Assembly: GCA_022703375.1 (NCBI GenBank)
Contig: JAKLDS010000001.1
Span: forward strand, 13,540-77,539
DNA: 64,000 nt
Origin: Deltaproteobacteria bacterium
Lineage (GTDB): Bacteria > Desulfobacterota > Syntrophia > Syntrophales > Smithellaceae
Direction: 5' to 3'
Below, piece after piece: positions 1-64,000 of this stretch; positions within the stretch are counted from its first letter, which is position 1; the number at the start of each line of letters is the position of its first letter. The translations under genes were made by a program, and so were the position numbers. Below the pieces are notes generated by a model that was not told the origin of the DNA, searched no databases, and saw only the letters and a list, made by a program, of their open reading frames with translations.

Positions 1-834
1 TTACAGCAGCCGGATATTAAAAAAGCGGAAGTTCTGATTGTCAAAGATGAGAATTTCAAAAAAGAAAATGTCTGTCTGGTTACCGGTGCGGCAAGCGGCA
101 TTGGCCGGGCGGTTGCTATCGCAATGGCTGCCAATGGAATTTCTGTGGCTGCCCTGGATATTGATGAGAACGGTGGCAAAGAAACAGTTACTATGGCCAA
201 GAAACTGGGTGGCAATGTCCAGTTTATCAAAACTGATTTTACTAACGATGCTCATATTGAAAACTGCGTTAAACAGTCGGCAAAAATGGGCAGTATCAAG
301 TTTCTGGCAAATATCGCCGGATTGCAGCACATTGATTCGGTGGAAAATTTCCCCATGCAAAAATATGATTTAATGCTTTCCATTATGCTTCGTGCGCCAT
401 TCTACCTCTCCAAGCTTGTTATCCCTCATATCAAGAAGAGTAAAAACGGTGTGGGTGCCATTGGCAACATGGCTTCCATTCATGCTCATATATGTACAAT
501 GAATAAACCGGTTTACAATATTACAAAATTCGGTCTGCGCGGTCTCACGCAGTCCATCGCCGCTGAAGGCGAGGGGAAAATCCGGTCTTTTTCCGTCAGC
601 ACCGGTTTCATCAAAACTCCGCTGGCGTTAAAGCAGATTCCGGCTCAGGCTGCCCAGCGCGGCATCACCGAAGAGGAAGTGGTGGTCAATGTCATGCTGG
701 GGAAATCCAGAGTTAAAGAAATGATGAATCCTGTAGAAGTGGCTAATTTGTTCGTATTTGGATTTTCCAAACATGGTAAATACCTGGTCGGCAACGATCT
801 GCTCTTCGATGGTGGTGTCGTAAAAACTTATTAA
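1..834 (+). CDS. Short-chain dehydrogenase/reductase (3-hydroxybutyrate dehydrogenase-like), 5' end outside window
   Basis: Frame 1 is open from nt 1 with no start codon before the Rossmann motif VTGAASGIGRA (nt 79-111). Catalytic YNITK (YxxxK) and a C-terminal DGG are present; stop TAA at 832-834. Confidence 0.85.
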   Translation, partial: LQQPDIKKAEVLIVKDENFKKENVCLVTGAASGIGRAVAIAMAANGISVAALDIDENGGKETVTMAKKLGGNVQFIKTDFTNDAHIENCVKQSAKMGSIKFLANIAGLQHIDSVENFPMQKYDLMLSIMLRAPFYLSKLVIPHIKKSKNGVGAIGNMASIHAHICTMNKPVYNITKFGLRGLTQSIAAEGEGKIRSFSVSTGFIKTPLALKQIPAQAAQRGITEEEVVVNVMLGKSRVKEMMNPVEVANLFVFGFSKHGKYLVGNDLLFDGGVVKTY

Positions 835-1075
835 TGAGACCCAAATTTCAGAAGCGAAGTGCACTGAAATTTGATGGTCGTAATGAATCTCAATTTTCAG
901 AAGCACCGACGAAGCGGGGCGAACTGAAAATTGTAAGCTGAATTATCCAATTCCGATGCAGAGGAATTGGGAATTATCCCCGAGGCGAAGCCTCAGCGGG
1001 ATTATTTGGGGTTTAATTCTCCGCCCCTCGGGGGGTAAATTCCTTTTGATACCCCGCTGCTTGCGGCGGGGTGGT
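832..1075 (+). repeat. Modular intergenic hairpin repeat (TAATGAGAC family), copy A
   Basis: Begins TAATGAGAC at the SDR stop codon. Units: taatgagac+ccaaatttcag/ctgaaatttg hairpin; taatgaatc+caattttcag/ctgaaaattg hairpin; then an AATTATCC terminal module (ccaattcc/ggaattgg and ccccgaggcgaagcctcagcggg hairpins). Related copies at 37835, 49349 and 50559. The 3' end is approximate. Confidence 0.8.
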
Positions 1076-1102
1076 TCATTTCGCCGGATATTTTTTAACC
1101 TG

Positions 1103-1146
1103 AATCCACATGGCGCTTTTTAGCAATGCCATGTGGATTTTTTTAT
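1103..1146 (+). terminator. Rho-independent terminator
   Basis: 11-bp perfect stem atccacatggc/gccatgtggat followed by a T-run (tttttttat). Confidence 0.75.
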
Positions 1147-1267
1147 CTCCGCCTGTCCGTTCTGCAGAATTAGTTACTAATCAGGTCTGATTACAGCAAT
1201 TTTTGTTGCCTAGTGCATAAAAAAACAGTATAGATAATACATAGTTTTAAAAAGGAGGAGGGCTAGA

Positions 1268-2353
1268 ATGAAAAAATTCTATGGAATTATCGTTATAGTT
1301 TTTTCGGTAACTTTATTTGCCTGTAGTGTTCTCGCTGAACCGATAAAATTAACAATGGTTAGTTGCTGGTCCAGCCATATGACCAATTTCGAGAGTGATA
1401 AGCGCTTTGCCAAATCTGTCTATGAGCTTTCCGGCGGTCGTCTGCAAATCAGTGTTAATGCCGCCGGAACCCTTGTCGCTCCAATGTCTGTTTTTGATCA
1501 GGTTTCCCGCGGCGCCTATGAAGTGGGATCCGATACACCTGCCTATTGGTCCGGAAAAAATTCCGCTTTTGATCTTTTTGCTTCCTTTCCCATGGGATTA
1601 AGCCAGCATGATGTTATCAACTGGTATTTCCATGCCGGCGGACAGGATATGGTCAATTATGTCTACGGCAAATACAACATGATTTATTTTATTACTTCGG
1701 TTGCTCCAGCCGGTTCCGGAATCCGTTCCCGGATGCCCATTCGCAGTATTTCTGACTATAAAGGGAAAAAAATAAGAATGTCCGGCAAGGCTCAGGGCTA
1801 TATTCTTAACAAGCTGGGTGCCGCGCAGGTGATGTTGGCCGGCAATGAAATTTATCAGGCGTTGCAAATGGGTACTATAGACGGAGCGGAGTTTGCCAGC
1901 CCCTCGATTGACTGGAGTATGGGGCTGGGTGAAGTAACGAAATACAGTATCGGACCGGGATGGCATCAGCCTTCTTCTGTTTACGGCATTATGATTAACA
2001 GGGAAGCTTGGAACAGGCTGCCGGCTGATTTGAAAAAGATTATCGAAGTGGCGGCCAACGAAAATATTGTTTACATGAGCTCCTGGTATGAGACGAAAAA
2101 TATGGATGCCTTCAACTACTTCAGCAAACGCAATGAAATAGCCAGACCTTTATCCGATAAGGATTTAACGATGATAGAGAACTGGGCGTGGGAGTATCTG
2201 CTTGCCGAAGCACGAAGAAATCCCGATTATGACAAGGTGGCTACCTCCATGTTTCAGTATCTGAAGGATTTCCGCATGACCCGCGATTCGCAGAAACCTT
2301 TCAGTCAGGGGCGTACCCCCGGCAGCATTCCCAAACTGCCGAACCTGAAATAA
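1268..2353 (+). CDS. dctP: TRAP transporter substrate-binding protein (DctP family)
   Basis: 361 aa with an N-terminal signal peptide and DctP-like sequence. RBS aaggagg lies upstream. The small and large TRAP permease genes follow directly. Confidence 0.85.
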   Translation: MKKFYGIIVIVFSVTLFACSVLAEPIKLTMVSCWSSHMTNFESDKRFAKSVYELSGGRLQISVNAAGTLVAPMSVFDQVSRGAYEVGSDTPAYWSGKNSAFDLFASFPMGLSQHDVINWYFHAGGQDMVNYVYGKYNMIYFITSVAPAGSGIRSRMPIRSISDYKGKKIRMSGKAQGYILNKLGAAQVMLAGNEIYQALQMGTIDGAEFASPSIDWSMGLGEVTKYSIGPGWHQPSSVYGIMINREAWNRLPADLKKIIEVAANENIVYMSSWYETKNMDAFNYFSKRNEIARPLSDKDLTMIENWAWEYLLAEARRNPDYDKVATSMFQYLKDFRMTRDSQKPFSQGRTPGSIPKLPNLK

Positions 2354-2434
2354 TGATTTATTCGGTCTTAAATTTTACCAGGACTGAATGGAAGCAATAA
2401 TAATTTATATTTTTTGCTGAGAATGAGGTGCTAT

Positions 2435-2968
2435 ATGAAGGAAAGTTTCGTTGTTAGCCTATGCAATAAAATAGATAATGTCAGCGATTGGCTGGGAAAG
2501 ATATTTTCCTGGCTTATTGTTTTACTGACCCTGCTGGTGGTTTTCGAAGTGGTTACGAGATCATTGAATGCTCCGACAACGTGGAGCTTTGAACTGCGCA
2601 ACTATGTTTTCGGTGCTTATTTCATGCTGGTGGCGAGTTATGCCCTGCTCTACGGATCGCATGTCCGCATTGACATCATCACCAGCCGGTTGTCAAAAAA
2701 GACGGAATCAATTATCTCGCTTCTCTGCTATCTTTTCCTTTTCTTTCCTTTTATCAGTGTCTGGTTTTACTTCGGCTGGAGCTATTTTTCCACTTCGTGG
2801 TCCATCAGTGAAAGATCGTGGAGCGTCTGGGGGCCGCCGATTTGGCCTGTCAAGCTTGTCATACCACTAGCGGCGCTGTTTCTTATTTTACAGGGCATAT
2901 CCGAACTGATAAAAACTATCGTCATGATTCGCATTCTAAGTGTAGCGTCCAAGGAGGTGTCCCGATGA
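2435..2968 (+). CDS. dctQ: TRAP transporter small permease (DctQ family)
   Basis: About 177 aa with 4 predicted TM segments. ATG at 2435 is preceded by gaggtg. The stop overlaps the dctM start (ATGA at 2965-2968). Confidence 0.8.
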   Translation: MKESFVVSLCNKIDNVSDWLGKIFSWLIVLLTLLVVFEVVTRSLNAPTTWSFELRNYVFGAYFMLVASYALLYGSHVRIDIITSRLSKKTESIISLLCYLFLFFPFISVWFYFGWSYFSTSWSISERSWSVWGPPIWPVKLVIPLAALFLILQGISELIKTIVMIRILSVASKEVSR

Positions 2969-4293
2969 GCATAACAATAATTGCCATATTAATGTTCATA
3001 GTGCTTATCGTCTGTTTCTTCCTCGGACATCCGCTGGCTTTTGTTCTGGGTGGTGTGGGCACATTATTCGGTTTGTTTTTAACGGGGCCTTCTTTTTTCC
3101 ATGCTTTTATTGACCGGATTTTTGCCGGCACCATGAGTAACTTTACGCTGGCAGCCATCGTGTTGTTTATTTTCATGGGCAATCTGCTCACTGTTTCCGG
3201 AATAGCGGACAGGTTGTTTGCGTCTCTTCGTTATCTTTTAGGTTCCTTGCGCGGCGGATTGGGCCTCGCGGTGCTGTTTGTCAGTATCATTTTTGCGGCC
3301 TGTACGGGAATTGTCGGCGCTTCGGTTGTTACAATGGGCCTTCTGGCGGGCCCGATGCTGCTGCGCTATGGCTATCAAAAAGAACTATCCATGGGCATAA
3401 TCACCGCAGGTGGTACCGTCGGGCTTATGATACCGCCCAGCATTATGCTGGTTATCATGGGCGATCAGGCCAATGTCGCTGTCGGCAAGCTTTTTGCCGC
3501 GGTTATCATTCCCGGATTGGCCATGAGCTTAGCCTATATGCTTTACGTGGCAATACGCTGCACAATCAATCCTAAAGTCGGGCCGCCGATTCCCGCCGAG
3601 CAGTTAGCCAAGGTTTCCTTCGGCCGCCGGGTTTTTACCGCCATTATTTATGCTTTGCCGCCGATATGTTTAATTTTGTTTGTTTTGTTTTCTATTTTTC
3701 TGGGTTACTTTACACCGGCGGAAGCTGCGGGCATCGGCTCTTTTCTCGCCATAATTTTGGTTCTGGTTTATCGCCGTTTTACCTGGGCGGGATTCCTGAC
3801 CACCATCTATCAAACGGCCAAGGCCAGTGCGATGGTTTTAATGATAATTGTCGGAGCATCCTGTTTTACCAGCGTTTTTATCGGAATGGGTGGTGGAACT
3901 GCCCTGGTGGAAGCTGTAATGGCTACAGGACTGGGTAAATGGGGTATTTACACTCTGATGATGATTATTCTACTGATTATGGGATGTTTTATTGACTGGG
4001 TCGGACTTGTGCTGATTGCCTTCCCCGTATTCCTGCCGATAGCCAAATTGCTGGGGTTCGACATGCTCTGGTATGTTACGATGATGGCGATGGTGCTGCA
4101 GATTGCTTTTCTGACTCCTCCCTTCGGTTATGCATTGTTTTATATGGCGGGATTGAAATTCGAAGGAGTCACCTTCCCGCATCTTTATCGGGGAGTGCTG
4201 CCTTTCGTTATCATGCAGGTTATCGGCTTCGTAATTCTTACTATTTATCCGGAGATAGTTTTATGGCTGCCTTCCATTATGTTTGATAAATAG
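2965..4293 (+). CDS. dctM: TRAP transporter large permease (DctM family)
   Basis: ATG at 2965 is preceded by aaggagg (2951-2957). The product is a polytopic membrane protein of about 442 aa. The ORF-track start at 2818 would overlap dctQ by 150 nt and is unlikely. Confidence 0.85.
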   Translation: MSITIIAILMFIVLIVCFFLGHPLAFVLGGVGTLFGLFLTGPSFFHAFIDRIFAGTMSNFTLAAIVLFIFMGNLLTVSGIADRLFASLRYLLGSLRGGLGLAVLFVSIIFAACTGIVGASVVTMGLLAGPMLLRYGYQKELSMGIITAGGTVGLMIPPSIMLVIMGDQANVAVGKLFAAVIIPGLAMSLAYMLYVAIRCTINPKVGPPIPAEQLAKVSFGRRVFTAIIYALPPICLILFVLFSIFLGYFTPAEAAGIGSFLAIILVLVYRRFTWAGFLTTIYQTAKASAMVLMIIVGASCFTSVFIGMGGGTALVEAVMATGLGKWGIYTLMMIILLIMGCFIDWVGLVLIAFPVFLPIAKLLGFDMLWYVTMMAMVLQIAFLTPPFGYALFYMAGLKFEGVTFPHLYRGVLPFVIMQVIGFVILTIYPEIVLWLPSIMFDK

Positions 4294-4324
4294 CTGAAGG
4301 GGTTATTTGCCGGTTATTGCGCCG

Positions 4325-4357
4325 GAGGGGAAGCAAAATACTTCCCCTCTTTTTTTA
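4325..4357 (+). terminator. Rho-independent terminator after the TRAP operon
   Basis: Stem gaggggaag/cttcccctc followed by ttttttt. Confidence 0.8.
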
Positions 4358-4451
4358 TCTAGGCAATTGTAAAATCTTGTGATACTCAAATTACGATATC
4401 TGTCAATATTGCGATATGGTTAACCGGTAGCTGTTATAAGGAGAAATCACA

Positions 4452-5303
4452 ATGGCGGGAGTGCTGCACAGAACATTAAAAACAATCGAGGATTATAAAT
4501 CAGCCAATCCTCATTACACTGAACTTCTTGATATTCTGGGAGAGATCATGATTCTCCGTGAAGAATACCGGAAGAATATGAAGGAATCAATATTCACTGT
4601 GGACGAAAATCTTATCGAGCAGAAAATGAAGGGGGGCCTGCCTTTAATTGATTTTGCCGGAGGAAAATACGACTTGACACGTCCGGAAAAATATTTTCAT
4701 TCGCTCATTGTTATTGCGGAAAAGAAAATGCCTCCGGAAGCAGTTAATATTATTAAAACAATTAAGGACAACAAATTTGACTGGGAAAAAATGATCCGGG
4801 CTTCCTTTGACGGAACTGATGTTGAGCCCGTTCTGGATAAAACAAAGACAGAAGGCGCATCGGAGGATGAGCTCGATTTGATTGATTTGTTTGTGGAAGA
4901 AAGCCTGCGACCGGAATTAGAGTGTGTGGCGGAGCAATACGGCAAAATTGTCGCTAAATCCGGCTGGACGGAAGGCTATTGCCCTATCTGCGGCAAAGAG
5001 CCGAAAATAGGCGAAATCAGGGAAAGCGAGGAGGGCAGGCGCTATCTGTTTTGTCACCAGTGCGGCCATAAATGGCATTTCCGGAGAATCAAATGCCCTT
5101 TCTGCGGCAATGAAGAACAGCATACCCTCGCTTATTTCATAGTGGAAGGCGAAGAACGCCACCGGGTGGATGTCTGCAAGAAATGCCGCCGTTACATCAA
5201 GATGGTTGATTTGCCCAAAACCGGTGAAGAGCTTAACCTCGACGTCGAAGATATCGCCACCCTGCATCTGGATATGCTGGCTTATGATGAAGGATACAAC
5301 TGA
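4452..5303 (+). CDS. fdhE: FdhE-like protein (formate dehydrogenase accessory family, rubredoxin-like Cys clusters)
   Basis: C-terminal CxxC pairs: CPICG...CHQCG...CPFCG...CKKCRRYIK, the typical FdhE architecture; 283 aa. Confidence 0.7.
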   Translation: MAGVLHRTLKTIEDYKSANPHYTELLDILGEIMILREEYRKNMKESIFTVDENLIEQKMKGGLPLIDFAGGKYDLTRPEKYFHSLIVIAEKKMPPEAVNIIKTIKDNKFDWEKMIRASFDGTDVEPVLDKTKTEGASEDELDLIDLFVEESLRPELECVAEQYGKIVAKSGWTEGYCPICGKEPKIGEIRESEEGRRYLFCHQCGHKWHFRRIKCPFCGNEEQHTLAYFIVEGEERHRVDVCKKCRRYIKMVDLPKTGEELNLDVEDIATLHLDMLAYDEGYN

Positions 5304-5325
5304 TAATAAATACGGCAGGCTGAAG

Positions 5326-7092
5326 TTAGATTGTAGCGACCGTCAGACCTCTATTTTTTAAGGGAAAAAACAGGGATACTTCAGTTCCGCGTCCCAGGTG
5401 GCTGGTTATTTCCATTTTTCCTGCGTGGGCAATCATCAGGTGTTTCACTATTGACAATCCCAACCCGGTGCCGCCCAGTTCCCGCGAACGATTTTTGTCC
5501 ACGCGATAAAAACGTTCGCCCAGCCGTTCAATTTCTTCCGGCGGAATCCCAATTCCCGTATCGCTGACGGTTACGGCGACAAAGTTACCCGCTATTTCCG
5601 CGCCGACGGTTACTTTGCCGTTTTCTGGAGTGAATTTTACCGCATTATCCAGAATGTTGACGAATATCTGTGACAGTCTGTCTTTATCCGCCCGGATAGG
5701 GGGCAATATCTCCGCCACCAGATTAACGATTTCGATATTTTTCATTTTTGCTTTCGTTGCAACCAGCGGCAGAATATTGTTTACGGCATCAGCTAAACAG
5801 CATTCTTCCCAGTGAAAATTTGTTTCTCCCAGTTCAATTTTTGATATTGTCAGTAAATCCTCCACCAGACGGTTTAACCGCTCTGCATGCTGCAATATTA
5901 TATCAATAAATTTTCGTGTCTCTTCGGTGTTGGCGAGCGCGCCGTCCCGGATTGTTTCCAGATAGCCCAGGATTGCCGTGAGCGGTGTTCTGATTTCGTG
6001 GGTGACATTAGCGACAAAGTCAATTTTGATGCGTTCCAGTCTTTTCAACCGGGTGATGTCATGAAATACAACCATGGTCTTTTTATTTTCCTCATTGCCC
6101 TGAATTCCGGAAATGCTGATTTTTAAAATTACATGCTGCAGATTGCCCAGCGTGATTTCGCCATAGACCGGCTGACATGTTTCTTTAAACTTCAGGAAGG
6201 CCTTCTGCAGCTCCACGCTGCGAAAAGCCTCCAGCAAAGTTTTACCGATAACTTCTCCGTATTGTGCCGTTAGTATATTGCTCATTGCCGGATTGACAAC
6301 TTCAATCCTGTCGGTTTCATCCAGAATTATGACTCCTTCATTCATGCTGCCGAAAGCCGTCATCAGTTTACTGCTTTCTTCATTGGCCAGACGAATTTTG
6401 GTTTCCAGTTCGGCGACCAGATAATTAATATTGTCCGCCAGTTTCTTAGTTTCATCGGAAGTTTTAATAAAGACAGCCCCTGCAGCCTGTCCCTGCCGCA
6501 GTTTCTCCGTAAATCTTTCCATCGCCTTGATGGGCAGCGCCAGCCGGTAGGCAAAGATAATCGCAATTATTAACGAGCAGACGGCAACCAGGAACAGCGC
6601 CAGGAAGAATGAATTGTAGACTTTTTCAATAGTGTTACGGACATCGAAAAGCGGACGCGCCAGCCTGACGTACCCGGTTATCCTGGAGCCGGACTTTATT
6701 GGTACGGCAACATAGAGCATATCCACGCCGATTGTTGCGCTGTAGCGGATGGCATTGCCCTTTCCTTTGAGCCTCGCTTCCTGTATTTCGGGACGGTTTA
6801 AATGATTTTCCAAAACAGTGATTGCTTTTTCGGAATCGGCAAAAACCTTTCCCAGTGCATCAACAAGAGTTACCCGGGCGCCTGATATGCCGGCGATTTG
6901 TTTCAGCTGCTGAGAGATATTTTCTGCAGAGCTTAAATCCAGCAACTGGGCATACGTCATTAATTGATTCTCAATCTGCCCGGTCATAATATTCTTTATT
7001 TCATCCCGGGCGAACAGATTCAAAATAATGAAAGAAAGCGCAACTATCGCGAGATAAGTGCCGAATATTTTGAAAAAAAGGCTTCGTTTCAT
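5326..7092 (-). CDS. phoR: Phosphate regulon sensor histidine kinase (PhoR-like; TM-HAMP-PAS-HisKA-HATPase)
   Basis: H-box VTHEIRTPLT and G-box GGTGLGLSIV are present. It lies at the end of the phoB-pst-phoU cluster. Confidence 0.85.
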   Translation of the reverse strand: MKRSLFFKIFGTYLAIVALSFIILNLFARDEIKNIMTGQIENQLMTYAQLLDLSSAENISQQLKQIAGISGARVTLVDALGKVFADSEKAITVLENHLNRPEIQEARLKGKGNAIRYSATIGVDMLYVAVPIKSGSRITGYVRLARPLFDVRNTIEKVYNSFFLALFLVAVCSLIIAIIFAYRLALPIKAMERFTEKLRQGQAAGAVFIKTSDETKKLADNINYLVAELETKIRLANEESSKLMTAFGSMNEGVIILDETDRIEVVNPAMSNILTAQYGEVIGKTLLEAFRSVELQKAFLKFKETCQPVYGEITLGNLQHVILKISISGIQGNEENKKTMVVFHDITRLKRLERIKIDFVANVTHEIRTPLTAILGYLETIRDGALANTEETRKFIDIILQHAERLNRLVEDLLTISKIELGETNFHWEECCLADAVNNILPLVATKAKMKNIEIVNLVAEILPPIRADKDRLSQIFVNILDNAVKFTPENGKVTVGAEIAGNFVAVTVSDTGIGIPPEEIERLGERFYRVDKNRSRELGGTGLGLSIVKHLMIAHAGKMEITSHLGRGTEVSLFFPLKNRGLTVATI

Positions 7093-7125
7093 AAAAATCC
7101 CGTTTTAACAATGTGCAGTGCGCTA

Positions 7126-7806
7126 TCAACCACGCGGAACTTCATGCCGGACGCTCTGGCCGGTGACCATATAAATAACTATATCCGCGATACCTTTGGC
7201 ATGGTCGGAAATCCGTTCCAGATTCTTGGAAATCTGAGTGATAATCATCGCCCGATGAATGGAACGCGTGTCTTCCATCATAAATGTGAGCAACTCTCGA
7301 AATACCTGCTCATTGAGGCTATCAATTATCTCGTCATCTTTTCTTACTTTGTTGGCAAGAGCAATATCTTCGCGGATCAGTGAATCAATGCTCTCACGAA
7401 TCATTCCGCGGGCGACTTCCGCCATGTGCGGTAAATCAATGTATGGTTTTAACTGCGGCTCCGCATTGAGAATGATGATTTTTTCGGCAATATTAGACGC
7501 CATGTCCCCGATTCTTTCCAGATGGCCGTTAATTTTAACTGCCGTTGTAATAAACCGCAAATCCCTGGCCGCAGGTTGCCTCAGGGCCAGCAGACGAATG
7601 CATGTCTCTTCAATTTCGATGTCCAGAGAGTCAATCTGGTCGTCTTCTTCAATCACCATTCTGGCCAGCTGGGAATCTCTTTTCAACAGAGCTTCAATAT
7701 CTTTGGCAATTGCTTTTTCCGCCAGTGCAGCCATATAAATAAGACTTTCCTTGATTTTCCGCAATTCTTTTTCATACTGAATGCTGGTGTGCTGCTTTTC
7801 TTCCAT
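7126..7806 (-). CDS. phoU: Phosphate signalling complex protein PhoU
   Basis: 226 aa from the ATG at 7806, preceded by caggagg. Two PhoU repeats are present (ERIGDMASNIAE / ERISDHAKGIAD). Confidence 0.9.
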   Translation of the reverse strand: MEEKQHTSIQYEKELRKIKESLIYMAALAEKAIAKDIEALLKRDSQLARMVIEEDDQIDSLDIEIEETCIRLLALRQPAARDLRFITTAVKINGHLERIGDMASNIAEKIIILNAEPQLKPYIDLPHMAEVARGMIRESIDSLIREDIALANKVRKDDEIIDSLNEQVFRELLTFMMEDTRSIHRAMIITQISKNLERISDHAKGIADIVIYMVTGQSVRHEVPRG

Positions 7807-7974
7807 TATAATTCCTCCTGAATAAATACCGCCTGCAAAATTAAAAGGCTTTGCCAATAGCTCCAGCTGCAAGGCGCGCCAAGCATTGGGAGTGAGGCGT
7901 ACTTTTGACGTACGCCGCAACGACATAAGGCTGCAGCACAACGCAGCAGATGGTCTATTTCCAAAGACTTCATA

Positions 7975-8736
7975 TCAGCCGAACCTGCCTGTTATATAAT
8001 CTTCCGTATGCTTCACATCAGGCTTCGTGAATATTTTTTCCGTCTTGTTATATTCTATTAGCTTCCCGATATAGAAGAAAGCGGTTTCATCGGAGATACG
8101 CGCCGCCTGCTGCATATTATGCGTTACAATAATTATTGTATAGTGTTTTTTCAGTTCCTCAATCAATTCTTCAATTTTGGCGGTGGATATGGGGTCGAGC
8201 GCTGATGTCGGCTCATCCATCAGCAGAACATCCGGCTTCATCGCCAGGGCCCGGGCGATGCAGAGACGCTGTTGCTGTCCACCGGAAAGAGTCATGGCTG
8301 ATTTATGCAGAATGTCCTTGACCTCGTTCCACAAAACGGCTTGCCGTAGGCTGTATTCCACAAGTGTATCCAGATCGTTCTTCTTGTGAGCCCACGTAAG
8401 AAGAGGGCCATAAGCGATGTTGTTATAAATAGTTTTGGGAAAAGGGTTGGGTTTCTGAAAAACCATGCCGATTTTTTTTCGTATTTCCACAGGGTCAATA
8501 TCTTCCGAGTAAATATTTTTACCTGCAAAAAGGATTTCTCCTTCCACCCGTGTGCCGTCAATAAGGTCATTCATCCTGTTGAGCAGACGCAGGAGCGTTG
8601 ATTTGCCGCAACCGGAAGGGCCAATCAGAGCTGTAACTCTATTTTTGTTGAAATCCATTGTAATATCTGTCAGCGCCTTTGTCTGGCCGTAATAGAAATT
8701 AACATTATGCAAATTGATAATAGGTTTTCCTTCCAT
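7975..8736 (-). CDS. pstB: Phosphate ABC transporter ATP-binding protein PstB
   Basis: Walker [10 protein letters not shown], signature LSGGQQQRL and Walker B LLMDEP are present. ATG at 8736 lies just after the pstA stop. Confidence 0.95.
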
Positions 8737-8738
8737 GC

Positions 8739-9617
8739 TTACCACCTTTTCTGTTTTCTCATGTAACTGCGGATTACTATCGCGATTAAATCAATACCGA
8801 GCACCAGCGCCACCAGAACGAGCACTGTTCCATACTGCAGCGGCCTGGTTTGTTCAATATTAGTTCCGGCGGTAGCTAAAACATAGATATGATAGGGCAG
8901 AGCCATCACCTCATCGAAAAGGGAGCCGGGTAATTTTGTTGTAAAATAAGCGGCAGCCGTAAACATAATAGGTGCTGTTTCACCGGCGGCGCGGCCTATT
9001 CCGAGAATGGAGCCGGTTAAAATCCCCGGCAACGCTGCGGGCAGAACAATACGCAGGGTTGTCTGCCATTTGGATACGCCGAGCGCGAGCGATGCCTCCC
9101 GGAAAGTCTGTGGCACCGCTTTCAGTGCCTCTTCGGCAGCGCCGATGATGGTCGGCATTATTAAAAAGCCCAGTGTCAAAGAGCCCGCCAGAATGCTGGA
9201 GCCGAATTTTAAAAATACGACAAAAAAGCCGAGGCCAAAAAGGCCGAAAACAACCGAGGGCACACCAGCCAGACAGTTGATGCCGATTTTAATTATTCTG
9301 ATTATCCGGCCCTGTCTGGCATATTCCGTCAGATAAATTGCGGAAACAACACCCAGCGGCAAACCGATAGCAATGGCTCCCACAGTCAAATAAATGGTGC
9401 CCACTATCGCCGGCATTATACCGCCCTTCGTCATTGAATCAGTCGGAGGCTTCGTAATAAAATCCCAGCTGATGGCGCCGATGCCGTTAACAATAATATA
9501 AAACAGCAGTCCCCCCAGGGCCGCGGCAATGATTAAGGCGGATAGACGCACAATACCAAAGAAGGCATGCTGCCTGAAGTAGCGCCATTTCATGGCTCGG
9601 ATTTTTGTTTCTATCAT
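8739..9617 (-). CDS. pstA: Phosphate ABC transporter permease PstA
   Basis: 292-aa polytopic permease with an EAA-like motif ([13 protein letters not shown]), located between pstC and pstB. Confidence 0.9.
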
Positions 9618-9689
9618 ACTGTTACCTTGTCATGCCATAAGGGCGAAGCGCCGCCAACAAAGTTAGCCTGTGAAAGCAAATGCTGTAGG

Positions 9690-10577
9690 TCATAATGTTG
9701 CCGATCCCGATTGCCTGAACTTATGAGACACATAATCGGCAATCAGATTAAAAATTAATGTCAGTACAAAAAGCACAATACCCGTCGCGAAAAGAGCCTG
9801 ATAGTGCAGGCCGCGATACGGCGCTTCGCCCATTTCCGCGGCAATGCTTGCCGGCATGGGGCGCACCGAATCAAACAGGCTCTCCGGAATCGCCGCGGCG
9901 CCGCCCGCCACCATCAACACAACCATTGTTTCCCCAATCGCCCGGGACATCCCCAGAATGACGGCAGTGGAAATCCCGGACAGCGCGGAAGGCATGATAA
10001 CCCTGGTAATGGTTTCAAATTTTGTCGCGCCCAGCGCATAAGACGCCTCCTTGAATTCACGGGAGACGGCGTAAAGAGCGTCTTCGGAAATGCTGGAAAT
10101 GGTGGGAATAGCCATGATAGCCAGAATAACGGAAGCATTAATTATATTAAGGCCGGTCGGCAGATCGAAAGTTTCCTGCAGCCAGGGTGCGACAACAATC
10201 ATCCCGAAAAAACCGAGCACTACGGAAGGAATGCCCGCCAGAAGCTCGATTAATGATTTGAGAATCTCTTTGATGGAGCCGGGCGCAATCTCGGCAATGT
10301 AAATCGCCGAAAGGACGCCCAGCGGCACCGCTATAAGTGTGGAAAAAAAAGTTACAATAAATGATCCGACAATCAGCGGAAAGATGCCGAAGAGCGGCGG
10401 CTCAGATGTCGGATACCACTCCATGCCCAGCAGGAAATCCCGCAATGATACTTTCTGGAATATGGGCAGGCCTTCCCGGAAAAGAGAAAAGACAATCAGC
10501 GCCAGCACCAGCACGGAGACGAGCGCGAACAGGAATAAAACATATTTAATAATATTTTCTTTTATCCGCCTGGTCAT
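9690..10577 (-). CDS. pstC: Phosphate ABC transporter permease PstC
   Basis: 295-aa permease with motif EASYALGATKFET, adjacent to pstS. Confidence 0.9.
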   Translation of the reverse strand: MTRRIKENIIKYVLFLFALVSVLVLALIVFSLFREGLPIFQKVSLRDFLLGMEWYPTSEPPLFGIFPLIVGSFIVTFFSTLIAVPLGVLSAIYIAEIAPGSIKEILKSLIELLAGIPSVVLGFFGMIVVAPWLQETFDLPTGLNIINASVILAIMAIPTISSISEDALYAVSREFKEASYALGATKFETITRVIMPSALSGISTAVILGMSRAIGETMVVLMVAGGAAAIPESLFDSVRPMPASIAAEMGEAPYRGLHYQALFATGIVLFVLTLIFNLIADYVSHKFRQSGSATL

Positions 10578-10588
10578 GAGATGCTTTC

Positions 10589-11404
10589 TTATTTACCGGT
10601 TTTAATCGGCACAAACCCTTCTTTCTGGACAATTTTCTGACCTTCAGCGCTTTTTAAAAAAGCGATGAACTTGGCCACCTCTCCTTGCGGCTCGCCGTCG
10701 GTGTACATATAAAGCTCCCGGGAATACGGATATTGCTTGGATAGAGCGGTTGCGGCCGAAGCGGCAACACCGTTTACTTCCAGAGCTTTGACATTTTTAT
10801 TCAAATAACCCATCCCCGCATAGCTGATGGCATACCTGTTTTTGGCAACTGCCGTGACGACTGCGCCATTGGAAGCCAGCATCTGGGCGCGCGGTGTGAC
10901 TTTGTTTTTCTTCATGACAAAGTGATCCCAGGACTCAAAAGTGCCGGAGGATGAATCCCGGGAGATGACGACGATTTTCAGGTCGTCTCCGCCCACTTCT
11001 TTCCAGTTGGTTATCTTACCCTGATAAATCAGGCTGAGCTGATCGGTGGATAACCCCTTTACTTTGTTCTGCGGGTGAACAATCGGAATTAAAGCATCAT
11101 ATGCGACAACGTGCGCTAAAGGTTTTACCCCTTTGGCGGTGGCCAGCGCAATTTCTTCTTTCTTGATTGACCGCGAAGAGTTTCCGATGTCGCAGGTTTT
11201 ATCAATCAGGGCTTTAATTCCTTCACCCGAACCGCCGCCCGAAAGGGATATTTGCACTCCCTTGTTGGTTTTCATGTAGGCTTCCAGCGCCGCCTGAGAA
11301 ATCGGCAGTACCGTAGTAGAGCCTTTTATTACGATGGAATCAGCGGCCATGGACAAACTCGCCGTAAAAAGGACTAAAACCATACTGAATATTGTTTTCT
11401 TCAT
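10589..11404 (-). CDS. pstS: Phosphate-binding protein PstS
   Basis: 271 aa with a signal peptide and PstS-family motifs (GSTTV, SGGGSGEG, SRDSSSGT). Confidence 0.9.
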   Translation of the reverse strand: MKKTIFSMVLVLFTASLSMAADSIVIKGSTTVLPISQAALEAYMKTNKGVQISLSGGGSGEGIKALIDKTCDIGNSSRSIKKEEIALATAKGVKPLAHVVAYDALIPIVHPQNKVKGLSTDQLSLIYQGKITNWKEVGGDDLKIVVISRDSSSGTFESWDHFVMKKNKVTPRAQMLASNGAVVTAVAKNRYAISYAGMGYLNKNVKALEVNGVAASAATALSKQYPYSRELYMYTDGEPQGEVAKFIAFLKSAEGQKIVQKEGFVPIKTGK

Positions 11405-11448
11405 TTACTCCTCCTGAACTATAATTTGGGAGCAGTATATAGATTAAA

Positions 11449-11467
11449 TGTTACAATTTGATGACAG
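11449..11467 (-). promoter_or_regulatory. Candidate Pho box upstream of pstS
   Basis: The minus strand reads CTGTCATCAAATTGTAACA, two 7-bp direct repeats with 11-bp periodicity as in the E. coli Pho box. A tatata/tatact -10-like hexamer lies about 8 nt downstream. Confidence 0.55.
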
Positions 11468-11483
11468 GATGATGAAAAAATTA

Positions 11484-12182
11484 TTATTTTGTTTCCACGA
11501 ACTTATAACCAATGCCGCGGACGGTAATGATGTATTGAGGATTATCGGCGTCTTTTTCAATCTGGCTGCGCAGTCGTTTGATATGAACATCAACTGCCCT
11601 TGGCGTGACAAAGGTATCATCACCCCAGACGTAATCTAAAATCTGGTCTCTACTATAGACTCTGCCGGGATGCTGAGTGAAAAAGAAAAGCAGTTTTATT
11701 TCGGTGGGACTGAGGGTTACTTTTTTCCCGTCCGCCGTCACAGTATAAGAAGTGTAATCTATCTGCAATCCGCGATACGAAAATTTTTCCTTCGCGGATT
11801 GCTTGCTGTCATCACGGCTGCGGCGCAGCATTGCCCGTACGCGCGCCACAAGTTCTTTAACGCTGAATGGTTTTGTGATGTAATCATCGGCGCCCATTTC
11901 CAAACCGATTATTTTGTCCGTTTCTTCCGCTTTGGCTGTTACCATGATAATGGGAAGGGATGCCGTATCCGGATTATTGCGCAGCGCCTTGCAGACATCA
12001 ATGCCGGACATTTCGGGAAGCATTAAGTCGAGAATCAGCAAATCCGGTTTTTGGGTTTTGACCAGCCGCAAAGCGGCTTCACCATCGTAGGCCTTGCTGA
12101 CGGAAAATCCTTCCTTCCCCAGATTATAGGAAATGAGTTCGACAATGTCTTTTTCATCATCGGTAATCAGGATTTTTGTCAT
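11484..12182 (-). CDS. phoB: Phosphate regulon response regulator PhoB (OmpR family)
   Basis: Receiver domain (DDEKD...LDLMLP) plus a winged-helix C-terminus (RGIGYKF), adjacent to the pst operon. Confidence 0.9.
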   Translation of the reverse strand: MTKILITDDEKDIVELISYNLGKEGFSVSKAYDGEAALRLVKTQKPDLLILDLMLPEMSGIDVCKALRNNPDTASLPIIMVTAKAEETDKIIGLEMGADDYITKPFSVKELVARVRAMLRRSRDDSKQSAKEKFSYRGLQIDYTSYTVTADGKKVTLSPTEIKLLFFFTQHPGRVYSRDQILDYVWGDDTFVTPRAVDVHIKRLRSQIEKDADNPQYIITVRGIGYKFVETK

Positions 12183-12194
12183 AAATTCCTGTTT

Positions 12195-13100
12195 TCAGCC
12201 TTCCGCCTTCTTCTGGTATTCCTGCCACTTGCTGTCCACCATTTTTTGCAGGCTTTCTATCTGATCCATGCTCATTTTCTGAAACCTTTCCTGCTTCTCC
12301 AGATAATTAACAACGGGAAGCCGGCGGCCTCTCTGAGCAATTGTTTTGCTGCGGCTGGTGAAATGAAATTTGCCGTCTTCAATTTCGAAAAGAACAAAGA
12401 TTCCTGTTTCGATGGCGAGCCTGGCGATTTTCACCGTATCGCGCGGCGGATAGCCCCAGCCCGGGGGGCAGGGCGCCTGAATCTGCAGATAGCGCGTTCC
12501 CACGATGCGTTTGGCCTTGACGAACTTGTCATAAAGGTCAATCGGATAAGCGGGCGACGTTGTGGCGATGTAAGGAAGATGATGCGCTTCCATGATTTTC
12601 AACATGTCTTTTTTGTGCTGCACTTTAGTTAAAATCGGTGTGGTTGTCGTCAGCGCGCCCAGCGGCGTGGCGCTGGAACGCTGCGTGCCGGTATTCATGT
12701 AACCTTCATTGTCATAACAGGCGAAAATAAAATCAGTCCCTCTTTCCGCAGCGCCGCTTAAGGCCTGAATGCCGATATCATAAGTGCCGCCGTCTCCCGC
12801 AAAGGCGACGACCGTTGTGTCCGTCTGGCCGGTGGCAGCCAGTCCCGCCACTAAGCCGGCAGCCGATGCCGCTGTGCTGGCAAAGGTGCAGTTCAGGCAC
12901 GGAATCATCACCGATGTTGTCGGGTAAAGGCCGTGCAAAACGGTGAGGCAACTGGCGGGAATAGTTAATATGGTTTTTTGATGCAACGCTTTAGTGGCGT
13001 AACGGTAAGCCAGAGAAAGGCCGCAGCCCTGACAGGCGCGGTTTCCCGGCAGCATGTATTCTTCTTTTTTAACCTTGAATAAATTTTCGGGCATAAACAA
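12195..13100 (-). CDS. porB: 2-oxoacid:ferredoxin oxidoreductase, beta (TPP-binding) subunit
   Basis: CQGCG near the N-terminus and TPP motif GDGGTYDIG; 301 aa. Substrate specificity (pyruvate vs other 2-oxoacids) is not determinable from sequence. Confidence 0.85.
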   Translation of the reverse strand: MFMPENLFKVKKEEYMLPGNRACQGCGLSLAYRYATKALHQKTILTIPASCLTVLHGLYPTTSVMIPCLNCTFASTAASAAGLVAGLAATGQTDTTVVAFAGDGGTYDIGIQALSGAAERGTDFIFACYDNEGYMNTGTQRSSATPLGALTTTTPILTKVQHKKDMLKIMEAHHLPYIATTSPAYPIDLYDKFVKAKRIVGTRYLQIQAPCPPGWGYPPRDTVKIARLAIETGIFVLFEIEDGKFHFTSRSKTIAQRGRRLPVVNYLEKQERFQKMSMDQIESLQKMVDSKWQEYQKKAEG

Positions 13101-13140
13101 TCCTTTAAAATCAACCGCTAACAGTATTTTCCGGCGTTAT

Positions 13141-14346
13141 TCACTGGCGGCAGTTCAGCCAGTGAGTTTTAAAACGGGATTCCTGTCCTTTCATTTCCGC
13201 GAGAGATTTTTTCACGGCTTCGCAGATTTCGGAAGCTTTGACATCCCGGCCTCCCAAACCCGCGACAATATTATGCAGAGGAGCATTGATTGCCGTGCCG
13301 TAGAGGGCCGCTTTGATATCAGAACAAAGAGCGCCTTCATAACCGTAGCTGATATCTTTTTCCAGAACAATGATGGCCTTTGCTTTGCCCAGAGCTTTTT
13401 GCACTTCCGCCCGCGGAAAAGGGCGATAAACGCGAATGCCAACGACACCCGCCTTTATTCCGGCCTCCCGCAGCATATCCACTGCGACCGTTGCTTCGGA
13501 GGCAATGGAACCCATGCCGGTTAGAATGATTTCGGCATCCTTGTCTTGATAGCTCCAGAGCATTTCCCGGTAATCGCGGCCCGTCAGTTCCGAGTATTTC
13601 CTGCCGGCTTCAACAATGACTTCTCTGGCTTTTTCCAGAGCCTCCTGCAGCTTATAGCGCATTTCCATGTAGCCATCGCATAAAACGCCTGCGGAATTCT
13701 TCCGCAAAACGGCAAACATCACGGGATTGATATTACGGACATTGTCCGGCGATAAAATAGTATGCGGCCGGTAGGGCGATAGATAGGAATCTACCATATC
13801 GGCTTGCGGCACGGCCACGGGCATCATAGTGTGGGAAAGGACAAAACCGTCATAACATACCATGACCGGCGCATATACTTCTTCGGCAATCCGGTAGGCC
13901 TGAATGACAGTGTCAATGATTTCCTGATTGTTCCGGCAGTAGAGCTGAATCCAGCCGGTGTCGCGCTGCGCGATGGAATCCTGCTGATCATTGAAGATGG
14001 ACCAGGGGGCGCCGACACCGCGGTTGACGCAGCACATCACAATCGGCAGCCGCGAGCCTGCCGCCCAGTGGAGTTGCTCGTGCATGTAAAGGAGTCCGTG
14101 TGAACTGGTGGAAGTGAATGCTCTTGCTCCCACGGTGGAAGCAGAGATGCAAACTGTCATTGCCGAATGTTCGCTTTCCACGCGAACGTATTGGGCGGGC
14201 AATTCGCCGCTTTCCACATATTGGGAAAGTGTTTCAGTAACCGATGTCTGGGGGGTTATCGGATAGGCAGCTATCACCTGCACCCGGCAGAGACGGGCGG
14301 CGGTGGCGGCGGCGGTATTGCCGGTCATGATAATTGTTTTACTCAT
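13141..14346 (-). CDS. porA: 2-oxoacid:ferredoxin oxidoreductase, alpha subunit
   Basis: 401 aa with the typical N-terminus GNTAAATAARLCRVQVIAAYPITPQT. It overlaps the delta subunit gene by 8 nt. Confidence 0.85.
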   Translation of the reverse strand: MSKTIIMTGNTAAATAARLCRVQVIAAYPITPQTSVTETLSQYVESGELPAQYVRVESEHSAMTVCISASTVGARAFTSTSSHGLLYMHEQLHWAAGSRLPIVMCCVNRGVGAPWSIFNDQQDSIAQRDTGWIQLYCRNNQEIIDTVIQAYRIAEEVYAPVMVCYDGFVLSHTMMPVAVPQADMVDSYLSPYRPHTILSPDNVRNINPVMFAVLRKNSAGVLCDGYMEMRYKLQEALEKAREVIVEAGRKYSELTGRDYREMLWSYQDKDAEIILTGMGSIASEATVAVDMLREAGIKAGVVGIRVYRPFPRAEVQKALGKAKAIIVLEKDISYGYEGALCSDIKAALYGTAINAPLHNIVAGLGGRDVKASEICEAVKKSLAEMKGQESRFKTHWLNCRQ

Positions 14347-14632
14347 CGTTATCTCCTTCGGGAACCATCGAGATAGCTTTAGCCGGGCATTCTTCCGCGC
14401 AAATTCCGCAACCCTTGCAGTAATCCATGTCTATTTCCACAGGAATGCCGGTTTTGATAACTCCTTCCGGGCAATAAAGCCAGCAGAGATAACAGGCCGC
14501 TTTGTTCTTCACGGTCGGAATACATTTGCTGTGATTAATAACCGGTTTTAAATCACGCCAGTCGCCGGTTCTTCCGGCCTCGCCCACGGCCACCGTGCTC
14601 ATCGCCGAGATGTTTTCGTCTTTCTTTTCCAT
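14339..14632 (-). CDS. porD: 2-oxoacid:ferredoxin oxidoreductase, delta subunit (2x[4Fe-4S] ferredoxin)
   Basis: 97 aa with Cys clusters CYLCWLYCP and CKGCGICAEECP. Confidence 0.8.
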   Translation of the reverse strand: MEKKDENISAMSTVAVGEAGRTGDWRDLKPVINHSKCIPTVKNKAACYLCWLYCPEGVIKTGIPVEIDMDYCKGCGICAEECPAKAISMVPEGDNDE

Positions 14633-14730
14633 GTCATTATTCCAGCACCTTATCGCTTTAAAGTCAATATCAACATATTCCCCGGCTCGGATTCCCTGCC
14701 TGCAAATGATGAAAAGCTCTGCGAGAAATG

Positions 14731-16047
14731 CTATGCCGGGAAAATATCTTTCGCTATCCTCCTGACTTCAGCCATCGCCTCATCAATGTCAATAGTCAGC
14801 AGCTTTCTGTCTTTCATCACAATTTTGCCGCCGATAATGCTTGTTTTAACATCAGCGCCGCCTGCGGCATAAACAATCTGGGAATAGCAGTTATAAAGCG
14901 GCGTGAGGTGGGGCTTGTTCATGTCCAGCAAAATAATGTCGGCATCTTTGCCGATTTCGATTGAACCGATGCAATCTGCCATACCCAGCGTTTTAGCGCC
15001 GCCCCGAGTTGCCAGAGTTACGACAGTTTCCGCGTTCATTACCGTGGGGTCCATGGCGGCAATTTTGTGAAGTTTCGCTGCCGTATTCATTTCGCCGAAC
15101 ATATCGAGATTATTGTTGCTGGCGCAACCATCGGTTCCCAATCCACAGGTGATTCGCCTGGCAAGCAAAGCGGGAACGGGCGCAACACCGGCGGCCAGCT
15201 TCATGGAGCTTTCCGGATTGTGTGAGACCGCTACGCCGCGCTCAGCCAGAATATCCAGGTCTCTGTCAGCAAGCCAATTGCAGTGAACTGCGATTGTTTT
15301 TCCATCCAGAACTCCCAGATTATCAAGATGCTGAACGGGCGCTCTGCCATAACGCTTCTCAATATCCTGCGACTCATCTTTGTTTTCCAGCAAATGAGTA
15401 AAATATAAAACCCCGGTTTTCCTCGCTATTTTTTTAATTTCAATCAGTGTTTGCGGTGAGCAGGTGTAGGGGGCGTGGCAAAATAACGCCGGGCTGATGA
15501 GAGGATGAGCGTTATGCCAGCGATTAATGAATCGTTCGGCAACGACTGATTTTTTTGCCGGCTCAGGATTATCCGGTGTCGGGAAATCAAGAAATCCCTG
15601 CGCTATAACCGCTCTCATTCCTGCCTTAATGGCAGCAGCACCGACCGCGTCTTCATAGAAATAACCGTCGCAAAAAGTGGTTGTGCCGGAAAGAATCATT
15701 TCCGCCATCGCTAAAAGTGCGCCTGAATAAACCGCCTCTTTATTGATGAAACGCTTTTCCGCGGGAAAGATGAAATTGTTGAGCCAATCCTGCAGCGGCA
15801 GGTCATCAGCCATGCCGCGAAAAATAACCATCGGCAGGTGGGTATGGGTGTTGACCAATCCCGGCATAACAAGACAATCGCCGGCTTCTATTGTACACCC
15901 GGCGTTATACGCTGCTTCTTCGTTGCCGATATGGATGATTTTACCGTCTTTGATGCCGATAAGATGATTCCGGAGAATATCCATTTTCTCCGACATTGTT
16001 AAAATAATGCCGCCTTTGATTGCGATATCCCAATTGTTGATTGTCAT
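14731..16047 (-). CDS. mtaD: Amidohydrolase, 5-methylthioadenosine/S-adenosylhomocysteine deaminase-like
   Basis: Metal-binding HTHLPM motif and length and sequence typical of MtaD/SsnA-type deaminases. The start is ambiguous: ATG at 16047 or TTG at 16065. Confidence 0.75.
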   Translation of the reverse strand: MTINNWDIAIKGGIILTMSEKMDILRNHLIGIKDGKIIHIGNEEAAYNAGCTIEAGDCLVMPGLVNTHTHLPMVIFRGMADDLPLQDWLNNFIFPAEKRFINKEAVYSGALLAMAEMILSGTTTFCDGYFYEDAVGAAAIKAGMRAVIAQGFLDFPTPDNPEPAKKSVVAERFINRWHNAHPLISPALFCHAPYTCSPQTLIEIKKIARKTGVLYFTHLLENKDESQDIEKRYGRAPVQHLDNLGVLDGKTIAVHCNWLADRDLDILAERGVAVSHNPESSMKLAAGVAPVPALLARRITCGLGTDGCASNNNLDMFGEMNTAAKLHKIAAMDPTVMNAETVVTLATRGGAKTLGMADCIGSIEIGKDADIILLDMNKPHLTPLYNCYSQIVYAAGGADVKTSIIGGKIVMKDRKLLTIDIDEAMAEVRRIAKDIFPA

Positions 16048-16051
16048 GAAT

Positions 16052-16522
16052 TCAGATGTAATCAATGAGCATTCCGCTGGTCATCCTTAACCTCTGGCTG
16101 ATTAGTGTGCCCAGCTTGTGAAGAAGTTTTATACCCAATTTCGGTGATTCTTCCAACAGTAAGTTCAGCTTATCTCTTGTCAGGACCAGCATTACGGTCT
16201 GTTCGGCGGCTTTTACCGAAGCCGATCGCGCTTCGCCGTCGAACAGAGTCATTTCACCGAAGGTTTTTCCTTTCTTAACGGTGGAAAGGATTTTGTTCTG
16301 GCTGGCCATGTTTTCCTTGATTACACTGACACTGCCTTCCGCAATAATGCACATATAGGCGTCATGTTCACCTTCGTTAATGATTGTTGCGCCGGCGGCA
16401 GCTTTGGCTACATGAAAGTATTTGACCAGATTTTCAATTTCTTTCCAGGAGAACTCATCTGCCCAGTTGGTCTTATCCAGCATCTCCGCTTTTTTGCCGA
16501 TAGGAAGGTTTATGTTTTCCAT
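16052..16522 (-). CDS. Cyclic nucleotide-binding domain protein
   Basis: 156 aa with cNMP-binding signature FGEMTLFDGEARSASV and no attached output domain. Confidence 0.75.
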   Translation of the reverse strand: MENINLPIGKKAEMLDKTNWADEFSWKEIENLVKYFHVAKAAAGATIINEGEHDAYMCIIAEGSVSVIKENMASQNKILSTVKKGKTFGEMTLFDGEARSASVKAAEQTVMLVLTRDKLNLLLEESPKLGIKLLHKLGTLISQRLRMTSGMLIDYI

Positions 16523-16557
16523 GAAAAATTATATTTCCCCGACAAGATAATTAGAAA

Positions 16558-16869
16558 TTAATTCTCAGTTTTCTGGCTGTTTTCCGCTTTAGCTTTTAAC
16601 TTTTCCAACTCTTCTTTGTAGCGTTCCGCCTGTGCTTTGACTGTTTCAATTTCTTCTTTGGCTTTTCCCAGCTTTTCATCCTGTTTTTGTCTTTCTTCCC
16701 GGATTTTCTCCTGCATTTCGTCAATCCCTACATAAACAGCGAGGGCGCCGCCCAAAAGCAGAAAAATGGGAAAAGCTCCGCGAATAATGGTCATGAAATC
16801 ATCCCACCAGAAAATCAGGCTGATTAACCCGATAATAGCAGAAACAATACCGCCAACGAGTAAAGACAT
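16558..16869 (-). CDS. Small membrane protein with a Lys/Glu-rich coiled-coil tail
   Basis: ATG at 16869 is preceded by ggagg (8-nt spacing). Two hydrophobic helices are followed by QEKIREERQKQDEKLGKAKEEIE... The function is unknown. Confidence 0.55.
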   Translation of the reverse strand: MSLLVGGIVSAIIGLISLIFWWDDFMTIIRGAFPIFLLLGGALAVYVGIDEMQEKIREERQKQDEKLGKAKEEIETVKAQAERYKEELEKLKAKAENSQKTEN

Positions 16870-17271
16870 AATTAAACCTCCGGTCTGAATAGAAATTAAT
16901 GACAATTTTATCCCGTCAGAGATAACGGGATACCGGCTATGGGAAAAGTTCCCCGATTCCTGGCGGAGGAACTTCATAAATTTCATCATTTTTTATCATG
17001 AAAGAAACTCCGAGGCAAGTTGGAAATAAATGAAATAAAAGAAATATTAATGCTAAAATATTGCTTGATTTAAAGTTATTCATCATTTAAGTATCTCTAT
17101 TTTAGCGTGAGAGTCTGATTTCCCTGATGTGGTTAAGGGATAAATGCTGGCGGGCCGCTTTGCTGAGACGGAATTTGCTGGCCGAATTATGCCGGATAAG
17201 AAGCTGTTTGATAGCGAAAATACTACGGATTTTATGCCGTAAGTCAACGATATTGAAGCATGAGGATGTAT

Positions 17272-17646
17272 ATGATTTTACTTGATTTTGGAAAGAGCGA
17301 CGGATTGATTCCCGTCATAGTACAGGATTACGAAACAAAAGAAGTTTTAATGCTGGCTTACATGAATCAGGAAGCCTGGGAAGCCTCCCTGAAAACAGGC
17401 AAGGCGACTTACTGGAGCCGTTCACGCCGGAAACTGTGGCTCAAGGGAGAAACTTCCGGCCACTTTCAGATTATTCACAATATTTTTATTGATTGCGATG
17501 ATGATACTGTTTTGTTGCAGGTGAAACAGTTGGGTGAGGCCGCCTGCCACACCGGCTATAAATCCTGCTTTTACCGCAAGGTTGAGGGTGGTGGATTTAA
17601 GATCATCGGTGAAAAGGTGTTTAATCCGGAGGATGTTTATAAATGA
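17272..17646 (+). CDS. hisI: Phosphoribosyl-AMP cyclohydrolase
   Basis: Conserved [17 protein letters not shown] and CHTGYKSCF motifs. ATG at 17272 is preceded by gagga. Confidence 0.9.
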
Positions 17647-18518
17647 GTATTTTAAAAATAGGTATCCCGAAAGGGAGCCTGGAAGCCAATACGGTTGATT
17701 TATTCAAGAAGGCCGGATGGCGCATTAATTATGACAGCAGGAGTTATTTCCCTGATATTGATGATGACGAGCTTTCCTGTTCCCTGGTGCGGGCGCAGGA
17801 GATTTCGCGCTATGTGGAGGACGGCACGCTGGATTTGGGATTGACCGGGATTGACTGGATTCTGGAAAATTCGTCTGATGTGGTTGCCGTACAGGATCTT
17901 GTTTATTCCAAAGTTTCCACAAGACAGGCGCGCTGGGTGCTAGTTGTCCGTGATGATTCTCCTTATCAGTCTATCGAAGATATGGAAGGCAAAAAAATTT
18001 CGACCGAGCTGGTAAGTTTTACCAGAAAGTATTTTGCCGACAGAAAGATTAACGTTCATGTTGAATTTTCCTGGGGCGCCACAGAGGCTAAAGTCGTTGA
18101 AGGCCTGGTGGATGCGGTTGTGGAAGTTACGGAAACCGGTTCGACTATCAAGGCTAATAAATTACGGATTATTCATGAACTGATGAAAACCAACACGCAG
18201 CTGATAGCCAATCGGGCTGCCTGGAATGATCCCTGGAAGCGCAAGAAGATTGAACAGGTGAAAACTCTGCTGATGGGATCGCTCCTTGCCATGGGGAAAG
18301 TCGGCATTAAATTGAACGTTGCCAAAAAAAATCTGGGAGCGGTGATGCTGCTTTTGCCTTCGCTTAAATCTCCAACCGTTTCAACGCTTTATTCCAACGA
18401 AGAATGGTTTGCCGTGGAATCAATAGTGGCGGCCGGGGTTGTCCGGGATTTGATTCCCGTTCTTCTGGAAGCAGGCGCGGAGGGTATAATTGAATATCCT
18501 CTGAACAAGGTCATCTGA
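17643..18518 (+). CDS. hisG: ATP phosphoribosyltransferase (long form)
   Basis: 291 aa with a typical HisG N-terminus ([10 protein letters not shown]) and a C-terminal regulatory domain. The start overlaps the hisI stop. Confidence 0.9.
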
Positions 18519-18533
18519 TGAGGAGCGTATTTT

Positions 18534-19121
18534 ATGACACGCAAGGCAAAGATTGTCCGCAAGACAACGGAAACGGATATCAGACTGGAAATAGATCTTG
18601 ATACGAAAGCGGGAAGCAAAATTGATACGAGTATTCCGTTTTTCGACCACATGCTGGAACTGTTTGCCCGGCATGGATTATTTAAGCTGATTGTTAAAAG
18701 CAAGGGCGACACGGAAATTGACGATCATCATCTCGTGGAGGATTTGGGGATTTGTCTGGGGATGGCTGTAGGCCAGGCTCTGGGAAAAAAGGCGGGAATT
18801 AACCGTTACGGGTCGGCCGCCGTTCCCATGGATGAAACGCTGTGCCGGGTTGATCTTGATATTTCCGGCAGACCGTATCTCGTTTACAAGGTTAGTTTCG
18901 AACGCAGAAAAATAGGCGGATTCGATCCTGCCCTGGTCAAAGAATTCTTCAAGGCCTTTACTGATCACAGTGGTATTACCCTGCATATCAATCTTGCTTA
19001 CGGAAACAACAGCCATCACATTATCGAAGCGATATTCAAGGCATTCGCCCGAGCGTTAAGCGTCGCTTGCAGCATAAACAGCAATATTGACGGCGTCCTT
19101 TCCACCAAAGGAAGCCTCTAA
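18534..19121 (+). CDS. hisB: Imidazoleglycerol-phosphate dehydratase
   Basis: 195 aa with motifs TGIPFFDHML-like (DTSIPFFDHML), DDHHLVED and HHIIEAIFKA. Confidence 0.95.
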   Translation: MTRKAKIVRKTTETDIRLEIDLDTKAGSKIDTSIPFFDHMLELFARHGLFKLIVKSKGDTEIDDHHLVEDLGICLGMAVGQALGKKAGINRYGSAAVPMDETLCRVDLDISGRPYLVYKVSFERRKIGGFDPALVKEFFKAFTDHSGITLHINLAYGNNSHHIIEAIFKAFARALSVACSINSNIDGVLSTKGSL

Positions 19122-19147
19122 GAGAGGTGTCAATCTTGATTAACATC

Positions 19148-19825
19148 ATGCGGAAAATTAGCGGTTGGACCGTTGTCTTTTTAGCGGCGGCACTCTTCTT
19201 CTCGTCTGCCGCCGTGGCTGATGAAAACAAGCAGGAAGCCGGTGATGTTTCCTTGCGCATTGCAGTTTTTCCTTTTCGGGCGCTGACAGCGCCGGAAGGA
19301 TCGGCCACAGTTACCTGTCCCGTCTGCTCCACGAGTTTTTCACCGGGCAAAATATTGCCGGGCGCGGAAAAAACAGTTGAGGCGGTCTTGATTGAAACAT
19401 TACAGGGATATAAACATATCGGAATAATCTCCACGGAAAAGGCGGAGGGCGTGTTTAAGCGCATCGAAACGGAATCGCTGAAGAGCAATCTGCTGAACGT
19501 TTATAAAATGGCGGGGCGGGAACTCGCAGCTGATTATGTGGTGTTCGGTTTTGTTTTTCGTTACGTGGAAAGAATTGGTTATGATTATTCGGTGGAGAAA
19601 CCCGCTTCGGTTGGTTTTGGTATTCATGTCGTTCAAATTAAAGATGGCGGGGCTCATTGGCATGGTGTTTTTGATAAAACTCAGAAATCTCTCATGGAAG
19701 ATGCTTTTCAGATATCTTCTTTTTTTAAGGGCGGCGGAAAGTGGCTGACAGTTCGCCAGTTGACGAAGCAGGGCATTGATCAGGTACTGCAAAAAGTCCC
19801 CGTATTGGAACGGGAAAAAAATTAG
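19148..19825 (+). CDS. Secreted hypothetical protein (signal peptide, CPVC motif) inside the his cluster
   Basis: MRKISGWTVVFLAAALFFSSAAVA is a signal peptide. IAVFPF is a beta-strand motif as seen in TolB-N/LpoB-like periplasmic proteins. No confident family assignment is possible. Confidence 0.6.
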   Translation: MRKISGWTVVFLAAALFFSSAAVADENKQEAGDVSLRIAVFPFRALTAPEGSATVTCPVCSTSFSPGKILPGAEKTVEAVLIETLQGYKHIGIISTEKAEGVFKRIETESLKSNLLNVYKMAGRELAADYVVFGFVFRYVERIGYDYSVEKPASVGFGIHVVQIKDGGAHWHGVFDKTQKSLMEDAFQISSFFKGGGKWLTVRQLTKQGIDQVLQKVPVLEREKN

Positions 19826-19881
19826 CGCCCGCATCATTTTTTGAACTGAATTGCGTATTATTATTTTTCGGGGATGTATAT

Positions 19882-20622
19882 TTGGTAATAATTCCGGCGA
19901 TTGATATTAAAGAAGGTAAATGTGTCAGGCTGGCCCAGGGTGATTTTAACCGGGTCACAGTTTACGGAGATGATCCTGTCCGGATGGCAAAGCTGTGGGC
20001 GGCAAGCGGCGCCGAACTTATTCATATCGTCGATCTGGACGGCTCTGTTGCCGGTTTGCCCCGCAATGCCGCAATTGTTCTTGATATTGCCAAAAAAGTT
20101 AAAGTTCCGGTGCAGATAGGCGGTGGTATCCGCAACATGGAAACGATTGCCTATTACCTGAATAACGGTATCGCCAGTGTGATTATGGGCACAGCCGCTC
20201 TGCAGGACGAAAAATTTGTGAAGACCGCAGGCAAAGCATATGCTGGCCGGATTATTCTGGGTATTGATGCGCTCGATGGCCAAGTGGCAATTCGCGGCTG
20301 GACGCAGAAAACATCTGAGACGGCAATCGAACTGGCTTGCCGCTATTCAGGCTGCGGCATCAAAGCTATTGTTTATACCGACATCAAGCGCGACGGAATG
20401 GAAACCGGTGTTAATATCGAAGCAACACAGGCGCTGGCCACGGCAGTTGATATCCCCGTCATCGCTTCGGGCGGCGTTGCCGGCATCGGGGATATTGACA
20501 AGTTGCTGGCTGTTGAAAATACCATTATTTACGGAGTGATAATCGGCCGCGCTCTCTACAATGGCGCAATATCTCTGAGCGAAGCAATTAACAGGGCGAA
20601 AGCCTTAAAAAACAATAACTAG
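19882..20622 (+). CDS. hisA: ProFAR isomerase HisA
   Basis: TTG start. The N-terminus IIPAIDIKEGKCVRL and the C-terminal GVIIGRALY are typical of HisA. Confidence 0.9.
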   Translation: MVIIPAIDIKEGKCVRLAQGDFNRVTVYGDDPVRMAKLWAASGAELIHIVDLDGSVAGLPRNAAIVLDIAKKVKVPVQIGGGIRNMETIAYYLNNGIASVIMGTAALQDEKFVKTAGKAYAGRIILGIDALDGQVAIRGWTQKTSETAIELACRYSGCGIKAIVYTDIKRDGMETGVNIEATQALATAVDIPVIASGGVAGIGDIDKLLAVENTIIYGVIIGRALYNGAISLSEAINRAKALKNNN

Positions 20623-20639
20623 CAATAAGGAGGTGCGCT

Positions 20640-20984
20640 ATGTCCGATTGCATTTTCTGTAAAATAATCAGGGGAGATATTCCCTGCGCTAAAGTTTATG
20701 AAAATGATAAAATTCTGGCTTTTGATGACATTAATCCGATGGCGCCGGTTCATGTTATCATCATTCCCAAACGGCACTTTTCCACTCTGCTGGATCTTGA
20801 TGCTGAAAATATTGATTTGGCCGGTGATTTGATTGCGGCGGCACAGAAAGTCGCTGAAATTAAGGGTATTGAGGGCAGAGGATTCCGCACGGTTATCAAC
20901 TGCAATGCTGAAGGAGGCCAGGTTGTGTTCCATCTGCACATGCATGTTCTGGGCGGTAGGAAGTTATCAGACGAATTAGGTTAA
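20640..20984 (+). CDS. HIT family (histidine triad) protein
   Basis: 114 aa with CIFCKI and the HLHMHVLGG histidine triad. Confidence 0.9.
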   Translation: MSDCIFCKIIRGDIPCAKVYENDKILAFDDINPMAPVHVIIIPKRHFSTLLDLDAENIDLAGDLIAAAQKVAEIKGIEGRGFRTVINCNAEGGQVVFHLHMHVLGGRKLSDELG

Positions 20985-21004
20985 TTAATTATAAGGTGAT
21001 GAAT

Positions 21005-21451
21005 ATGGATATCAATGAAAAATTAAACGCGGAGATGATTGTTGCGGCAAAAGCAAAAGACAAAATCCGTCTTTCCGCAATCCGGATGCTGAAAACGGCA
21101 CTGCATAACAAGGAAATTGAATTGATGCGACCACTGAATGAAACGGAGATCCTGCAGTTGCTTTCCGCCGTGGTAAAACAGCGTCGGGATTCCATTGAGC
21201 AGTTCGCCAGAGGAAACCGGCCTGATTTGGTGGAAAAAGAAGAAGCGGAGTTGAAAGTAGTACAGGAATTCATGCCCGCCCAGATGTCGGAAGAAGAAGT
21301 GGAAGCGGCCATCAAAAAAGCCATTACGGAATGCGGAGCGGTATCCGTCAAGGATATGGGTAAGGTAATGAAAATACTGATGCCGCAATTAACGGGCAAA
21401 GCGGACGGCAAAATGGTCGGAGAGAAGGTTAAAACACTTTTGTCTCAGTGA
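21005..21451 (+). CDS. GatB/YqeY domain protein
   Basis: About 148 aa of YqeY-like sequence (LSAIRMLKTAL, EAELKVV, GKADGKMV). RBS aaggtga lies before the ATG at 21005. Confidence 0.8.
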   Translation: MDINEKLNAEMIVAAKAKDKIRLSAIRMLKTALHNKEIELMRPLNETEILQLLSAVVKQRRDSIEQFARGNRPDLVEKEEAELKVVQEFMPAQMSEEEVEAAIKKAITECGAVSVKDMGKVMKILMPQLTGKADGKMVGEKVKTLLSQ

Positions 21452-21520
21452 GCTTGTTAATTTAAATTTCCGGTCAGTAAGGCACCGGATTACTATGCTT
21501 TGGGGCGGGAAGAATAATCA

Positions 21521-23287
21521 GTGCGCTTCGATGACAGCAAGATTGAGGAAATTAAAAGCAGGCTGGATATTGTTGAACTCGTTTCGGAATATCTGACGCT
21601 GAAAAAAGCGGGGCGTAATTTTGTCGGATCCTGCCCTTTTCATCAGGAAAAAACACCGTCTTTTACAGTTAACCGCGAAAAACAGATTTTTTATTGTTTC
21701 GGTTGCGGCGAAGGCGGCAATGCCATAACTTTTCTGATGAAGATTGCCAATATGACTTTTCCGGAAGCCCTGAAGTCTCTGGCGGAAAAAACGGGGGTTG
21801 TTCTGCCGCCCCGGACGGCATCGCGGGAAGGCCGCGGGAAGGATTCCTTAAGGGAAAGCATCGTTGATTTAAACAGACGCGCGGCGCAGTATTACGTGCG
21901 GGAACTTTATGGGCCGGCCGGCAGGGAAGCCCGTGAATATTTGCAGAAAAGAGAAATAACCGAGGAAACAATAAATAATTTCCGGTTGGGTTATGCGCCC
22001 GAGAACTGGCGTTCTTTGACAGATTATCTGGATGGTAGCGGCTTGTCTCTGAAAATAGCCGAACAAGCCGGGCTTGTTGTGGCCGGCAAGGATGGCGGCT
22101 ACTATGACCGTTTTCGCGGCCGGTTGATATTTCCCATTGAGAATATTTTTGGCGAGGTTATTGCTTTCGGCGGCCGGATTCTGGCTAAAGGAGAACCAAA
22201 ATATCTCAATTCTCCGGAGTCGCCGGTTTATATCAAGGGTAAAAATTTATACGGTTTGGTCAAGGCGAAAGAGGAAATCAGGAAAAAGGGCTGTGCGCTG
22301 ATTGTCGAAGGTTATTTCGATTTGATTTCACTCTGGAATGCCGGTATCGGCAACGTTGTTGCCACGCTGGGAACAGCACTGACCAGAGATCATCTGGATC
22401 TTTTACGCCGTTATACGGTTGATGTTGTCGCCCTTTTTGATCCCGATGAGGCCGGGCGCAAAGCGCTGGATCGCAGTCTTGATTTATTTCTGGCTGCCGA
22501 TATGCGCGCCCGGGCGCTGATTCTGCCGGGCGAAGATGATCCCGACGACTATGTGAGAAAAAACGGGCGGGATAAACTGGAGGAACTGATTGCCGGCGCC
22601 CCGACCATCAGCGATTATTATATTGATAATGTGCTGGGGGGAGGCAAGACTTTTGAAGATAAAAAAGAAATGGCCAAGGCGGCGCTGGAATTTATCGCTA
22701 AAATCGGCGATGAAATGGAAAAGAATCTTTTTCTGAAAAGAATATCGGAAAAACTGGGAATTGAGCAGGAACTGTTAAAAAAGGAGAGTCATAGGAAAGA
22801 AAGCAGGATAAAGACCGGAGAGGCTGAAGCGGTAACGCCAAATCAGCAAGTCGGGATTGATCCGTTGGAAGTTAATTTAATCAGGCTGTTGATTGAGTAT
22901 CCTCAGAAGATAGCGCCGCTGGAAAGGGAAAATGTCTTCGATTTCTTTTTACGGCCGGAACTGAAAAAGCTGGCTTATGAAATAGCCGAGTCTTACCGGC
23001 GGCTGGGATTTGTGGATATCAATGTTATCCTGGCAGCGGCGGAAGATAGACCGCTGCGGGAAAAAATATACAAGCTCAGCATCGAAGCGCTGGCGGTTGA
23101 CGATGTAATGCTGGAGAAGATATTTGCCGATAACATAAAACAGATCAGGAAAAAATGGTATAAATATCAAAAAGGGCAGATCCAGTTTAAAATGGCGCAG
23201 GCACAGCAAAGCGGTGATGAAGCTCTGCTCAAAGAGCTGCTCAGGAAAAAAGACGAGCTGGTGAACAGAGAAAAGGAATTACGCTAG
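21521..23287 (+). CDS. dnaG: DNA primase
   Basis: GTG start, zinc finger CPFHQEKTPSFTV...CFGCGEGG, and a TOPRIM region EGYFDLISL. Confidence 0.95.
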   Translation: MRFDDSKIEEIKSRLDIVELVSEYLTLKKAGRNFVGSCPFHQEKTPSFTVNREKQIFYCFGCGEGGNAITFLMKIANMTFPEALKSLAEKTGVVLPPRTASREGRGKDSLRESIVDLNRRAAQYYVRELYGPAGREAREYLQKREITEETINNFRLGYAPENWRSLTDYLDGSGLSLKIAEQAGLVVAGKDGGYYDRFRGRLIFPIENIFGEVIAFGGRILAKGEPKYLNSPESPVYIKGKNLYGLVKAKEEIRKKGCALIVEGYFDLISLWNAGIGNVVATLGTALTRDHLDLLRRYTVDVVALFDPDEAGRKALDRSLDLFLAADMRARALILPGEDDPDDYVRKNGRDKLEELIAGAPTISDYYIDNVLGGGKTFEDKKEMAKAALEFIAKIGDEMEKNLFLKRISEKLGIEQELLKKESHRKESRIKTGEAEAVTPNQQVGIDPLEVNLIRLLIEYPQKIAPLERENVFDFFLRPELKKLAYEIAESYRRLGFVDINVILAAAEDRPLREKIYKLSIEALAVDDVMLEKIFADNIKQIRKKWYKYQKGQIQFKMAQAQQSGDEALLKELLRKKDELVNREKELR

Positions 23288-23320
23288 ACGATTATAAAAT
23301 AAATGTTCGGGAGTGAACAG

Positions 23321-25072
23321 ATGGCTAAAGAAATACAATCGGATGAATTTAAAAAATTAATTTTGCTCGGTGAAGAAAAGGGATTTTTGACGTACGACGA
23401 TGTCAATGACATGCTGCCGCCGGATGTGACGTCTTCCGATCAGATAGACGATATTATCATGATCTTCGGAGAGAAAAACATTGATATTATTGATACCGAG
23501 CAGGGTGAGAAACTGATCGTTAAAAAAACGACTGAGGACGCCGTCCTGACCAAGTTTCCGGAAAATCTTGTGCTGATGCCGATGGCCGGGAAAACCGGAG
23601 ACCCGGTAAAAATGTATTTGCGCGAAATGGGCATGGTTTCTCTGTTAAGCAGGGAAGGCGAGGTGGAAATCGCCAAGAGGATTGAAGAAGGCGCCCGCGA
23701 AACGATGTTCTCTATCTTCAGCCTGAACGTTTCCATGATGGAGGTGCTCAATATCGGCGACAAGCTGGCGACAGGGGAAATACGGATTAAAAATGTTGTG
23801 GACAATATTGAAGATGAAGAAGGATTTGTTGAAGAAGATGAGCATAAAGAAAGGGTTTTAAAGCTTATTGGCAGAATTCGTCTGTTTAACAACAGAAATG
23901 AAGTTCTTCGTGAAAAGCTCAAATCAAAAACAATGCGTCCGAAACAGCGCGAATTGCTGACAGCCGAACATGAAAAAAATATCAAAAATATTATTACCCT
24001 CTGCCGGAAGATTCGTTTCAGCAAAAAACAAAGCCATCGTTTTGTCGCCCGTTTGCGCAATTACGCCGACGAAATCGAAAGAGCGGAAAAAGTTATCAAT
24101 CAGTATAAAAAGGAAACCGGATTGACGCTGACCCAGTTGGAGAAATTATGGGTGAGGATGAAAAAATCCAAGGCCGATGAAAAGAAAGCGGCAAAGGAAG
24201 CCCGGCTTTCCGTGGAAGCGCTGAAGAAAAGCCAGCCGGCGATACTTGATGCGCAGAAGAAAATCAGGCTCATCGGCCGCGAGGTCGGCATACCCACGGC
24301 GACATTGAAGAAAGTTGTGGATACCATTGAAGAGGGTGAAAGCAAGGCAGAAACAGCCAAAAGGAAGCTGGTGGAGGCTAATTTAAGACTAGTTGTCAGC
24401 ATTGCCAAGAAATACACCAACCGCGGCCTGCAGTTTCTGGATTTGATCCAGGAGGGCAATATCGGTTTGATGAAGGCTGTTGACAAGTTCGAATACCAGC
24501 GCGGCTACAAATTTTCCACCTACGCAACCTGGTGGATCAGGCAAGCCATCACCCGCGCCATCGCCGATCAGGCCAGAACCATTCGTATTCCCGTGCACAT
24601 GATTGAAACAATCAACAAGCTGATTCGGACTTCCCGCTATCTGGTGCAGGAACTGGGTCGCGAACCTACTCCGGAAGAAATAGCCAATAAAATGGAATAT
24701 CCTCTGGAAAAGGTGCACAAAGTTCTGAAGATTGCCAAAGAGCCGATTTCTCTGGAGACCCCTATTGGGGAAGAAGAAGACAGCCATCTGGGTGATTTTA
24801 TCGAAGATAAGAAAATCATGTCTCCCTCGGAGGCGACAATCAGCATGGATCTGGCGGATCAGACGCGCAAAATTCTTGCCACGCTGACGCCTCGGGAAGA
24901 AAAGGTGCTGCGGATGCGCTTCGGCATCAGTGATCGTTTGAATACCCTTGTGGAGGAACTGGCCTCTGAGGTCAGTCCGCTGGAAATAACTGATGAAGAC
25001 GAACCGGACATCGAGGAATTACCTGTGACAAAAAAGACTAAGAATTCTTCGAAGATACGATCTGCAAAATAA
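23321..25072 (+). CDS. rpoD: RNA polymerase sigma-70 family primary-type factor with a non-canonical C-terminus
   Basis: Regions 1.1 to 4.1 are canonical ([63 protein letters not shown]; [15 protein letters not shown]). The last 47 aa (from nt 24929) show no recognisable region 4.2 HTH. ATG at 23321 is preceded by gggag. Confidence 0.85.
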
Positions 25073-25074
25073 TA

Positions 25075-25103
25075 TTGACAAGCATGGTATTTGGGTATAT
25101 CAA
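25075..25103 (+). promoter_or_regulatory. Candidate sigma-70 promoter for tRNA-Met
   Basis: TTGACA (25075-25080), a 17-nt spacer, then TATCAA (25098-25103), about 37 nt upstream of the tRNA. Confidence 0.35.
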
Positions 25104-25139
25104 ACCAAACTTTGCAAGCCAAACCGTGGAAGTATCGGC

Positions 25140-25215
25140 GGGCCCATAGCTCAATTGGTAGAGCCACCGGCTCATAACCGGTAGGTCCCTGGTTCGATCC
25201 CAGGTGGGCCCACCA
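25140..25215 (+). tRNA. tRNA with anticodon CAT (elongator tRNA-Met; tRNA-Ile2/lysidine not excluded)
   Basis: Cloverleaf: acceptor GGGCCCA/TGGGCCC, anticodon stem ACCGG/CCGGT with loop CTCATAA, T-arm CCTGG-TTCGATC-CCAGG, encoded CCA. The G1-C72 pair argues against an initiator tRNA. Confidence 0.9.
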
Positions 25216-25358
25216 TATTATAATCAGAGAATAGTTATCATGAAAAAAACGTTAATCTGCAATAGATGTTCAAAGTGTGCTGTTATAAATGCCTTAAAAA
25301 TGCAGATGACGTCATCACTGCAAGGCAAGGCAGACCGGAAAGCAGGCAAAACTACTAA

Positions 25359-25390
25359 AATGCACCCATAAGAGGTGCATTTTTTTTATC
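25359..25390 (+). terminator. Rho-independent terminator
   Basis: Stem atgcacc/ggtgcat followed by tttttttt. Confidence 0.7.
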
Positions 25391-25425
25391 TGATACAAAG
25401 CGAAAAGTATAAAAGGAGAAAATTA

Positions 25426-26145
25426 TTGAAAGAGCAATTATTGTTGTTGGTAAGCTTGCAGGAAGCGGATTCAGAGTTGATTCAAATAACTACGCGGAGA
25501 AAAGAACTGCCGGAAAAAATAAAAAAGCTCGATGAGGATTTCCTTGTCTTTAAAGAAGCAACGGGAAAAAACAAAAGAAATTATGACGAGCTGAAAATTC
25601 GCCATACGGAAAACGAGGGCAAGATTAAAAAAATAAACGATGGTGTGGTGAAAACAAAGGAAAGATTGCTTGAAGTCAAAAATAACAAGGAATATCAGGC
25701 GATGCTCAAAGAAATAGAAACAGCGGAAAGTTCCCGCGGCAATGTTGAAGCGGAAATTATTTTACTGCTGGACGAGCTCGATAAGCTGGCTGTGCTCGTG
25801 AAGAAGGATCAGGCAATCATTGACGAACAAAGCCGGAATTATGAAGAAAAGAAAAAAGATATGGAGAATGAGCTGAATTCGCTGGATGCCGAAGCCGGCA
25901 AATGGGATAAGAAACGCAAGGAGTTGAGAGGCGCTATTCCGGCAGACGTGCTTGCCAAGTATGATAAAATTCGCGGGCGCAGCCGCGGCATCGCTGTAAT
26001 TTCAGTCTGGAAGGGAATCTGCAACGGCTGCCATATGAATCTGCCGCCGCAGTTATATAACGAATTGCAGAAATCGGCCGAATTGATGATTTGCCCCAAT
26101 TGCAACAGAATTATTTATTTTCAGAATATTGACAAGCCGGCCTGA
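25426..26145 (+). CDS. Zinc-ribbon coiled-coil protein (COG1579/DUF164 type)
   Basis: TTG at 25426 is preceded by aaggag. A long coiled coil ends in a C4 zinc ribbon CNGCHMNLP...CPNCNRIIY. Confidence 0.75.
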   Translation: MKEQLLLLVSLQEADSELIQITTRRKELPEKIKKLDEDFLVFKEATGKNKRNYDELKIRHTENEGKIKKINDGVVKTKERLLEVKNNKEYQAMLKEIETAESSRGNVEAEIILLLDELDKLAVLVKKDQAIIDEQSRNYEEKKKDMENELNSLDAEAGKWDKKRKELRGAIPADVLAKYDKIRGRSRGIAVISVWKGICNGCHMNLPPQLYNELQKSAELMICPNCNRIIYFQNIDKPA

Positions 26146-26150
26146 ATACT

Positions 26151-26561
26151 ATGAAAAGAACCTATCGTTTGTACAGTGACGGAGCCTGCCGGGGCAATCC
26201 CGGCGAAGGCGGTGCCGGTGCCGTAATAACCGACGACGCCGGTAATGCTATCTGGGAGGGCCAAAAGTATCTGGGGCAGTGCACCAATAATGTCGCGGAA
26301 TACCAGGCGCTCATTCTGGGGCTGGAGGGCGCGCTCGCCGCAGACTGCAAGAATCTAGAAATATTCATGGATTCGGAACTGCTGGCCAGACAAATAGCAG
26401 GCTCGTACAAAGTCAAGAATGAAAAACTGAAAATACTAATGCAGGAAGTCAGGAGACTTCTTTCTTTATTCAGTTCAGTTCAGGTCAAACATGTTTTGCG
26501 TTGCCACAACAGCCATGCCGACAGACTGGCCAATCAGGCAATTGACAGCCATCATAAATAA
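26151..26561 (+). CDS. rnhA: Ribonuclease HI
   Basis: 136 aa with motif SDGACRGNPGEGGAGAVI plus NNVAEYQALI and a C-terminal HADRLAN. Confidence 0.85.
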   Translation: MKRTYRLYSDGACRGNPGEGGAGAVITDDAGNAIWEGQKYLGQCTNNVAEYQALILGLEGALAADCKNLEIFMDSELLARQIAGSYKVKNEKLKILMQEVRRLLSLFSSVQVKHVLRCHNSHADRLANQAIDSHHK

Positions 26562-26853
26562 TATGTTGCCCGTTCAGCTTATTGCCCCGCTTCTCAGCGC
26601 GCTGTTCCTTGAGCATTTCGGTATTCAATATCCCGTAATTACACAATTCCGTCAAAAAGTTGAAACCGGTAACAGAAAATAAGAAAAACATCTGCCGGTT
26701 TGCGCAGCTCAAGCATAAGAAAAACCAGATTTCATCAATCCCTGTTGAGAAATCGGCTTTCATTATTACCAATTGACGCGTGACTGATTATACCCCGCTG
26801 CTATCTGTAAAGAAAGAAACAAGGCCAGCCATTTGCGGGAATTACTCTGCTGA

Positions 26854-27051
26854 TTAATCACCTGTCTCGGCGGGTTGTTTTGCGGCAGATCCCTTCTTCG
26901 CCATTCCTTTGGCGATGGCAACGAGTACCAGAGCAATCACGATAACAACGAGTAAAGCCGAAATTACTCCCGGAAGCTCCAGCATTTTGATGCCGCCGAT
27001 TGCAGCCATACCAACGATTGCGGAAACGATACCGACGATTACACCTTTCAT
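26854..27051 (-). CDS. Small membrane protein (65 aa)
   Basis: Two hydrophobic helices. RBS ggaggaa lies upstream (minus strand). It shares a G-IVSAI-G motif with the 16558-16869 product. Confidence 0.5.
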   Translation of the reverse strand: MKGVIVGIVSAIVGMAAIGGIKMLELPGVISALLVVIVIALVLVAIAKGMAKKGSAAKQPAETGD

Positions 27052-27395
27052 TTTTTCCTCCTTCTAGTAATAGGTAATTTTCTTTGAAACGCAGATTCTC
27101 GAATATACGTAAGTGAATGTTAACTTAATTATAGTAAATGCTCACTTACATGTCAAGGTAAAATGTTGGCTGGATAAATAAACGGAATAACTGAATAATA
27201 TCAAAGAATCGTTTCTCTAAGCCTGATTACTTAAAAATGCACGATGAACGTCACTGCGGCGGTTTTGCTTTGGAATGATTTAACCTTCGGGGGCCGGAAG
27301 ATGCGGTTTAATTGCGAAAACTCTCCCGTGCAAGGATTAAATAGAAGGCGGTTGCCAAAACCAGCAAATTGTTTTGCTCTATGGTGGTCAGGATA

Positions 27396-27998
27396 TCAGC
27401 GCGGTACTATTGCCTCGCGCAATATTTGCCAAAGGGACTCAAACTTTTCGTTCAGGATGAAATTGCAGTTATTCAGAGCCCAGATGTTGACAATAGTCTG
27501 AATCATGCTGAAGAGAAGCATGGCTGTTGCATCCAGATCTATATCACGCCGAATGCAGCCGCTGTCAACACCCCGCAGCAGCAGTTGCCGGAGAGCGGAA
27601 ACATATTTGGTAATGGTCACCGCCGTTTTTTTGTTAAGATTTTTGTCCCCGAGGCTGATGATTTCGGCAATTACCTGGAAAGCCATGCCTTTGCGGATGT
27701 CTATCGAGGAAAAATGATTTTTTATGGCATGTTCGATTGTTTCTATCGTTACGGCACTGTTTTCGACATCCTTGGGGGTGATATCCGCTATCAGAACGTT
27801 TTCTATATGGTTGAGAAGAAAATAAAGAATGCTGCGCTTGCTCTTAAAATGACGGTAGATGGCCGCTTCGGAGATGCCCACCTCTGCGGCAATCCGTTTG
27901 ACAGTCAGATGCTCACTGCCGTACTTGAAAATTAATTTTTGCACGGCTTCCAAAATCTGCTGTTGCCGGATTTCAGTTGTTTGTCTCTTCCTGATCAT
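27396..27998 (-). CDS. TetR/AcrR family transcriptional regulator
   Basis: N-terminal HTH LTVKRIAAEVGISEAAIYRHFKSK; 200 aa. Confidence 0.85.
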   Translation of the reverse strand: MIRKRQTTEIRQQQILEAVQKLIFKYGSEHLTVKRIAAEVGISEAAIYRHFKSKRSILYFLLNHIENVLIADITPKDVENSAVTIETIEHAIKNHFSSIDIRKGMAFQVIAEIISLGDKNLNKKTAVTITKYVSALRQLLLRGVDSGCIRRDIDLDATAMLLFSMIQTIVNIWALNNCNFILNEKFESLWQILREAIVPR

Positions 27999-28384
27999 AA
28001 ATCATTTTCGTCGAAGGCTTCTGATTTCTTCAATGATAACCGGCCGGCCCGCTCAGGACAGCTATCAATAATGATGATGCTTTGCGTTGCTGATATTGCT
28101 AATGCAAGAACTTTAAAAGTGACTAACATTCCTGAAACATTATGTCAAGAGACGTAATTGATTATCCTGCTTTGGTGCAGTGCTGATAAAAAATTTAGAT
28201 GAATATTCAGTAACTTTGTTAAGGGGTGTCTGCTTTTACCTTGTCATTGCCGGGCAATTGGTTTAAAAAACATGTATTGCAAAAGAGGGATTCAAAATAT
28301 GGCTAATAAACTGGCGGGCAACCACCGGCAAACAGCCGGAATTAATTATGTCCGGATAATGTCATCTTAGAAAAAGAAATAAGC

Positions 28385-28425
28385 TTGACAAATACCTGTA
28401 ATTGTATAATCTGAACACTCGTTCA
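28385..28425 (+). promoter_or_regulatory. Candidate promoter plus operator of the TetR-efflux operon
   Basis: TTGACA at 28385-28390 and an extended -10 TGTATAAT at 28403-28410 (spacer only 14 nt), directly followed by the palindrome TGAAC-N4-GTTCA (28412-28425). Confidence 0.4.
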
Positions 28426-28467
28426 AATTATTGAATGTATATTCATGGAGAGGCGGTATTTATTTTC

Positions 28468-29088
28468 ATGGTGCGGGAAGAGCGAAAAGAACGGGAATTT
28501 CAGACGCGGCGCACGGAAATTCTGGAACAGGCGGAAAAGATATTTGCCGCCAGGGGATATCACAACGTAACCATGGCGGAAATTGCCAGCGCCTCCGGTT
28601 TTTCCACCGGTTCTCTGTATCAGTACTTCACAGGCAAAGAAAATCTTTATTCAACAATGATCTGCGACAAGCTGGATTTAATGTATCGGCGGGTGCGAGA
28701 TCAGGTCAAGAAAGCGGAGGGCATTGAAGGCAAGATAGAGGCCATTATCAGCGCTCATTTCCTGTTTGTGGAAGAAAATACCGATTTTTGCCGTTTGTTT
28801 TTACCCGGAGAAAACACCATTATTTCCGAAGTAATGTTGTCAATGCGGGAAAAGATGATTGCTGATTACAGGCAGCATTTAATATTCATTGAAAATATAT
28901 TGAAGGTGGGAACGAAAAACGGTTATTTACGGAATCTGCCCGTTGATGCTTTAGCCAGGGCTCTTTTCGGCTTAATCAGAACAACAGCCATAGACTGGAT
29001 GATAAAGCCTGCAACGAAAAAAATGACAATGCAGAAAGATTTTATTTTGGAAATATTCCTGCGGGGGGTAAAACAAAATGAGAAGTAA
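28468..29088 (+). CDS. TetR/AcrR family transcriptional regulator (first gene of the efflux operon)
   Basis: HTH VTMAEIASASGFSTGSLYQYFTGKENL. The start could be 28435 or 28468. The 3' end overlaps the OMF gene. Confidence 0.85.
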   Translation: MVREERKEREFQTRRTEILEQAEKIFAARGYHNVTMAEIASASGFSTGSLYQYFTGKENLYSTMICDKLDLMYRRVRDQVKKAEGIEGKIEAIISAHFLFVEENTDFCRLFLPGENTIISEVMLSMREKMIADYRQHLIFIENILKVGTKNGYLRNLPVDALARALFGLIRTTAIDWMIKPATKKMTMQKDFILEIFLRGVKQNEK

Positions 29089-30430
29089 ATATCTGTTGTC
29101 GGCCTTGGTATTATTGCTGGGCATTACTTTTTTTGCCGTGTCCGGATGGACGGAGGAAATATTAACATTGGATTCCAGCATAGAATTGGCATTGAAAAAC
29201 AGCAGCGTAATTAACATCGCCAAAGAAGGCGCCAAAAGCGCCGTTGCCCGCAAGAAGGAAGCGTTTACCGGTTTTCTGCCGAAATTCAGCACATCATATT
29301 ATTATCAATACCTTAATGATCAGCCCAGTATGATTTTTCCGGGTGTGCCGCCTGCCATTCCCGCCAGCACGATTATTCTGGGGACTCAAAATAATTATAA
29401 TTGGGTAACGGAAGTTAAACAACCGCTTTTTACCGGCGGCGGTATTCTGGCCAATTATCAGGCCAGCAAAATCGGTGAAGATATTGCGATGCTGGAGGTG
29501 GAAGCCAGCCGCCAGGATGTCGTGCGGGAAGTAACAATAGCCTATTTTGATATTCTCCGGTCGCAGAAGATTCTCGAAACGGCTCAGCAATCAGTCGCAA
29601 TGCTCACGGCGCATCGGGAAAGAGCGCAAAACTATTTTAAAGTTGGGATGATTCCCAAAAATGATTTGCTGCACGCGGAAGTAGAACTGGCCAACGGACG
29701 GCAATCTCTTACCAAAGCGGCTAACGCCGTCGAAATGGCTAAATCGCATATGAATATCGTTTTAAGACGCAGTATCGCAGCTCCGGTGCGGGTGGAGGAT
29801 AATCTTGTTTACAGACCGTTAGGCAGTTCTCTGGCAGAATGCCTGGAGACGGCAGCAAAAAGAAGGCCGGAAGTAAAAATATCAGAATTAAAGGCGGCAC
29901 AGGCCGGAAAAATAGTAAGGGCGGCGCAAAGCGAATACCTGCCGACGTTGAGTGCGCTGGGCAACTACTCGAGATATGGCGATGATTTTTCCGTTTCCGG
30001 CAGCAATTATAAAAATATGGAAAGCTGGTATATCATGGCCGTGGCGAGCTGGAACTTCTGGGAATGGGGCAAAACGAAACATAAAGTTGATGCAGGCAAA
30101 TCCAGAGAAAACCAGGCTTTGGAAGCGGCGAAGGAATTAAACGATCAAATAACGCTGGAAATTAAGGGCGCATATCTGAACATGCGGGAAGCGGAAGCGC
30201 AAATTACCGTTTCGGGAAAAGTGATTGAGCAGGCCGAGGAAAATTATCGTATTGCCGAAGAACGCTTCCAGGAAAGAGTGGCAACGACAACGGAAGTGCT
30301 TGATGCGCAGACGCTGCTGACAAAAGCGAAAGCGCAATACGCCAACGCCCTTGCCGACTATAATATCAGCGGCGCCAGGTTGCAACGCGCGATGGGAACA
30401 ATCGGGAAACAAGCAGGCAGTGAGGATTAG
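29078..30430 (+). CDS. TolC-like outer membrane efflux protein (OMF) 1
   Basis: 450 aa with a signal peptide and the typical OEP repeats (LTLDSSIELALKNS, ...YNISGARLQRAMG). Confidence 0.85.
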   Translation: MRSKYLLSALVLLLGITFFAVSGWTEEILTLDSSIELALKNSSVINIAKEGAKSAVARKKEAFTGFLPKFSTSYYYQYLNDQPSMIFPGVPPAIPASTIILGTQNNYNWVTEVKQPLFTGGGILANYQASKIGEDIAMLEVEASRQDVVREVTIAYFDILRSQKILETAQQSVAMLTAHRERAQNYFKVGMIPKNDLLHAEVELANGRQSLTKAANAVEMAKSHMNIVLRRSIAAPVRVEDNLVYRPLGSSLAECLETAAKRRPEVKISELKAAQAGKIVRAAQSEYLPTLSALGNYSRYGDDFSVSGSNYKNMESWYIMAVASWNFWEWGKTKHKVDAGKSRENQALEAAKELNDQITLEIKGAYLNMREAEAQITVSGKVIEQAEENYRIAEERFQERVATTTEVLDAQTLLTKAKAQYANALADYNISGARLQRAMGTIGKQAGSED

Positions 30431-31732
30431 ATGATGAAGAAAATAATTGTCCTGATGGCAACGGCAGCGGCGGCTTTGTTATTCGTTTGGGAAGCCGCGG
30501 CACAGGAATATTCTCTTGGTGATTTATATCAGCAGGCGCTGAAGAATTCCGAAAAAATAAAATACGCCGAAGAAAATCTTTTTATTGCAAAGACCGGCAA
30601 GGATAAGGCCTGGTCATTGTTAATGCCCAGGGTCACCGCTTATGGCACATACAATCGTTTTTCCGAAGATAAGTATAATCCGACAGGCATTCTTATTCAG
30701 CCTTATGAATCGGGCAACTGGGGCGTCCGGATTGACGAATCATTTTCGCTTTCCGCCCGTGAGCTCAAAGCCCTGAAAATTGCCGGTCAGATTATCACCA
30801 AAAGCGAATTTGACCTCGATGCGGCAAGAACCGACTTTGTGCTGGCTGTTGCGGCTTCCTATTACGATGTAATGAAAACAAGAAAGGCTCTGGAAATAGC
30901 GGCTGCCAATATGGAGCGCTTGACACAATATCGTAATTCCGTGGAAAAGAAATTCAAGGTCGGTGAATTAACGAAGACAGCTCTGCTGCGTGCGGAAGGA
31001 GAACTTTCGGGGGCCCGGTCGGTTTATCTTAAAGCCACCAATGCTCTGAAAATTGCGCGTGCCGCTCTGGTGCGGGCAACTGGCATTGAAGAGAATTTCC
31101 GTCTGAAAGAAACGCCGCTGCCCGGAGAAGATAAGGCCCTGCTGGAAAGTTTGCGCGCGGACGCCCTTGCCGGGCGAGCTGATTTAAAAAGTTATGACGT
31201 GAACAAAAATATGGCCGAAGAACAGGTTGGTTTTGCCCGCGGCGCCTTCTGGCCTAATGTGGGATTATTTGCGATTTATAACCGTGCCGATCAGGATCCC
31301 AGCGGAGCAACGCTCAACGGGGAAAGTGTTCTGGCCGGTGTCAGCCTGACGTTTCCCTTTTTTGAAGGAGGGTTGAGGATGGCAGAACTGCGCGAAGCGA
31401 AGGCCAGGCAAAGACAGGCGCAGTTGGCCTACGATGATTTCCGCAAAAGCGTTGATATCGAATTGCAGGCGGCATATCTGGACGTGCAAACGCAAAGAGG
31501 AACTCTCAAGTTTCTTGAAGATCAACTGGCCTTTGCACAGGACAATTATAATGCTGTGATGAGGCAGTTTGATAACGGGTTGGCCACCAGTCTGGATGTG
31601 ATGGATGCCAATTCGCTGCTTTTGTCCGCCGATAATAATGTCGCGGAAGCGCTTTATAACTATCAGCTGGCGCATCTGAAGCTGAAAAAATCCAGCGGTA
31701 CTCTTTTGCATTTTGTGAACATGAGTAAATAA
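30431..31732 (+). CDS. TolC-like outer membrane efflux protein (OMF) 2
   Basis: 433 aa with a signal peptide and OEP repeats (YSLGDLYQQALKNS ...YNYQLAHLKLKKSSG). It starts immediately after the stop of OMF1. Confidence 0.85.
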   Translation: MMKKIIVLMATAAAALLFVWEAAAQEYSLGDLYQQALKNSEKIKYAEENLFIAKTGKDKAWSLLMPRVTAYGTYNRFSEDKYNPTGILIQPYESGNWGVRIDESFSLSARELKALKIAGQIITKSEFDLDAARTDFVLAVAASYYDVMKTRKALEIAAANMERLTQYRNSVEKKFKVGELTKTALLRAEGELSGARSVYLKATNALKIARAALVRATGIEENFRLKETPLPGEDKALLESLRADALAGRADLKSYDVNKNMAEEQVGFARGAFWPNVGLFAIYNRADQDPSGATLNGESVLAGVSLTFPFFEGGLRMAELREAKARQRQAQLAYDDFRKSVDIELQAAYLDVQTQRGTLKFLEDQLAFAQDNYNAVMRQFDNGLATSLDVMDANSLLLSADNNVAEALYNYQLAHLKLKKSSGTLLHFVNMSK

Positions 31733-31775
31733 CAGGCCGGCAAGAACGCGCCTGCGGACTAAAGGAGATATGTTA

Positions 31776-32897
31776 ATGCATTACTGGAAAGAAAATTACG
31801 CCCACAATTATTTGGCAGGAAATATCGCCGATCTGCTGTTGATGATTTTAATATTGGTTTTTGCCGGCACGTTTTTGGTTTCCTGCGACGGGAAAGAAAA
31901 GAAAGGCGATGCGGAAAGAGCTGTCAATGTAAAAATTGCGCTGGCGGAAAAAAAGAAGGTTCAGCCTTATATTGAAACAACAGGGACGCTGCGGCCGGAT
32001 AAAGAGGTTATAATAAGCTCGGAAGTTGACGGGAAGATTAAGAACATAACGGTTGATGAAGGCTCTTTCGTGCATCCGGCAATGGTGCTGGTGGAGATAG
32101 ATGAAACAGTTTACCGCCAGGACGAAATGCGCTCGGCAGCAGCGCTGAAACAGGCCCAGGCAAGCCTTACCAATGTCCGTTCCGATTACCAGAGAAAAGA
32201 AACTTTATATAAGGAAGAGCTGATAACCAAGCAACAATTCGATGATGCAACGGCAAGACTGGCGCTGGCGGAAGCCGAACTGGAAAGGGCTAAAGCCACG
32301 CTGGCCATTTCCAGAGAAAAACTTGCTCAGACGAAAGTATATTCGCCGCTGCAAGGCGCGGTAAAAGAAAAAAAGGTTACGGCCGGCGATTATGTCCGCA
32401 ACGGCACACCGCTCCTGCTGCTGATTAAAATAGATCAGCTCAAACTAAATTTTACCGTCGGTGAAAAGGACTCGGCTCTGGTAAAGCCGGGGCAGGAAGT
32501 ATCTTTCACGGTTGACGCTTACAACAACAGAGAATTCAAAGGCCGCGTCAGCCTTCTTTTCGCCAATGTCGAAGAAAGAACAAGAACGATGCAGGTCGAA
32601 GCAATTGTTCCCAACGGCAAAGGTGATTTAAAGGCGGGATTTTTTGCTCGGACGTTTATCTATACGAAAGCGCCCGACGACGCCGTTCTCATTCCCATTA
32701 CCGCTCTCATCTACGACAATGACAGTGTCCGTATTTTTATCATCGAGGGAGACAGGGCAAGAGAAAAAAAGGTCAGGTTGGGCAATAAGTACGGTGAACA
32801 AATAGAAATTGTCGAAGGCGTTAAAGAGGGCGAGCAGATTGTCGTTGTCGGTCAGAACAATTTATCGGAAGGGGTGAAAGTAAATGTGGCTCGCTGA
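31776..32897 (+). CDS. RND efflux membrane fusion (periplasmic adaptor) protein
   Basis: HlyD/AcrA-type sequence with a coiled-coil hairpin (QAQASLTNVRSDYQRKE...AEAELERAKATL) and beta-barrel motifs (KVYSPLQGAV). Confidence 0.85.
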   Translation: MHYWKENYAHNYLAGNIADLLLMILILVFAGTFLVSCDGKEKKGDAERAVNVKIALAEKKKVQPYIETTGTLRPDKEVIISSEVDGKIKNITVDEGSFVHPAMVLVEIDETVYRQDEMRSAAALKQAQASLTNVRSDYQRKETLYKEELITKQQFDDATARLALAEAELERAKATLAISREKLAQTKVYSPLQGAVKEKKVTAGDYVRNGTPLLLLIKIDQLKLNFTVGEKDSALVKPGQEVSFTVDAYNNREFKGRVSLLFANVEERTRTMQVEAIVPNGKGDLKAGFFARTFIYTKAPDDAVLIPITALIYDNDSVRIFIIEGDRAREKKVRLGNKYGEQIEIVEGVKEGEQIVVVGQNNLSEGVKVNVAR

Positions 32898-35800
32898 TAC
32901 ATCGGTCAAACGTCCTGTTTTCGCCACGATGTTCATCATGGCGCTCGTGGTGCTGGGAATTGTCAGCTACCCCAATATCGGAGTGGATCTTTTTCCGAAA
33001 GTCGATTTTCCTATAGTCAATGTTACAACAGTGCTGAAGGGCGCGAGCCCCGATGTCATGGATGTGGATATCACCGACCGGATTGAAGGCGCGGTCAACA
33101 CAATCAATGGAGTGAAGAGCATTGTTTCGAGCAGTACGGAAAGCACTTCACGGGTAACTATTGAATTTGTTCTGGAGCGGGATATTGATCTGGCCGTACA
33201 GGATGTGCGCGAAAAAATATCGGCGATCCGCTCTAAACTGCCTGCTGATATTGATGAACCCCGCATTGCCAAAGTTGACCCGGACGCCACGCCGATATTA
33301 TGGATGAATCTATCCGGCAATAAGTCCGTCCGCGAATTATCAACTTACGTGGATGAGATTTTAAAAGAACAATTTCAGAGAATCAATGGCGTCGGCGATG
33401 TCGTGATGTGGGGATTGCGTCTGCGGCAGGTGCGCATCTGGCTCGATTCGGCCCGCATGCAGGCTTATCAGGTGGCGCCGTCGGACATTGTCCGGGCATT
33501 GCAGCGGGAAAATATCGAATTGCCCGGCGGACGCATTGAAACGAAAACCAAAGAATACACAATCCGGATTAAAGGTGAATTCCCTCAGGTTAACGATTTC
33601 AATGATTTGATTATCAGTTACTACAAGGGAGCGCCGGTCAGGATAAAAGACATCGGACGCGCCGAAGACGGCATGGAGGAAAAACGCAGCCTTGCCCGTT
33701 TTAACGGCATTCCGGCCGTCGGGATGGGCATTCAAAAACAGTCGGGAACCAATACGGTTGTTGTTGCGAGCCGCGTCAAAGAAGAAGTGGAGAGAATCAA
33801 CAAAGTCCTGCCGCCGGGAATGAAAATCAACATTGCCATGGACCAGTCCGTTTTTATTCTCCGTTCGATTCATGAAGTGCAGTTTCATTTAATTATCGGC
33901 AGCATCTTTGCCGTTCTGGCGGTTTTCCTATTCCTGAAAAATATCCGGACAACATTAATCAGCGCCGTGGCTCTGCCGGTTTCGGTGATTTCCACCTTCG
34001 CCCTGATTAATGCTTTTGGTTTCACCTTCAACAATATGACGATGCTGGCGCTGTCGCTCTCGGTGGGGTTGCTCATTGACGACGCTATCATCGTCATTGA
34101 AAATATCTATCGCCATGTTGAGGAAGGCATGGCGCCCCGGGAGGCGGCCACATTCGCCACATCGGAAATAGGGCTGGCCGTCATGGCCACAACATTTGCC
34201 ATTGTCGGCATCTTTTTGCCCGTCGCTTTCATGAAAGGAATAATCGGCCGGTTTTTTCTCCAGTTTGCCTTGACGGTTGTTTTTGCCGTTTTGGTTTCTC
34301 TGCTGGTTTCCCTTACCCTAACGCCGATGATGGCCTCAATTTTTGTGAAGCATCATCAGCCCTCTCTGCCCGATCAACAGTCGGCTGGTATCGGCTCGTT
34401 CATTCATTCCAGCAGACACTGGTGGCAATGGCTGCCCGATTATCTGGAAAAATACTACCGCAAAATGGAGGACGGCTACCGGCGCCTGCTGGAATTTTCA
34501 CTGGGTTATCGCAAAACAATGTTGGCGGGCGCGCTTGTTATTTTCGCCCTGAGCATTTTGCTGGTGGTTTTTGCTTTGAAACTGGAGTTTGCGCCGCCGG
34601 AGGATCAGGGAAATTTTGTCATTCGCATGGAAGCTCCTTTTGATTATTCCGTTGACAATGTAGAAAAATTTTTCCAGCCGGCGGAGGATTTTGTCCGCAA
34701 AATTCCGGAAATAACTTCCGTTTATTACTCCCAGGGTTATGGCGGATATTCCAATAAAGCTGTCATGATTGTCGGATTGAAGCCGAAAGCCAAGCGGGAA
34801 AAAAGCCAGGAGGATTTAAAGAAAGAAGTAAGGCAGAAACTGCGAACCATTCCCGGCCTGAAGGTTTCGGCGGAAGACATCTCAGTGGTCGGAGGCGGGC
34901 AGCGGCAGGTTCCCATTCAATACAGCATCCGCGGCCAGGATTTGGCGGCGCTTACCGAATATGCCAGAAAAATATCGGCGGAATTTGCCAAGCGTCCGGG
35001 AATCGTTGACGTTGATACGTCTGTCGAGGCAGGCAAGCCGGAGTTCAAAGTATATATTGACCGCGACCGGGCTGCCGATCTGGGAGTGGATGTGGCGACA
35101 GTGGCCGAAGCAATTTATCTGCTGGTCGGCGGTGAAATGGATATTGCCCGTTATAAGGATGAACAAAAAGGCAAAAGATACGATATCCGCGTCCGGTTAA
35201 ATCCGCAGGATAGGGAAAGCTCCAATGGCCTGCAGCGAATTTATGTCCGGGCGCGCGACGGCAAACTGGTGGAACTTTCCAACGTGGTTAAAATTCAGGA
35301 GGGCAGCGGCCCCAGCGTTATCAACCGCGTGGATCGGCAGCGGGCGATTTCCATCTTTGCGGGATTGGAGAAAAAGGCTTTGGGAGAAGCTATGGACGAG
35401 TTGAACGAAATATCGGCACGCATCCTCCCGGCAGACTATATCCCGAAATATCAAGGTATGGGCGATGTTATGAAGGAATCGTTTATCAATTTGTTCTTCG
35501 CCCTGATTCTGGGAATAATCATGGCATATATGATTCTGGCTTCCCAGTTTGAAAGTTTTGTCCATCCTTTGACCGTTTTACTGTCAATGCCCCTTTCCTT
35601 CATCGGAGCTTTTGGCGCTCTTTATCTGACCGGCAATACAATCAATATTTACAGTATGATTGGTTTGATTCTGCTGATGGGTCTGGTCAAGAAAAACGCC
35701 ATCTTGCTGGTTGACTATACCAATGTCTGCCGGGAGCGCGGCATGTCGCGGCGGGATGCCATATTGCATGCCGGACCTGTCCGGATGCGGCCCATTTTGA

Positions 35801-36039
35801 TGACGACATTTGCCATGATTTTCGGCATGCTGCCGGTGGCCATCGGCGTCGGCGAAGGTGCGGAAACACGCGCGCCGATGGGCATTGCCGTTATCGGCGG
35901 GTTGATTACCTCATTGTTCTTAACGCTGATCGTTGTTCCGGCGGCTTATGACATATTCGATGACTGGCAGGAATATTTTAAAAAGAGAAAAGAGCGCCAG
36001 GTGTCGGTGACCGGTGAAATAAACACTGAAATCAAATAA
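32884..36039 (+). CDS. RND efflux transporter permease (AcrB/HAE family)
   Basis: 1051 aa with N-terminus SVKRPVFATM and 12-TM RND architecture including the conserved GLLIDDAIIVIENI motif. Confidence 0.95.
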   Translation: MWLADTSVKRPVFATMFIMALVVLGIVSYPNIGVDLFPKVDFPIVNVTTVLKGASPDVMDVDITDRIEGAVNTINGVKSIVSSSTESTSRVTIEFVLERDIDLAVQDVREKISAIRSKLPADIDEPRIAKVDPDATPILWMNLSGNKSVRELSTYVDEILKEQFQRINGVGDVVMWGLRLRQVRIWLDSARMQAYQVAPSDIVRALQRENIELPGGRIETKTKEYTIRIKGEFPQVNDFNDLIISYYKGAPVRIKDIGRAEDGMEEKRSLARFNGIPAVGMGIQKQSGTNTVVVASRVKEEVERINKVLPPGMKINIAMDQSVFILRSIHEVQFHLIIGSIFAVLAVFLFLKNIRTTLISAVALPVSVISTFALINAFGFTFNNMTMLALSLSVGLLIDDAIIVIENIYRHVEEGMAPREAATFATSEIGLAVMATTFAIVGIFLPVAFMKGIIGRFFLQFALTVVFAVLVSLLVSLTLTPMMASIFVKHHQPSLPDQQSAGIGSFIHSSRHWWQWLPDYLEKYYRKMEDGYRRLLEFSLGYRKTMLAGALVIFALSILLVVFALKLEFAPPEDQGNFVIRMEAPFDYSVDNVEKFFQPAEDFVRKIPEITSVYYSQGYGGYSNKAVMIVGLKPKAKREKSQEDLKKEVRQKLRTIPGLKVSAEDISVVGGGQRQVPIQYSIRGQDLAALTEYARKISAEFAKRPGIVDVDTSVEAGKPEFKVYIDRDRAADLGVDVATVAEAIYLLVGGEMDIARYKDEQKGKRYDIRVRLNPQDRESSNGLQRIYVRARDGKLVELSNVVKIQEGSGPSVINRVDRQRAISIFAGLEKKALGEAMDELNEISARILPADYIPKYQGMGDVMKESFINLFFALILGIIMAYMILASQFESFVHPLTVLLSMPLSFIGAFGALYLTGNTINIYSMIGLILLMGLVKKNAILLVDYTNVCRERGMSRRDAILHAGPVRMRPILMTTFAMIFGMLPVAIGVGEGAETRAPMGIAVIGGLITSLFLTLIVVPAAYDIFDDWQEYFKKRKERQVSVTGEINTEIK

Positions 36040-36053
36040 CAGGAGTATATCCC

Positions 36054-36344
36054 ATGAAGATGTTTTTGATAGTTTATTGCGAGGCGTCTGATGAGGATGT
36101 TGTTGCGAAATTCAAAAACGCCGGCTTCAAATCCTATACCAAGATGCAGGGAGCGATGGGTGAAGGGGAAGGCTCCGAACCGAAGCTCGGCACGCATTAC
36201 TGGCCGGGACGCAACAACACGCTGTTTTTTGCTGTGCCTGATGAGGAATTGCCGAAGCTCCATGAGCTCTTTCGGGAATTAAAAGCCGAACATCCCCGTG
36301 CCGGCTTAAAAGCCTTCACTTTTCCCTTAGAAGAATGCGTATAA
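36054..36344 (+). CDS. Small RND-associated cytoplasmic protein (possible PII-like fold)
   Basis: 96 aa, 14 nt after the RND gene stop, with no signal peptide. The beta-alpha-beta pattern (MFLIVYCEASDEDVVAKFKNAGF) suggests a PII-like fold; the family call is tentative. Confidence 0.5.
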   Translation: MKMFLIVYCEASDEDVVAKFKNAGFKSYTKMQGAMGEGEGSEPKLGTHYWPGRNNTLFFAVPDEELPKLHELFRELKAEHPRAGLKAFTFPLEECV

Positions 36345-36524
36345 TGTGGTATGTCAATATGGCCGGACAAAAAGTTACCCGCAGACAGAAAGATATTTCC
36401 CGCTTATTACGCGAAAAAAAACGACTTCTGCCCGGCGATAAGAAAAGCGGCAGACAAAACATGCCGGTTAAAAACAACAAAAGTTAATAATATTATTATA
36501 AATATTATGTAAGGAGGGAAAATT

Positions 36525-37166
36525 ATGAAACGCAGTGTATCAGTTATTGCCGTCATCGGGATATTTTTTCTGGTCGGTTGCGCAACAACACAGGAGCTGA
36601 CATCATCTATTTCATCAAAAGTAACTTCCATTACAGCTACCGTGGATCCGGCGCTGGTTAATCAGGTTCCTGCGGATAAGCGCGCGGGTTTTGCCAAAGC
36701 CGAGTTTGATTTGAATCTGGCGATAGAGAAAGAAAAACTGGCCGCATTGAAAACAGAATTAGCGGGATTGCAGAAAAAGAAAGCAGGTTATGAGGAAGAT
36801 CTGGCGAATAATTTCAAAAGAGAAGCGGAAAACGCCTATGACATCGTAAAAGTTGATGCTCTTCTCAATGCCGGTGTGGGCAAAAAAGAAGACAACATGA
36901 AAATCAGGGGAAATGTTGATTCGAAAAAATATAAAATTCTGGCTGACCGATCCAAAATTAATTATGATATAAGTGATACAAAGATGCAGATAGAAAATAA
37001 AACCGCTGAAATTGCGAATCTGGAGAAGGCAATCGGGGAAATTAAGTATGATGGCGGCAAAGCTTCTGATAAAGCCAGCGTTTCTCCTGCTCCGGCAGCA
37101 GATGCCAAGACGGAAGTAAAGCCGGTTCCTGCCGCCGCCGAACCAAAGAAAGAAGAAAAGAAATAA
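36525..37166 (+). CDS. Lipoprotein with a coiled-coil and low-complexity C-terminus
   Basis: Lipobox FLVGC after a signal peptide; RBS aaggaggg. The C-terminus is Ala/Pro/Lys-rich. Confidence 0.7.
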   Translation: MKRSVSVIAVIGIFFLVGCATTQELTSSISSKVTSITATVDPALVNQVPADKRAGFAKAEFDLNLAIEKEKLAALKTELAGLQKKKAGYEEDLANNFKREAENAYDIVKVDALLNAGVGKKEDNMKIRGNVDSKKYKILADRSKINYDISDTKMQIENKTAEIANLEKAIGEIKYDGGKASDKASVSPAPAADAKTEVKPVPAAAEPKKEEKK

Positions 37167-37258
37167 TCATTTTTCAGGACATTATTATTGATTTCTGGGC
37201 CGTTGACGAAGCGCATTGATGTTACTAAATTACCGGAAAATGAACAGGAGGAAGAAAT

Positions 37259-37837
37259 ATGGCAAAATCAATTAAAGGAACAAAAACGGAAAAAAATCTA
37301 CTGGCGGCTTTTGCCGGCGAAGCGCAGGCGAGAAACCGTTATACCTACTTTTCCAGTGCGGCAAAAAAAGAAGGTTTTGAGCAGATTTCCCATATCTTTT
37401 TAGAAACTGCCGAAAACGAAAAAGAACATGCCAAGGTGTTTTTTAAGCATCTGGAAGGCGGTGAAGTCGAAATAACCGCGGCGTATCCGGCAGGCATCAT
37501 TGGTGATACCAAGACAAATCTGGAAGCGGCGGCCGCCGGCGAAAACATGGAATGGACAACCCTTTATGCCGACTTCGCCAAAGTAGCCAAAGAAGAAGGT
37601 TTCCCGGAAGTGGCGCGTTCCTTTGAACAGATTGCCAAGGTGGAGAAATTTCATGAAGGCCGTTACCGGAAACTGGTTGCGAATATAGTTAATAAAGAGG
37701 TGTTTAAAAAGAAAACAACAACCAAATGGCACTGTATTAACTGCGGCTATATTTTCGAAGGCGAGGAAGCTCCCAATGAATGTCCTGCCTGCAAACATCC
37801 GCAATCATATTATGAAGTCCTGGCGGAAAACTTTTAA
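37259..37837 (+). CDS. rbr: Rubrerythrin
   Basis: Di-iron ferritin-like domain ([30 protein letters not shown]) plus a C-terminal rubredoxin CINCGY...CPACKHP. Confidence 0.95.
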
Positions 37838-37950
37838 TGAGACTAAGCCTTTTGCGCAGCAAAAGGCTTAGTCGAATTGTCCCGAGGAGCGTAGCGAATA
37901 ATCTAAAGGTCAAACGATGTCACACGTCGGGGTTAATGACACCCTAATTA
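37835..37950 (+). repeat. Modular intergenic hairpin repeat (TAATGAGAC family), copy B
   Basis: TAATGAGAC starts at the rubrerythrin stop codon. A perfect 13-bp hairpin gactaagcctttt-gcgcagc-aaaaggcttagtc follows, then an AATTGTCCCGAGGAGCGTAGCG module. The 3' end is approximate. Confidence 0.7.
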
Positions 37951-37963
37951 ATCTGCCTCTGGC

Positions 37964-38005
37964 AAAAAAAAGAAAAAGCGCAATTTCTGCAAATTGCGCT
38001 TTTTA
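37964..38005. terminator. Bidirectional Rho-independent terminator
   Basis: Stem agcgcaattt/aaattgcgct is flanked by an A-run on one side and a T-run on the other. It can serve rubrerythrin (+) and tRNA-Leu (-). Confidence 0.7.
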
Positions 38006-38015
38006 CTTTATTAAA

Positions 38016-38102
38016 TGGTGCCGAAGCCGGGATTTGAACCCGGACAGGCGTACACCCACTAGACCCTGAACCTAGCGCGTCTACCAATTCCGCCACTTCG
38101 GC
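38016..38102 (-). tRNA. tRNA-Leu (anticodon CAG)
   Basis: The reverse complement reads GCCGAAGTGGCGGAATTGGTAGACGCGCTAGGTTCAGGGTCTAG...GGGTTCAAATCCCGGCTTCGGCACCA. It has a long variable arm, anticodon loop TTCAGGG and an encoded CCA. Confidence 0.9.
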
Positions 38103-38211
38103 ACGCGAAGGGGTAACTATAACGATCGCGGCTTCTTGTCAAGAAAAATGAGCTTGAATTTAAGCACCAAAATGCTATGTTACCGCCCGGTTATTGACAG
38201 GGAATTAAAAT

Positions 38212-39153
38212 ATGATTGTATTTAGAGGAATTGAAAATATAACGGAAGATTTCCGCGGTTCGTATGTTACCATTGGAAACTTTGACGGCGTGCATTTAAG
38301 CCATCAGTTTATCTGCCGCAAGCTGGCTCACGAGGCCGAAGCCGCTTCTGCCCAATCGCTGGTTATTACATTTGAACCGCATCCGAAAATGATTCTGCAC
38401 CCGGCCATAAAACCATTTTATCTGATTACAACGCTGGAGGAAAAGCTGGAATTGCTGGAAAAGTGCGGCATTAACGGCGTTTTGATAATTCCCTTTTCCG
38501 CTGATTATGCCGGAACGACTGCTGCGGAATTTTGTCATGATTTATTATGGAAAAGACTGGCGATAAAAAAGATAATTATCGGCCATGATTATACTTTCGG
38601 CAAAGGCAAGGAAGGAAACAGCGAATATCTGAAGGTTTGCGGTCGCGGACTGGGATTTGCCGTCGAGGAGATTGATGCTTTCAAAGTTGGTGAAAATATT
38701 GTCAGCAGCACGCTGATTCGCAATTTGCTGCGGCAGGGAGACATGAAAGCAGCTGCGGGATTGCTGGGCAGGTATTATAATGCCGGTGGAATCGTTGTTG
38801 CGGGTCAGGGACGCGGGGTGATATTAGGATTCCCGACAGCTAATATTGTCTCCGAAAAAGAGTTGCTGCCGTCACCCGGCATTTATGCGGCTTTTGCCGA
38901 TTTGGAGGGACGGCGTTATCAGGCGGCTCTCAATGTCGGCGCTAAGCCGACTTTTAATGATTACATCTTTACTTTTGAGGTACATCTGCTCGATTTTGTG
39001 GGAGATATCAGAGGTAAAATAATAAATGTCTGTTTTGTGGAGAAAATCAGGGATATCGTAAAATTTGACAGTACCGAAAAGCTCAAAGAGCAAATTGCCT
39101 CAGATATTAAAACAGCCAGGAATATTCTGGCGGAATCTACGATTAAAAAATGA
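38212..39153 (+). CDS. ribF: Bifunctional riboflavin kinase / FAD synthetase
   Basis: 313 aa with N-terminal GNFDGVHLSH (FMN adenylyltransferase) and C-terminal GFPTANI...EVHLLDF (riboflavin kinase). Confidence 0.9.
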   Translation: MIVFRGIENITEDFRGSYVTIGNFDGVHLSHQFICRKLAHEAEAASAQSLVITFEPHPKMILHPAIKPFYLITTLEEKLELLEKCGINGVLIIPFSADYAGTTAAEFCHDLLWKRLAIKKIIIGHDYTFGKGKEGNSEYLKVCGRGLGFAVEEIDAFKVGENIVSSTLIRNLLRQGDMKAAAGLLGRYYNAGGIVVAGQGRGVILGFPTANIVSEKELLPSPGIYAAFADLEGRRYQAALNVGAKPTFNDYIFTFEVHLLDFVGDIRGKIINVCFVEKIRDIVKFDSTEKLKEQIASDIKTARNILAESTIKK

Positions 39154-39177
39154 ACATAAAAACGGGAGGTTATTGAA

Positions 39178-40257
39178 ATGTTGAAAATTGCTATCGTCGG
39201 CGCTACCGGCATTGTCGGTCAGCAGGCCATTGTCAGCCTGCTCGGACACCCCTGGTTTAAAATAGAGAAGCTTGTAGCATCCGAGCGTTCGGCGGGAAAA
39301 AAGTATCGTGATGCGCTGAAAGACGCCAGCGGTTCTTCCAAATGGTGGTGTACGGAAGAATTGCCGCAGCATATTGCGGATATGATGGTGGAAGAAGCGT
39401 CGGTTTTCGATCCGACATCCGTGGATATTATTTTTTCGACAATGGATACGGCAGTTGCCAAGGAGCTGGAACCGAAATATGCGAAGACCACGCCGGTTAT
39501 CAGCACTGCTTCGGCTTTCCGCTATGAGGATGATACACCGATTCTCATTGGCGGAGTTAATATGGAACATGCGGCGCTTTTAGCCGTACAGCAGAAAAAC
39601 CGCGGCTGGAAAGGATTTATTTCACCCAAATCAAACTGCACGATTGCGGGACTGACAGTTTCCTTAAAGCCGATTCTTGATAATTTCGGCGTCAAACAGG
39701 TGATGATGGTTTCCCAGCAGGCGATGTCCGGCGCCGGGAGAACTCCTGGCTTGTCGGCTATGGATATGACGGAAAACGTCGTTCCTTACATCCCCGGCGA
39801 GGAGCCCAAGGCGGAAACCGAACCGCAGAAGATTCTGGGAAAATTTACCGGAAGTTCTATCTCGCACGCGTCTTTCGGTATTACCGCTACCTGCACGCGC
39901 GTGCCGGTGCTGGACGGCCATCTGGTTTGCGCTTTTGTTCAGACCGAAAAACCCTGCACGCCGGAAGATGTCAAAAAGGCAATGATGAATTTCGGCAAAG
40001 AATTTGCGGAACTGGCATTGCCCAGTTCACCGAAACATTTAATTGATGTGACCGACGGTCCCTTCCGCCCGCAGCCGCGGGTAGACAGAGATAACGGCGG
40101 TGGCATGACGGTGACCGTGGGACGCATCCGCAAGGATCCGGTTATCGAAAACGGAATAAAATACGTTTGCCTGGCGCACAACACCAAACTGGGCGCGGCC
40201 AAAGGCGCCCTGCAAACTGCTGAATATCTGGTTAAAAATTATCTGAAGATGGTTTGA
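39178..40257 (+). CDS. asd: Aspartate-semialdehyde dehydrogenase
   Basis: N-terminal [10 protein letters not shown] and active-site SNCTIAGL; 359 aa. Confidence 0.85.
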
Positions 40258-40323
40258 TGAAACAAAAGTCAGGCGCGTTCACAAGGACGCGCCGCTTTTT
40301 TCTCAAAATAAAGAGGGAATTAC

Positions 40324-40911
40324 ATGATAAAGGAAGACGTATCTTTGCTGGAGCAACTTTACGGATTTCGCTATCGGGGCAGAGCGGCCCTGCTCTGTCT
40401 TGTTCTTTTTCTGATATTTACCGGTTTGTTTCAGTATTTAAGCACTTCTTACCGCGCCGCCGCCGATCCCACACTTGTTGATTTGCAACTGTCCTTCAGC
40501 GCGCGGCAGTTTCACGAAATAATTATGGTCTGGAGCAAATCGGTCGGCGGCGCCATTGACAATTACAAATTGATGACTCTATCGCTTGATTATTTCTACC
40601 CGATAATTTATTCGGTTATGCTGGCATTCGCCTATTCTTCCGCCCGGGGTAATGACAAACCCAATAAATTGGATATGGCGCTGTTTGTTTTACCCTTTGT
40701 CGCGGCTTTCTTTGATTTTTTCGAAAATACTTTTCATCTGGTTTTGCTCCGGAATGTGCATAATTTAGTTCACGCTATTATTGCCGGATATTCACCGCTG
40801 GCAGTGGGATTGTCGGCGGCGGCCGCCACTTTGAAATTTCTCTTTTTCTACGCCGGCATATTGGCGGTATCAGGAGCTGTCGTCTATCGAGTGAAAAAAC
40901 GATTCTGCTGA
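40324..40911 (+). CDS. Hypothetical integral membrane protein
   Basis: 195 aa with about 5 hydrophobic segments and no recognisable family. Confidence 0.5.
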   Translation: MIKEDVSLLEQLYGFRYRGRAALLCLVLFLIFTGLFQYLSTSYRAAADPTLVDLQLSFSARQFHEIIMVWSKSVGGAIDNYKLMTLSLDYFYPIIYSVMLAFAYSSARGNDKPNKLDMALFVLPFVAAFFDFFENTFHLVLLRNVHNLVHAIIAGYSPLAVGLSAAAATLKFLFFYAGILAVSGAVVYRVKKRFC

Positions 40912-40924
40912 TTTTGTCAAATTC

Positions 40925-42646
40925 TTATCCGGTTTTTTTGCCGACTTTCAGGAGCCGTTGGAGATTTGCGTTATAGTCGCTGTCGCGGTAGGCTTTTAAC
41001 CATCTTTTCATTATCGCCCCGGCGTAAGTTTTCACAAGTAGATTTCTCCAGCCCCGCTTGACGTCTCCCCAGGCATTAACCAGCGGTACCGTGAAAATGC
41101 TGTGCAGAGGGAGCGCGCCTTGCAGGATGTTTCTCGCCCGCTGTTTTTCCTGTAAATTGCGTACGAAACGCCGGATATAAAACGCGAGAAATTGGATAGG
41201 AAAACCAATAGTCGCAATATAAACCCAGTTGAGCCAGTTGCCGTAATTAAGCTTGCGGCTGAAAAATCCGCCGAGGTATCTTTTCTTCATCAGCATCTTG
41301 GGCATGTTTTGCAGGTCAAAGGCATCGAGGCCGTCCGGCCGGGGATCGTAACAAAGGAACAAACCGTCGTATTTATCCCAGCCGACCATCGAAAGAGGCA
41401 GGAGACGGCCTTCACTCTCCAGCCTCGCCCTGAGTTCGGAACCGGGCAGCGGCACGGCATTGAGCAGCTGGATAGTGTCTATCCCCGAACTTTTGAAAAA
41501 CTTTTTAAAATATCTGGCGCGCTCTTTGATGGTAAAAGAAGGCTTTTCCCTGCCAGCGCCACGGGCGGGATAACCGAAGATGAACATCCCGTGCAGATAA
41601 AAATAGTCGGATAGTTTTTGCGAACGCGCGCTTAGCTCCTCTACAGTTACACCCTTGCGCATCGCCCGCAATTCTTCGTTAATCGGGCTTTCGTAACCGA
41701 TGGCCAGCATAGCCACTCCGGCGTAGCGCATTGCCTCAATCAGTTCGTCATCATCCGCCGCTTCCGAGCGCACCTGCACGATAATTGAAATTTTTTTCCG
41801 GAATTTCCTCTTGTAATCGCCGATTCCCCGGCACAGCGAAATTGCCTCGGCCGGATTCTGGGCAAAATTATCGTCGGTGAAAAAGAAATCCTTATATCCC
41901 ATATCCGCATATTTGATTACCTGACGCAGGGCGCTTTCCACCGATGCTGATTTATACTTGCCGTATTGCGTGTTCACGACGCAGAATTCGCAATGATAAT
42001 TGCAGCCGCGGCCTCTGTTAATGGGAATGGCGCTCCATCTTTTTTTCAGGAATTTAACGAGTGTCAAGTCGGTTTCCACCAGGGCATTGAGATTGCATAT
42101 CGGCTCACGCTTGCCGGTTGTGACATAGCCGCCGGTTTCATCAAGAAAGCTTATTCCTTTTATCCTGGCCAACCCGGCCCTGTTTAAAATAACACTATTA
42201 TCTTTAACCAGGACATCCAGCAGTTCCAGGATTGTTTCTTCCCCTTCGCCGTGCACGACAATGTCAATGCCGGATTGCAGAGCCTCCTGCGGCAGGGCAT
42301 CAACATGGCTGCCGCCGGCAATTGTTATGGCGCCAAAGCCCTGGTATTGCCTCGCTACTGTAAACAAACGGGGTATCGAGTTACTCATGCCGCCGTAAAA
42401 CAGAGCCAGTTGCGCCGGTTGCCTCGCCTGTAAAAAGGAATGATCCGGCAAGCCCAGATAATCAAGCGGCCCGTTATAATTATTTTCATCAATCGCGTAA
42501 ACCTCCCGGCATTGGGGATGATGATTAATCTGGCTCATGACAGACAAAATACCCACGGGAGGCATTTTTATCTTGGCGTAGATATTGTTCTGTGAATGCT
42601 GGGGGTATTGCGGAATGATGCCGATAATAGTCAATTTTTCTTTCAT
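40925..42646 (-). CDS. B12-binding-domain radical SAM protein with a hydrophobic C-terminal extension
   Basis: N-terminal cobalamin-binding-like domain (ITIAGGSHVDALPQEAL), radical SAM cluster motif CNYHCEFC, and a C-terminal region with a hydrophobic helix WLNWVYIATIGFPIQFLAFYI. Confidence 0.8.
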   Translation of the reverse strand: MKEKLTIIGIIPQYPQHSQNNIYAKIKMPPVGILSVMSQINHHPQCREVYAIDENNYNGPLDYLGLPDHSFLQARQPAQLALFYGGMSNSIPRLFTVARQYQGFGAITIAGGSHVDALPQEALQSGIDIVVHGEGEETILELLDVLVKDNSVILNRAGLARIKGISFLDETGGYVTTGKREPICNLNALVETDLTLVKFLKKRWSAIPINRGRGCNYHCEFCVVNTQYGKYKSASVESALRQVIKYADMGYKDFFFTDDNFAQNPAEAISLCRGIGDYKRKFRKKISIIVQVRSEAADDDELIEAMRYAGVAMLAIGYESPINEELRAMRKGVTVEELSARSQKLSDYFYLHGMFIFGYPARGAGREKPSFTIKERARYFKKFFKSSGIDTIQLLNAVPLPGSELRARLESEGRLLPLSMVGWDKYDGLFLCYDPRPDGLDAFDLQNMPKMLMKKRYLGGFFSRKLNYGNWLNWVYIATIGFPIQFLAFYIRRFVRNLQEKQRARNILQGALPLHSIFTVPLVNAWGDVKRGWRNLLVKTYAGAIMKRWLKAYRDSDYNANLQRLLKVGKKTG

Positions 42647-42952
42647 GATTAGTACCCTTTATGCGGATAATAACCCACCGCCAGCCTCCGCAAGAATGGC
42701 TGGTAGCGGCAGAAAAAGAATGATTTTCTGTGTTCGGTTAAATTTTTTCACCAATGTACGCCGCTCTTTTTTGAAAATCAAACAATTATTGAATATGGCA
42801 AAGACAAAAAGCGCCAAGCCGGATATCTTTACCTGACTGGCGTCAAGACGAATTCTTTAATCCCGGCAACATAGCTGTATCTGAAAACATTTTTTTCCGT
42901 TTGCCGCAAGATAAAATATTAAGGCATGCTCTGTAAAATTTCCCTTCAGGTC

Positions 42953-43506
42953 TCAGGCAGAGAGCTTTTTCACCCAGGCGACATAACGTGTCATCCAGTT
43001 TTGCAGGAATTTTCTGCTGACCTCGCCGATATTGCCGGCTTCGTCAAATAAACCGTCCTTTACCTGAATAAATGCTTCGGGCTGGCCAAGAGTCGGAACA
43101 TTCAGGCAGGCCAGAATATTGCGTAAATGCTGTTGCGCCATGGCGGTGCCGGTGGCGCCGGGTGATGTCCCGAGAATTCCCGCCGGTTTGCCCCCCCCCA
43201 GACATTCTGACCGTGCGGGCGCGCCCCGTGGTCCAGCGCATTCTTCAGCGCGCTGGGGATTGTCCGATTGTGCTCCGGTGTTACGAACAGTAGGCCCTGA
43301 GCTTCCTTGATTTCGCTTTTCAGTCTTTGGACGGAAGCGGCCTGATTCTCATCATCATCCTGGTTGTAAAGCGGCAGATCGCTTATCTGCGACTGACGGA
43401 ACGTGAAATCAGGCGGCGCCAGCCGGACGATGGCATCGGCCAGTTTGCGGTTGAAGGAATCCCGGCGGATACTTCCGATGATAACGGCGATTTTGTATTT
43501 GTCCAT
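42953..43506 (-). pseudogene. NAD(P)H-dependent FMN reductase, interrupted by a frameshift in a G9 (coding-strand) homopolymer
   Basis: ORF 43102-43506 (MDKYKIAVIIGSIRRDSFNRKLA...FVTPEHNRTIPSALKNALDHGARPHGQNVWGG) and ORF 42953-43141 (MAQQHLRNILA...) are the N- and C-terminal parts of one NADPH-dependent FMN reductase. The frames switch at the C9 run at 43191-43199. Confidence 0.8.
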
Positions 43507-43565
43507 GCCTACCTCCTTTATCGGTTAAAAAAGTTATGGTTTAATTTTATCAAAAGGCAATCGAA

Positions 43566-45401
43566 TTACATTTCCACCCGCATGACAATTCCCTGCAAAC
43601 GGGTGGCCGGTAACTTGCTGAATTGAACGAAATTGGGGGTTATTCGTTTAATCAAACTGAATATGCGCCAGAGCAGTTTATTTGTTACAATGTCTTCCAC
43701 GCCATAAAATATGACTTTTTCCTGAATTCCGTGTTCTCTTATCAAATTCTCAATCTCCAGGATTTCGCGGTAGCCGGCCAGGATTTCAAAAGATTCAAGA
43801 CCGGGAGCAATATCCTTTGTCGTTTTAACCTCAACGCCAAATGGCTCTTCCGTGCGGTTAATGGAAATCAGAATATTGCGTTCGTAAATAATATTGCTGC
43901 GGAAGATGCTGTGAACAATATAGGGAGAAATCATTTCGTGCCCCCGGCAGAAATACAGGGCTGTGCCGGCGATATTCCTGCCTTTGGCATAAATCTGCTC
44001 GTAACTGATGAGAAAGGTTTCCAGATCCAGCGACCTCAGAGAACGGTAAAGCTGTTTTTGGCCTTTTGTCCAGATGATAATCAATGTCAAAGGCACGGCG
44101 GCGAGGATAAGAGACCAATAGGCGCCATGGGGTATTTTGCTGAGTGTTGATACGAAAAAGATAAAAGCGATACAAGTGACGATGACAGCGATAAACTGTT
44201 TCCATTTCAGTTTTTTAATCTGGGAAAACACTAAAATCATCATCAAACCGGTAATGGTCATCGAGCCTGTTACCGCCATGCCGTACGCGGCGGCGAGGTA
44301 TTCCGATTTTTTGAATATCAATATCATTAAAATAACTGCGCAGAACAAAAACCAGTTAACAACCGGAATATGAATCTGTGATTTAATACGGCTCGATGTG
44401 TATTCGACTTTCATCAGAGGCAGCAGCCTTGTCGTGAGCCCCTGGTAAACAACAGAGAAAGTTCCGCTGATTATCGCCTGCGAAGCAATGACGGTTGCCA
44501 TAACAGTGAGCAGGAGAAAAGGAATGTAAAGATAAGGCGCCTGATGCTGGACCATGCCGAAGAGCAGATACTTTATATCCGGATGCTGAATGGCAAAAAT
44601 ACCCTGTCCCATGTAATTGAGGAGGAGGGCGGCGAAAACAAAATACCAGGCGTTCAGAATTGGTTTCTTGCCCAGGTGTCCCATATCGGCATACAGAGCC
44701 TCCCCCCCGGTGGCGCAAAGAATAACCTCGGAAAGAACAAAAAATCCCGCGAGTCCGTTTTCCGTCAGGAATTGGAAAGCATAATAGGGATTAACGGCTT
44801 TCAGTATGTGCGGCATGGTGACGACAGACGCCAATCCCGTTGCGGCAAGACAGATAAACCAGATCAGCATCACCGGGCCGAAGATTCGGGCGACTTTATC
44901 CGTTCCCCGGGATTGAAAGGCAAAAAGCCCGATGGCAATTACTACGGCAATCAGAATCAGAATTTCCAGCCCCAGGTTTTCCAGGCCGGGAACAAGCAGA
45001 ATTCCTTCCACCGCGGACATGATTGTAATAGCGGGAGTTATTACTCCATCGCCCAGCAGCAGAGATACGCCGATAAAGGCCAGAAAGCCGGCGAAAGCCA
45101 GTTTGCGGCCTGGCTTGAGCATCCTGGTCAGAATTTCCCGCAGCATTATTTCTCCGCCCTGTCCTTTATAGGAAAGGCTCATGGCGAGCCAGGCATATTC
45201 GACTGTAACCAGAATGAGCATTGTCCAGACAACAAGAGAAAGGATGCCGAGAACGCTTTGCTCCGTTCGCGGGGTAAGGGCAAAGACAACGGTCAGGGTG
45301 TAGATGGGGCTGGTGCCGATGTCGCCGAACACAATGCCCATCGAGCGAATGACACCACTCCAGAAAGAATCGGGATTGCTATTATTCACAAATATCCTCA
45401 C
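43566..45401 (-). CDS. kup: KUP family potassium uptake protein
   Basis: 611 aa with the GDIGTSPIY signature, 12-TM architecture and a cytoplasmic C-terminal domain. GTG start. Confidence 0.9.
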   Translation of the reverse strand: MRIFVNNSNPDSFWSGVIRSMGIVFGDIGTSPIYTLTVVFALTPRTEQSVLGILSLVVWTMLILVTVEYAWLAMSLSYKGQGGEIMLREILTRMLKPGRKLAFAGFLAFIGVSLLLGDGVITPAITIMSAVEGILLVPGLENLGLEILILIAVVIAIGLFAFQSRGTDKVARIFGPVMLIWFICLAATGLASVVTMPHILKAVNPYYAFQFLTENGLAGFFVLSEVILCATGGEALYADMGHLGKKPILNAWYFVFAALLLNYMGQGIFAIQHPDIKYLLFGMVQHQAPYLYIPFLLLTVMATVIASQAIISGTFSVVYQGLTTRLLPLMKVEYTSSRIKSQIHIPVVNWFLFCAVILMILIFKKSEYLAAAYGMAVTGSMTITGLMMILVFSQIKKLKWKQFIAVIVTCIAFIFFVSTLSKIPHGAYWSLILAAVPLTLIIIWTKGQKQLYRSLRSLDLETFLISYEQIYAKGRNIAGTALYFCRGHEMISPYIVHSIFRSNIIYERNILISINRTEEPFGVEVKTTKDIAPGLESFEILAGYREILEIENLIREHGIQEKVIFYGVEDIVTNKLLWRIFSLIKRITPNFVQFSKLPATRLQGIVMRVEM

Positions 45402-45672
45402 CGCAAAATTCGCGTATCAATATCACCGAAAAATGGACTAGTCAAGACCGGCAACTGTGTCTTGGGGGGTGGGGTGGCGGCAGGGCTGAGTAAAAAATTG
45501 TTTGTATTCCAACAGGTTTCATTCAACTATCCTTTATCTGTTGAAAGTTGCCATTAACACAAAAAAATAAACATGACGATAGCACTGATTTGGGAAATTT
45601 ACAGATTGTATATTCGGCAATAAGACAACTGATATAAGGTGCCGAAAAGAAATAATGTACTTCTTCCCTTCT

Positions 45673-46242
45673 TCAATTTCCCGGCTTAACTTTCCTCATG
45701 AACTCGCCCGATGTCATAATTTGGAAAAGGGGATAAAGCGGGTTCTTGCGATAAAGTTTCAAGGTCGTTTCGTGTATCTCTTTGGTGAAGGCAGCACAGC
45801 AGTCTTCAAGAATGCAAACCTGAAAATCATTCGCCAGGGCATCAAGGGCGGTGCTGAGAACGCACCAGTGAGTGCTAATTCCGCATATGACAACCATGTC
45901 CACCCCATGCAACCTGAGAATCTGATCCATGTCCGTCTTGTAGAAAGCGCTGAACCTTCGTTTGGGACTGTAAATATCAGAAGCCGTTTGAACCAGGAGA
46001 TCCGTAACCTCCGCATCGGGCGTCCCCCGTATGGATCGTTCTTTCATCTTTCCCCGGAAAATAAAATCTCCCTTCAAAAAACTGTCCATGGAGAAAATTA
46101 CCGGGATGGAAATACTTCTGGCGAATTCCGTGAGATGGTTGATGACGGGACAAATATCGCGGGCAAAAGGGGTAATAGGTAATCCCGGTTCAACCTCCAG
46201 AGAGTCCTTCAGCATATCGACAATAACAATAGCAGGCTTCAT
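45673..46242 (-). CDS. Isochorismatase-family cysteine hydrolase
   Basis: 189 aa with N-terminal AIVIVDMLKD, catalytic-Cys region VVICGISTHWCV, and the typical length. Confidence 0.8.
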   Translation of the reverse strand: MKPAIVIVDMLKDSLEVEPGLPITPFARDICPVINHLTEFARSISIPVIFSMDSFLKGDFIFRGKMKERSIRGTPDAEVTDLLVQTASDIYSPKRRFSAFYKTDMDQILRLHGVDMVVICGISTHWCVLSTALDALANDFQVCILEDCCAAFTKEIHETTLKLYRKNPLYPLFQIMTSGEFMRKVKPGN

Positions 46243-46297
46243 TTAATAATCTTTCCGACAATATTGAATATGCCTTTTGGCCAAGTTACCACCCTAA

Positions 46298-46915
46298 TTA
46301 TTTTCCACAGGTTTTAATCTCAATATTTTCCAGGTATTGAAGCATCGCATTAATATGTGTGTTCAGCAGCGTTTTTGATTTGCTCGCTGAATGAAACACT
46401 GAAGTTCCTATTATGCTGGAAAAAATCATGGCGGCAACATGTTCAGTAGAAACATCCGAGCGAATTTCCCCTTTTTCTTTTGCGCGTTCCAGTAAATCTG
46501 CTGTTAATCTTCTTGCTTGTGTAAATCCTTCAGCCAAATCTGAATAACGGGGAAAATCTTCGTTCAACTCGACGGCGAGTGTTACAAATATGCAGCCGCC
46601 CGGAAAGTGCTCAACGTCCTTCAAATAACGATTTTTGAAATTCATGATGATTTTCTTAACTTTATCAATCTCCCGGGTTTCTTTATTAATATTGTGCAGC
46701 ATCTGAAATCGCCAGACCTTCCGCGCCTCAGTCAGAATTGAATCAAAAATTTTTTCTTTGCTTTTAAAGTAATTATAGAATGCTCCTTTGGAGAGATTGG
46801 TGGCCTTCAGGATATCGTTGAGAGAAGTGTCGTGAAAACCTTTAAGAGAAACAATTTTCATGGTTTCGCTCACTATGAGCTCACGAGAATTACTGCCCCG
46901 CCGTTCAGTCTTCAT
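46298..46915 (-). CDS. TetR/AcrR family transcriptional regulator
   Basis: HTH TSLNDILKATNLSKGAFYNYFKSKEKIF. Palindromes TATCAA-N4-TTGATA and GATATT-GA-AATATC lie just upstream (46950-46990). Confidence 0.85.
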   Translation of the reverse strand: MKTERRGSNSRELIVSETMKIVSLKGFHDTSLNDILKATNLSKGAFYNYFKSKEKIFDSILTEARKVWRFQMLHNINKETREIDKVKKIIMNFKNRYLKDVEHFPGGCIFVTLAVELNEDFPRYSDLAEGFTQARRLTADLLERAKEKGEIRSDVSTEHVAAMIFSSIIGTSVFHSASKSKTLLNTHINAMLQYLENIEIKTCGK

Positions 46916-47293
46916 ATCGTATTGATTGCCTCCTTATAGATATATATCAAATAGTTGATAGAGTCAGATATTGAAATATCAGATTACTCCCTTAAGCCGC
47001 ACGGGCTTTTACTCTGTAAACTTTCTCCTACGCTGCGCAGTCTTGACTTTAAAGTTACACCAGATATGCCACAACTTAAATGACTCTCTGAAGTATACTC
47101 GCAATTTATTGAAATTCAAATTATTTTTTTGAACCAGGCTGAGGATTGTAAAGATTATCCGGAATCAGCTGTTGAATTATCTAAATTACGGGTATAAATG
47201 GCCGAGCAGTTCCGCTAATTGGCGGAACTGAAGTTCCCAAAACAAAGATATGCTGCCGTACTCTGACAGATGAAGCTATCTTTGTTCAACGAC

Positions 47294-47411
47294 AGACGCG
47301 ATCACTTGCTTTTCACCTCAACTTCAAATGAAGGTCAATGATTTACCCCCTTAGACGCGATCACTTGCTTTTCACCTCAACTTCAAATGAAGGTCAATGA
47401 TTTACCCCCTT
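47294..47411. repeat. Perfect 2 x 59-bp tandem duplication
   Basis: agacgcgatcacttgcttttcacctcaacttcaaatgaaggtcaatgatttaccccctt occurs at 47294-47352 and again, identical, at 47353-47411. Confidence 0.95.
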
Positions 47412-47512
47412 TTTTGCGGTAACAAGTTAATAAGTTGACAGCGTTCCGCTATTCGCAATTAATTTTTTTATGATGGCTGACACAGACAGCAAACAATGAT
47501 ATATTTGCATCA

Positions 47513-48181
47513 ATGGACAGCAAACTTTTTTCCCCCATCATAATATTGCTCTTGTCTTTTTGCTTGAGCGCTTGCTCGCCCGGCATCAGGCCGGCCTATG
47601 TCGTGCCGGAGAAAAATAAGGATGCGCCAGCAACAAAAGCAGCAGCATCGCCCGGTGAGAATCCGGAGACGGGTGAAAGTGAAAAGCCGGATACCCTTAA
47701 ATCGCGTTTGCTGAACATCAGTATTCGGACACGCTTCTCCAGCACTGATGTGATAGGCAAAGTGGCGGCCGAGGAATTCTGGGAACACTCTGCGGCGGCA
47801 AACTTCCGGCTGCCCTGGGAGCGGTATTCTCAGTCAGGCTGGGGAGTGGGCACAAGACTGATGGCCAGCGCCGGCGTCCTTTACGGTTCCGGGGATACCG
47901 CACTGGTTGTTTCTCTCATTCCGTTGATTGCTTTCGGCAGTAAAGATGGCCGCTTCTCGGTTGATCTGGGAGCCGGCGGGGCACTGCTGAGCCGGCAGCG
48001 CTTTGGGATACAAGACTATGGAGGATTGTTCCAGTTTGCCCTGACCGCCGGCGCCAGTGTTCCAATTTATAAAACAATCGGGCTTGGCTACCGTTTTATG
48101 CACTATTCTGATGCCGCAATCTACGGGCCTCATAATACGGGGGTGGATTTTCACATGCTGGAGCTCATCTACCGATTTTGA
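47513..48181 (+). CDS. Outer-membrane acyloxyacyl hydrolase / lipid A deacylase (PagL)-like lipoprotein
   Basis: Lipoprotein signal LSAC, beta-barrel-like alternating pattern, HYSDA (HxS) motif near the C-terminus, and a terminal aromatic YRF. The family call is tentative. Confidence 0.5.
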   Translation: MDSKLFSPIIILLLSFCLSACSPGIRPAYVVPEKNKDAPATKAAASPGENPETGESEKPDTLKSRLLNISIRTRFSSTDVIGKVAAEEFWEHSAAANFRLPWERYSQSGWGVGTRLMASAGVLYGSGDTALVVSLIPLIAFGSKDGRFSVDLGAGGALLSRQRFGIQDYGGLFQFALTAGASVPIYKTIGLGYRFMHYSDAAIYGPHNTGVDFHMLELIYRF

Positions 48182-48364
48182 AGATATGGTTATTGCCCGT
48201 TAAATAAACCTTTGCCCATTTTGACAATATCCCGCAATTTTTTGCAGTTCAATTCGTTATCTGAAAGATTATGGAAGTTAACCGTCGCCTGTGCCCCGGC
48301 AACCGCTTTTTTCTCTATTCTGGTTTATACAGTTCGTTTTACAAAATCGTTTTTAGCATTATTT

Positions 48365-48928
48365 TCAGGATTTATAGTTTTTCCCAATACTCCAACAATC
48401 ACCAACCACATCTCCTAGGCGATAGTATTTGACGCTGTTCATATCAAAGAGCAGTGGATCAACTTTTTTGATATCTATCTTCCCGTTATTCAGGGCTGAA
48501 TCATCGGCATAGGTGGCCACTATTTCACCGATAAACACCTCATGGAGTTCCGTATCGTAAATATCTTTCAGCCGGCACTCCATCGAAAGCGGAGCCTGCG
48601 TGATGATGGGCGCCGTTTTCAATTCGCCGAAATAATGCTCGAAAACGGATGATTTATCCACCTTCTTGCCGGAGACAAGCCCGATATAATCCACCGCGAC
48701 AACATCTTTTTGCGAAAGCAGATTGACACTGAAAGTCTTGTTCTGCTTAATCCCGGCATTGGTGTAATGGACTTTGTTAAGCCCGATGGAAATCAGGTGA
48801 TTCCGCACGGCATTGAAAATGCCGACATGAGCGATATTAATAAAGTTGACCTTATTGTCGACGGTTGCCCCTACGATGGTCACCGGCATGGGATATAAAA
48901 CATTCATGTTTCCTATTTTCTGTTTCAT
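48365..48928 (-). CDS. Flavin reductase-like (FMN-binding split-barrel) protein
   Basis: About 187 aa with the N-terminus LYPMPVTIVGATVDNKVNF typical of the flavin reductase-like domain. ATG at 48928 is preceded by ggagaa. Confidence 0.65.
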   Translation of the reverse strand: MKQKIGNMNVLYPMPVTIVGATVDNKVNFINIAHVGIFNAVRNHLISIGLNKVHYTNAGIKQNKTFSVNLLSQKDVVAVDYIGLVSGKKVDKSSVFEHYFGELKTAPIITQAPLSMECRLKDIYDTELHEVFIGEIVATYADDSALNNGKIDIKKVDPLLFDMNSVKYYRLGDVVGDCWSIGKNYKS

Positions 48929-49095
48929 TTTCTTCTCCATTTATTATGAGATGTTGTATCTTTTTTGTCCAAGGCTCTGAAAGAAATATTGTAATTATAA
49001 CTCTTGAGTAAAAATTATCCAGAGTTTATTTTGTGCCAGATGTTAATTGCCGTTTGAGATAAATATTTGCATTTTGGAGATTATTGTATTAATCA

Positions 49096-49299
49096 TTTCC
49101 CGGGGTGCCGGTATAAGTCCGGTTTCAAATCGAAGATGATATCGAGGCGGCAAGAAGGAGGCGACGAGGCGTATTTATGTATACGTTGAGGAAGCCGACT
49201 ACGAAGCCAACAAAGATAGCGCTTTGATTTGAAATTGGCGGCGGCTGAGATCATACCCTTTGTACCTGACCCGGACAATGCCGGCGTAGGGATTGGAAA
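49096..49299 (+). promoter_or_regulatory. TPP (THI-box) riboswitch with a large inserted hairpin
   Basis: Conserved cores GGGGTGCC (49102-49109), CTGAGA (49245-49250) and ACCCTTTGTACCTGACCCGGACAATGCCGGCGTAGGGA (49255-49292). P1 pairs tttcc with ggaaa. A 112-nt hairpin (tttcaaatc...gatttgaaa, 49123-49234) lies between the first two cores. Confidence 0.85.
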
Positions 49300-49315
49300 A
49301 GCTTCGCATCATTTC

Positions 49316-49349
49316 GCCATATCCTTACGAGAGAAGGATATGGCTTTTT
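49316..49349 (+). terminator. Riboswitch expression-platform terminator
   Basis: 11-bp stem gccatatcctt/aaggatatggc with loop acgagag, followed by ttttt. Confidence 0.8.
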
Positions 49350-49525
49350 AATGAGACTCGAATTGTGCGAGCGCAGCGTAGCAGAATTCGTAATTCGTAA
49401 TGAGACTTCAATTTCAAAAACGCAGCGCATAACCTAAAGTTCACACGTTGAAATTGGTAAGCCGAATTATCCCGCAGTAATGCGGGGAACTATCCCCGGA
49501 GCGAAGCGGAGCGGGGGTAGTTATA
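49349..49525 (+). repeat. Modular intergenic hairpin repeat (TAATGAGAC family), copy C
   Basis: Two TAATGAGAC units (49349, 49398), each followed by a hairpin (cgaattgtgc.../...gcagaattcg; caatttcaa.../...ttgaaattg), then an AATTATCCC terminal module with ccccggagcgaagcggagcgggg. The 3' end is approximate. Confidence 0.8.
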
Positions 49526-49661
49526 CTATATGCGGGCGCGGCGATCTCCTGATATGAAAGAGTCCTCATTCCGGTATGATAAAAATTTGCAATGACAACT
49601 TTATTGCTTACTATTAATTCGGCAATTAAATAGTTGAAAAAATTGCATCATCGGTAATTGA

Positions 49662-49848
49662 TTTCCATCCGGTTGGTTTGGCGCCGCCGGAAATATTTTG
49701 GGATAAATCTAAGGCTTGCTTCCGACGATTCCAAAACTCGTCCGCCTTTTGCGGACTCAGACACTTGGAATCGCTTGCCTTCAGCTTCGCCTTGATTTAT
49801 TTGCCAAAATATTCCCTGATTGGCCACGCCAAACCAACCGGATGGGAA
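49662..49848. other. ~190-nt extended imperfect hairpin (long inverted repeat)
   Basis: 19-nt perfect arms ccatccggttggtttggcg (49665-49683) and cgccaaaccaaccggatgg (49827-49845). Pairing continues inward (ggaaatattttgg/ccaaaatattcc, ataaatctaaggc/gccttgatttat, cgattccaa/ttggaatcg) to the apical hairpin gtccgc-cttt-tgcggac. Confidence 0.75.
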
Positions 49849-49889
49849 AATGATTTTACATATATAATGGCCGGAGCATATAGACGTAG

Positions 49890-50561
49890 ATGGCAAAACA
49901 AATAATTATCATCAGCGGGGGCAGGTTAGGAGAGGCCGCTTTTTATCAAAAGCGTCTGGCCGGGATGCTGAATTTTCTTGTTGTCTGCTGCGACGGCGGC
50001 GTTCGCCATTTGGATAAGCTCAACATTAAACCGGACGTGATTATCGGCGATATGGATTCTGTCAGCCGCGTTGAACTGGAAAAAAGAGAGGAGGCGGGAG
50101 CCCAGATAAAGCGCTATCCGCGGGAGAAGGACGCCAGCGACACGCAGCTGGCTCTGGCTTACGCTCTATCTTTAAAGCCCGACGCCATGGAAATCTGGGG
50201 GGCGCTGGGCGGGAGAATTGATCATGCTCTGGCGAATGTATTTTTGCTGGATTGGGCGGATAAAAAGGGTGCGACGGCTAAATTAATTGATGAATACTGC
50301 GAAGTATTTCTGGTGAAAAAAGAAGCCGTTTTCCATAATGCGGAGGGGCAGACTGTTTCGATTTTTGCTCTCGATGAAAAAGCCGCAGGAGTATCGCTCA
50401 GCGGTTTTCAGTATCATCTTGATAATGAAACTCTGGCGGCTGACAGTTCTCATGGCATCAGTAACTTTATTATTGACTCTCCCGCGACGATAACAGTTCA
50501 GGCAGGCAAACTGCTCGTAATTCATTACTGGCAGCAGGATATTTTTCCGGAGGCGGATTAA
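49890..50561 (+). CDS. thiN: Thiamine pyrophosphokinase
   Basis: 223 aa with motifs GDMDS, KDASDTQLAL and GGRIDHALAN. Confidence 0.85.
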   Translation: MAKQIIIISGGRLGEAAFYQKRLAGMLNFLVVCCDGGVRHLDKLNIKPDVIIGDMDSVSRVELEKREEAGAQIKRYPREKDASDTQLALAYALSLKPDAMEIWGALGGRIDHALANVFLLDWADKKGATAKLIDEYCEVFLVKKEAVFHNAEGQTVSIFALDEKAAGVSLSGFQYHLDNETLAADSSHGISNFIIDSPATITVQAGKLLVIHYWQQDIFPEAD

Positions 50562-50728
50562 TGAGACTCGAATTACGCAAGTATAGCGAAGCGGAATTCG
50601 TAAGTCGTAATGAGTCCCAGATTTCAGAAACGTAGTGCGCTGAAATCTGCAGGACGAATTATCCAATTCCGATGTATCGGAATTGGGAATTATCCCCGAG
50701 GCGAAGCCGAGTGGGATTAATTTTGGGT
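50559..50728 (+). repeat. Modular intergenic hairpin repeat (TAATGAGAC family), copy D
   Basis: TAATGAGAC at the thiN stop codon, then the hairpin cgaattacgc...gcggaattcg. A second unit taatgagtc carries cagatttcag/ctgaaatctg. The AATTATCC terminal module is nearly identical to copy A (ccaattccgatgtatcggaattgggaattatccccgaggcgaagcc). Confidence 0.85.
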
Positions 50729-50751
50729 GTATATTATGAGTTCAGATTATT

Positions 50752-51558
50752 ATGACGCTTGTTAAAGTTTTATGCATCGGCGGTTCGGATACCAGCGGCG
50801 GCGCGGGGATTCAGGCGGATTTAAAAGCAGTTAACGCCTGCGGCGCCTGGGGAATGAGCGTGATTACGGCGGTAACGGCGCAAAACACCAAAGGAGTGCA
50901 GGGTGTCTTTGCCGTTTCCGCCGAATTTGTCGGGAAACAAATAGATGCTATCATGAGCGACATTGGCGCAGATGCGGTCAAAACAGGCATGCTGCTCAAT
51001 GCCGATATTGTGGCGATGGTTGCCGATAAGATTAAGCAGTACGGCATGGAAAAATTGATTGTTGACCCAGTGATAGTGGCCAAAGGCGGCAGATATTTAT
51101 TGCAGACCAAAGCAAGGCAAACGCTGGTGAAAAAGTTATTACCGCTGGCTTTGCTTGTGACGCCCAATATCCCGGAAGCCGAAATCCTGGCCGTAATGGA
51201 GATAAAAACAATCGCTGCGATGAAGAAGGCGGCGAAAGTAATTCAGGACTGCGGCGCAAAAAATGTTTTAATTAAAGGCGGCCATCTGCCGCTCAAAAAA
51301 GAGGCAATTGATATTCTCTATGACGGCCGGGAATTTTATGAATTTTATGCGCCAAGAATAAATACGCCGCATACCCACGGTACCGGTTGCACCTATGCTT
51401 CGGCAATAGCAGCACGCCTCGCCCGCGGGGAAGAAATCGCGGAAGCAGTATTTGCGGCCAAAGAACTGGTCACAGCAGCAATTAAAAATTCCGTCCAACT
51501 GGGAACAGGGCATGGCTCGGTTAATATATTAGGGGATTTAATAAAAAGTAAGAGGTAA
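50752..51558 (+). CDS. thiD: Hydroxymethylpyrimidine/phosphomethylpyrimidine kinase
   Basis: N-terminal IGGSDTSGGAGIQADLKA and C-terminal HGTGCTYASAIAA. Confidence 0.95.
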   Translation: MTLVKVLCIGGSDTSGGAGIQADLKAVNACGAWGMSVITAVTAQNTKGVQGVFAVSAEFVGKQIDAIMSDIGADAVKTGMLLNADIVAMVADKIKQYGMEKLIVDPVIVAKGGRYLLQTKARQTLVKKLLPLALLVTPNIPEAEILAVMEIKTIAAMKKAAKVIQDCGAKNVLIKGGHLPLKKEAIDILYDGREFYEFYAPRINTPHTHGTGCTYASAIAARLARGEEIAEAVFAAKELVTAAIKNSVQLGTGHGSVNILGDLIKSKR

Positions 51559-51562
51559 AGAA

Positions 51563-52834
51563 ATGACACAACTAGAACAAGCCCGTAAGGGGAAAATATC
51601 AGAGGAAATGAAAATATGCGCTGCGGTGGAAAATGTTTCGCCGGAATTTATACGCGACGGTATAGCTGCCGGGACGATCGTTATTTGCCGCAATGTGAAT
51701 CACAGAAAGATTAAACCGCTGGCCATCGGCGCGGGGCTCAAAACAAAAGTAAATGCGAATATCGGGACATCAAAAGATCATATGGATATTGAGATGGAAT
51801 TAGCCAAGCTGAAGATTGCCGAAGAAGCCGGAGCGGATGCGGTGATGGATCTTTCCACGGGCGGCAATCTGGCGGCAATTCGTAAAGCCATTATGGAAAA
51901 GGCAACAGCGGCCATTGGCACCGTGCCGATTTATCAGGCGGCCTGCAAAGTTCTGCAGGAAAAGAAGGCGATATCCGAAATGACGGCGGATGATATATTC
52001 AACGTCATTGAAGAAAACGGTAAAGACGGTGTTGATTTCATTACCGTGCATTGTGGTGTGACGCGTGCGAGCGTGGCGGCGCTGGAAGAGCAGGGAAGAA
52101 TCCTGGGGATTGTCAGCCGCGGCGGTTCCATGACCGCCAACTGGATGGCCTGCAACAATTCGGAAAATCCGCTCTATGAACAGTATGACCGGCTTTTGGA
52201 AATTGCCCGGCGCTATGACATGGTTCTGAGTCTCGGCGACGGATTGCGCCCCGGCGCTATAGCGGATGCCACGGACAGAGGGCAATTGCAGGAATTAATC
52301 ATACTGGGAGAATTGGCAAAAAGGGCGCGGGCTGTCGGCGTTCAGGTAATGATTGAAGGCCCCGGCCATGTTCCCATTAAAGATATTGAAGCTAATATCA
52401 AATTGCAAAAAAAGATTTGTGAAGGCGCGCCGTTTTATGTGCTGGGGCCGTTGCCCACGGATATCGCGCCGGGCTATGACCATATTACATCAGCCATCGG
52501 CGGAGCGATTGCCGGGGCTGCCGGAGCCGATTTCCTCTGTTATGTCACTCCAGCGGAGCATTTGCGCCTGCCTTCCCTTAACGATGTTCGCGAAGGTGTG
52601 ATTGCGGCGCGGATTGCCGCGCATATTGCCGACATCGCCAAGGGAATCAGTGGTGCGATGAAGAGAGATATTAAAATGTCCCAATGCCGGAAAAAATTTG
52701 ACTGGCAAGGTCAGGTGAATGTGGCAATTGATCCGGAAAAAGCCAAAGAATTGCTGGAGAAAAGTAAAAGCGCGCATGACGAAGGGTGTACGATGTGCGG
52801 GGAATTCTGCGCGATAAAATTAGGTAAAAGGTGA
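51563..52834 (+). CDS. thiC: Phosphomethylpyrimidine synthase (short, anaerobe-type ThiC)
   Basis: 423 aa with motifs DLSTGG, TVHCGV and GPGHVP, and the C-terminal cluster CTMCGEFCA. Confidence 0.95.
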   Translation: MTQLEQARKGKISEEMKICAAVENVSPEFIRDGIAAGTIVICRNVNHRKIKPLAIGAGLKTKVNANIGTSKDHMDIEMELAKLKIAEEAGADAVMDLSTGGNLAAIRKAIMEKATAAIGTVPIYQAACKVLQEKKAISEMTADDIFNVIEENGKDGVDFITVHCGVTRASVAALEEQGRILGIVSRGGSMTANWMACNNSENPLYEQYDRLLEIARRYDMVLSLGDGLRPGAIADATDRGQLQELIILGELAKRARAVGVQVMIEGPGHVPIKDIEANIKLQKKICEGAPFYVLGPLPTDIAPGYDHITSAIGGAIAGAAGADFLCYVTPAEHLRLPSLNDVREGVIAARIAAHIADIAKGISGAMKRDIKMSQCRKKFDWQGQVNVAIDPEKAKELLEKSKSAHDEGCTMCGEFCAIKLGKR

Positions 52835-53046
52835 CACAATTTCGCTTGTAATTGCCGCTTTGCAAGTGGTAGTTAATTACAGGGTTGGAAACTTGTTTAC
52901 CAGAAAAACCTTGTCAGCGGCTAACTTTGTTGGCATCGTTACCGGCTTCCTCCTCTTATCGGGAGTGTACCGGTGAAACTTACTCATTGCCGCCTAGTCA
53001 TTCTTCGCAAGCGAAGCGGCATTAACAGATCCGGAAAGGAGAAAAA

Positions 53047-53355
53047 ATGATTGCTGTAATCGCGACGGTTAATTGCAAAGAAGGAAAAAGAGACGCTTAT
53101 CTGGCGGAATTGCGCAAAATTATTCCTCTGGTACGCAAAGAAGAAGGCAATATTGAATATGCGCCCTACAGTGATTTGCCATCGGGAATTCCGGTGCAGC
53201 CGCCGCTGCGGCCGGATGTGGCAGTATTAATCGAGAAATGGGAAAGCCTGGACGCGCTGAAGAAGCATTTGACAGCACCGCATATGGCTCCCTATCGTCA
53301 GGCGACAAAAGATATTGTGGTGTCCATGCAGGTGCAGGTTCTGAATCCGGCCTAA
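53047..53355 (+). CDS. ABM-domain (antibiotic biosynthesis monooxygenase / YgiN-like) protein
   Basis: 102 aa with a ferredoxin-like fold pattern (MIAVIATVNCKEGKRDAYL ... EKWESLDALKKHLTAPHM). Confidence 0.75.
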   Translation: MIAVIATVNCKEGKRDAYLAELRKIIPLVRKEEGNIEYAPYSDLPSGIPVQPPLRPDVAVLIEKWESLDALKKHLTAPHMAPYRQATKDIVVSMQVQVLNPA

Positions 53356-53436
53356 AATAAGCAGCGGAAGAAATTACGGAAAAGATGGCAGGTTCCGCTG
53401 CGGCGGGACTTGCAGCGATGAAATAATAATGAACCA

Positions 53437-54447
53437 ATGAAAAACGGAAAAATCAATCGGACAGCAACAATGCCGGTGCGGGCGGCAAGTTTTCTGGGGC
53501 CGGCGCTGCTGCCCAATCAGGATGCCCAGTGGTCGGAGGCCTTGCTGCCTTTAAATGTTGATAATCTTGTTTTGCAAATCATGGGGCAGCCGGTGCGCCG
53601 CGCCGGACGTTTTATCAAGGTGGTGTGCTGCGGAGCGCTGGCTTGCCTGCAGAGTGTGCCGCCGGAAGATTTGCAGGATAAGAAAATCGGGATATTTCCG
53701 GCCACCGGTCTTGGTAATGTTGATGAAATACTGCCTTTCATTACCCAGGTATTCAAACATGAAGGCGGCTTCCCCAGCCCCAATCAGTTTGCCAATTCCG
53801 TGAGCAATGCCGCCGCCTTTTTTCTGGCTAAGATATGCGGAGTCCAGGGAGTTGTCCTGACAATCTCTCAGGAGGAAATTTCTTTTGAGTCGGCGCTGTG
53901 GCTCGCGCAGAGTTATCTGGAACAAGGTGAAATAGAGCTGGCGCTGGTTGGCGGCTGTGATGTCTTTACTCCTTCCGTTGCCGATTATCGCGAGCGGATG
54001 AATTTGTCCGCCGCTGATTCACGGATGCTGCCGGCCGGTGAAGGCAGCTCGTGGCTTTTGCTGGGCGGCGATAAGGAAAAGAGTTTAGGAAATATTTTAG
54101 CCGTAGATTTCAGCAATGAACTGACAGCGCCCGATTGTTTTGCCGCCAATGAGCAGATATTGCGTGTTTGCGACAATTTCAGTTTACGGACGACGATTAA
54201 TTGCGGTTTGTCGCAGCAGAGTATCCGGCGCCGTCTTTTGCCCGGTTTCCGCCTGACTGGCGCATTGAGTCCTATCTGGGAACAACACGGCTGGTACAGG
54301 GAAGATTATCTTCCACACTGCGGCATTCATCCCACGGCGGCGGCTTTCGGGCTGGCACGCGCTCTGCTGTCGGTGGAGCCGGCGCTTTATCTGCATTATA
54401 ATTGCCACGCTGCGGGGAAACTGGCAGTTGTGGCGGCCGCAAAGTGA
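53437..54447 (+). CDS. Beta-ketoacyl synthase N-terminal-like protein lacking the catalytic Cys
   Basis: 336 aa resembling thiolase-fold KS/chain-length-factor proteins (NSVSNAAAFFLAKICGVQG ... LALVGGCD ... GEGSSWLLLG). Ser-Asn occupies the position where KS enzymes carry the active-site Cys. Confidence 0.5.
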   Translation: MKNGKINRTATMPVRAASFLGPALLPNQDAQWSEALLPLNVDNLVLQIMGQPVRRAGRFIKVVCCGALACLQSVPPEDLQDKKIGIFPATGLGNVDEILPFITQVFKHEGGFPSPNQFANSVSNAAAFFLAKICGVQGVVLTISQEEISFESALWLAQSYLEQGEIELALVGGCDVFTPSVADYRERMNLSAADSRMLPAGEGSSWLLLGGDKEKSLGNILAVDFSNELTAPDCFAANEQILRVCDNFSLRTTINCGLSQQSIRRRLLPGFRLTGALSPIWEQHGWYREDYLPHCGIHPTAAAFGLARALLSVEPALYLHYNCHAAGKLAVVAAAK

Positions 54448-54463
54448 ACTTCAAAATAATATT

Positions 54464-54553
54464 CCCTCTCCCTCGACGGGAGAGGGAAAGGGTGAGGGTG
54501 AAAATGTTTTTGTAACCCCTCCCCTCAATCCCCTCCCACAAGTGGCGGGGAAG
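54464..54553. repeat. G/C-tract hairpin repeat (CCCTCTCCC...GGGAGAGGG, GGGTGAGGGTG type)
   Basis: Hairpin ccctctccc-tcgac-gggagaggg, then aaagggtgagggtg, then cccctcccctcaatcccctccc on the other arm. This resembles a short intergenic repeat seen in many bacterial genomes. Confidence 0.6.
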
Positions 54554-54743
54554 TTATCAGGTGGCATATTTAAAGAAATAACATGATTTCATCAGCACAG
54601 AAAAAACGCGTCGTTCTTGTTCATCCGCGCGGGTTTAACTGTTTTTCCGGCACGGCCGAGTTATTTGAAAAAAGATGGTTTTTTTAGTAATATGACGTAT
54701 ATATTATTAAAACATTATAATTGTTGGTTCAGTATCAGACTGG

Positions 54744-56147
54744 ATGGATTGTATGGAATTAGATCCGTTGCTGGCTCAGGAGATTATCAAAAGTATAGAT
54801 GCCTTAGCGGTATGTGATACCGAGGGGCGTTACATCTATGTTAACCAGGGTTGGGTAGAATGGCTGGGGATACGTCCGGAAGATGTTATGGGCAAATACG
54901 TAAGAGATGTTGTGAAAGATACCAAAATCGATATTGTCCTGAGAACGAAACAGCCTGTGGTAGGCGAGATCCTTATGACAAGCAAGGATAATCCCCATGT
55001 CGAGGAAACAACAATTGTCAATTATTATCCGATATTCAGGGAAGGAAAGTTCGTTGCCGCTATCGGCTTCATCATTGTCAAAAGCACCAATCTGGCTTTA
55101 AGCTTAAGGAAGAGGCTGTCGCATCTTGACAAGGAAGTTAAATTATTAAAGGGCGAACTGCATAAATTACAGGGATCGCGCTACAATATCGATAACATCA
55201 TCGGCGATAGTCCGCCCATGAGAAGAATGAAAAAACAAATTTTTCAGGCCGCACGGTCCAACTCGACAGTTCTCGTTGATGGAGAAACCGGCACGGGGAA
55301 AGAGTTAGTTGCCCACGCCATTCATAATGCCAGCCAGCGTAACGCCTCCAGCTTTATCAAAATCAATTGTGCGGCAATTCCCGCCGACCTGCTCGAAGCC
55401 GAACTGTTTGGCTATGAAGGAGGAGCGTTTACCGGAGCCATCAGGTCAGGGAGGCAGGGCAAATTTGAAATGGCCGATAAGGGCAGCCTGTTCCTGGATG
55501 AAATTAACCAACTGCCCCTGGCTTTGCAGCCCAAGCTGCTCAGAGTGCTGCAGGAACGGGAAGTGGACAGGATCGGCGGCAGGGCGAGTCTGCAGGTCGA
55601 TGTTCGGGTTATTGTCGCCACTAACGTGGCTTTGGATAAGCTGGTTGAAGAACAAAAATTCCGTAGTGACTTGTTTTACCGGCTGAATGTCATGTCAATC
55701 ACTGTCCCGCCTCTCCGGGAGAGGAAAGAAGATTTGCCACTGCTCATTGTCGAGTTAACCAACAGACTCAACCGCCAGCTGGGAGTTGATGTGAAAGGTG
55801 TAACGCCGGAAGTGCTTAAATTGTTTGCAGAGTATGATTGGCCGGGAAACGTGCGTGAACTCCAGAACGTTTTGGAACGGGCAATGAATATTGCCTGGAG
55901 AGGCACTTTGGAATTGAAGCACTTTGATTGGTTTATCAAAAACCGGCTAATACCTGTTGCGGCAGTTGCCAATGAGTCAACTGCGAACAGTTCCCTCAAG
56001 GAAATTAAAAATGCAAGTGAAAAGGCAGCTCTCGATGAAGCCCTGAGGAGTTGCGGTAATAATAAGACACATGCCGCGAGGAAGCTGAAAATTTCCCGCA
56101 CGATGATCTACAAAAAAATGCGTCACTTCGGCATGTCATGTAAATAA
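54744..56147 (+). CDS. Sigma-54-dependent transcriptional activator (PAS - AAA+ - Fis-type HTH)
   Basis: Walker A GETGTGKE, the GAFTGA loop (EGGAFTGA), and C-terminal HTH HAARKLKISRTMIYKKM. Confidence 0.9.
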   Translation: MDCMELDPLLAQEIIKSIDALAVCDTEGRYIYVNQGWVEWLGIRPEDVMGKYVRDVVKDTKIDIVLRTKQPVVGEILMTSKDNPHVEETTIVNYYPIFREGKFVAAIGFIIVKSTNLALSLRKRLSHLDKEVKLLKGELHKLQGSRYNIDNIIGDSPPMRRMKKQIFQAARSNSTVLVDGETGTGKELVAHAIHNASQRNASSFIKINCAAIPADLLEAELFGYEGGAFTGAIRSGRQGKFEMADKGSLFLDEINQLPLALQPKLLRVLQEREVDRIGGRASLQVDVRVIVATNVALDKLVEEQKFRSDLFYRLNVMSITVPPLRERKEDLPLLIVELTNRLNRQLGVDVKGVTPEVLKLFAEYDWPGNVRELQNVLERAMNIAWRGTLELKHFDWFIKNRLIPVAAVANESTANSSLKEIKNASEKAALDEALRSCGNNKTHAARKLKISRTMIYKKMRHFGMSCK

Positions 56148-56183
56148 TTGTTTACAGTTAACAAAAGTTTACGCCAAGATTAC

Positions 56184-56231
56184 ATGAAAACAGGCGTAAT
56201 TTGTAAACTTTATTATACACAACAAATTTCC
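56184..56231. promoter_or_regulatory. Candidate upstream activator sequence (inverted GTTTAC/GTAAAC repeats)
   Basis: aaagtttacgcc ... ggcgtaatttgtaaacttt lies 85-130 bp upstream of the -24/-12 promoter. Confidence 0.4.
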
Positions 56232-56313
56232 CGCATCAATCAGATTAGAACCTTGATTTTGCAATATATTGAAATAATGACGTTATTTTACGATAAGCTT
56301 TAGTTGGCAATCC

Positions 56314-56328
56314 TGGCATATGATTTGC
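56314..56328 (+). promoter_or_regulatory. Sigma-54 (-24/-12) promoter
   Basis: TGGCAT-atgat-TTGCT has the exact consensus spacing of TGGCAC-N5-TTGCW. It lies about 100 nt upstream of the MBL hydrolase gene and directly downstream of the sigma-54 activator gene. Confidence 0.7.
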
Positions 56329-56430
56329 TCTTATTGGTAGACGTGTTTGTCTGGGGAAATGAAGAGTGTCAAATGGTAATTTGACATAACACAATTTAGG
56401 AACTATTTTTTGCATAGGGAGCTAGCAGAC

Positions 56431-57243
56431 ATGTCGCAATGGCTTATCCGACCGTTAGTTTTTGGTGCTATCGAAGTTAAAAAAGATCAATTAACTGCCG
56501 GTCTGGATATTGGATTGCCGTTGCAGGTTCCGTATCTGGGCTTTTACTTGACGGAAGGCAATCGTAAAGTTCTCTGCGATACGGGCATTAATGCCAAATA
56601 TATTATTGATGGGAAGGCCTGGGCGGGCAGCCCTGCCGAAGGCGGAGAAAAATGGGTACTGCAGGCGCTGGCCGCAGAGGGTTTAACCCCGGATGAAATA
56701 GATACCGTAATTTACTCCCATCTTCATAACGACCATGCCGGCAACTGCCATCTTTTTCCGCACGCCCGCCACGTTTTTCAGGATGCCGAGTGGAAAGAAT
56801 TGCTCGATCCGCTGCCGTCAATGATGATCAGAGGGGATTTTGACCAAAGCCTGATTCCCGAAATGAAAAGCCTCAACTGTCAAAGAATAGTCGGAGATGT
56901 CGAATTATTCGATGGTTTGTCTCTTATCCTGACACCCGGCCATACGGCGGGCAGCCAGTGCCTGCTTGTATCAACCCGGCAAGGTGTTTATATTATCGCC
57001 GGTGATACTGTTCATGTTTTACCCATTGCTTTTCCGGCCATGAAGGAAATGACTCTGATGGATGGCTCTCGTCTGAAAATTACCCCGGCGCCGAAACACT
57101 GGGGGGCGGCAGTGCCGTCCAGCCTGGTATATGATCATTATGCGTGGTACCGCTCAGTTTATCGTATTCAGTCATTACTGAGAAGCCCGGAGTATCTTAT
57201 CGCCGGGCATGAGCCTTCAATTGTCGGCAAGGTTTTTGGTTGA
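56431..57243 (+). CDS. MBL-fold metallo-hydrolase (lactonase-like)
   Basis: HxHxDH motif (SHLHNDHAGN) and downstream TPGHTAGS. ATG at 56431; the TTG at 56410 is an alternative start. Confidence 0.8.
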   Translation: MSQWLIRPLVFGAIEVKKDQLTAGLDIGLPLQVPYLGFYLTEGNRKVLCDTGINAKYIIDGKAWAGSPAEGGEKWVLQALAAEGLTPDEIDTVIYSHLHNDHAGNCHLFPHARHVFQDAEWKELLDPLPSMMIRGDFDQSLIPEMKSLNCQRIVGDVELFDGLSLILTPGHTAGSQCLLVSTRQGVYIIAGDTVHVLPIAFPAMKEMTLMDGSRLKITPAPKHWGAAVPSSLVYDHYAWYRSVYRIQSLLRSPEYLIAGHEPSIVGKVFG

Positions 57244-57289
57244 TGTCTGTTAGTAGTTGCTGAATCATTAAAAGAGGAGGCGCCTGCAG

Positions 57290-58069
57290 ATGGAAAAACG
57301 TTTTGTAGATCTTAGTATCGCCATAGAAGCTGATTTGCCTTGTGATCCTCCCATGATGATTCCCCGGATTGATTACGTCGATCATGTCCGCGGGGCTGCC
57401 CAGATGATGGATTTTTTTCCGGGTCTCAGCCGGGAGCAACTTCCCGGAGGACTGGGCTGGTCAATTGAAACACTGACGCTGACATCGCACAGTGGAACTC
57501 ACCTCGATGCCCCTTATCACTATCACCCCACCCAGGATAAAGGAAAGCCTGCCCTTACAATTGATGAGATTCCCCTCGAGTGGTGCATGAGCGACGGAGT
57601 TATTCTGGATTTTCGTCATAAGGACGATGGCGAACGGATTACCGCGGCAGACGTGGAAAAGGAATTGGATAAAATCGGCTATCAGCTCAAGCCCCTCGAC
57701 ATTGTCCTTGTTCAGACCGGAGCCGATGCCGCCTGGGGAACGCCGCAATACCTGGTCAAGGGGCCCGGCATGACCCGGGAGAGCACCCTGTATCTCACCG
57801 AAAGGGGCATCCGGGTTGTCGGTATTGACGCCTGGAGCTGGGACCGTCCGTTGCCGTTTCTGGCCAGAGAGTTCAGGGAAAAAGGCAATCCCGAAGTTAT
57901 CTGGGAAGCGCACTTTGCGGGAATTGATATCGGGTACTGTCACATGGAAAAAATGGCAAACCTGGCTGCCATCGGCAGATCCTATGGCTTTACGGTCTGC
58001 TGTTTTCCTGTAAAAATTAAAGGTGCATCCGCCGGCTGGTGCCGTCCGGTTGCTATCGTTAATCCATAA
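57290..58069 (+). CDS. Cyclase family protein (kynurenine formamidase-like amidohydrolase) 1
   Basis: HSGTHLDAPYHY metal-binding motif; 259 aa; RBS agaggagg. Confidence 0.8.
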   Translation: MEKRFVDLSIAIEADLPCDPPMMIPRIDYVDHVRGAAQMMDFFPGLSREQLPGGLGWSIETLTLTSHSGTHLDAPYHYHPTQDKGKPALTIDEIPLEWCMSDGVILDFRHKDDGERITAADVEKELDKIGYQLKPLDIVLVQTGADAAWGTPQYLVKGPGMTRESTLYLTERGIRVVGIDAWSWDRPLPFLAREFREKGNPEVIWEAHFAGIDIGYCHMEKMANLAAIGRSYGFTVCCFPVKIKGASAGWCRPVAIVNP

Positions 58070-58086
58070 ATCAAGGAGTAAATACA

Positions 58087-59010
58087 ATGTCAAGAAAAGC
58101 AATTTTTACTGCGGCCATTACGGGAGGAATTCATACACCCACGATGACCCCTTATCTGCCGATTACACCGAAGCAGATTGCTGATGAAACAGTCAGGGCC
58201 TGGGAGGCCGGAGCATCCGTTGCCCATATCCATGTGAGAAACCCCGAAACAGGTCAGCCGGCTTCATCACTGGAGCTTTACCGCGAAGTCATCACCGATA
58301 TAAAATCTCGTTGTGACATCGTTCTTTGCATAACGACAGGCGGTGGGCTTGGCATGTCCACAGAACAGCGTGTGGCGGTGCTTCCCGCGTTCGAACCCGA
58401 ACTGGGATCATTTAATTTCGGATCAATCAACGTAGCTTTGTTCCCTCTGCTGTCTAAATACAGCGATTTTAAATTTCCCTGGGAGCCGGCTTATCTTGCC
58501 ATGACGGAAGATTATATTTTCCCCAATACATTTAAGAGCCTCAGGGAGTTTTCGGCGGTTTTTGAAAAGTATGGAACGAAGCCGGAAATCGAAATCTATG
58601 ATGTGGCTATGATCAACAATCTGGCTTACATGATTGAAAAAGGACACATTAAGAAACCCGTCTATCTCCAGTTTGTCATGGGCCTGTTGGGTGGCATCCC
58701 CGCCACAATCGAGAATCTGATGTTTCTTTACAAAACCGCGAAAGAAACAATCGGAGATTTTGTCTGGTCGGTCTGTGCTGCGGGTAAAAATCAATTAAAT
58801 ATGGGCACGGCCGCTCTTTTGCTGGGCGGAAACGTTAGGGTAGGCATGGAAGACAGCCTTTATGCGGGCAAGGGAACTTTGGCCAAAAGCAATGCCGAAC
58901 AGGTGGAAAACATTGTGCGGATTGCACGTCTGCTGGGTGTTGAACCCACAACTCCTGACGAGACCAGAAAGATATTGGGACTCAAAGGGCTGGACAAAGT
59001 AAAATATTAA
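58087..59010 (+). CDS. BKACE family enzyme (3-keto-5-aminohexanoate cleavage enzyme-like, DUF849)
   Basis: N-terminus IFTAAITGGIHTPTMTPYLPITPKQIADETVRAWEAGASVAHIHVR is typical of the beta-keto acid cleavage enzyme family; 307 aa. Confidence 0.85.
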   Translation: MSRKAIFTAAITGGIHTPTMTPYLPITPKQIADETVRAWEAGASVAHIHVRNPETGQPASSLELYREVITDIKSRCDIVLCITTGGGLGMSTEQRVAVLPAFEPELGSFNFGSINVALFPLLSKYSDFKFPWEPAYLAMTEDYIFPNTFKSLREFSAVFEKYGTKPEIEIYDVAMINNLAYMIEKGHIKKPVYLQFVMGLLGGIPATIENLMFLYKTAKETIGDFVWSVCAAGKNQLNMGTAALLLGGNVRVGMEDSLYAGKGTLAKSNAEQVENIVRIARLLGVEPTTPDETRKILGLKGLDKVKY

Positions 59011-59032
59011 TTGCTACGGGAGAGTTAAGAAA

Positions 59033-59803
59033 ATGATCGGCAATATAGAAATAATTGATTTGAGTGTGCCTACGGAGGAGAGCCCGAGCGAGGCGCTTTC
59101 TCTCAAGGTAATCCATCAGTCACATAAGGAAACAGCCCCTGTTCTGGCAAAATTTTTCGGCTGCGAAGAGAAGGATCTCCGGGATGGCCTGGGCTATGCC
59201 AATGACAGTGTGGAAATGATATCCCATTCCGGCACCCATCTTGATGCCCCCTGGCATTATGCTCCCCGGAGCGAGGGAAAAAAAGCTAAAACTATTGATG
59301 AGATTCCCCTTACGTGGTGTTACAGCGACGGCGTGGTTCTGGATTTCCGGCAAAAGCAACGAGGAGCAGTCATTACCAGCGAGGATTTGCAAAAGGAACT
59401 GGAGCGCATTGGTTATAAGTTAAAACCGTTCGACATTGTTCTTATTATGACGGGCGCCGATAAATTTTGGGGAAAAGCTGAATACTTTGATGCGGGTTGC
59501 GGTATGGGCAGGGAATCAACGCTCTGGCTTGTGGAAAAAGGCATCCGGGTTATGGGGATTGATTCCTGGGGATGGGACAGGCCTTTCTGGGCAATCAAAA
59601 AGGCTTTTGCCGAGACGGGAGACCGGAAAATTCTGTGGGAGGCTCATCTGGCAGGCATTGAACGGGAATATTGCCATCTGGAAAAGCTGGCTAATCTGGA
59701 TAAGCTGCCCCGACCGTTCGGTTTTAAGATTGCCTGTTTCCCCGTGAAACTTACCGGAGGCAGCGCCGGCTGGTGCCGGGCAGTGGCCATAATGGATAAA
59801 TAA
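59033..59803 (+). CDS. Cyclase family protein (kynurenine formamidase-like amidohydrolase) 2
   Basis: HSGTHLDAPWHY motif. It is a clear paralogue of 57290-58069 and collinear over the whole length (e.g. TIDEIPL.WC.SDGV.LDF, GIRV.GID.W.WDRP, SAGWCR.VAI). Confidence 0.8.
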   Translation: MIGNIEIIDLSVPTEESPSEALSLKVIHQSHKETAPVLAKFFGCEEKDLRDGLGYANDSVEMISHSGTHLDAPWHYAPRSEGKKAKTIDEIPLTWCYSDGVVLDFRQKQRGAVITSEDLQKELERIGYKLKPFDIVLIMTGADKFWGKAEYFDAGCGMGRESTLWLVEKGIRVMGIDSWGWDRPFWAIKKAFAETGDRKILWEAHLAGIEREYCHLEKLANLDKLPRPFGFKIACFPVKLTGGSAGWCRAVAIMDK

Positions 59804-59817
59804 AATTTGAGGCGCAA

Positions 59818-60570
59818 ATGGATTCAACAGAAAATGTAATTTTAAGCGGCAAAAAAATAACCAAGCGTTTCGGCGGCCTGACGGCTTTGTCTGAGGTTGA
59901 TTTCGATGTCCGGCGCGGCGAGATCGTCGGGCTTATCGGACCAAACGGTTCGGGAAAGACGACGCTCTTTAATGTCATCTCCGGTATTTACGATCCCGAA
60001 AACGGTGATTTGTTTTTCGGGAACCGGAAAATAACATCCATGTCGCCTCATAAGCGGGCGTGTTTGGGTATCGGCCGCACTTTTCAGATTGTCCGGCCTC
60101 TCGCCGGCCTGAATCTTATCGAAAATGTCGCCACAGGAGTTCTTTACGGCCGCGAAAAAAAGACAGGCGCCCGGGAAGCAAGGGAAAGAGCATTGGAAAT
60201 TCTATCCTTTACCGGTTTGAGTGACCGGGCCAGCAAGCTTCCCGGTGAATTGATTCTGGAAGACCGCAAGCGCCTGGAAATTGCCCGCGCGCTTGCCCTC
60301 CATCCGGAGCTTTTGCTGCTCGACGAGGTCTTTGCCGGTCTGAACAAAACAGAAATCGGCGCTGCCATTGATCTGACTTTCCGGATCAGAGAGGAATACG
60401 GCACAACTATTTTTATGATTGAGCATGTGATGAAGGCAATAATGAGCACCTGCAGCCGCATCATAGTGCTTAATTTCGGGATAAAACTGACCGAAGGATC
60501 GCCGGATGAAGTTGCCAATCATCCTGAGGTAATTTCCGCTTATTTGGGGGGCGCCTATGCTAAGTGTTGA
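59818..60570 (+). CDS. ABC transporter ATP-binding protein (LivG-like)
   Basis: Walker A GPNGSGKTT and Walker B LLLDEV, with a branched-chain amino acid type C-terminus (EVISAYLG). Confidence 0.9.
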   Translation: MDSTENVILSGKKITKRFGGLTALSEVDFDVRRGEIVGLIGPNGSGKTTLFNVISGIYDPENGDLFFGNRKITSMSPHKRACLGIGRTFQIVRPLAGLNLIENVATGVLYGREKKTGAREARERALEILSFTGLSDRASKLPGELILEDRKRLEIARALALHPELLLLDEVFAGLNKTEIGAAIDLTFRIREEYGTTIFMIEHVMKAIMSTCSRIIVLNFGIKLTEGSPDEVANHPEVISAYLGGAYAKC

Positions 60571-61261
60571 AAACCTGACAGTCTGTTACGGCCAGATGAA
60601 GGCCCTGCGCAGTGTATCCATCGAAATTTCCGCAGGCCAGATGGTTGCCCTCATCGGAGCCAACGGTTCGGGTAAGACAACTCTTTTGAACGCCATCTCC
60701 GGGCTTGTTCCGATAGAAGAAGGCAGGATTATCTGGGAGGATCAGTCGCTGAATGGCTTTCCTCCCGACAAGTTATGCCGGAAGGGAATTATTCAGGTCC
60801 CGGAAGGTCGCAAGCTGTTTCCCAGCATGACGGTGGAAGAAAATCTGATTATGGGAGCTTATCATCCCAACGTCCGTAAAAAGGCGCAGGAATCTCTGCA
60901 GAAAGTCTTTTCATCCTTCCCGCGTCTGGCAGACCGTCGCCGCCAGTTTGCCGGCAGCCTCTCCGGCGGGGAACAGCAAATGGTGGCAATGGGACGGGCA
61001 CTGATGGCCAAACCCCGCCTTCTTATGCTCGACGAACCTTCTCTGGGGCTCTCTCCGAAGGCGGCGGCGGAGATTTTTGAAATAATCAGGGAACTAAACA
61101 AAGAGGGAATAACGATTCTGCTGGTATCCCAGGAGGTTATGCAAACCCTGGCAATTACTACTTACGGATATGTCTTGGAAAACGGAGTCCTGGTTTTGCA
61201 GGGCGATTGCAAGCAATTGCAGGAAGACCCGAAAGTCAAGACTTCCTATTTAGGAATGTAA
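60557..61261 (+). CDS. ABC transporter ATP-binding protein (LivF-like)
   Basis: Walker A GANGSGKTT, signature LSGGEQQM, Walker B LMLDEP, and C-terminal VKTSYLG. Confidence 0.9.
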   Translation: MLSVENLTVCYGQMKALRSVSIEISAGQMVALIGANGSGKTTLLNAISGLVPIEEGRIIWEDQSLNGFPPDKLCRKGIIQVPEGRKLFPSMTVEENLIMGAYHPNVRKKAQESLQKVFSSFPRLADRRRQFAGSLSGGEQQMVAMGRALMAKPRLLMLDEPSLGLSPKAAAEIFEIIRELNKEGITILLVSQEVMQTLAITTYGYVLENGVLVLQGDCKQLQEDPKVKTSYLGM

Positions 61262-61297
61262 ACCGAATCATGAAAGCTTGGGAAAGGAGATTTAGTG

Positions 61298-62506
61298 ATG
61301 AAAGTAAAAAGGGGTAATTTTTTTTCGTTGCTGGTGATTGCGGCAATCATTTGTAGCTTCACTCTGATGACTCCCGCGGTCGGGTTTAGCGCGGGGAAAC
61401 CAATTGTTATCGGCGGCTCTTTGCCCCTGACGGGAGCATACGCTGAAACAGGGCAATGGATTGAAAAAGGCATGCGCTTCTGGGCGGATGAAATCAATTC
61501 TAAAGGCGGGATGTTGGGCCGCACCGTAGAATTTAAAATCTATGATGACCAGTCCGATGTCGGGAAGGCCGTTACCTTTGCCGAAAAGGCCATTACCGTG
61601 GACAAAGTTGACCTGCTCTTTGGCGGTTATCCCGGCACCGCAGCCCGGGCTGTCATGCCCGTGGCGGAAAAACACAAATTTGTATATGTCTCCATGGGAG
61701 GCCATATGAAGAGCTTCGAGCAGGGCTATACCTACTCGTTCGGCGCTCCGCCCCTGATGGGTGAGTGGTGGTATGAAGGATTCTTCCATTGGCTGGCGAC
61801 TGTTCCGGCAGACAAGCGGCCCAAGAGGGCAGCCGTTTACACAATAAATAATCCGGTTGGCCTTTCGTTAATGGACTCTATTAACCGCTGGACGAAGAAA
61901 CTGAATATCGAAATCGTAATCAATGAGAAGTATAATGCTCCGCTCACCGATGCTACAGCCCTGATAGTTAAGGCCAAGCAGTCGAGATGCGACATCCTTT
62001 TTGCCAATGGCTTTTTCCCTGATGGAGTTACGACTATGAAGGCGGCCAAAGCCCTTGGATACAACCCTAAAGCCATTGTGCAGGGAATCGGTTCCGTTGT
62101 TCCCGCGTGGGTCAAGGAACTGGGAAAAGACGGTGACTATGTCTTTTCCGGAACCTGTTTGTCCGGACAGCTTAGCTACCCCGGCAATGACAAGCTCAAC
62201 GCCTATGTCAAGAAGACATACAATCTGAACGAGTATCCTCTTTACTTTGGCTTCGGTTATTCCTGGATGCAGACTCTGGAGCAGGCAGTGGCGGGGGCCA
62301 AAGTTCTGGACCAGACTAAGATTCGCGATTGGCTGAAGGCAAATAAAGTAAATACCATTGCCGGACCAATGACCTTTGATAAACGCGGTTTGCCGGAACC
62401 GATTAACTTCGGGACGCAGATTATCAATGGCAAGGTCGAATTGATTTCACCGAAAAACGTTCAGACGAAAGAGCCGGTCTATCCGAAACCGGCCTGGGAA
62501 AAATAG
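61298..62506 (+). CDS. ABC transporter substrate-binding protein (LivK/type I periplasmic binding fold)
   Basis: Signal peptide followed by PIVIGGSLPLTGAYAETGQ, typical of Leu/Ile/Val-binding family receptors. RBS aaggag. Confidence 0.85.
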   Translation: MKVKRGNFFSLLVIAAIICSFTLMTPAVGFSAGKPIVIGGSLPLTGAYAETGQWIEKGMRFWADEINSKGGMLGRTVEFKIYDDQSDVGKAVTFAEKAITVDKVDLLFGGYPGTAARAVMPVAEKHKFVYVSMGGHMKSFEQGYTYSFGAPPLMGEWWYEGFFHWLATVPADKRPKRAAVYTINNPVGLSLMDSINRWTKKLNIEIVINEKYNAPLTDATALIVKAKQSRCDILFANGFFPDGVTTMKAAKALGYNPKAIVQGIGSVVPAWVKELGKDGDYVFSGTCLSGQLSYPGNDKLNAYVKKTYNLNEYPLYFGFGYSWMQTLEQAVAGAKVLDQTKIRDWLKANKVNTIAGPMTFDKRGLPEPINFGTQIINGKVELISPKNVQTKEPVYPKPAWEK

Positions 62507-62507
62507 C

Positions 62508-63386
62508 ATGGACGCTGTTCTTATCTTTCAGTCTCTGATCAGCGGGATTATGATGGGCATGGTCTACGCCCTGCTGGGCGTAGGCTTTTCCCTGACGTGG
62601 GGAGTGATGCATGTGATTCACATTTCTCATGGCGCATTCGGGCTTTTGGGCGCATATGCAGCCTACAGCCTCCTGCAGTACTTCGGGGTGGATCCTATTG
62701 CTTCGGCGGCAATGTCCGTGCCGCTGCTGTTCCTTATGGCCTGCGGGCTGTATCAACTTCTCATCAGGCCCATCACCAGAGCAAAGAATATTATTATGGC
62801 GTCAATGATTCTAACCTTTGGTCTGGCCATCATTCTGGAAAATATCATGGCCCTCATCTGGAAAGCGGATCCACGGGTTCTGACCCCTGCCTATTCCAGC
62901 GGCGCCTTAATCGTGGGCCCTTTCTATTTTCAGTATCCTCACCTCGTCGGTTTCGGTCTGTCCCTTGTGGGGATTACGGCTCTTTATCTCTTTCTGAAAA
63001 AAACATACACGGGGATGGCTGTAAGGGCAGCCTGGCAACAGCCCGAAGCCGCCAGGCTTTATGGTGTCAACCTGTTTCAGATCAGCATGATCACCTTTGC
63101 CCTTGCCGTCTCCACGGCCGGGGCAGGGGGGATCTGTCTGGCTCTCCTTAACTCATTTGAGCCCCATTCGCATAATCTCTGGCTGATCTACCTCTTTCTT
63201 GTTGTCATTGTGGGCGGTGTAGGCAATGTCATCGGCACGGCTCTGGCGGGACTGATTATCGGCGTAATCACCGGACTCTCCATGGCCTTTCTACCCTTCC
63301 AGTGGGTAAACCTGGTGACCTTCGGCCTTCTCATGGTATTTCTCATTTTCCGACCCCACGGAATCTTTAAGCAGGAGGGGTTATGA
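62508..63386 (+). CDS. ABC transporter permease (LivH-like)
   Basis: 292-aa polytopic protein with the N-terminus LISGIMMGMVYALLGVGFSLTWGVM typical of LivH. Confidence 0.9.
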   Translation: MDAVLIFQSLISGIMMGMVYALLGVGFSLTWGVMHVIHISHGAFGLLGAYAAYSLLQYFGVDPIASAAMSVPLLFLMACGLYQLLIRPITRAKNIIMASMILTFGLAIILENIMALIWKADPRVLTPAYSSGALIVGPFYFQYPHLVGFGLSLVGITALYLFLKKTYTGMAVRAAWQQPEAARLYGVNLFQISMITFALAVSTAGAGGICLALLNSFEPHSHNLWLIYLFLVVIVGGVGNVIGTALAGLIIGVITGLSMAFLPFQWVNLVTFGLLMVFLIFRPHGIFKQEGL

Positions 63387-64000
63387 TGAATAAATACTAT
63401 CCCGCCGCACTGGCAATTCTCATCATCCTTTTAGCCGCATTCCCTGCCATCGGGCCGGAGGTCTATTATCTTTCTTTCATGTTCTCCGTTTTCATGTATG
63501 TCATCCTGGCCTCCTCGTGGAATTTCATCGGCGGCTACGCCGGTTACCTGTCTTTCGGCCATGCCGCTTTCTTCGGCATCGGGGCCTTTGCCACAGCGAA
63601 AATGGCGACAGTGTTTCAGTTGCCGCCTCTGCTGACAATGCTGGCCTCTATACCGGCCGGCGGCATAGCCGCATTGATTGCGCTGATTGTCGGCTACCCC
63701 TGTCTTAAAATTCGGGGACCATATTTTTCCGTCGTGACCCTCTGTTTTGCCTTTGTTGTAGATCTGGCGGTGAAAAACATCGAGTATCTGGGCGGCGCCG
63801 AAGGCCTCTGGATGAAGTTTATGGACCTTCCGGAAAAGACAGCCCGTACCATTATGTATGAAGCCATGCTTCTGCTCATGGTGATTACGCTGGCCGCATC
63901 CTGGTTTCTCGGACGTTCCCGCTTCGGCACCGGGCTCACGGCAATTCGTTCCGACGAAGAGGTGGCGGAAACCATGGCTGTCCCTACAGCTATGCTCAAG
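63383..64000 (+). CDS. ABC transporter permease (LivM-like), 3' end outside window
   Basis: ATG at 63383 overlaps the LivH stop (ATGA). The frame is open to the window end (206 codons): MMNKYYPAALAIL...SWNFIGGYAGYLSFGHAAFFGIGAF... This ORF is not in the ORF track because no stop codon falls inside the window. Confidence 0.85.
   Translation, partial: MMNKYYPAALAILIILLAAFPAIGPEVYYLSFMFSVFMYVILASSWNFIGGYAGYLSFGHAAFFGIGAFATAKMATVFQLPPLLTMLASIPAGGIAALIALIVGYPCLKIRGPYFSVVTLCFAFVVDLAVKNIEYLGGAEGLWMKFMDLPEKTARTIMYEAMLLLMVITLAASWFLGRSRFGTGLTAIRSDEEVAETMAVPTAMLK

Follow-up and report, generated by a model that had tools for sequence, protein, structure and literature searches.

The right end of the window (the whole 64,000-nt stretch of Smithellaceae DNA that was analysed) carries a block of genes on the (+) strand, the calls for which were checked by ORF listing and by Pfam and NCBIfam profile scans. 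The block begins with a gene (54744..56147; the metagenome record places the start at 54753 instead) for an enhancer-binding protein (EBP) of PAS-AAA+-Fis-type HTH architecture that has no receiver domain (Pfam PAS_4, Sigma54_activat at 230 bits, AAA_lid_14 and HTH_8). Its translation shows GAFTGA, Walker A (GETGTGKE) and Walker B, and its best NCBIfam match, PrdR-like, scored 408 bits and did not reach the cutoff of 795. Downstream lie a candidate activator site (UAS), the 9-nt perfect inverted repeat AAAGTTTAC-N30-GTAAACTTT (56164..56211), and a sigma-54 -24/-12 promoter on the (+) strand, TGGCAT-N5-TTGC (GG-N10-GC; 56314..56328), which precedes the first start codon by ~100 nt.

Four enzyme genes follow. 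They encode an MBL-fold hydrolase of the lactonase subgroup (56431..57243, possible upstream TTG start at 56410; Pfam Lactamase_B, HxHxDH as HLHNDH), the cyclase-family metal hydrolase CYC1 (57290..58069; PF04199, 134 bits; HSGTHLDAPYH), a BKACE (CoA-dependent beta-keto acid cleavage enzyme; 58087..59010; PF05853, 342 bits) and a second cyclase-family metal hydrolase, CYC2 (59033..59803; PF04199, 132 bits; HSGTHLDAPWH), with the HxGTHxDxPxH motif intact in both cyclases. Next come the importer genes, which comprise a LivG-like ABC ATPase (59818..60570; ABC_tran and BCA_ABC_TP_C; LivG 199 bits, under cutoff), a LivF-like ATPase overlapping it by 14 nt (60557..61261; ABC_tran; LivF 246 and UrtE 205 bits, both under cutoff), a HAAT-family periplasmic binding protein with a signal peptide (61298..62506; Peripla_BP_6, 175 bits), a LivH/UrtB-like permease (62508..63386; BPD_transp_2; UrtB 145 and LivH 68 bits, both under cutoff) and a LivM-like permease recognised by tblastn synteny (63386..64000, cut by the window end), which is 311 aa long in the gene calls of L175, a contig of the same organism. 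These ORFs and scans agree with the ten genes, catalytic motifs, promoter and inverted repeats that a first-pass annotation had placed here, and Pfam matches uphold its family assignments for the MBL, cyclase and BKACE enzymes.

The operon genes are separated by −14 to +46 nt, terminator-like sites within the operon show no excess over chance level, and we infer that the genes are co-transcribed. Among Syntrophales relatives, the cluster stops after LivM and unrelated genes come next (e.g., MlaE or a GAF-cyclase gene). The operon forms a unit of its own in which redox enzymes are absent. Reductases and dehydrogenases do not recur across the related loci, and the window contains no such gene of the phloroglucinol type.

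We found that TGGCAY-N5-TTGC has a single exact occurrence in the 64 kb, at 56314-56328. Since the pattern with one mismatch is not enriched in the window (10 observed versus 12.9 expected), support for the promoter comes from its position and conservation. Specifically, the promoter and the GTTTAC-N30-GTAAAC repeat each occur once in all five EBP-type loci (the window/L001, L007, L008, L014 and L092), with the promoter 145–147 nt downstream of the UAS in each case and reading TGGCAC-N5-TTGC in the four loci other than the window. The UAS arms and their 30-nt spacing are kept in these four loci (including L014), while the spacer sequence has diverged. Neither element was found in any of the 11 checked loci that have TrmB or TetR regulators, which also govern orthologous cyclase clusters, or whose contig includes no EBP intergenic region. 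Judged from this sequence conservation, the repeat is the probable binding site of the activator, and the earlier proposal of a sigma-54/EBP-controlled operon holds.

CYC1 orthologs show 76–86% identity in every related context, which marks CYC1 as the predicted conserved core enzyme of the module. Its subfamily is very abundant and highly conserved, and few cyclase subfamilies are as common in metagenomes from sediment, peat and digesters. CYC2 is a paralog (51% identity in the identity matrix) that, among the loci examined, occurs only in Syntrophales-type clusters and always immediately after the BKACE. The AlphaFold model of CYC1 (pLDDT 86) has isatin hydrolase as its nearest fold (TM 0.75). 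Isatin hydrolase and kynurenine formamidase (PF04199) have this fold and the HxGTHxDxPxH metal motif in common with CYC1, but they act on amides of aromatic amines and share only 19–23% identity with it, and no tryptophan/indole pathway genes are present at the window cluster. Cyclases of this family had been taken for amide or formamide hydrolases; the family was right, but C-C hydrolysis of 1,3-diones had been overlooked, as performed by dihydrophloroglucinol cyclohydrolase (DPGC), a cyclase-family enzyme that hydrolyses a cyclic 1,3-dione and has a BKACE as its pathway partner (PMC10470551). The modelled cyclase fold is compatible with amide or C-C hydrolysis alike.

The BKACEs that accompany CYC1 orthologs come from at least four lineages, and at equivalent positions the orthologs are joined by MBL or SMP-30/gluconolactonase-family (SGL) proteins, i.e., two unrelated lactonase families. 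Of 25 metagenome loci in which the sequence extends 7 kb or more past CYC1, 18 contained an importer, 14 a BKACE and eight two cyclases. Importers found with CYC1 orthologs belong to six classes (ABC, TRAP, MFS, EamA, SSF and AtoE-type). The module is also present in cultured bacteria: Chelatococcus has a TetR-TRAP-cyclase-BKACE-SGL arrangement, with an SGL protein 71% identical to that of the anaerobe, and Paracoccus denitrificans has TetR next to cyclase-MFS-BKACE. In an Agrobacterium cluster, cyclase, BKACE and TRAP genes occur together with a molybdenum hydroxylase of the xanthine-dehydrogenase type. Some relatives of the window cluster carry two BKACEs.

An adjacent catabolic partner was present in 11 of 16 annotated contexts from cultured bacteria and was always a BKACE or a fumarylacetoacetate-hydrolase (FAH)-family protein; the other five were orphans. 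The FAH-family protein replaces the BKACE in seven of the 16, either adjoining the cyclase or sharing a small cluster with it, and the best family match, checked for five of these seven, was a 2,4-diketo-acid C-C hydrolase in four and none in one. Both the BKACE and FAH families include enzymes cleaving beta-dicarbonyl acids. FAH-family functions are varied, however, and in larger aerobic clusters these proteins may have another intermediate as their substrate. Coupling to BKACE is frequent, not obligatory, since an importer is the only neighbouring partner of some CYC1 orthologs and others stand without any.

The closest families and structures to the MBL enzyme are the AiiA/AttM-type lactonases and 4-pyridoxolactonase, with which it has HxHxDH in common, but its scores (62–78 bits) fall far under the cutoffs (325–390). 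Its orthologs (75–80% identity) occur in L013, L087 and L088, whereas an SMP-30/gluconolactonase-family protein takes its place in equivalent clusters and several variants lack it. The BKACE had its best NCBIfam match to the triacetate-cleaving model NF053538 (394.5 bits, cutoff 430), on which a phloroglucinol-type BKACE from Syntrophorhabdales scored 394.1 bits. None of the BKACEs here, nor that from Syntrophorhabdales, has the Trp that is reported to be specific for the clostridial triacetate lyase. The window enzyme is 52% identical to PDB 3LOT and only 43% identical to BKACE15 (PDB 8RIO), which by sequence is its nearest characterised relative; both are of the long type with a G-x-I-H-T-P segment. 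PMC11961710, citing Bastard et al. 2014, describes BKACE15 of P. denitrificans (PDB 8RIO/8RIP/9HNF) as accepting uncharged C5-C6 beta-keto acids, among them 3,5-dioxohexanoate, 5-hydroxy-3-oxohexanoate, 3-oxohexanoate and 3-oxopentanoate. The BKACE of the P. denitrificans cyclase-MFS-BKACE module is another paralog, 56% identical to BKACE15.

We consider it somewhat probable (~55%) that the locus is an inducible catabolic operon for import, redox-free opening by hydrolysis of a ring or chain of (poly)beta-carbonyl type, and BKACE cleavage to acetoacetate and an acyl-CoA. The analysis shows the genes present, their motifs, the conservation of promoter and UAS, the synteny and the statistics on partners; the catalytic steps, their order and the substrate are proposed. 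The PAS-domain EBP would sense the substrate or a product, bind GTTTAC-N30-GTAAAC and open the sigma-54 promoter, and the high-affinity ABC importer would bring in a small, probably acidic, non-amino-acid compound for cytoplasmic conversion to a beta-keto acid with no redox step. The two cyclase-family hydrolases would, like DPGC and isatin hydrolase, hydrolyse a C-C or C-heteroatom bond and so open a ring or chain with a 1,3-dicarbonyl unit, the MBL enzyme may open a lactone form of the substrate or an intermediate, and the BKACE, with acetyl-CoA, would split the beta-keto acid into acetoacetate and acyl-CoA, activating the carbon without ATP. Our leading guess is a six-carbon triketide skeleton or triacetate-like intermediate. 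Opening of a cyclic isomer, e.g., a 4-hydroxy-2-pyrone (triacetic acid lactone) or else phloroglucinol, would give 3,5-dioxohexanoate, for cleavage to acetoacetate and acetoacetyl-CoA; we know of no precedent for direct hydrolysis of aromatic phloroglucinol.

The closest known relative of the cluster is anaerobic phloroglucinol degradation, for which the Clostridium scatologenes cluster consists of PGR, DPGC, HOHD/TfD and TAL (PMC10470551). It likewise combines a cyclase-family Mn-type hydrolase and a BKACE in one pathway to acetoacetate and acyl-CoA, in strict anaerobes of polyphenol-rich habitats. That the window simply encodes this pathway (reductase, cyclohydrolase, hydroxy-oxohexanoate dehydrogenase and triacetate acetoacetate-lyase), with the redox genes elsewhere, would explain the signature pairing of cyclase and BKACE (PMC10470551) and the triacetate-cleaving best match of the latter, but is very improbable: no SDR or 3-hydroxyacyl-CoA-dehydrogenase-type gene occurs in the window or any orthologous cluster, and the canonical BKACE-cyclase-cupin-SDR-3HCDH cluster is found in Syntrophorhabdales, with a cyclase that has the published W20/Y22, lacks the ~20-residue insertion of CYC1 and CYC2 and, like other DPGC-type cyclases, is 28% identical to CYC1. 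The window cyclases belong to another subfamily, with D/P (CYC1) and E/L (CYC2) at these two positions, and the operon differs further in its paired cyclases, added lactonase, binding-protein-dependent importer and sigma-54 control. The oxidative deoxyribose/deoxyribonate pathway (lactonase, dehydrogenases and BKACE; PMC6365646) also joins a lactonase and a BKACE to yield acetoacetate and acyl-CoA, but there two dehydrogenases make the 3-keto acid and no cyclase takes part, whereas here cyclases form the conserved core and dehydrogenases are absent. Equally far-fetched is a set of neighbours with no common pathway, such as generic detoxifying hydrolases beside an amino acid importer; some CYC1 homologs are indeed orphans or lie next to mobile elements, but gene order and tight spacing are kept in Syntrophales, Desulfomonilaceae, Bacillota and Alphaproteobacteria, identity between clusters is 74–86% for the binding protein, the MBL enzyme and CYC1 alike, and one conserved promoter precedes the block.

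Two further readings are unlikely to different degrees. The first-pass annotation, partly supported as a whole, had read the amino-acid-type importer as pointing to uptake and ring or amide opening of a nitrogenous compound before beta-keto acid cleavage. We regard this as doubtful, also when the compound is taken to be a heterocycle (e.g., a pyridone, pyrimidine-like or lactam compound) opened at an amide or lactam bond. The amide-hydrolysing closest solved folds of CYC1, the permease and ATPase scores nearest urea/amide and branched-chain amino acid transporter models (HAAT family) and the Agrobacterium molybdenum hydroxylase, of a class typical of N-heterocycle catabolism, fit it. However, aligned to LivJ/LivK, the binding protein (orthologs 74–82% identical) has changed the residues that hold the alpha-amino acid there (E226->Q, T102->H, Y202->F, S79->G), leaving no alpha-ammonium site, the importers of orthologous cyclase clusters are interchangeable among six families, no deaminase, aminotransferase, urease or other nitrogen-handling enzyme recurs in ~70 related loci, and the lactonase, BKACE and FAH partners point to dicarbonyl oxygen/carbon chemistry. 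Less probable still is catabolism of N-(3-oxoacyl)homoserine lactones or their ring-opened forms, in which the lactonase would open the ring, a cyclase amidase free the 3-oxo fatty acid, and the BKACE release acetoacetate and a shortened acyl-CoA. Its attractions are the AHL and gamma-butyrolactone lactonases as best family matches of the MBL enzyme, which is publicly annotated as an N-acyl homoserine lactonase family protein, metal chelation by a beta-keto amide as with isatin, acceptance of 3-oxohexanoate by BKACE15, carboxylate-typical importers that suit ring-opened acyl-homoserines, and the accessory nature of the lactonase; yet the AiiA match, at 78 bits, lies far under its cutoff of 375, a trace signal is an unlikely substrate for so abundant a cyclase subfamily, FAH-family hydrolases in place of BKACE do not suit a mono-keto fatty acid product, and no homoserine-handling gene recurs.

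Hydrolytic breakdown of a beta-dicarbonyl compound is the reading we prefer. The earlier claim that this gene combination matches no described pathway agrees with the literature searched, where none was found. The cluster falls outside phloroglucinol degradation, in which pairing of a cyclase with BKACE was already known, a precedent that the first-pass annotation had missed. An operon uniting an importer, a lactonase, two metal hydrolases and a BKACE represents a probable pathway for which we found no published description. In this Smithellaceae bacterium, it appears to degrade a small beta-dicarbonyl compound by redox-free steps, and its enzyme module is widely distributed among both anaerobes and aerobes.

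ORF calling combined with Pfam and NCBIfam scans fully bore out the gene list of the first-pass annotation for the operon at 54744–64000. [quoted passage not shown] Intergenic distances within the operon range from a 14-nt overlap up to 46 nt, and terminator-like hairpins are as frequent there as expected by chance. The last permease (LivM-like; 311 aa) was read from a contig of the same organism, L175, where a weak FMN-dependent-dehydrogenase-like ORF (2077–2391; E = 1.8e-4, fragment) begins ~100 nt after the permease gene, ~420 nt past the window end; this ORF is not kept in relatives, which carry MlaE at its position. The closest genome contigs belong to Syntrophaceae/Syntrophales MAGs from anaerobic digesters, and the MBL protein has an exact counterpart among deposited Smithellaceae MAG proteins, which makes a Smithellaceae bacterium the very likely source of the window. 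In a MAG labelled Syntrophus aciditrophicus (L015, 10952–14448), the CYC2, LivG, and binding-protein genes seem split or truncated by tblastn, which points to an error of assembly or to a decaying cluster.

Elsewhere in the window, dnaG, rpoD, and a tRNA-Met gene (21521–25215) indicate an ordinary chromosomal context, and an AcrB-type efflux pump (32884–36039) and a Kup potassium transporter (43566–45401) lie between this region and the operon. Genes for thiamine pyrophosphokinase, a ThiD-like kinase, and ThiC stand in a row at 49890–52834; an Rfam scan of the window at the gathering threshold matched only two tRNAs and no TPP riboswitch. Directly upstream of the activator gene (53047–54447) are a 102-aa ABM-family protein and a 336-aa ORF with a weak, partial match to an N-terminal ketosynthase domain (24.6 bits), and since this pair is not kept beside the cluster in relatives, we treated it as unrelated to the operon.

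The sigma-54 promoter and inverted repeats proposed by the first-pass annotation gained support from comparison among loci. The element TGGCAT-N5-TTGC (56314–56328) is the sole exact match to TGGCAY-N5-TTGC in the 64 kb, and the same pattern with one mismatch allowed is not enriched in the window, so the promoter argument rests on position and conservation. One −24/−12 element and one GTTTAC-N30-GTAAAC repeat (56164–56211 in the window) were found in all five activator-encoding loci (the window and the related loci L007, L008, L014, and L092), with the repeat 145–147 nt upstream of the −24/−12 element in each. In L014, the spacer sequence of the repeat has diverged and the arms and 30-nt spacing are retained. 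Neither feature was found in any of the 11 loci checked that carry TrmB or TetR regulators or whose contigs lack an EBP intergenic region. The features of a sigma-54/EBP system are present, namely GG-N10-GC ahead of the first gene, an AAA+ domain with GAFTGA plus an HTH, and a putative upstream activator site within ~100–200 nt of the promoter. Together, these observations provide good comparative evidence for a putative EBP-bound site and a predicted sigma-54 promoter upstream of the MBL gene. A perfect 8-nt inverted repeat, TGTCAAAT-N4-ATTTGACA (56367–56386), lies between this promoter and the first start codon, is kept in L007 and L008, and overlaps a sigma-70-like −35/−10 match (56381–56409); it could be the operator of a second regulator or a 5′-UTR hairpin.

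CYC1 proved to be the constant element among related loci, with orthologs 76–86% identical in Syntrophales, Desulfomonilaceae, and other lineages. A word-limited search returned ~8,000 relatives, the best 120 clusters being at least 75% identical, and more than 500 metagenome loci were among the matches listed; by these counts, few unannotated hydrolases in anoxic metagenomes match CYC1 in abundance and conservation. Between clusters, the binding protein is conserved at 74–82% and the MBL enzyme at 75–80%. The BKACEs accompanying CYC1 fall into four or more lineages, with ~50% identity between them. BKACE relatives at 62–73% identity mostly adjoin 3-hydroxyacyl-CoA-dehydrogenase-like genes, i.e., the classic module in which a 3-hydroxy acid is oxidised and then cleaved; the BKACE subclade of at least 80% identity has no such companion genes and is the only one with two flanking cyclases. 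Among 25 metagenome loci that extend 7 kb or more downstream of CYC1, an importer was present in 18, a BKACE in 14, two cyclases in 8, and a protein of the SMP-30/gluconolactonase family (SGL) in 4.

The arrangement of the window, EBP / MBL-CYC1-BKACE-CYC2-ABC, recurs in L007, L008, L014, and L092. Other loci have TrmB / BKACE2-CYC1-BKACE-CYC2-ABC (with a divergent upstream SGL gene in L096, L101, and L109), CYC1-BKACE-CYC2-ABC-MBL-BKACE (L013), TetR / CYC1-ABC-MBL-BKACE (L087 and L088), TetR / CYC1-TRAP-SGL-BKACE (L089, L090, and L163), TrmB / cyclase-SSF-BKACE-MBL (Desulfovirgula, L028), an AtoE-type transporter-BKACE-CYC1-ADP-forming acyl-CoA synthetase order (L058), or CYC1 accompanied by an MFS or EamA transporter alone. 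The MBL and SGL proteins, which belong to unrelated families, fill equivalent positions. The MBL protein has lactonases as its nearest relatives, and SGL takes its name from gluconolactonases, which argues from gene content that the step they catalyze would be lactone hydrolysis. Since the lactonase is missing from several variants, the step is arguably accessory, serving, for example, a lactone form of the substrate or an intermediate.

CYC1-type cyclases with 49–58% identity also occur on plasmids and chromids of aerobes. BKACE is the partner in Chelatococcus sp. CO-6 (TetR-TRAP-cyclase-BKACE-SGL, with an SGL protein 71% identical to that of the anaerobe), in Paracoccus denitrificans (TetR / cyclase-MFS-BKACE), and in BKACE-cyclase pairs of Sphingopyxis and Agrobacterium. 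The Agrobacterium genes, on A. tumefaciens pAt1D1609a (L178), form a BKACE-thioesterase-cyclase set that adjoins a three-subunit xanthine-dehydrogenase-type molybdenum hydroxylase, a TRAP system, and a hydroxyquinol dioxygenase/maleylacetate reductase set, which may link CYC1-type cyclases to hydroxylated aromatic or heteroaromatic acids. In seven other contexts of cultured bacteria, the partner is instead a member of the fumarylacetoacetate hydrolase (FAH) family, either in a simple TetR/TRAP-cyclase-FAH unit (Thalassospira, Pseudosulfitobacter, and Clostridium estertheticum, whose cyclase is only 35% identical to CYC1) or in a larger set with a flavin hydroxylase, VOC dioxygenase, Rieske protein, and S9 hydrolase (Burkholderia, Roseinatronobacter, Diaphorobacter, and Pseudomonas). 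The larger set is a recurrent and apparently undescribed aerobic plasmid cluster (L186 in Roseinatronobacter, L189 in Diaphorobacter, L191 in Pseudomonas, and L181 in Burkholderia) that also includes an MFS transporter; its S9 enzyme is a serine hydrolase, its Rieske protein is small, its flavin enzyme is an aromatic hydroxylase, and some copies have a cupin. It resembles the biochemically known orcinol/resorcinol route via trioxo acids. Five further cyclase contexts in cultured bacteria are orphans; all neighbouring catabolic partners observed are BKACEs or members of the FAH family. When five of the FAH partners were scanned, four had a 2,4-diketo-acid C-C hydrolase as best match, weakly (43–116 bits against a cutoff of 500), and one had no match. 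FAH proper (EC 3.7.1.2) accepts 3,5- and 2,4-dioxo acids. BKACEs act on beta-keto acids, and 1,3-diketo-acid hydrolases are found within the FAH family; a 3,5-dioxo acid is the compound class compatible with both partners.

Among NCBIfam models, the window BKACE matches best the 3,5-dioxohexanoate (triacetate) cleaving enzyme of the anaerobic phloroglucinol pathway (NF053538; 394.5 bits against a cutoff of 430). In that pathway, a cyclase-family dihydrophloroglucinol cyclohydrolase (DPGC) follows an SDR reductase and precedes a dehydrogenase of the 3-hydroxyacyl-CoA dehydrogenase type (PMC10470551); given this match and the cyclase in that pathway, we tested whether the operon belongs to it. 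No SDR, the family of the NADPH-dependent phloroglucinol reductase, is encoded in the operon, and tblastn with the SDR of a Syntrophorhabdales cluster found no match in the window, which also has no (S)-3-hydroxy-5-oxohexanoate dehydrogenase (3-hydroxyacyl-CoA dehydrogenase family) and no DPGC relative. Across the orthologous clusters examined, no reductase or dehydrogenase recurs and no SDR is present. A genuine phloroglucinol-type cluster, BKACE-cyclase-cupin-SDR-3HCDH, was found in Syntrophorhabdales (L171/L172, 7026–11884); beyond its BKACE, DPGC-type cyclase, SDR, and 3HCDH genes, it carries two cupin genes. Trp20 and Tyr22 in the substrate pocket have been named as DPGC-specific (PMC10470551), and the DPGC-type cyclases of L171, L035, and L174 carry both within PLWPY, whereas CYC1 has D/P and CYC2 has E/L in these columns. 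CYC1 and CYC2 further differ from DPGC-type cyclases in their low identity (26–31%) and an extra insertion of ~20 residues; a homolog search with a DPGC-type cyclase returned no informative names. With three of four defining features missing (the SDR, the DPGC signature, and the dehydrogenase) and the residue comparison with the genuine cluster against it, identity with the canonical anaerobic phloroglucinol pathway was rejected as very improbable. NF053538 itself was dropped as a discriminator of triacetate specificity, because the genuine cluster's BKACE, at 394.1 bits, stays below 430, as do all tested BKACEs of this clade (394–427 bits); triacetate lyases from bacteria other than clostridia are thus probably overlooked by the model. 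Trp16, a signature of the clostridial triacetate enzyme, is likewise uninformative, as it occurs in no relative, the genuine-cluster BKACE included.

The chemistry of the individual proteins was assessed from models and alignments. The metal motif HxGTHxDxPxH and downstream His/Glu are intact in both cyclases, and an AlphaFold model of CYC1 (pLDDT 86.3), built from an alignment of three subfamilies after a shallow-alignment model (pLDDT 62.6) was discarded, is closest to isatin hydrolases (TM 0.75, 19–23% identity), followed by a cyclase-type phosphotriesterase and then kynurenine formamidases. The earlier cyclase-family assignment therefore stands; the fold implies that metal-activated water attacks a carbonyl, while the bond broken is not read from the fold. 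The BKACE assignment likewise holds, with PF05853 matched over its full length and the His-x-His residues H47 and H49, presumably the Zn ligands by the published Kce structure, invariant in 14 relatives. Among characterised BKACEs, BKACE15 of P. denitrificans comes closest (43% identity, with a shared G-x-I-H-T-P segment); it cleaves 3,5-dioxohexanoate, 5-hydroxy-3-oxohexanoate, 3-oxohexanoate, and 3-oxopentanoate (PMC11961710). BKACE15 was considered as the BKACE of the P. denitrificans cyclase module, which is in fact a paralog, 56% identical. In a low-identity alignment with LivJ/LivK (1USG/2LIV), the binding protein shows E226 to Q, T102 to H, Y202 to F, and S79 to G, and these substitutions are moderate evidence that it has lost the residues clamping the alpha-amino and alpha-carboxyl groups of an amino acid. 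As all Liv equivalog scores of the importer are also below cutoff, the earlier view of an amino-acid-type importer was not sustained. Solved binding proteins and the SGL protein gave only remote matches as clues to the ligand.

These results bear on the competing readings of the operon. A nitrogenous heterocycle, the substrate class originally suggested, would suit the amide-hydrolase fold relatives of CYC1 and the one Agrobacterium context with a xanthine-dehydrogenase-type hydroxylase; as these are all that speaks for it, we regard it as rather unlikely. Catabolism of 3-oxo-acyl-homoserine lactones is chemically neat, but the MBL protein matches AHL lactonases weakly (78 and 65 bits for the AiiA and AttM equivalogs, against cutoffs of 375 and 390), the abundance of the module greatly exceeds what such a substrate would support, and FAH in place of BKACE does not fit, which makes this route improbable. 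That the genes are merely unlinked neighbours is hardly credible. Ascorbate/diketogulonate, deoxy-sugar lactones, uracil/barbiturate, tetronic/tetramic acids, and 4-hydroxycoumarin/4-hydroxyquinolone were also considered as substrates, without supporting evidence.

We infer instead a general scheme of import, hydrolytic opening of a 1,3-dicarbonyl, and BKACE cleavage, to which, with every catalytic step deduced, we assign a probability of roughly 0.55. The PAS domain of the activator would sense an inducer and open the sigma-54 promoter, and a small, probably acidic, non-amino-acid compound would be imported. The two cyclases would hydrolytically open a 1,3-dicarbonyl ring or chain, with the MBL protein opening a lactone form, and BKACE would use acetyl-CoA to split the resulting beta-keto acid into acetoacetate and an acyl-CoA, which should be a central metabolite because no further enzyme recurs. 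The paired cyclases might form a heteromer or serve two related substrates; some genomes have CYC1 with an importer alone. The best-fitting substrate would be a C6 triketide skeleton, a tentative suggestion under which triacetic acid lactone or phloroglucinol would yield 3,5-dioxohexanoate and then acetoacetate plus acetoacetyl-CoA. A bolder and still less likely proposal is that the cyclase-fold C-C hydrolases include a new subfamily, defined by CYC1 and very widespread, whose members open the ring of phloroglucinol or an isomeric triketide directly to 3,5-dioxohexanoate, with no reduction beforehand.

In the searchable literature, neither cyclase + BKACE + lactonase clusters nor cyclase + FAH clusters were found described, in line with the earlier remark that the gene combination was not recognised as a described pathway. 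The operon is best described as a variation on the known "cyclase + BKACE" logic, and what is new is the other cyclase subfamily, the lack of redox steps, the added lactonase, and the exchange of importers and regulators between loci. Cultivable carriers of the module (Chelatococcus sp. CO-6, Paracoccus denitrificans, and Thalassospira marina) open the substrate question to direct testing. The gene content suggests a short entry route, needing neither redox steps nor ATP, by which a small cyclic or poly-carbonyl compound would reach acetoacetate and an acyl-CoA. Once its substrate is known, models of carbon turnover in digesters, peat, and sediments would gain a pathway, much annotation would be corrected, as CYC1-type cyclases are still publicly named kynurenine formamidase, and the chemistry known for BKACEs and for the cyclase fold would be broadened. 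If CYC1 does open such rings directly, then together with a pyrone lactonase and a BKACE- or FAH-type enzyme it would constitute a purely hydrolytic, cofactor-free second route for the mineralisation of polyphenol- or polyketide-derived carbon, used by syntrophs, sulfate reducers, Chloroflexota, and aerobic Proteobacteria.
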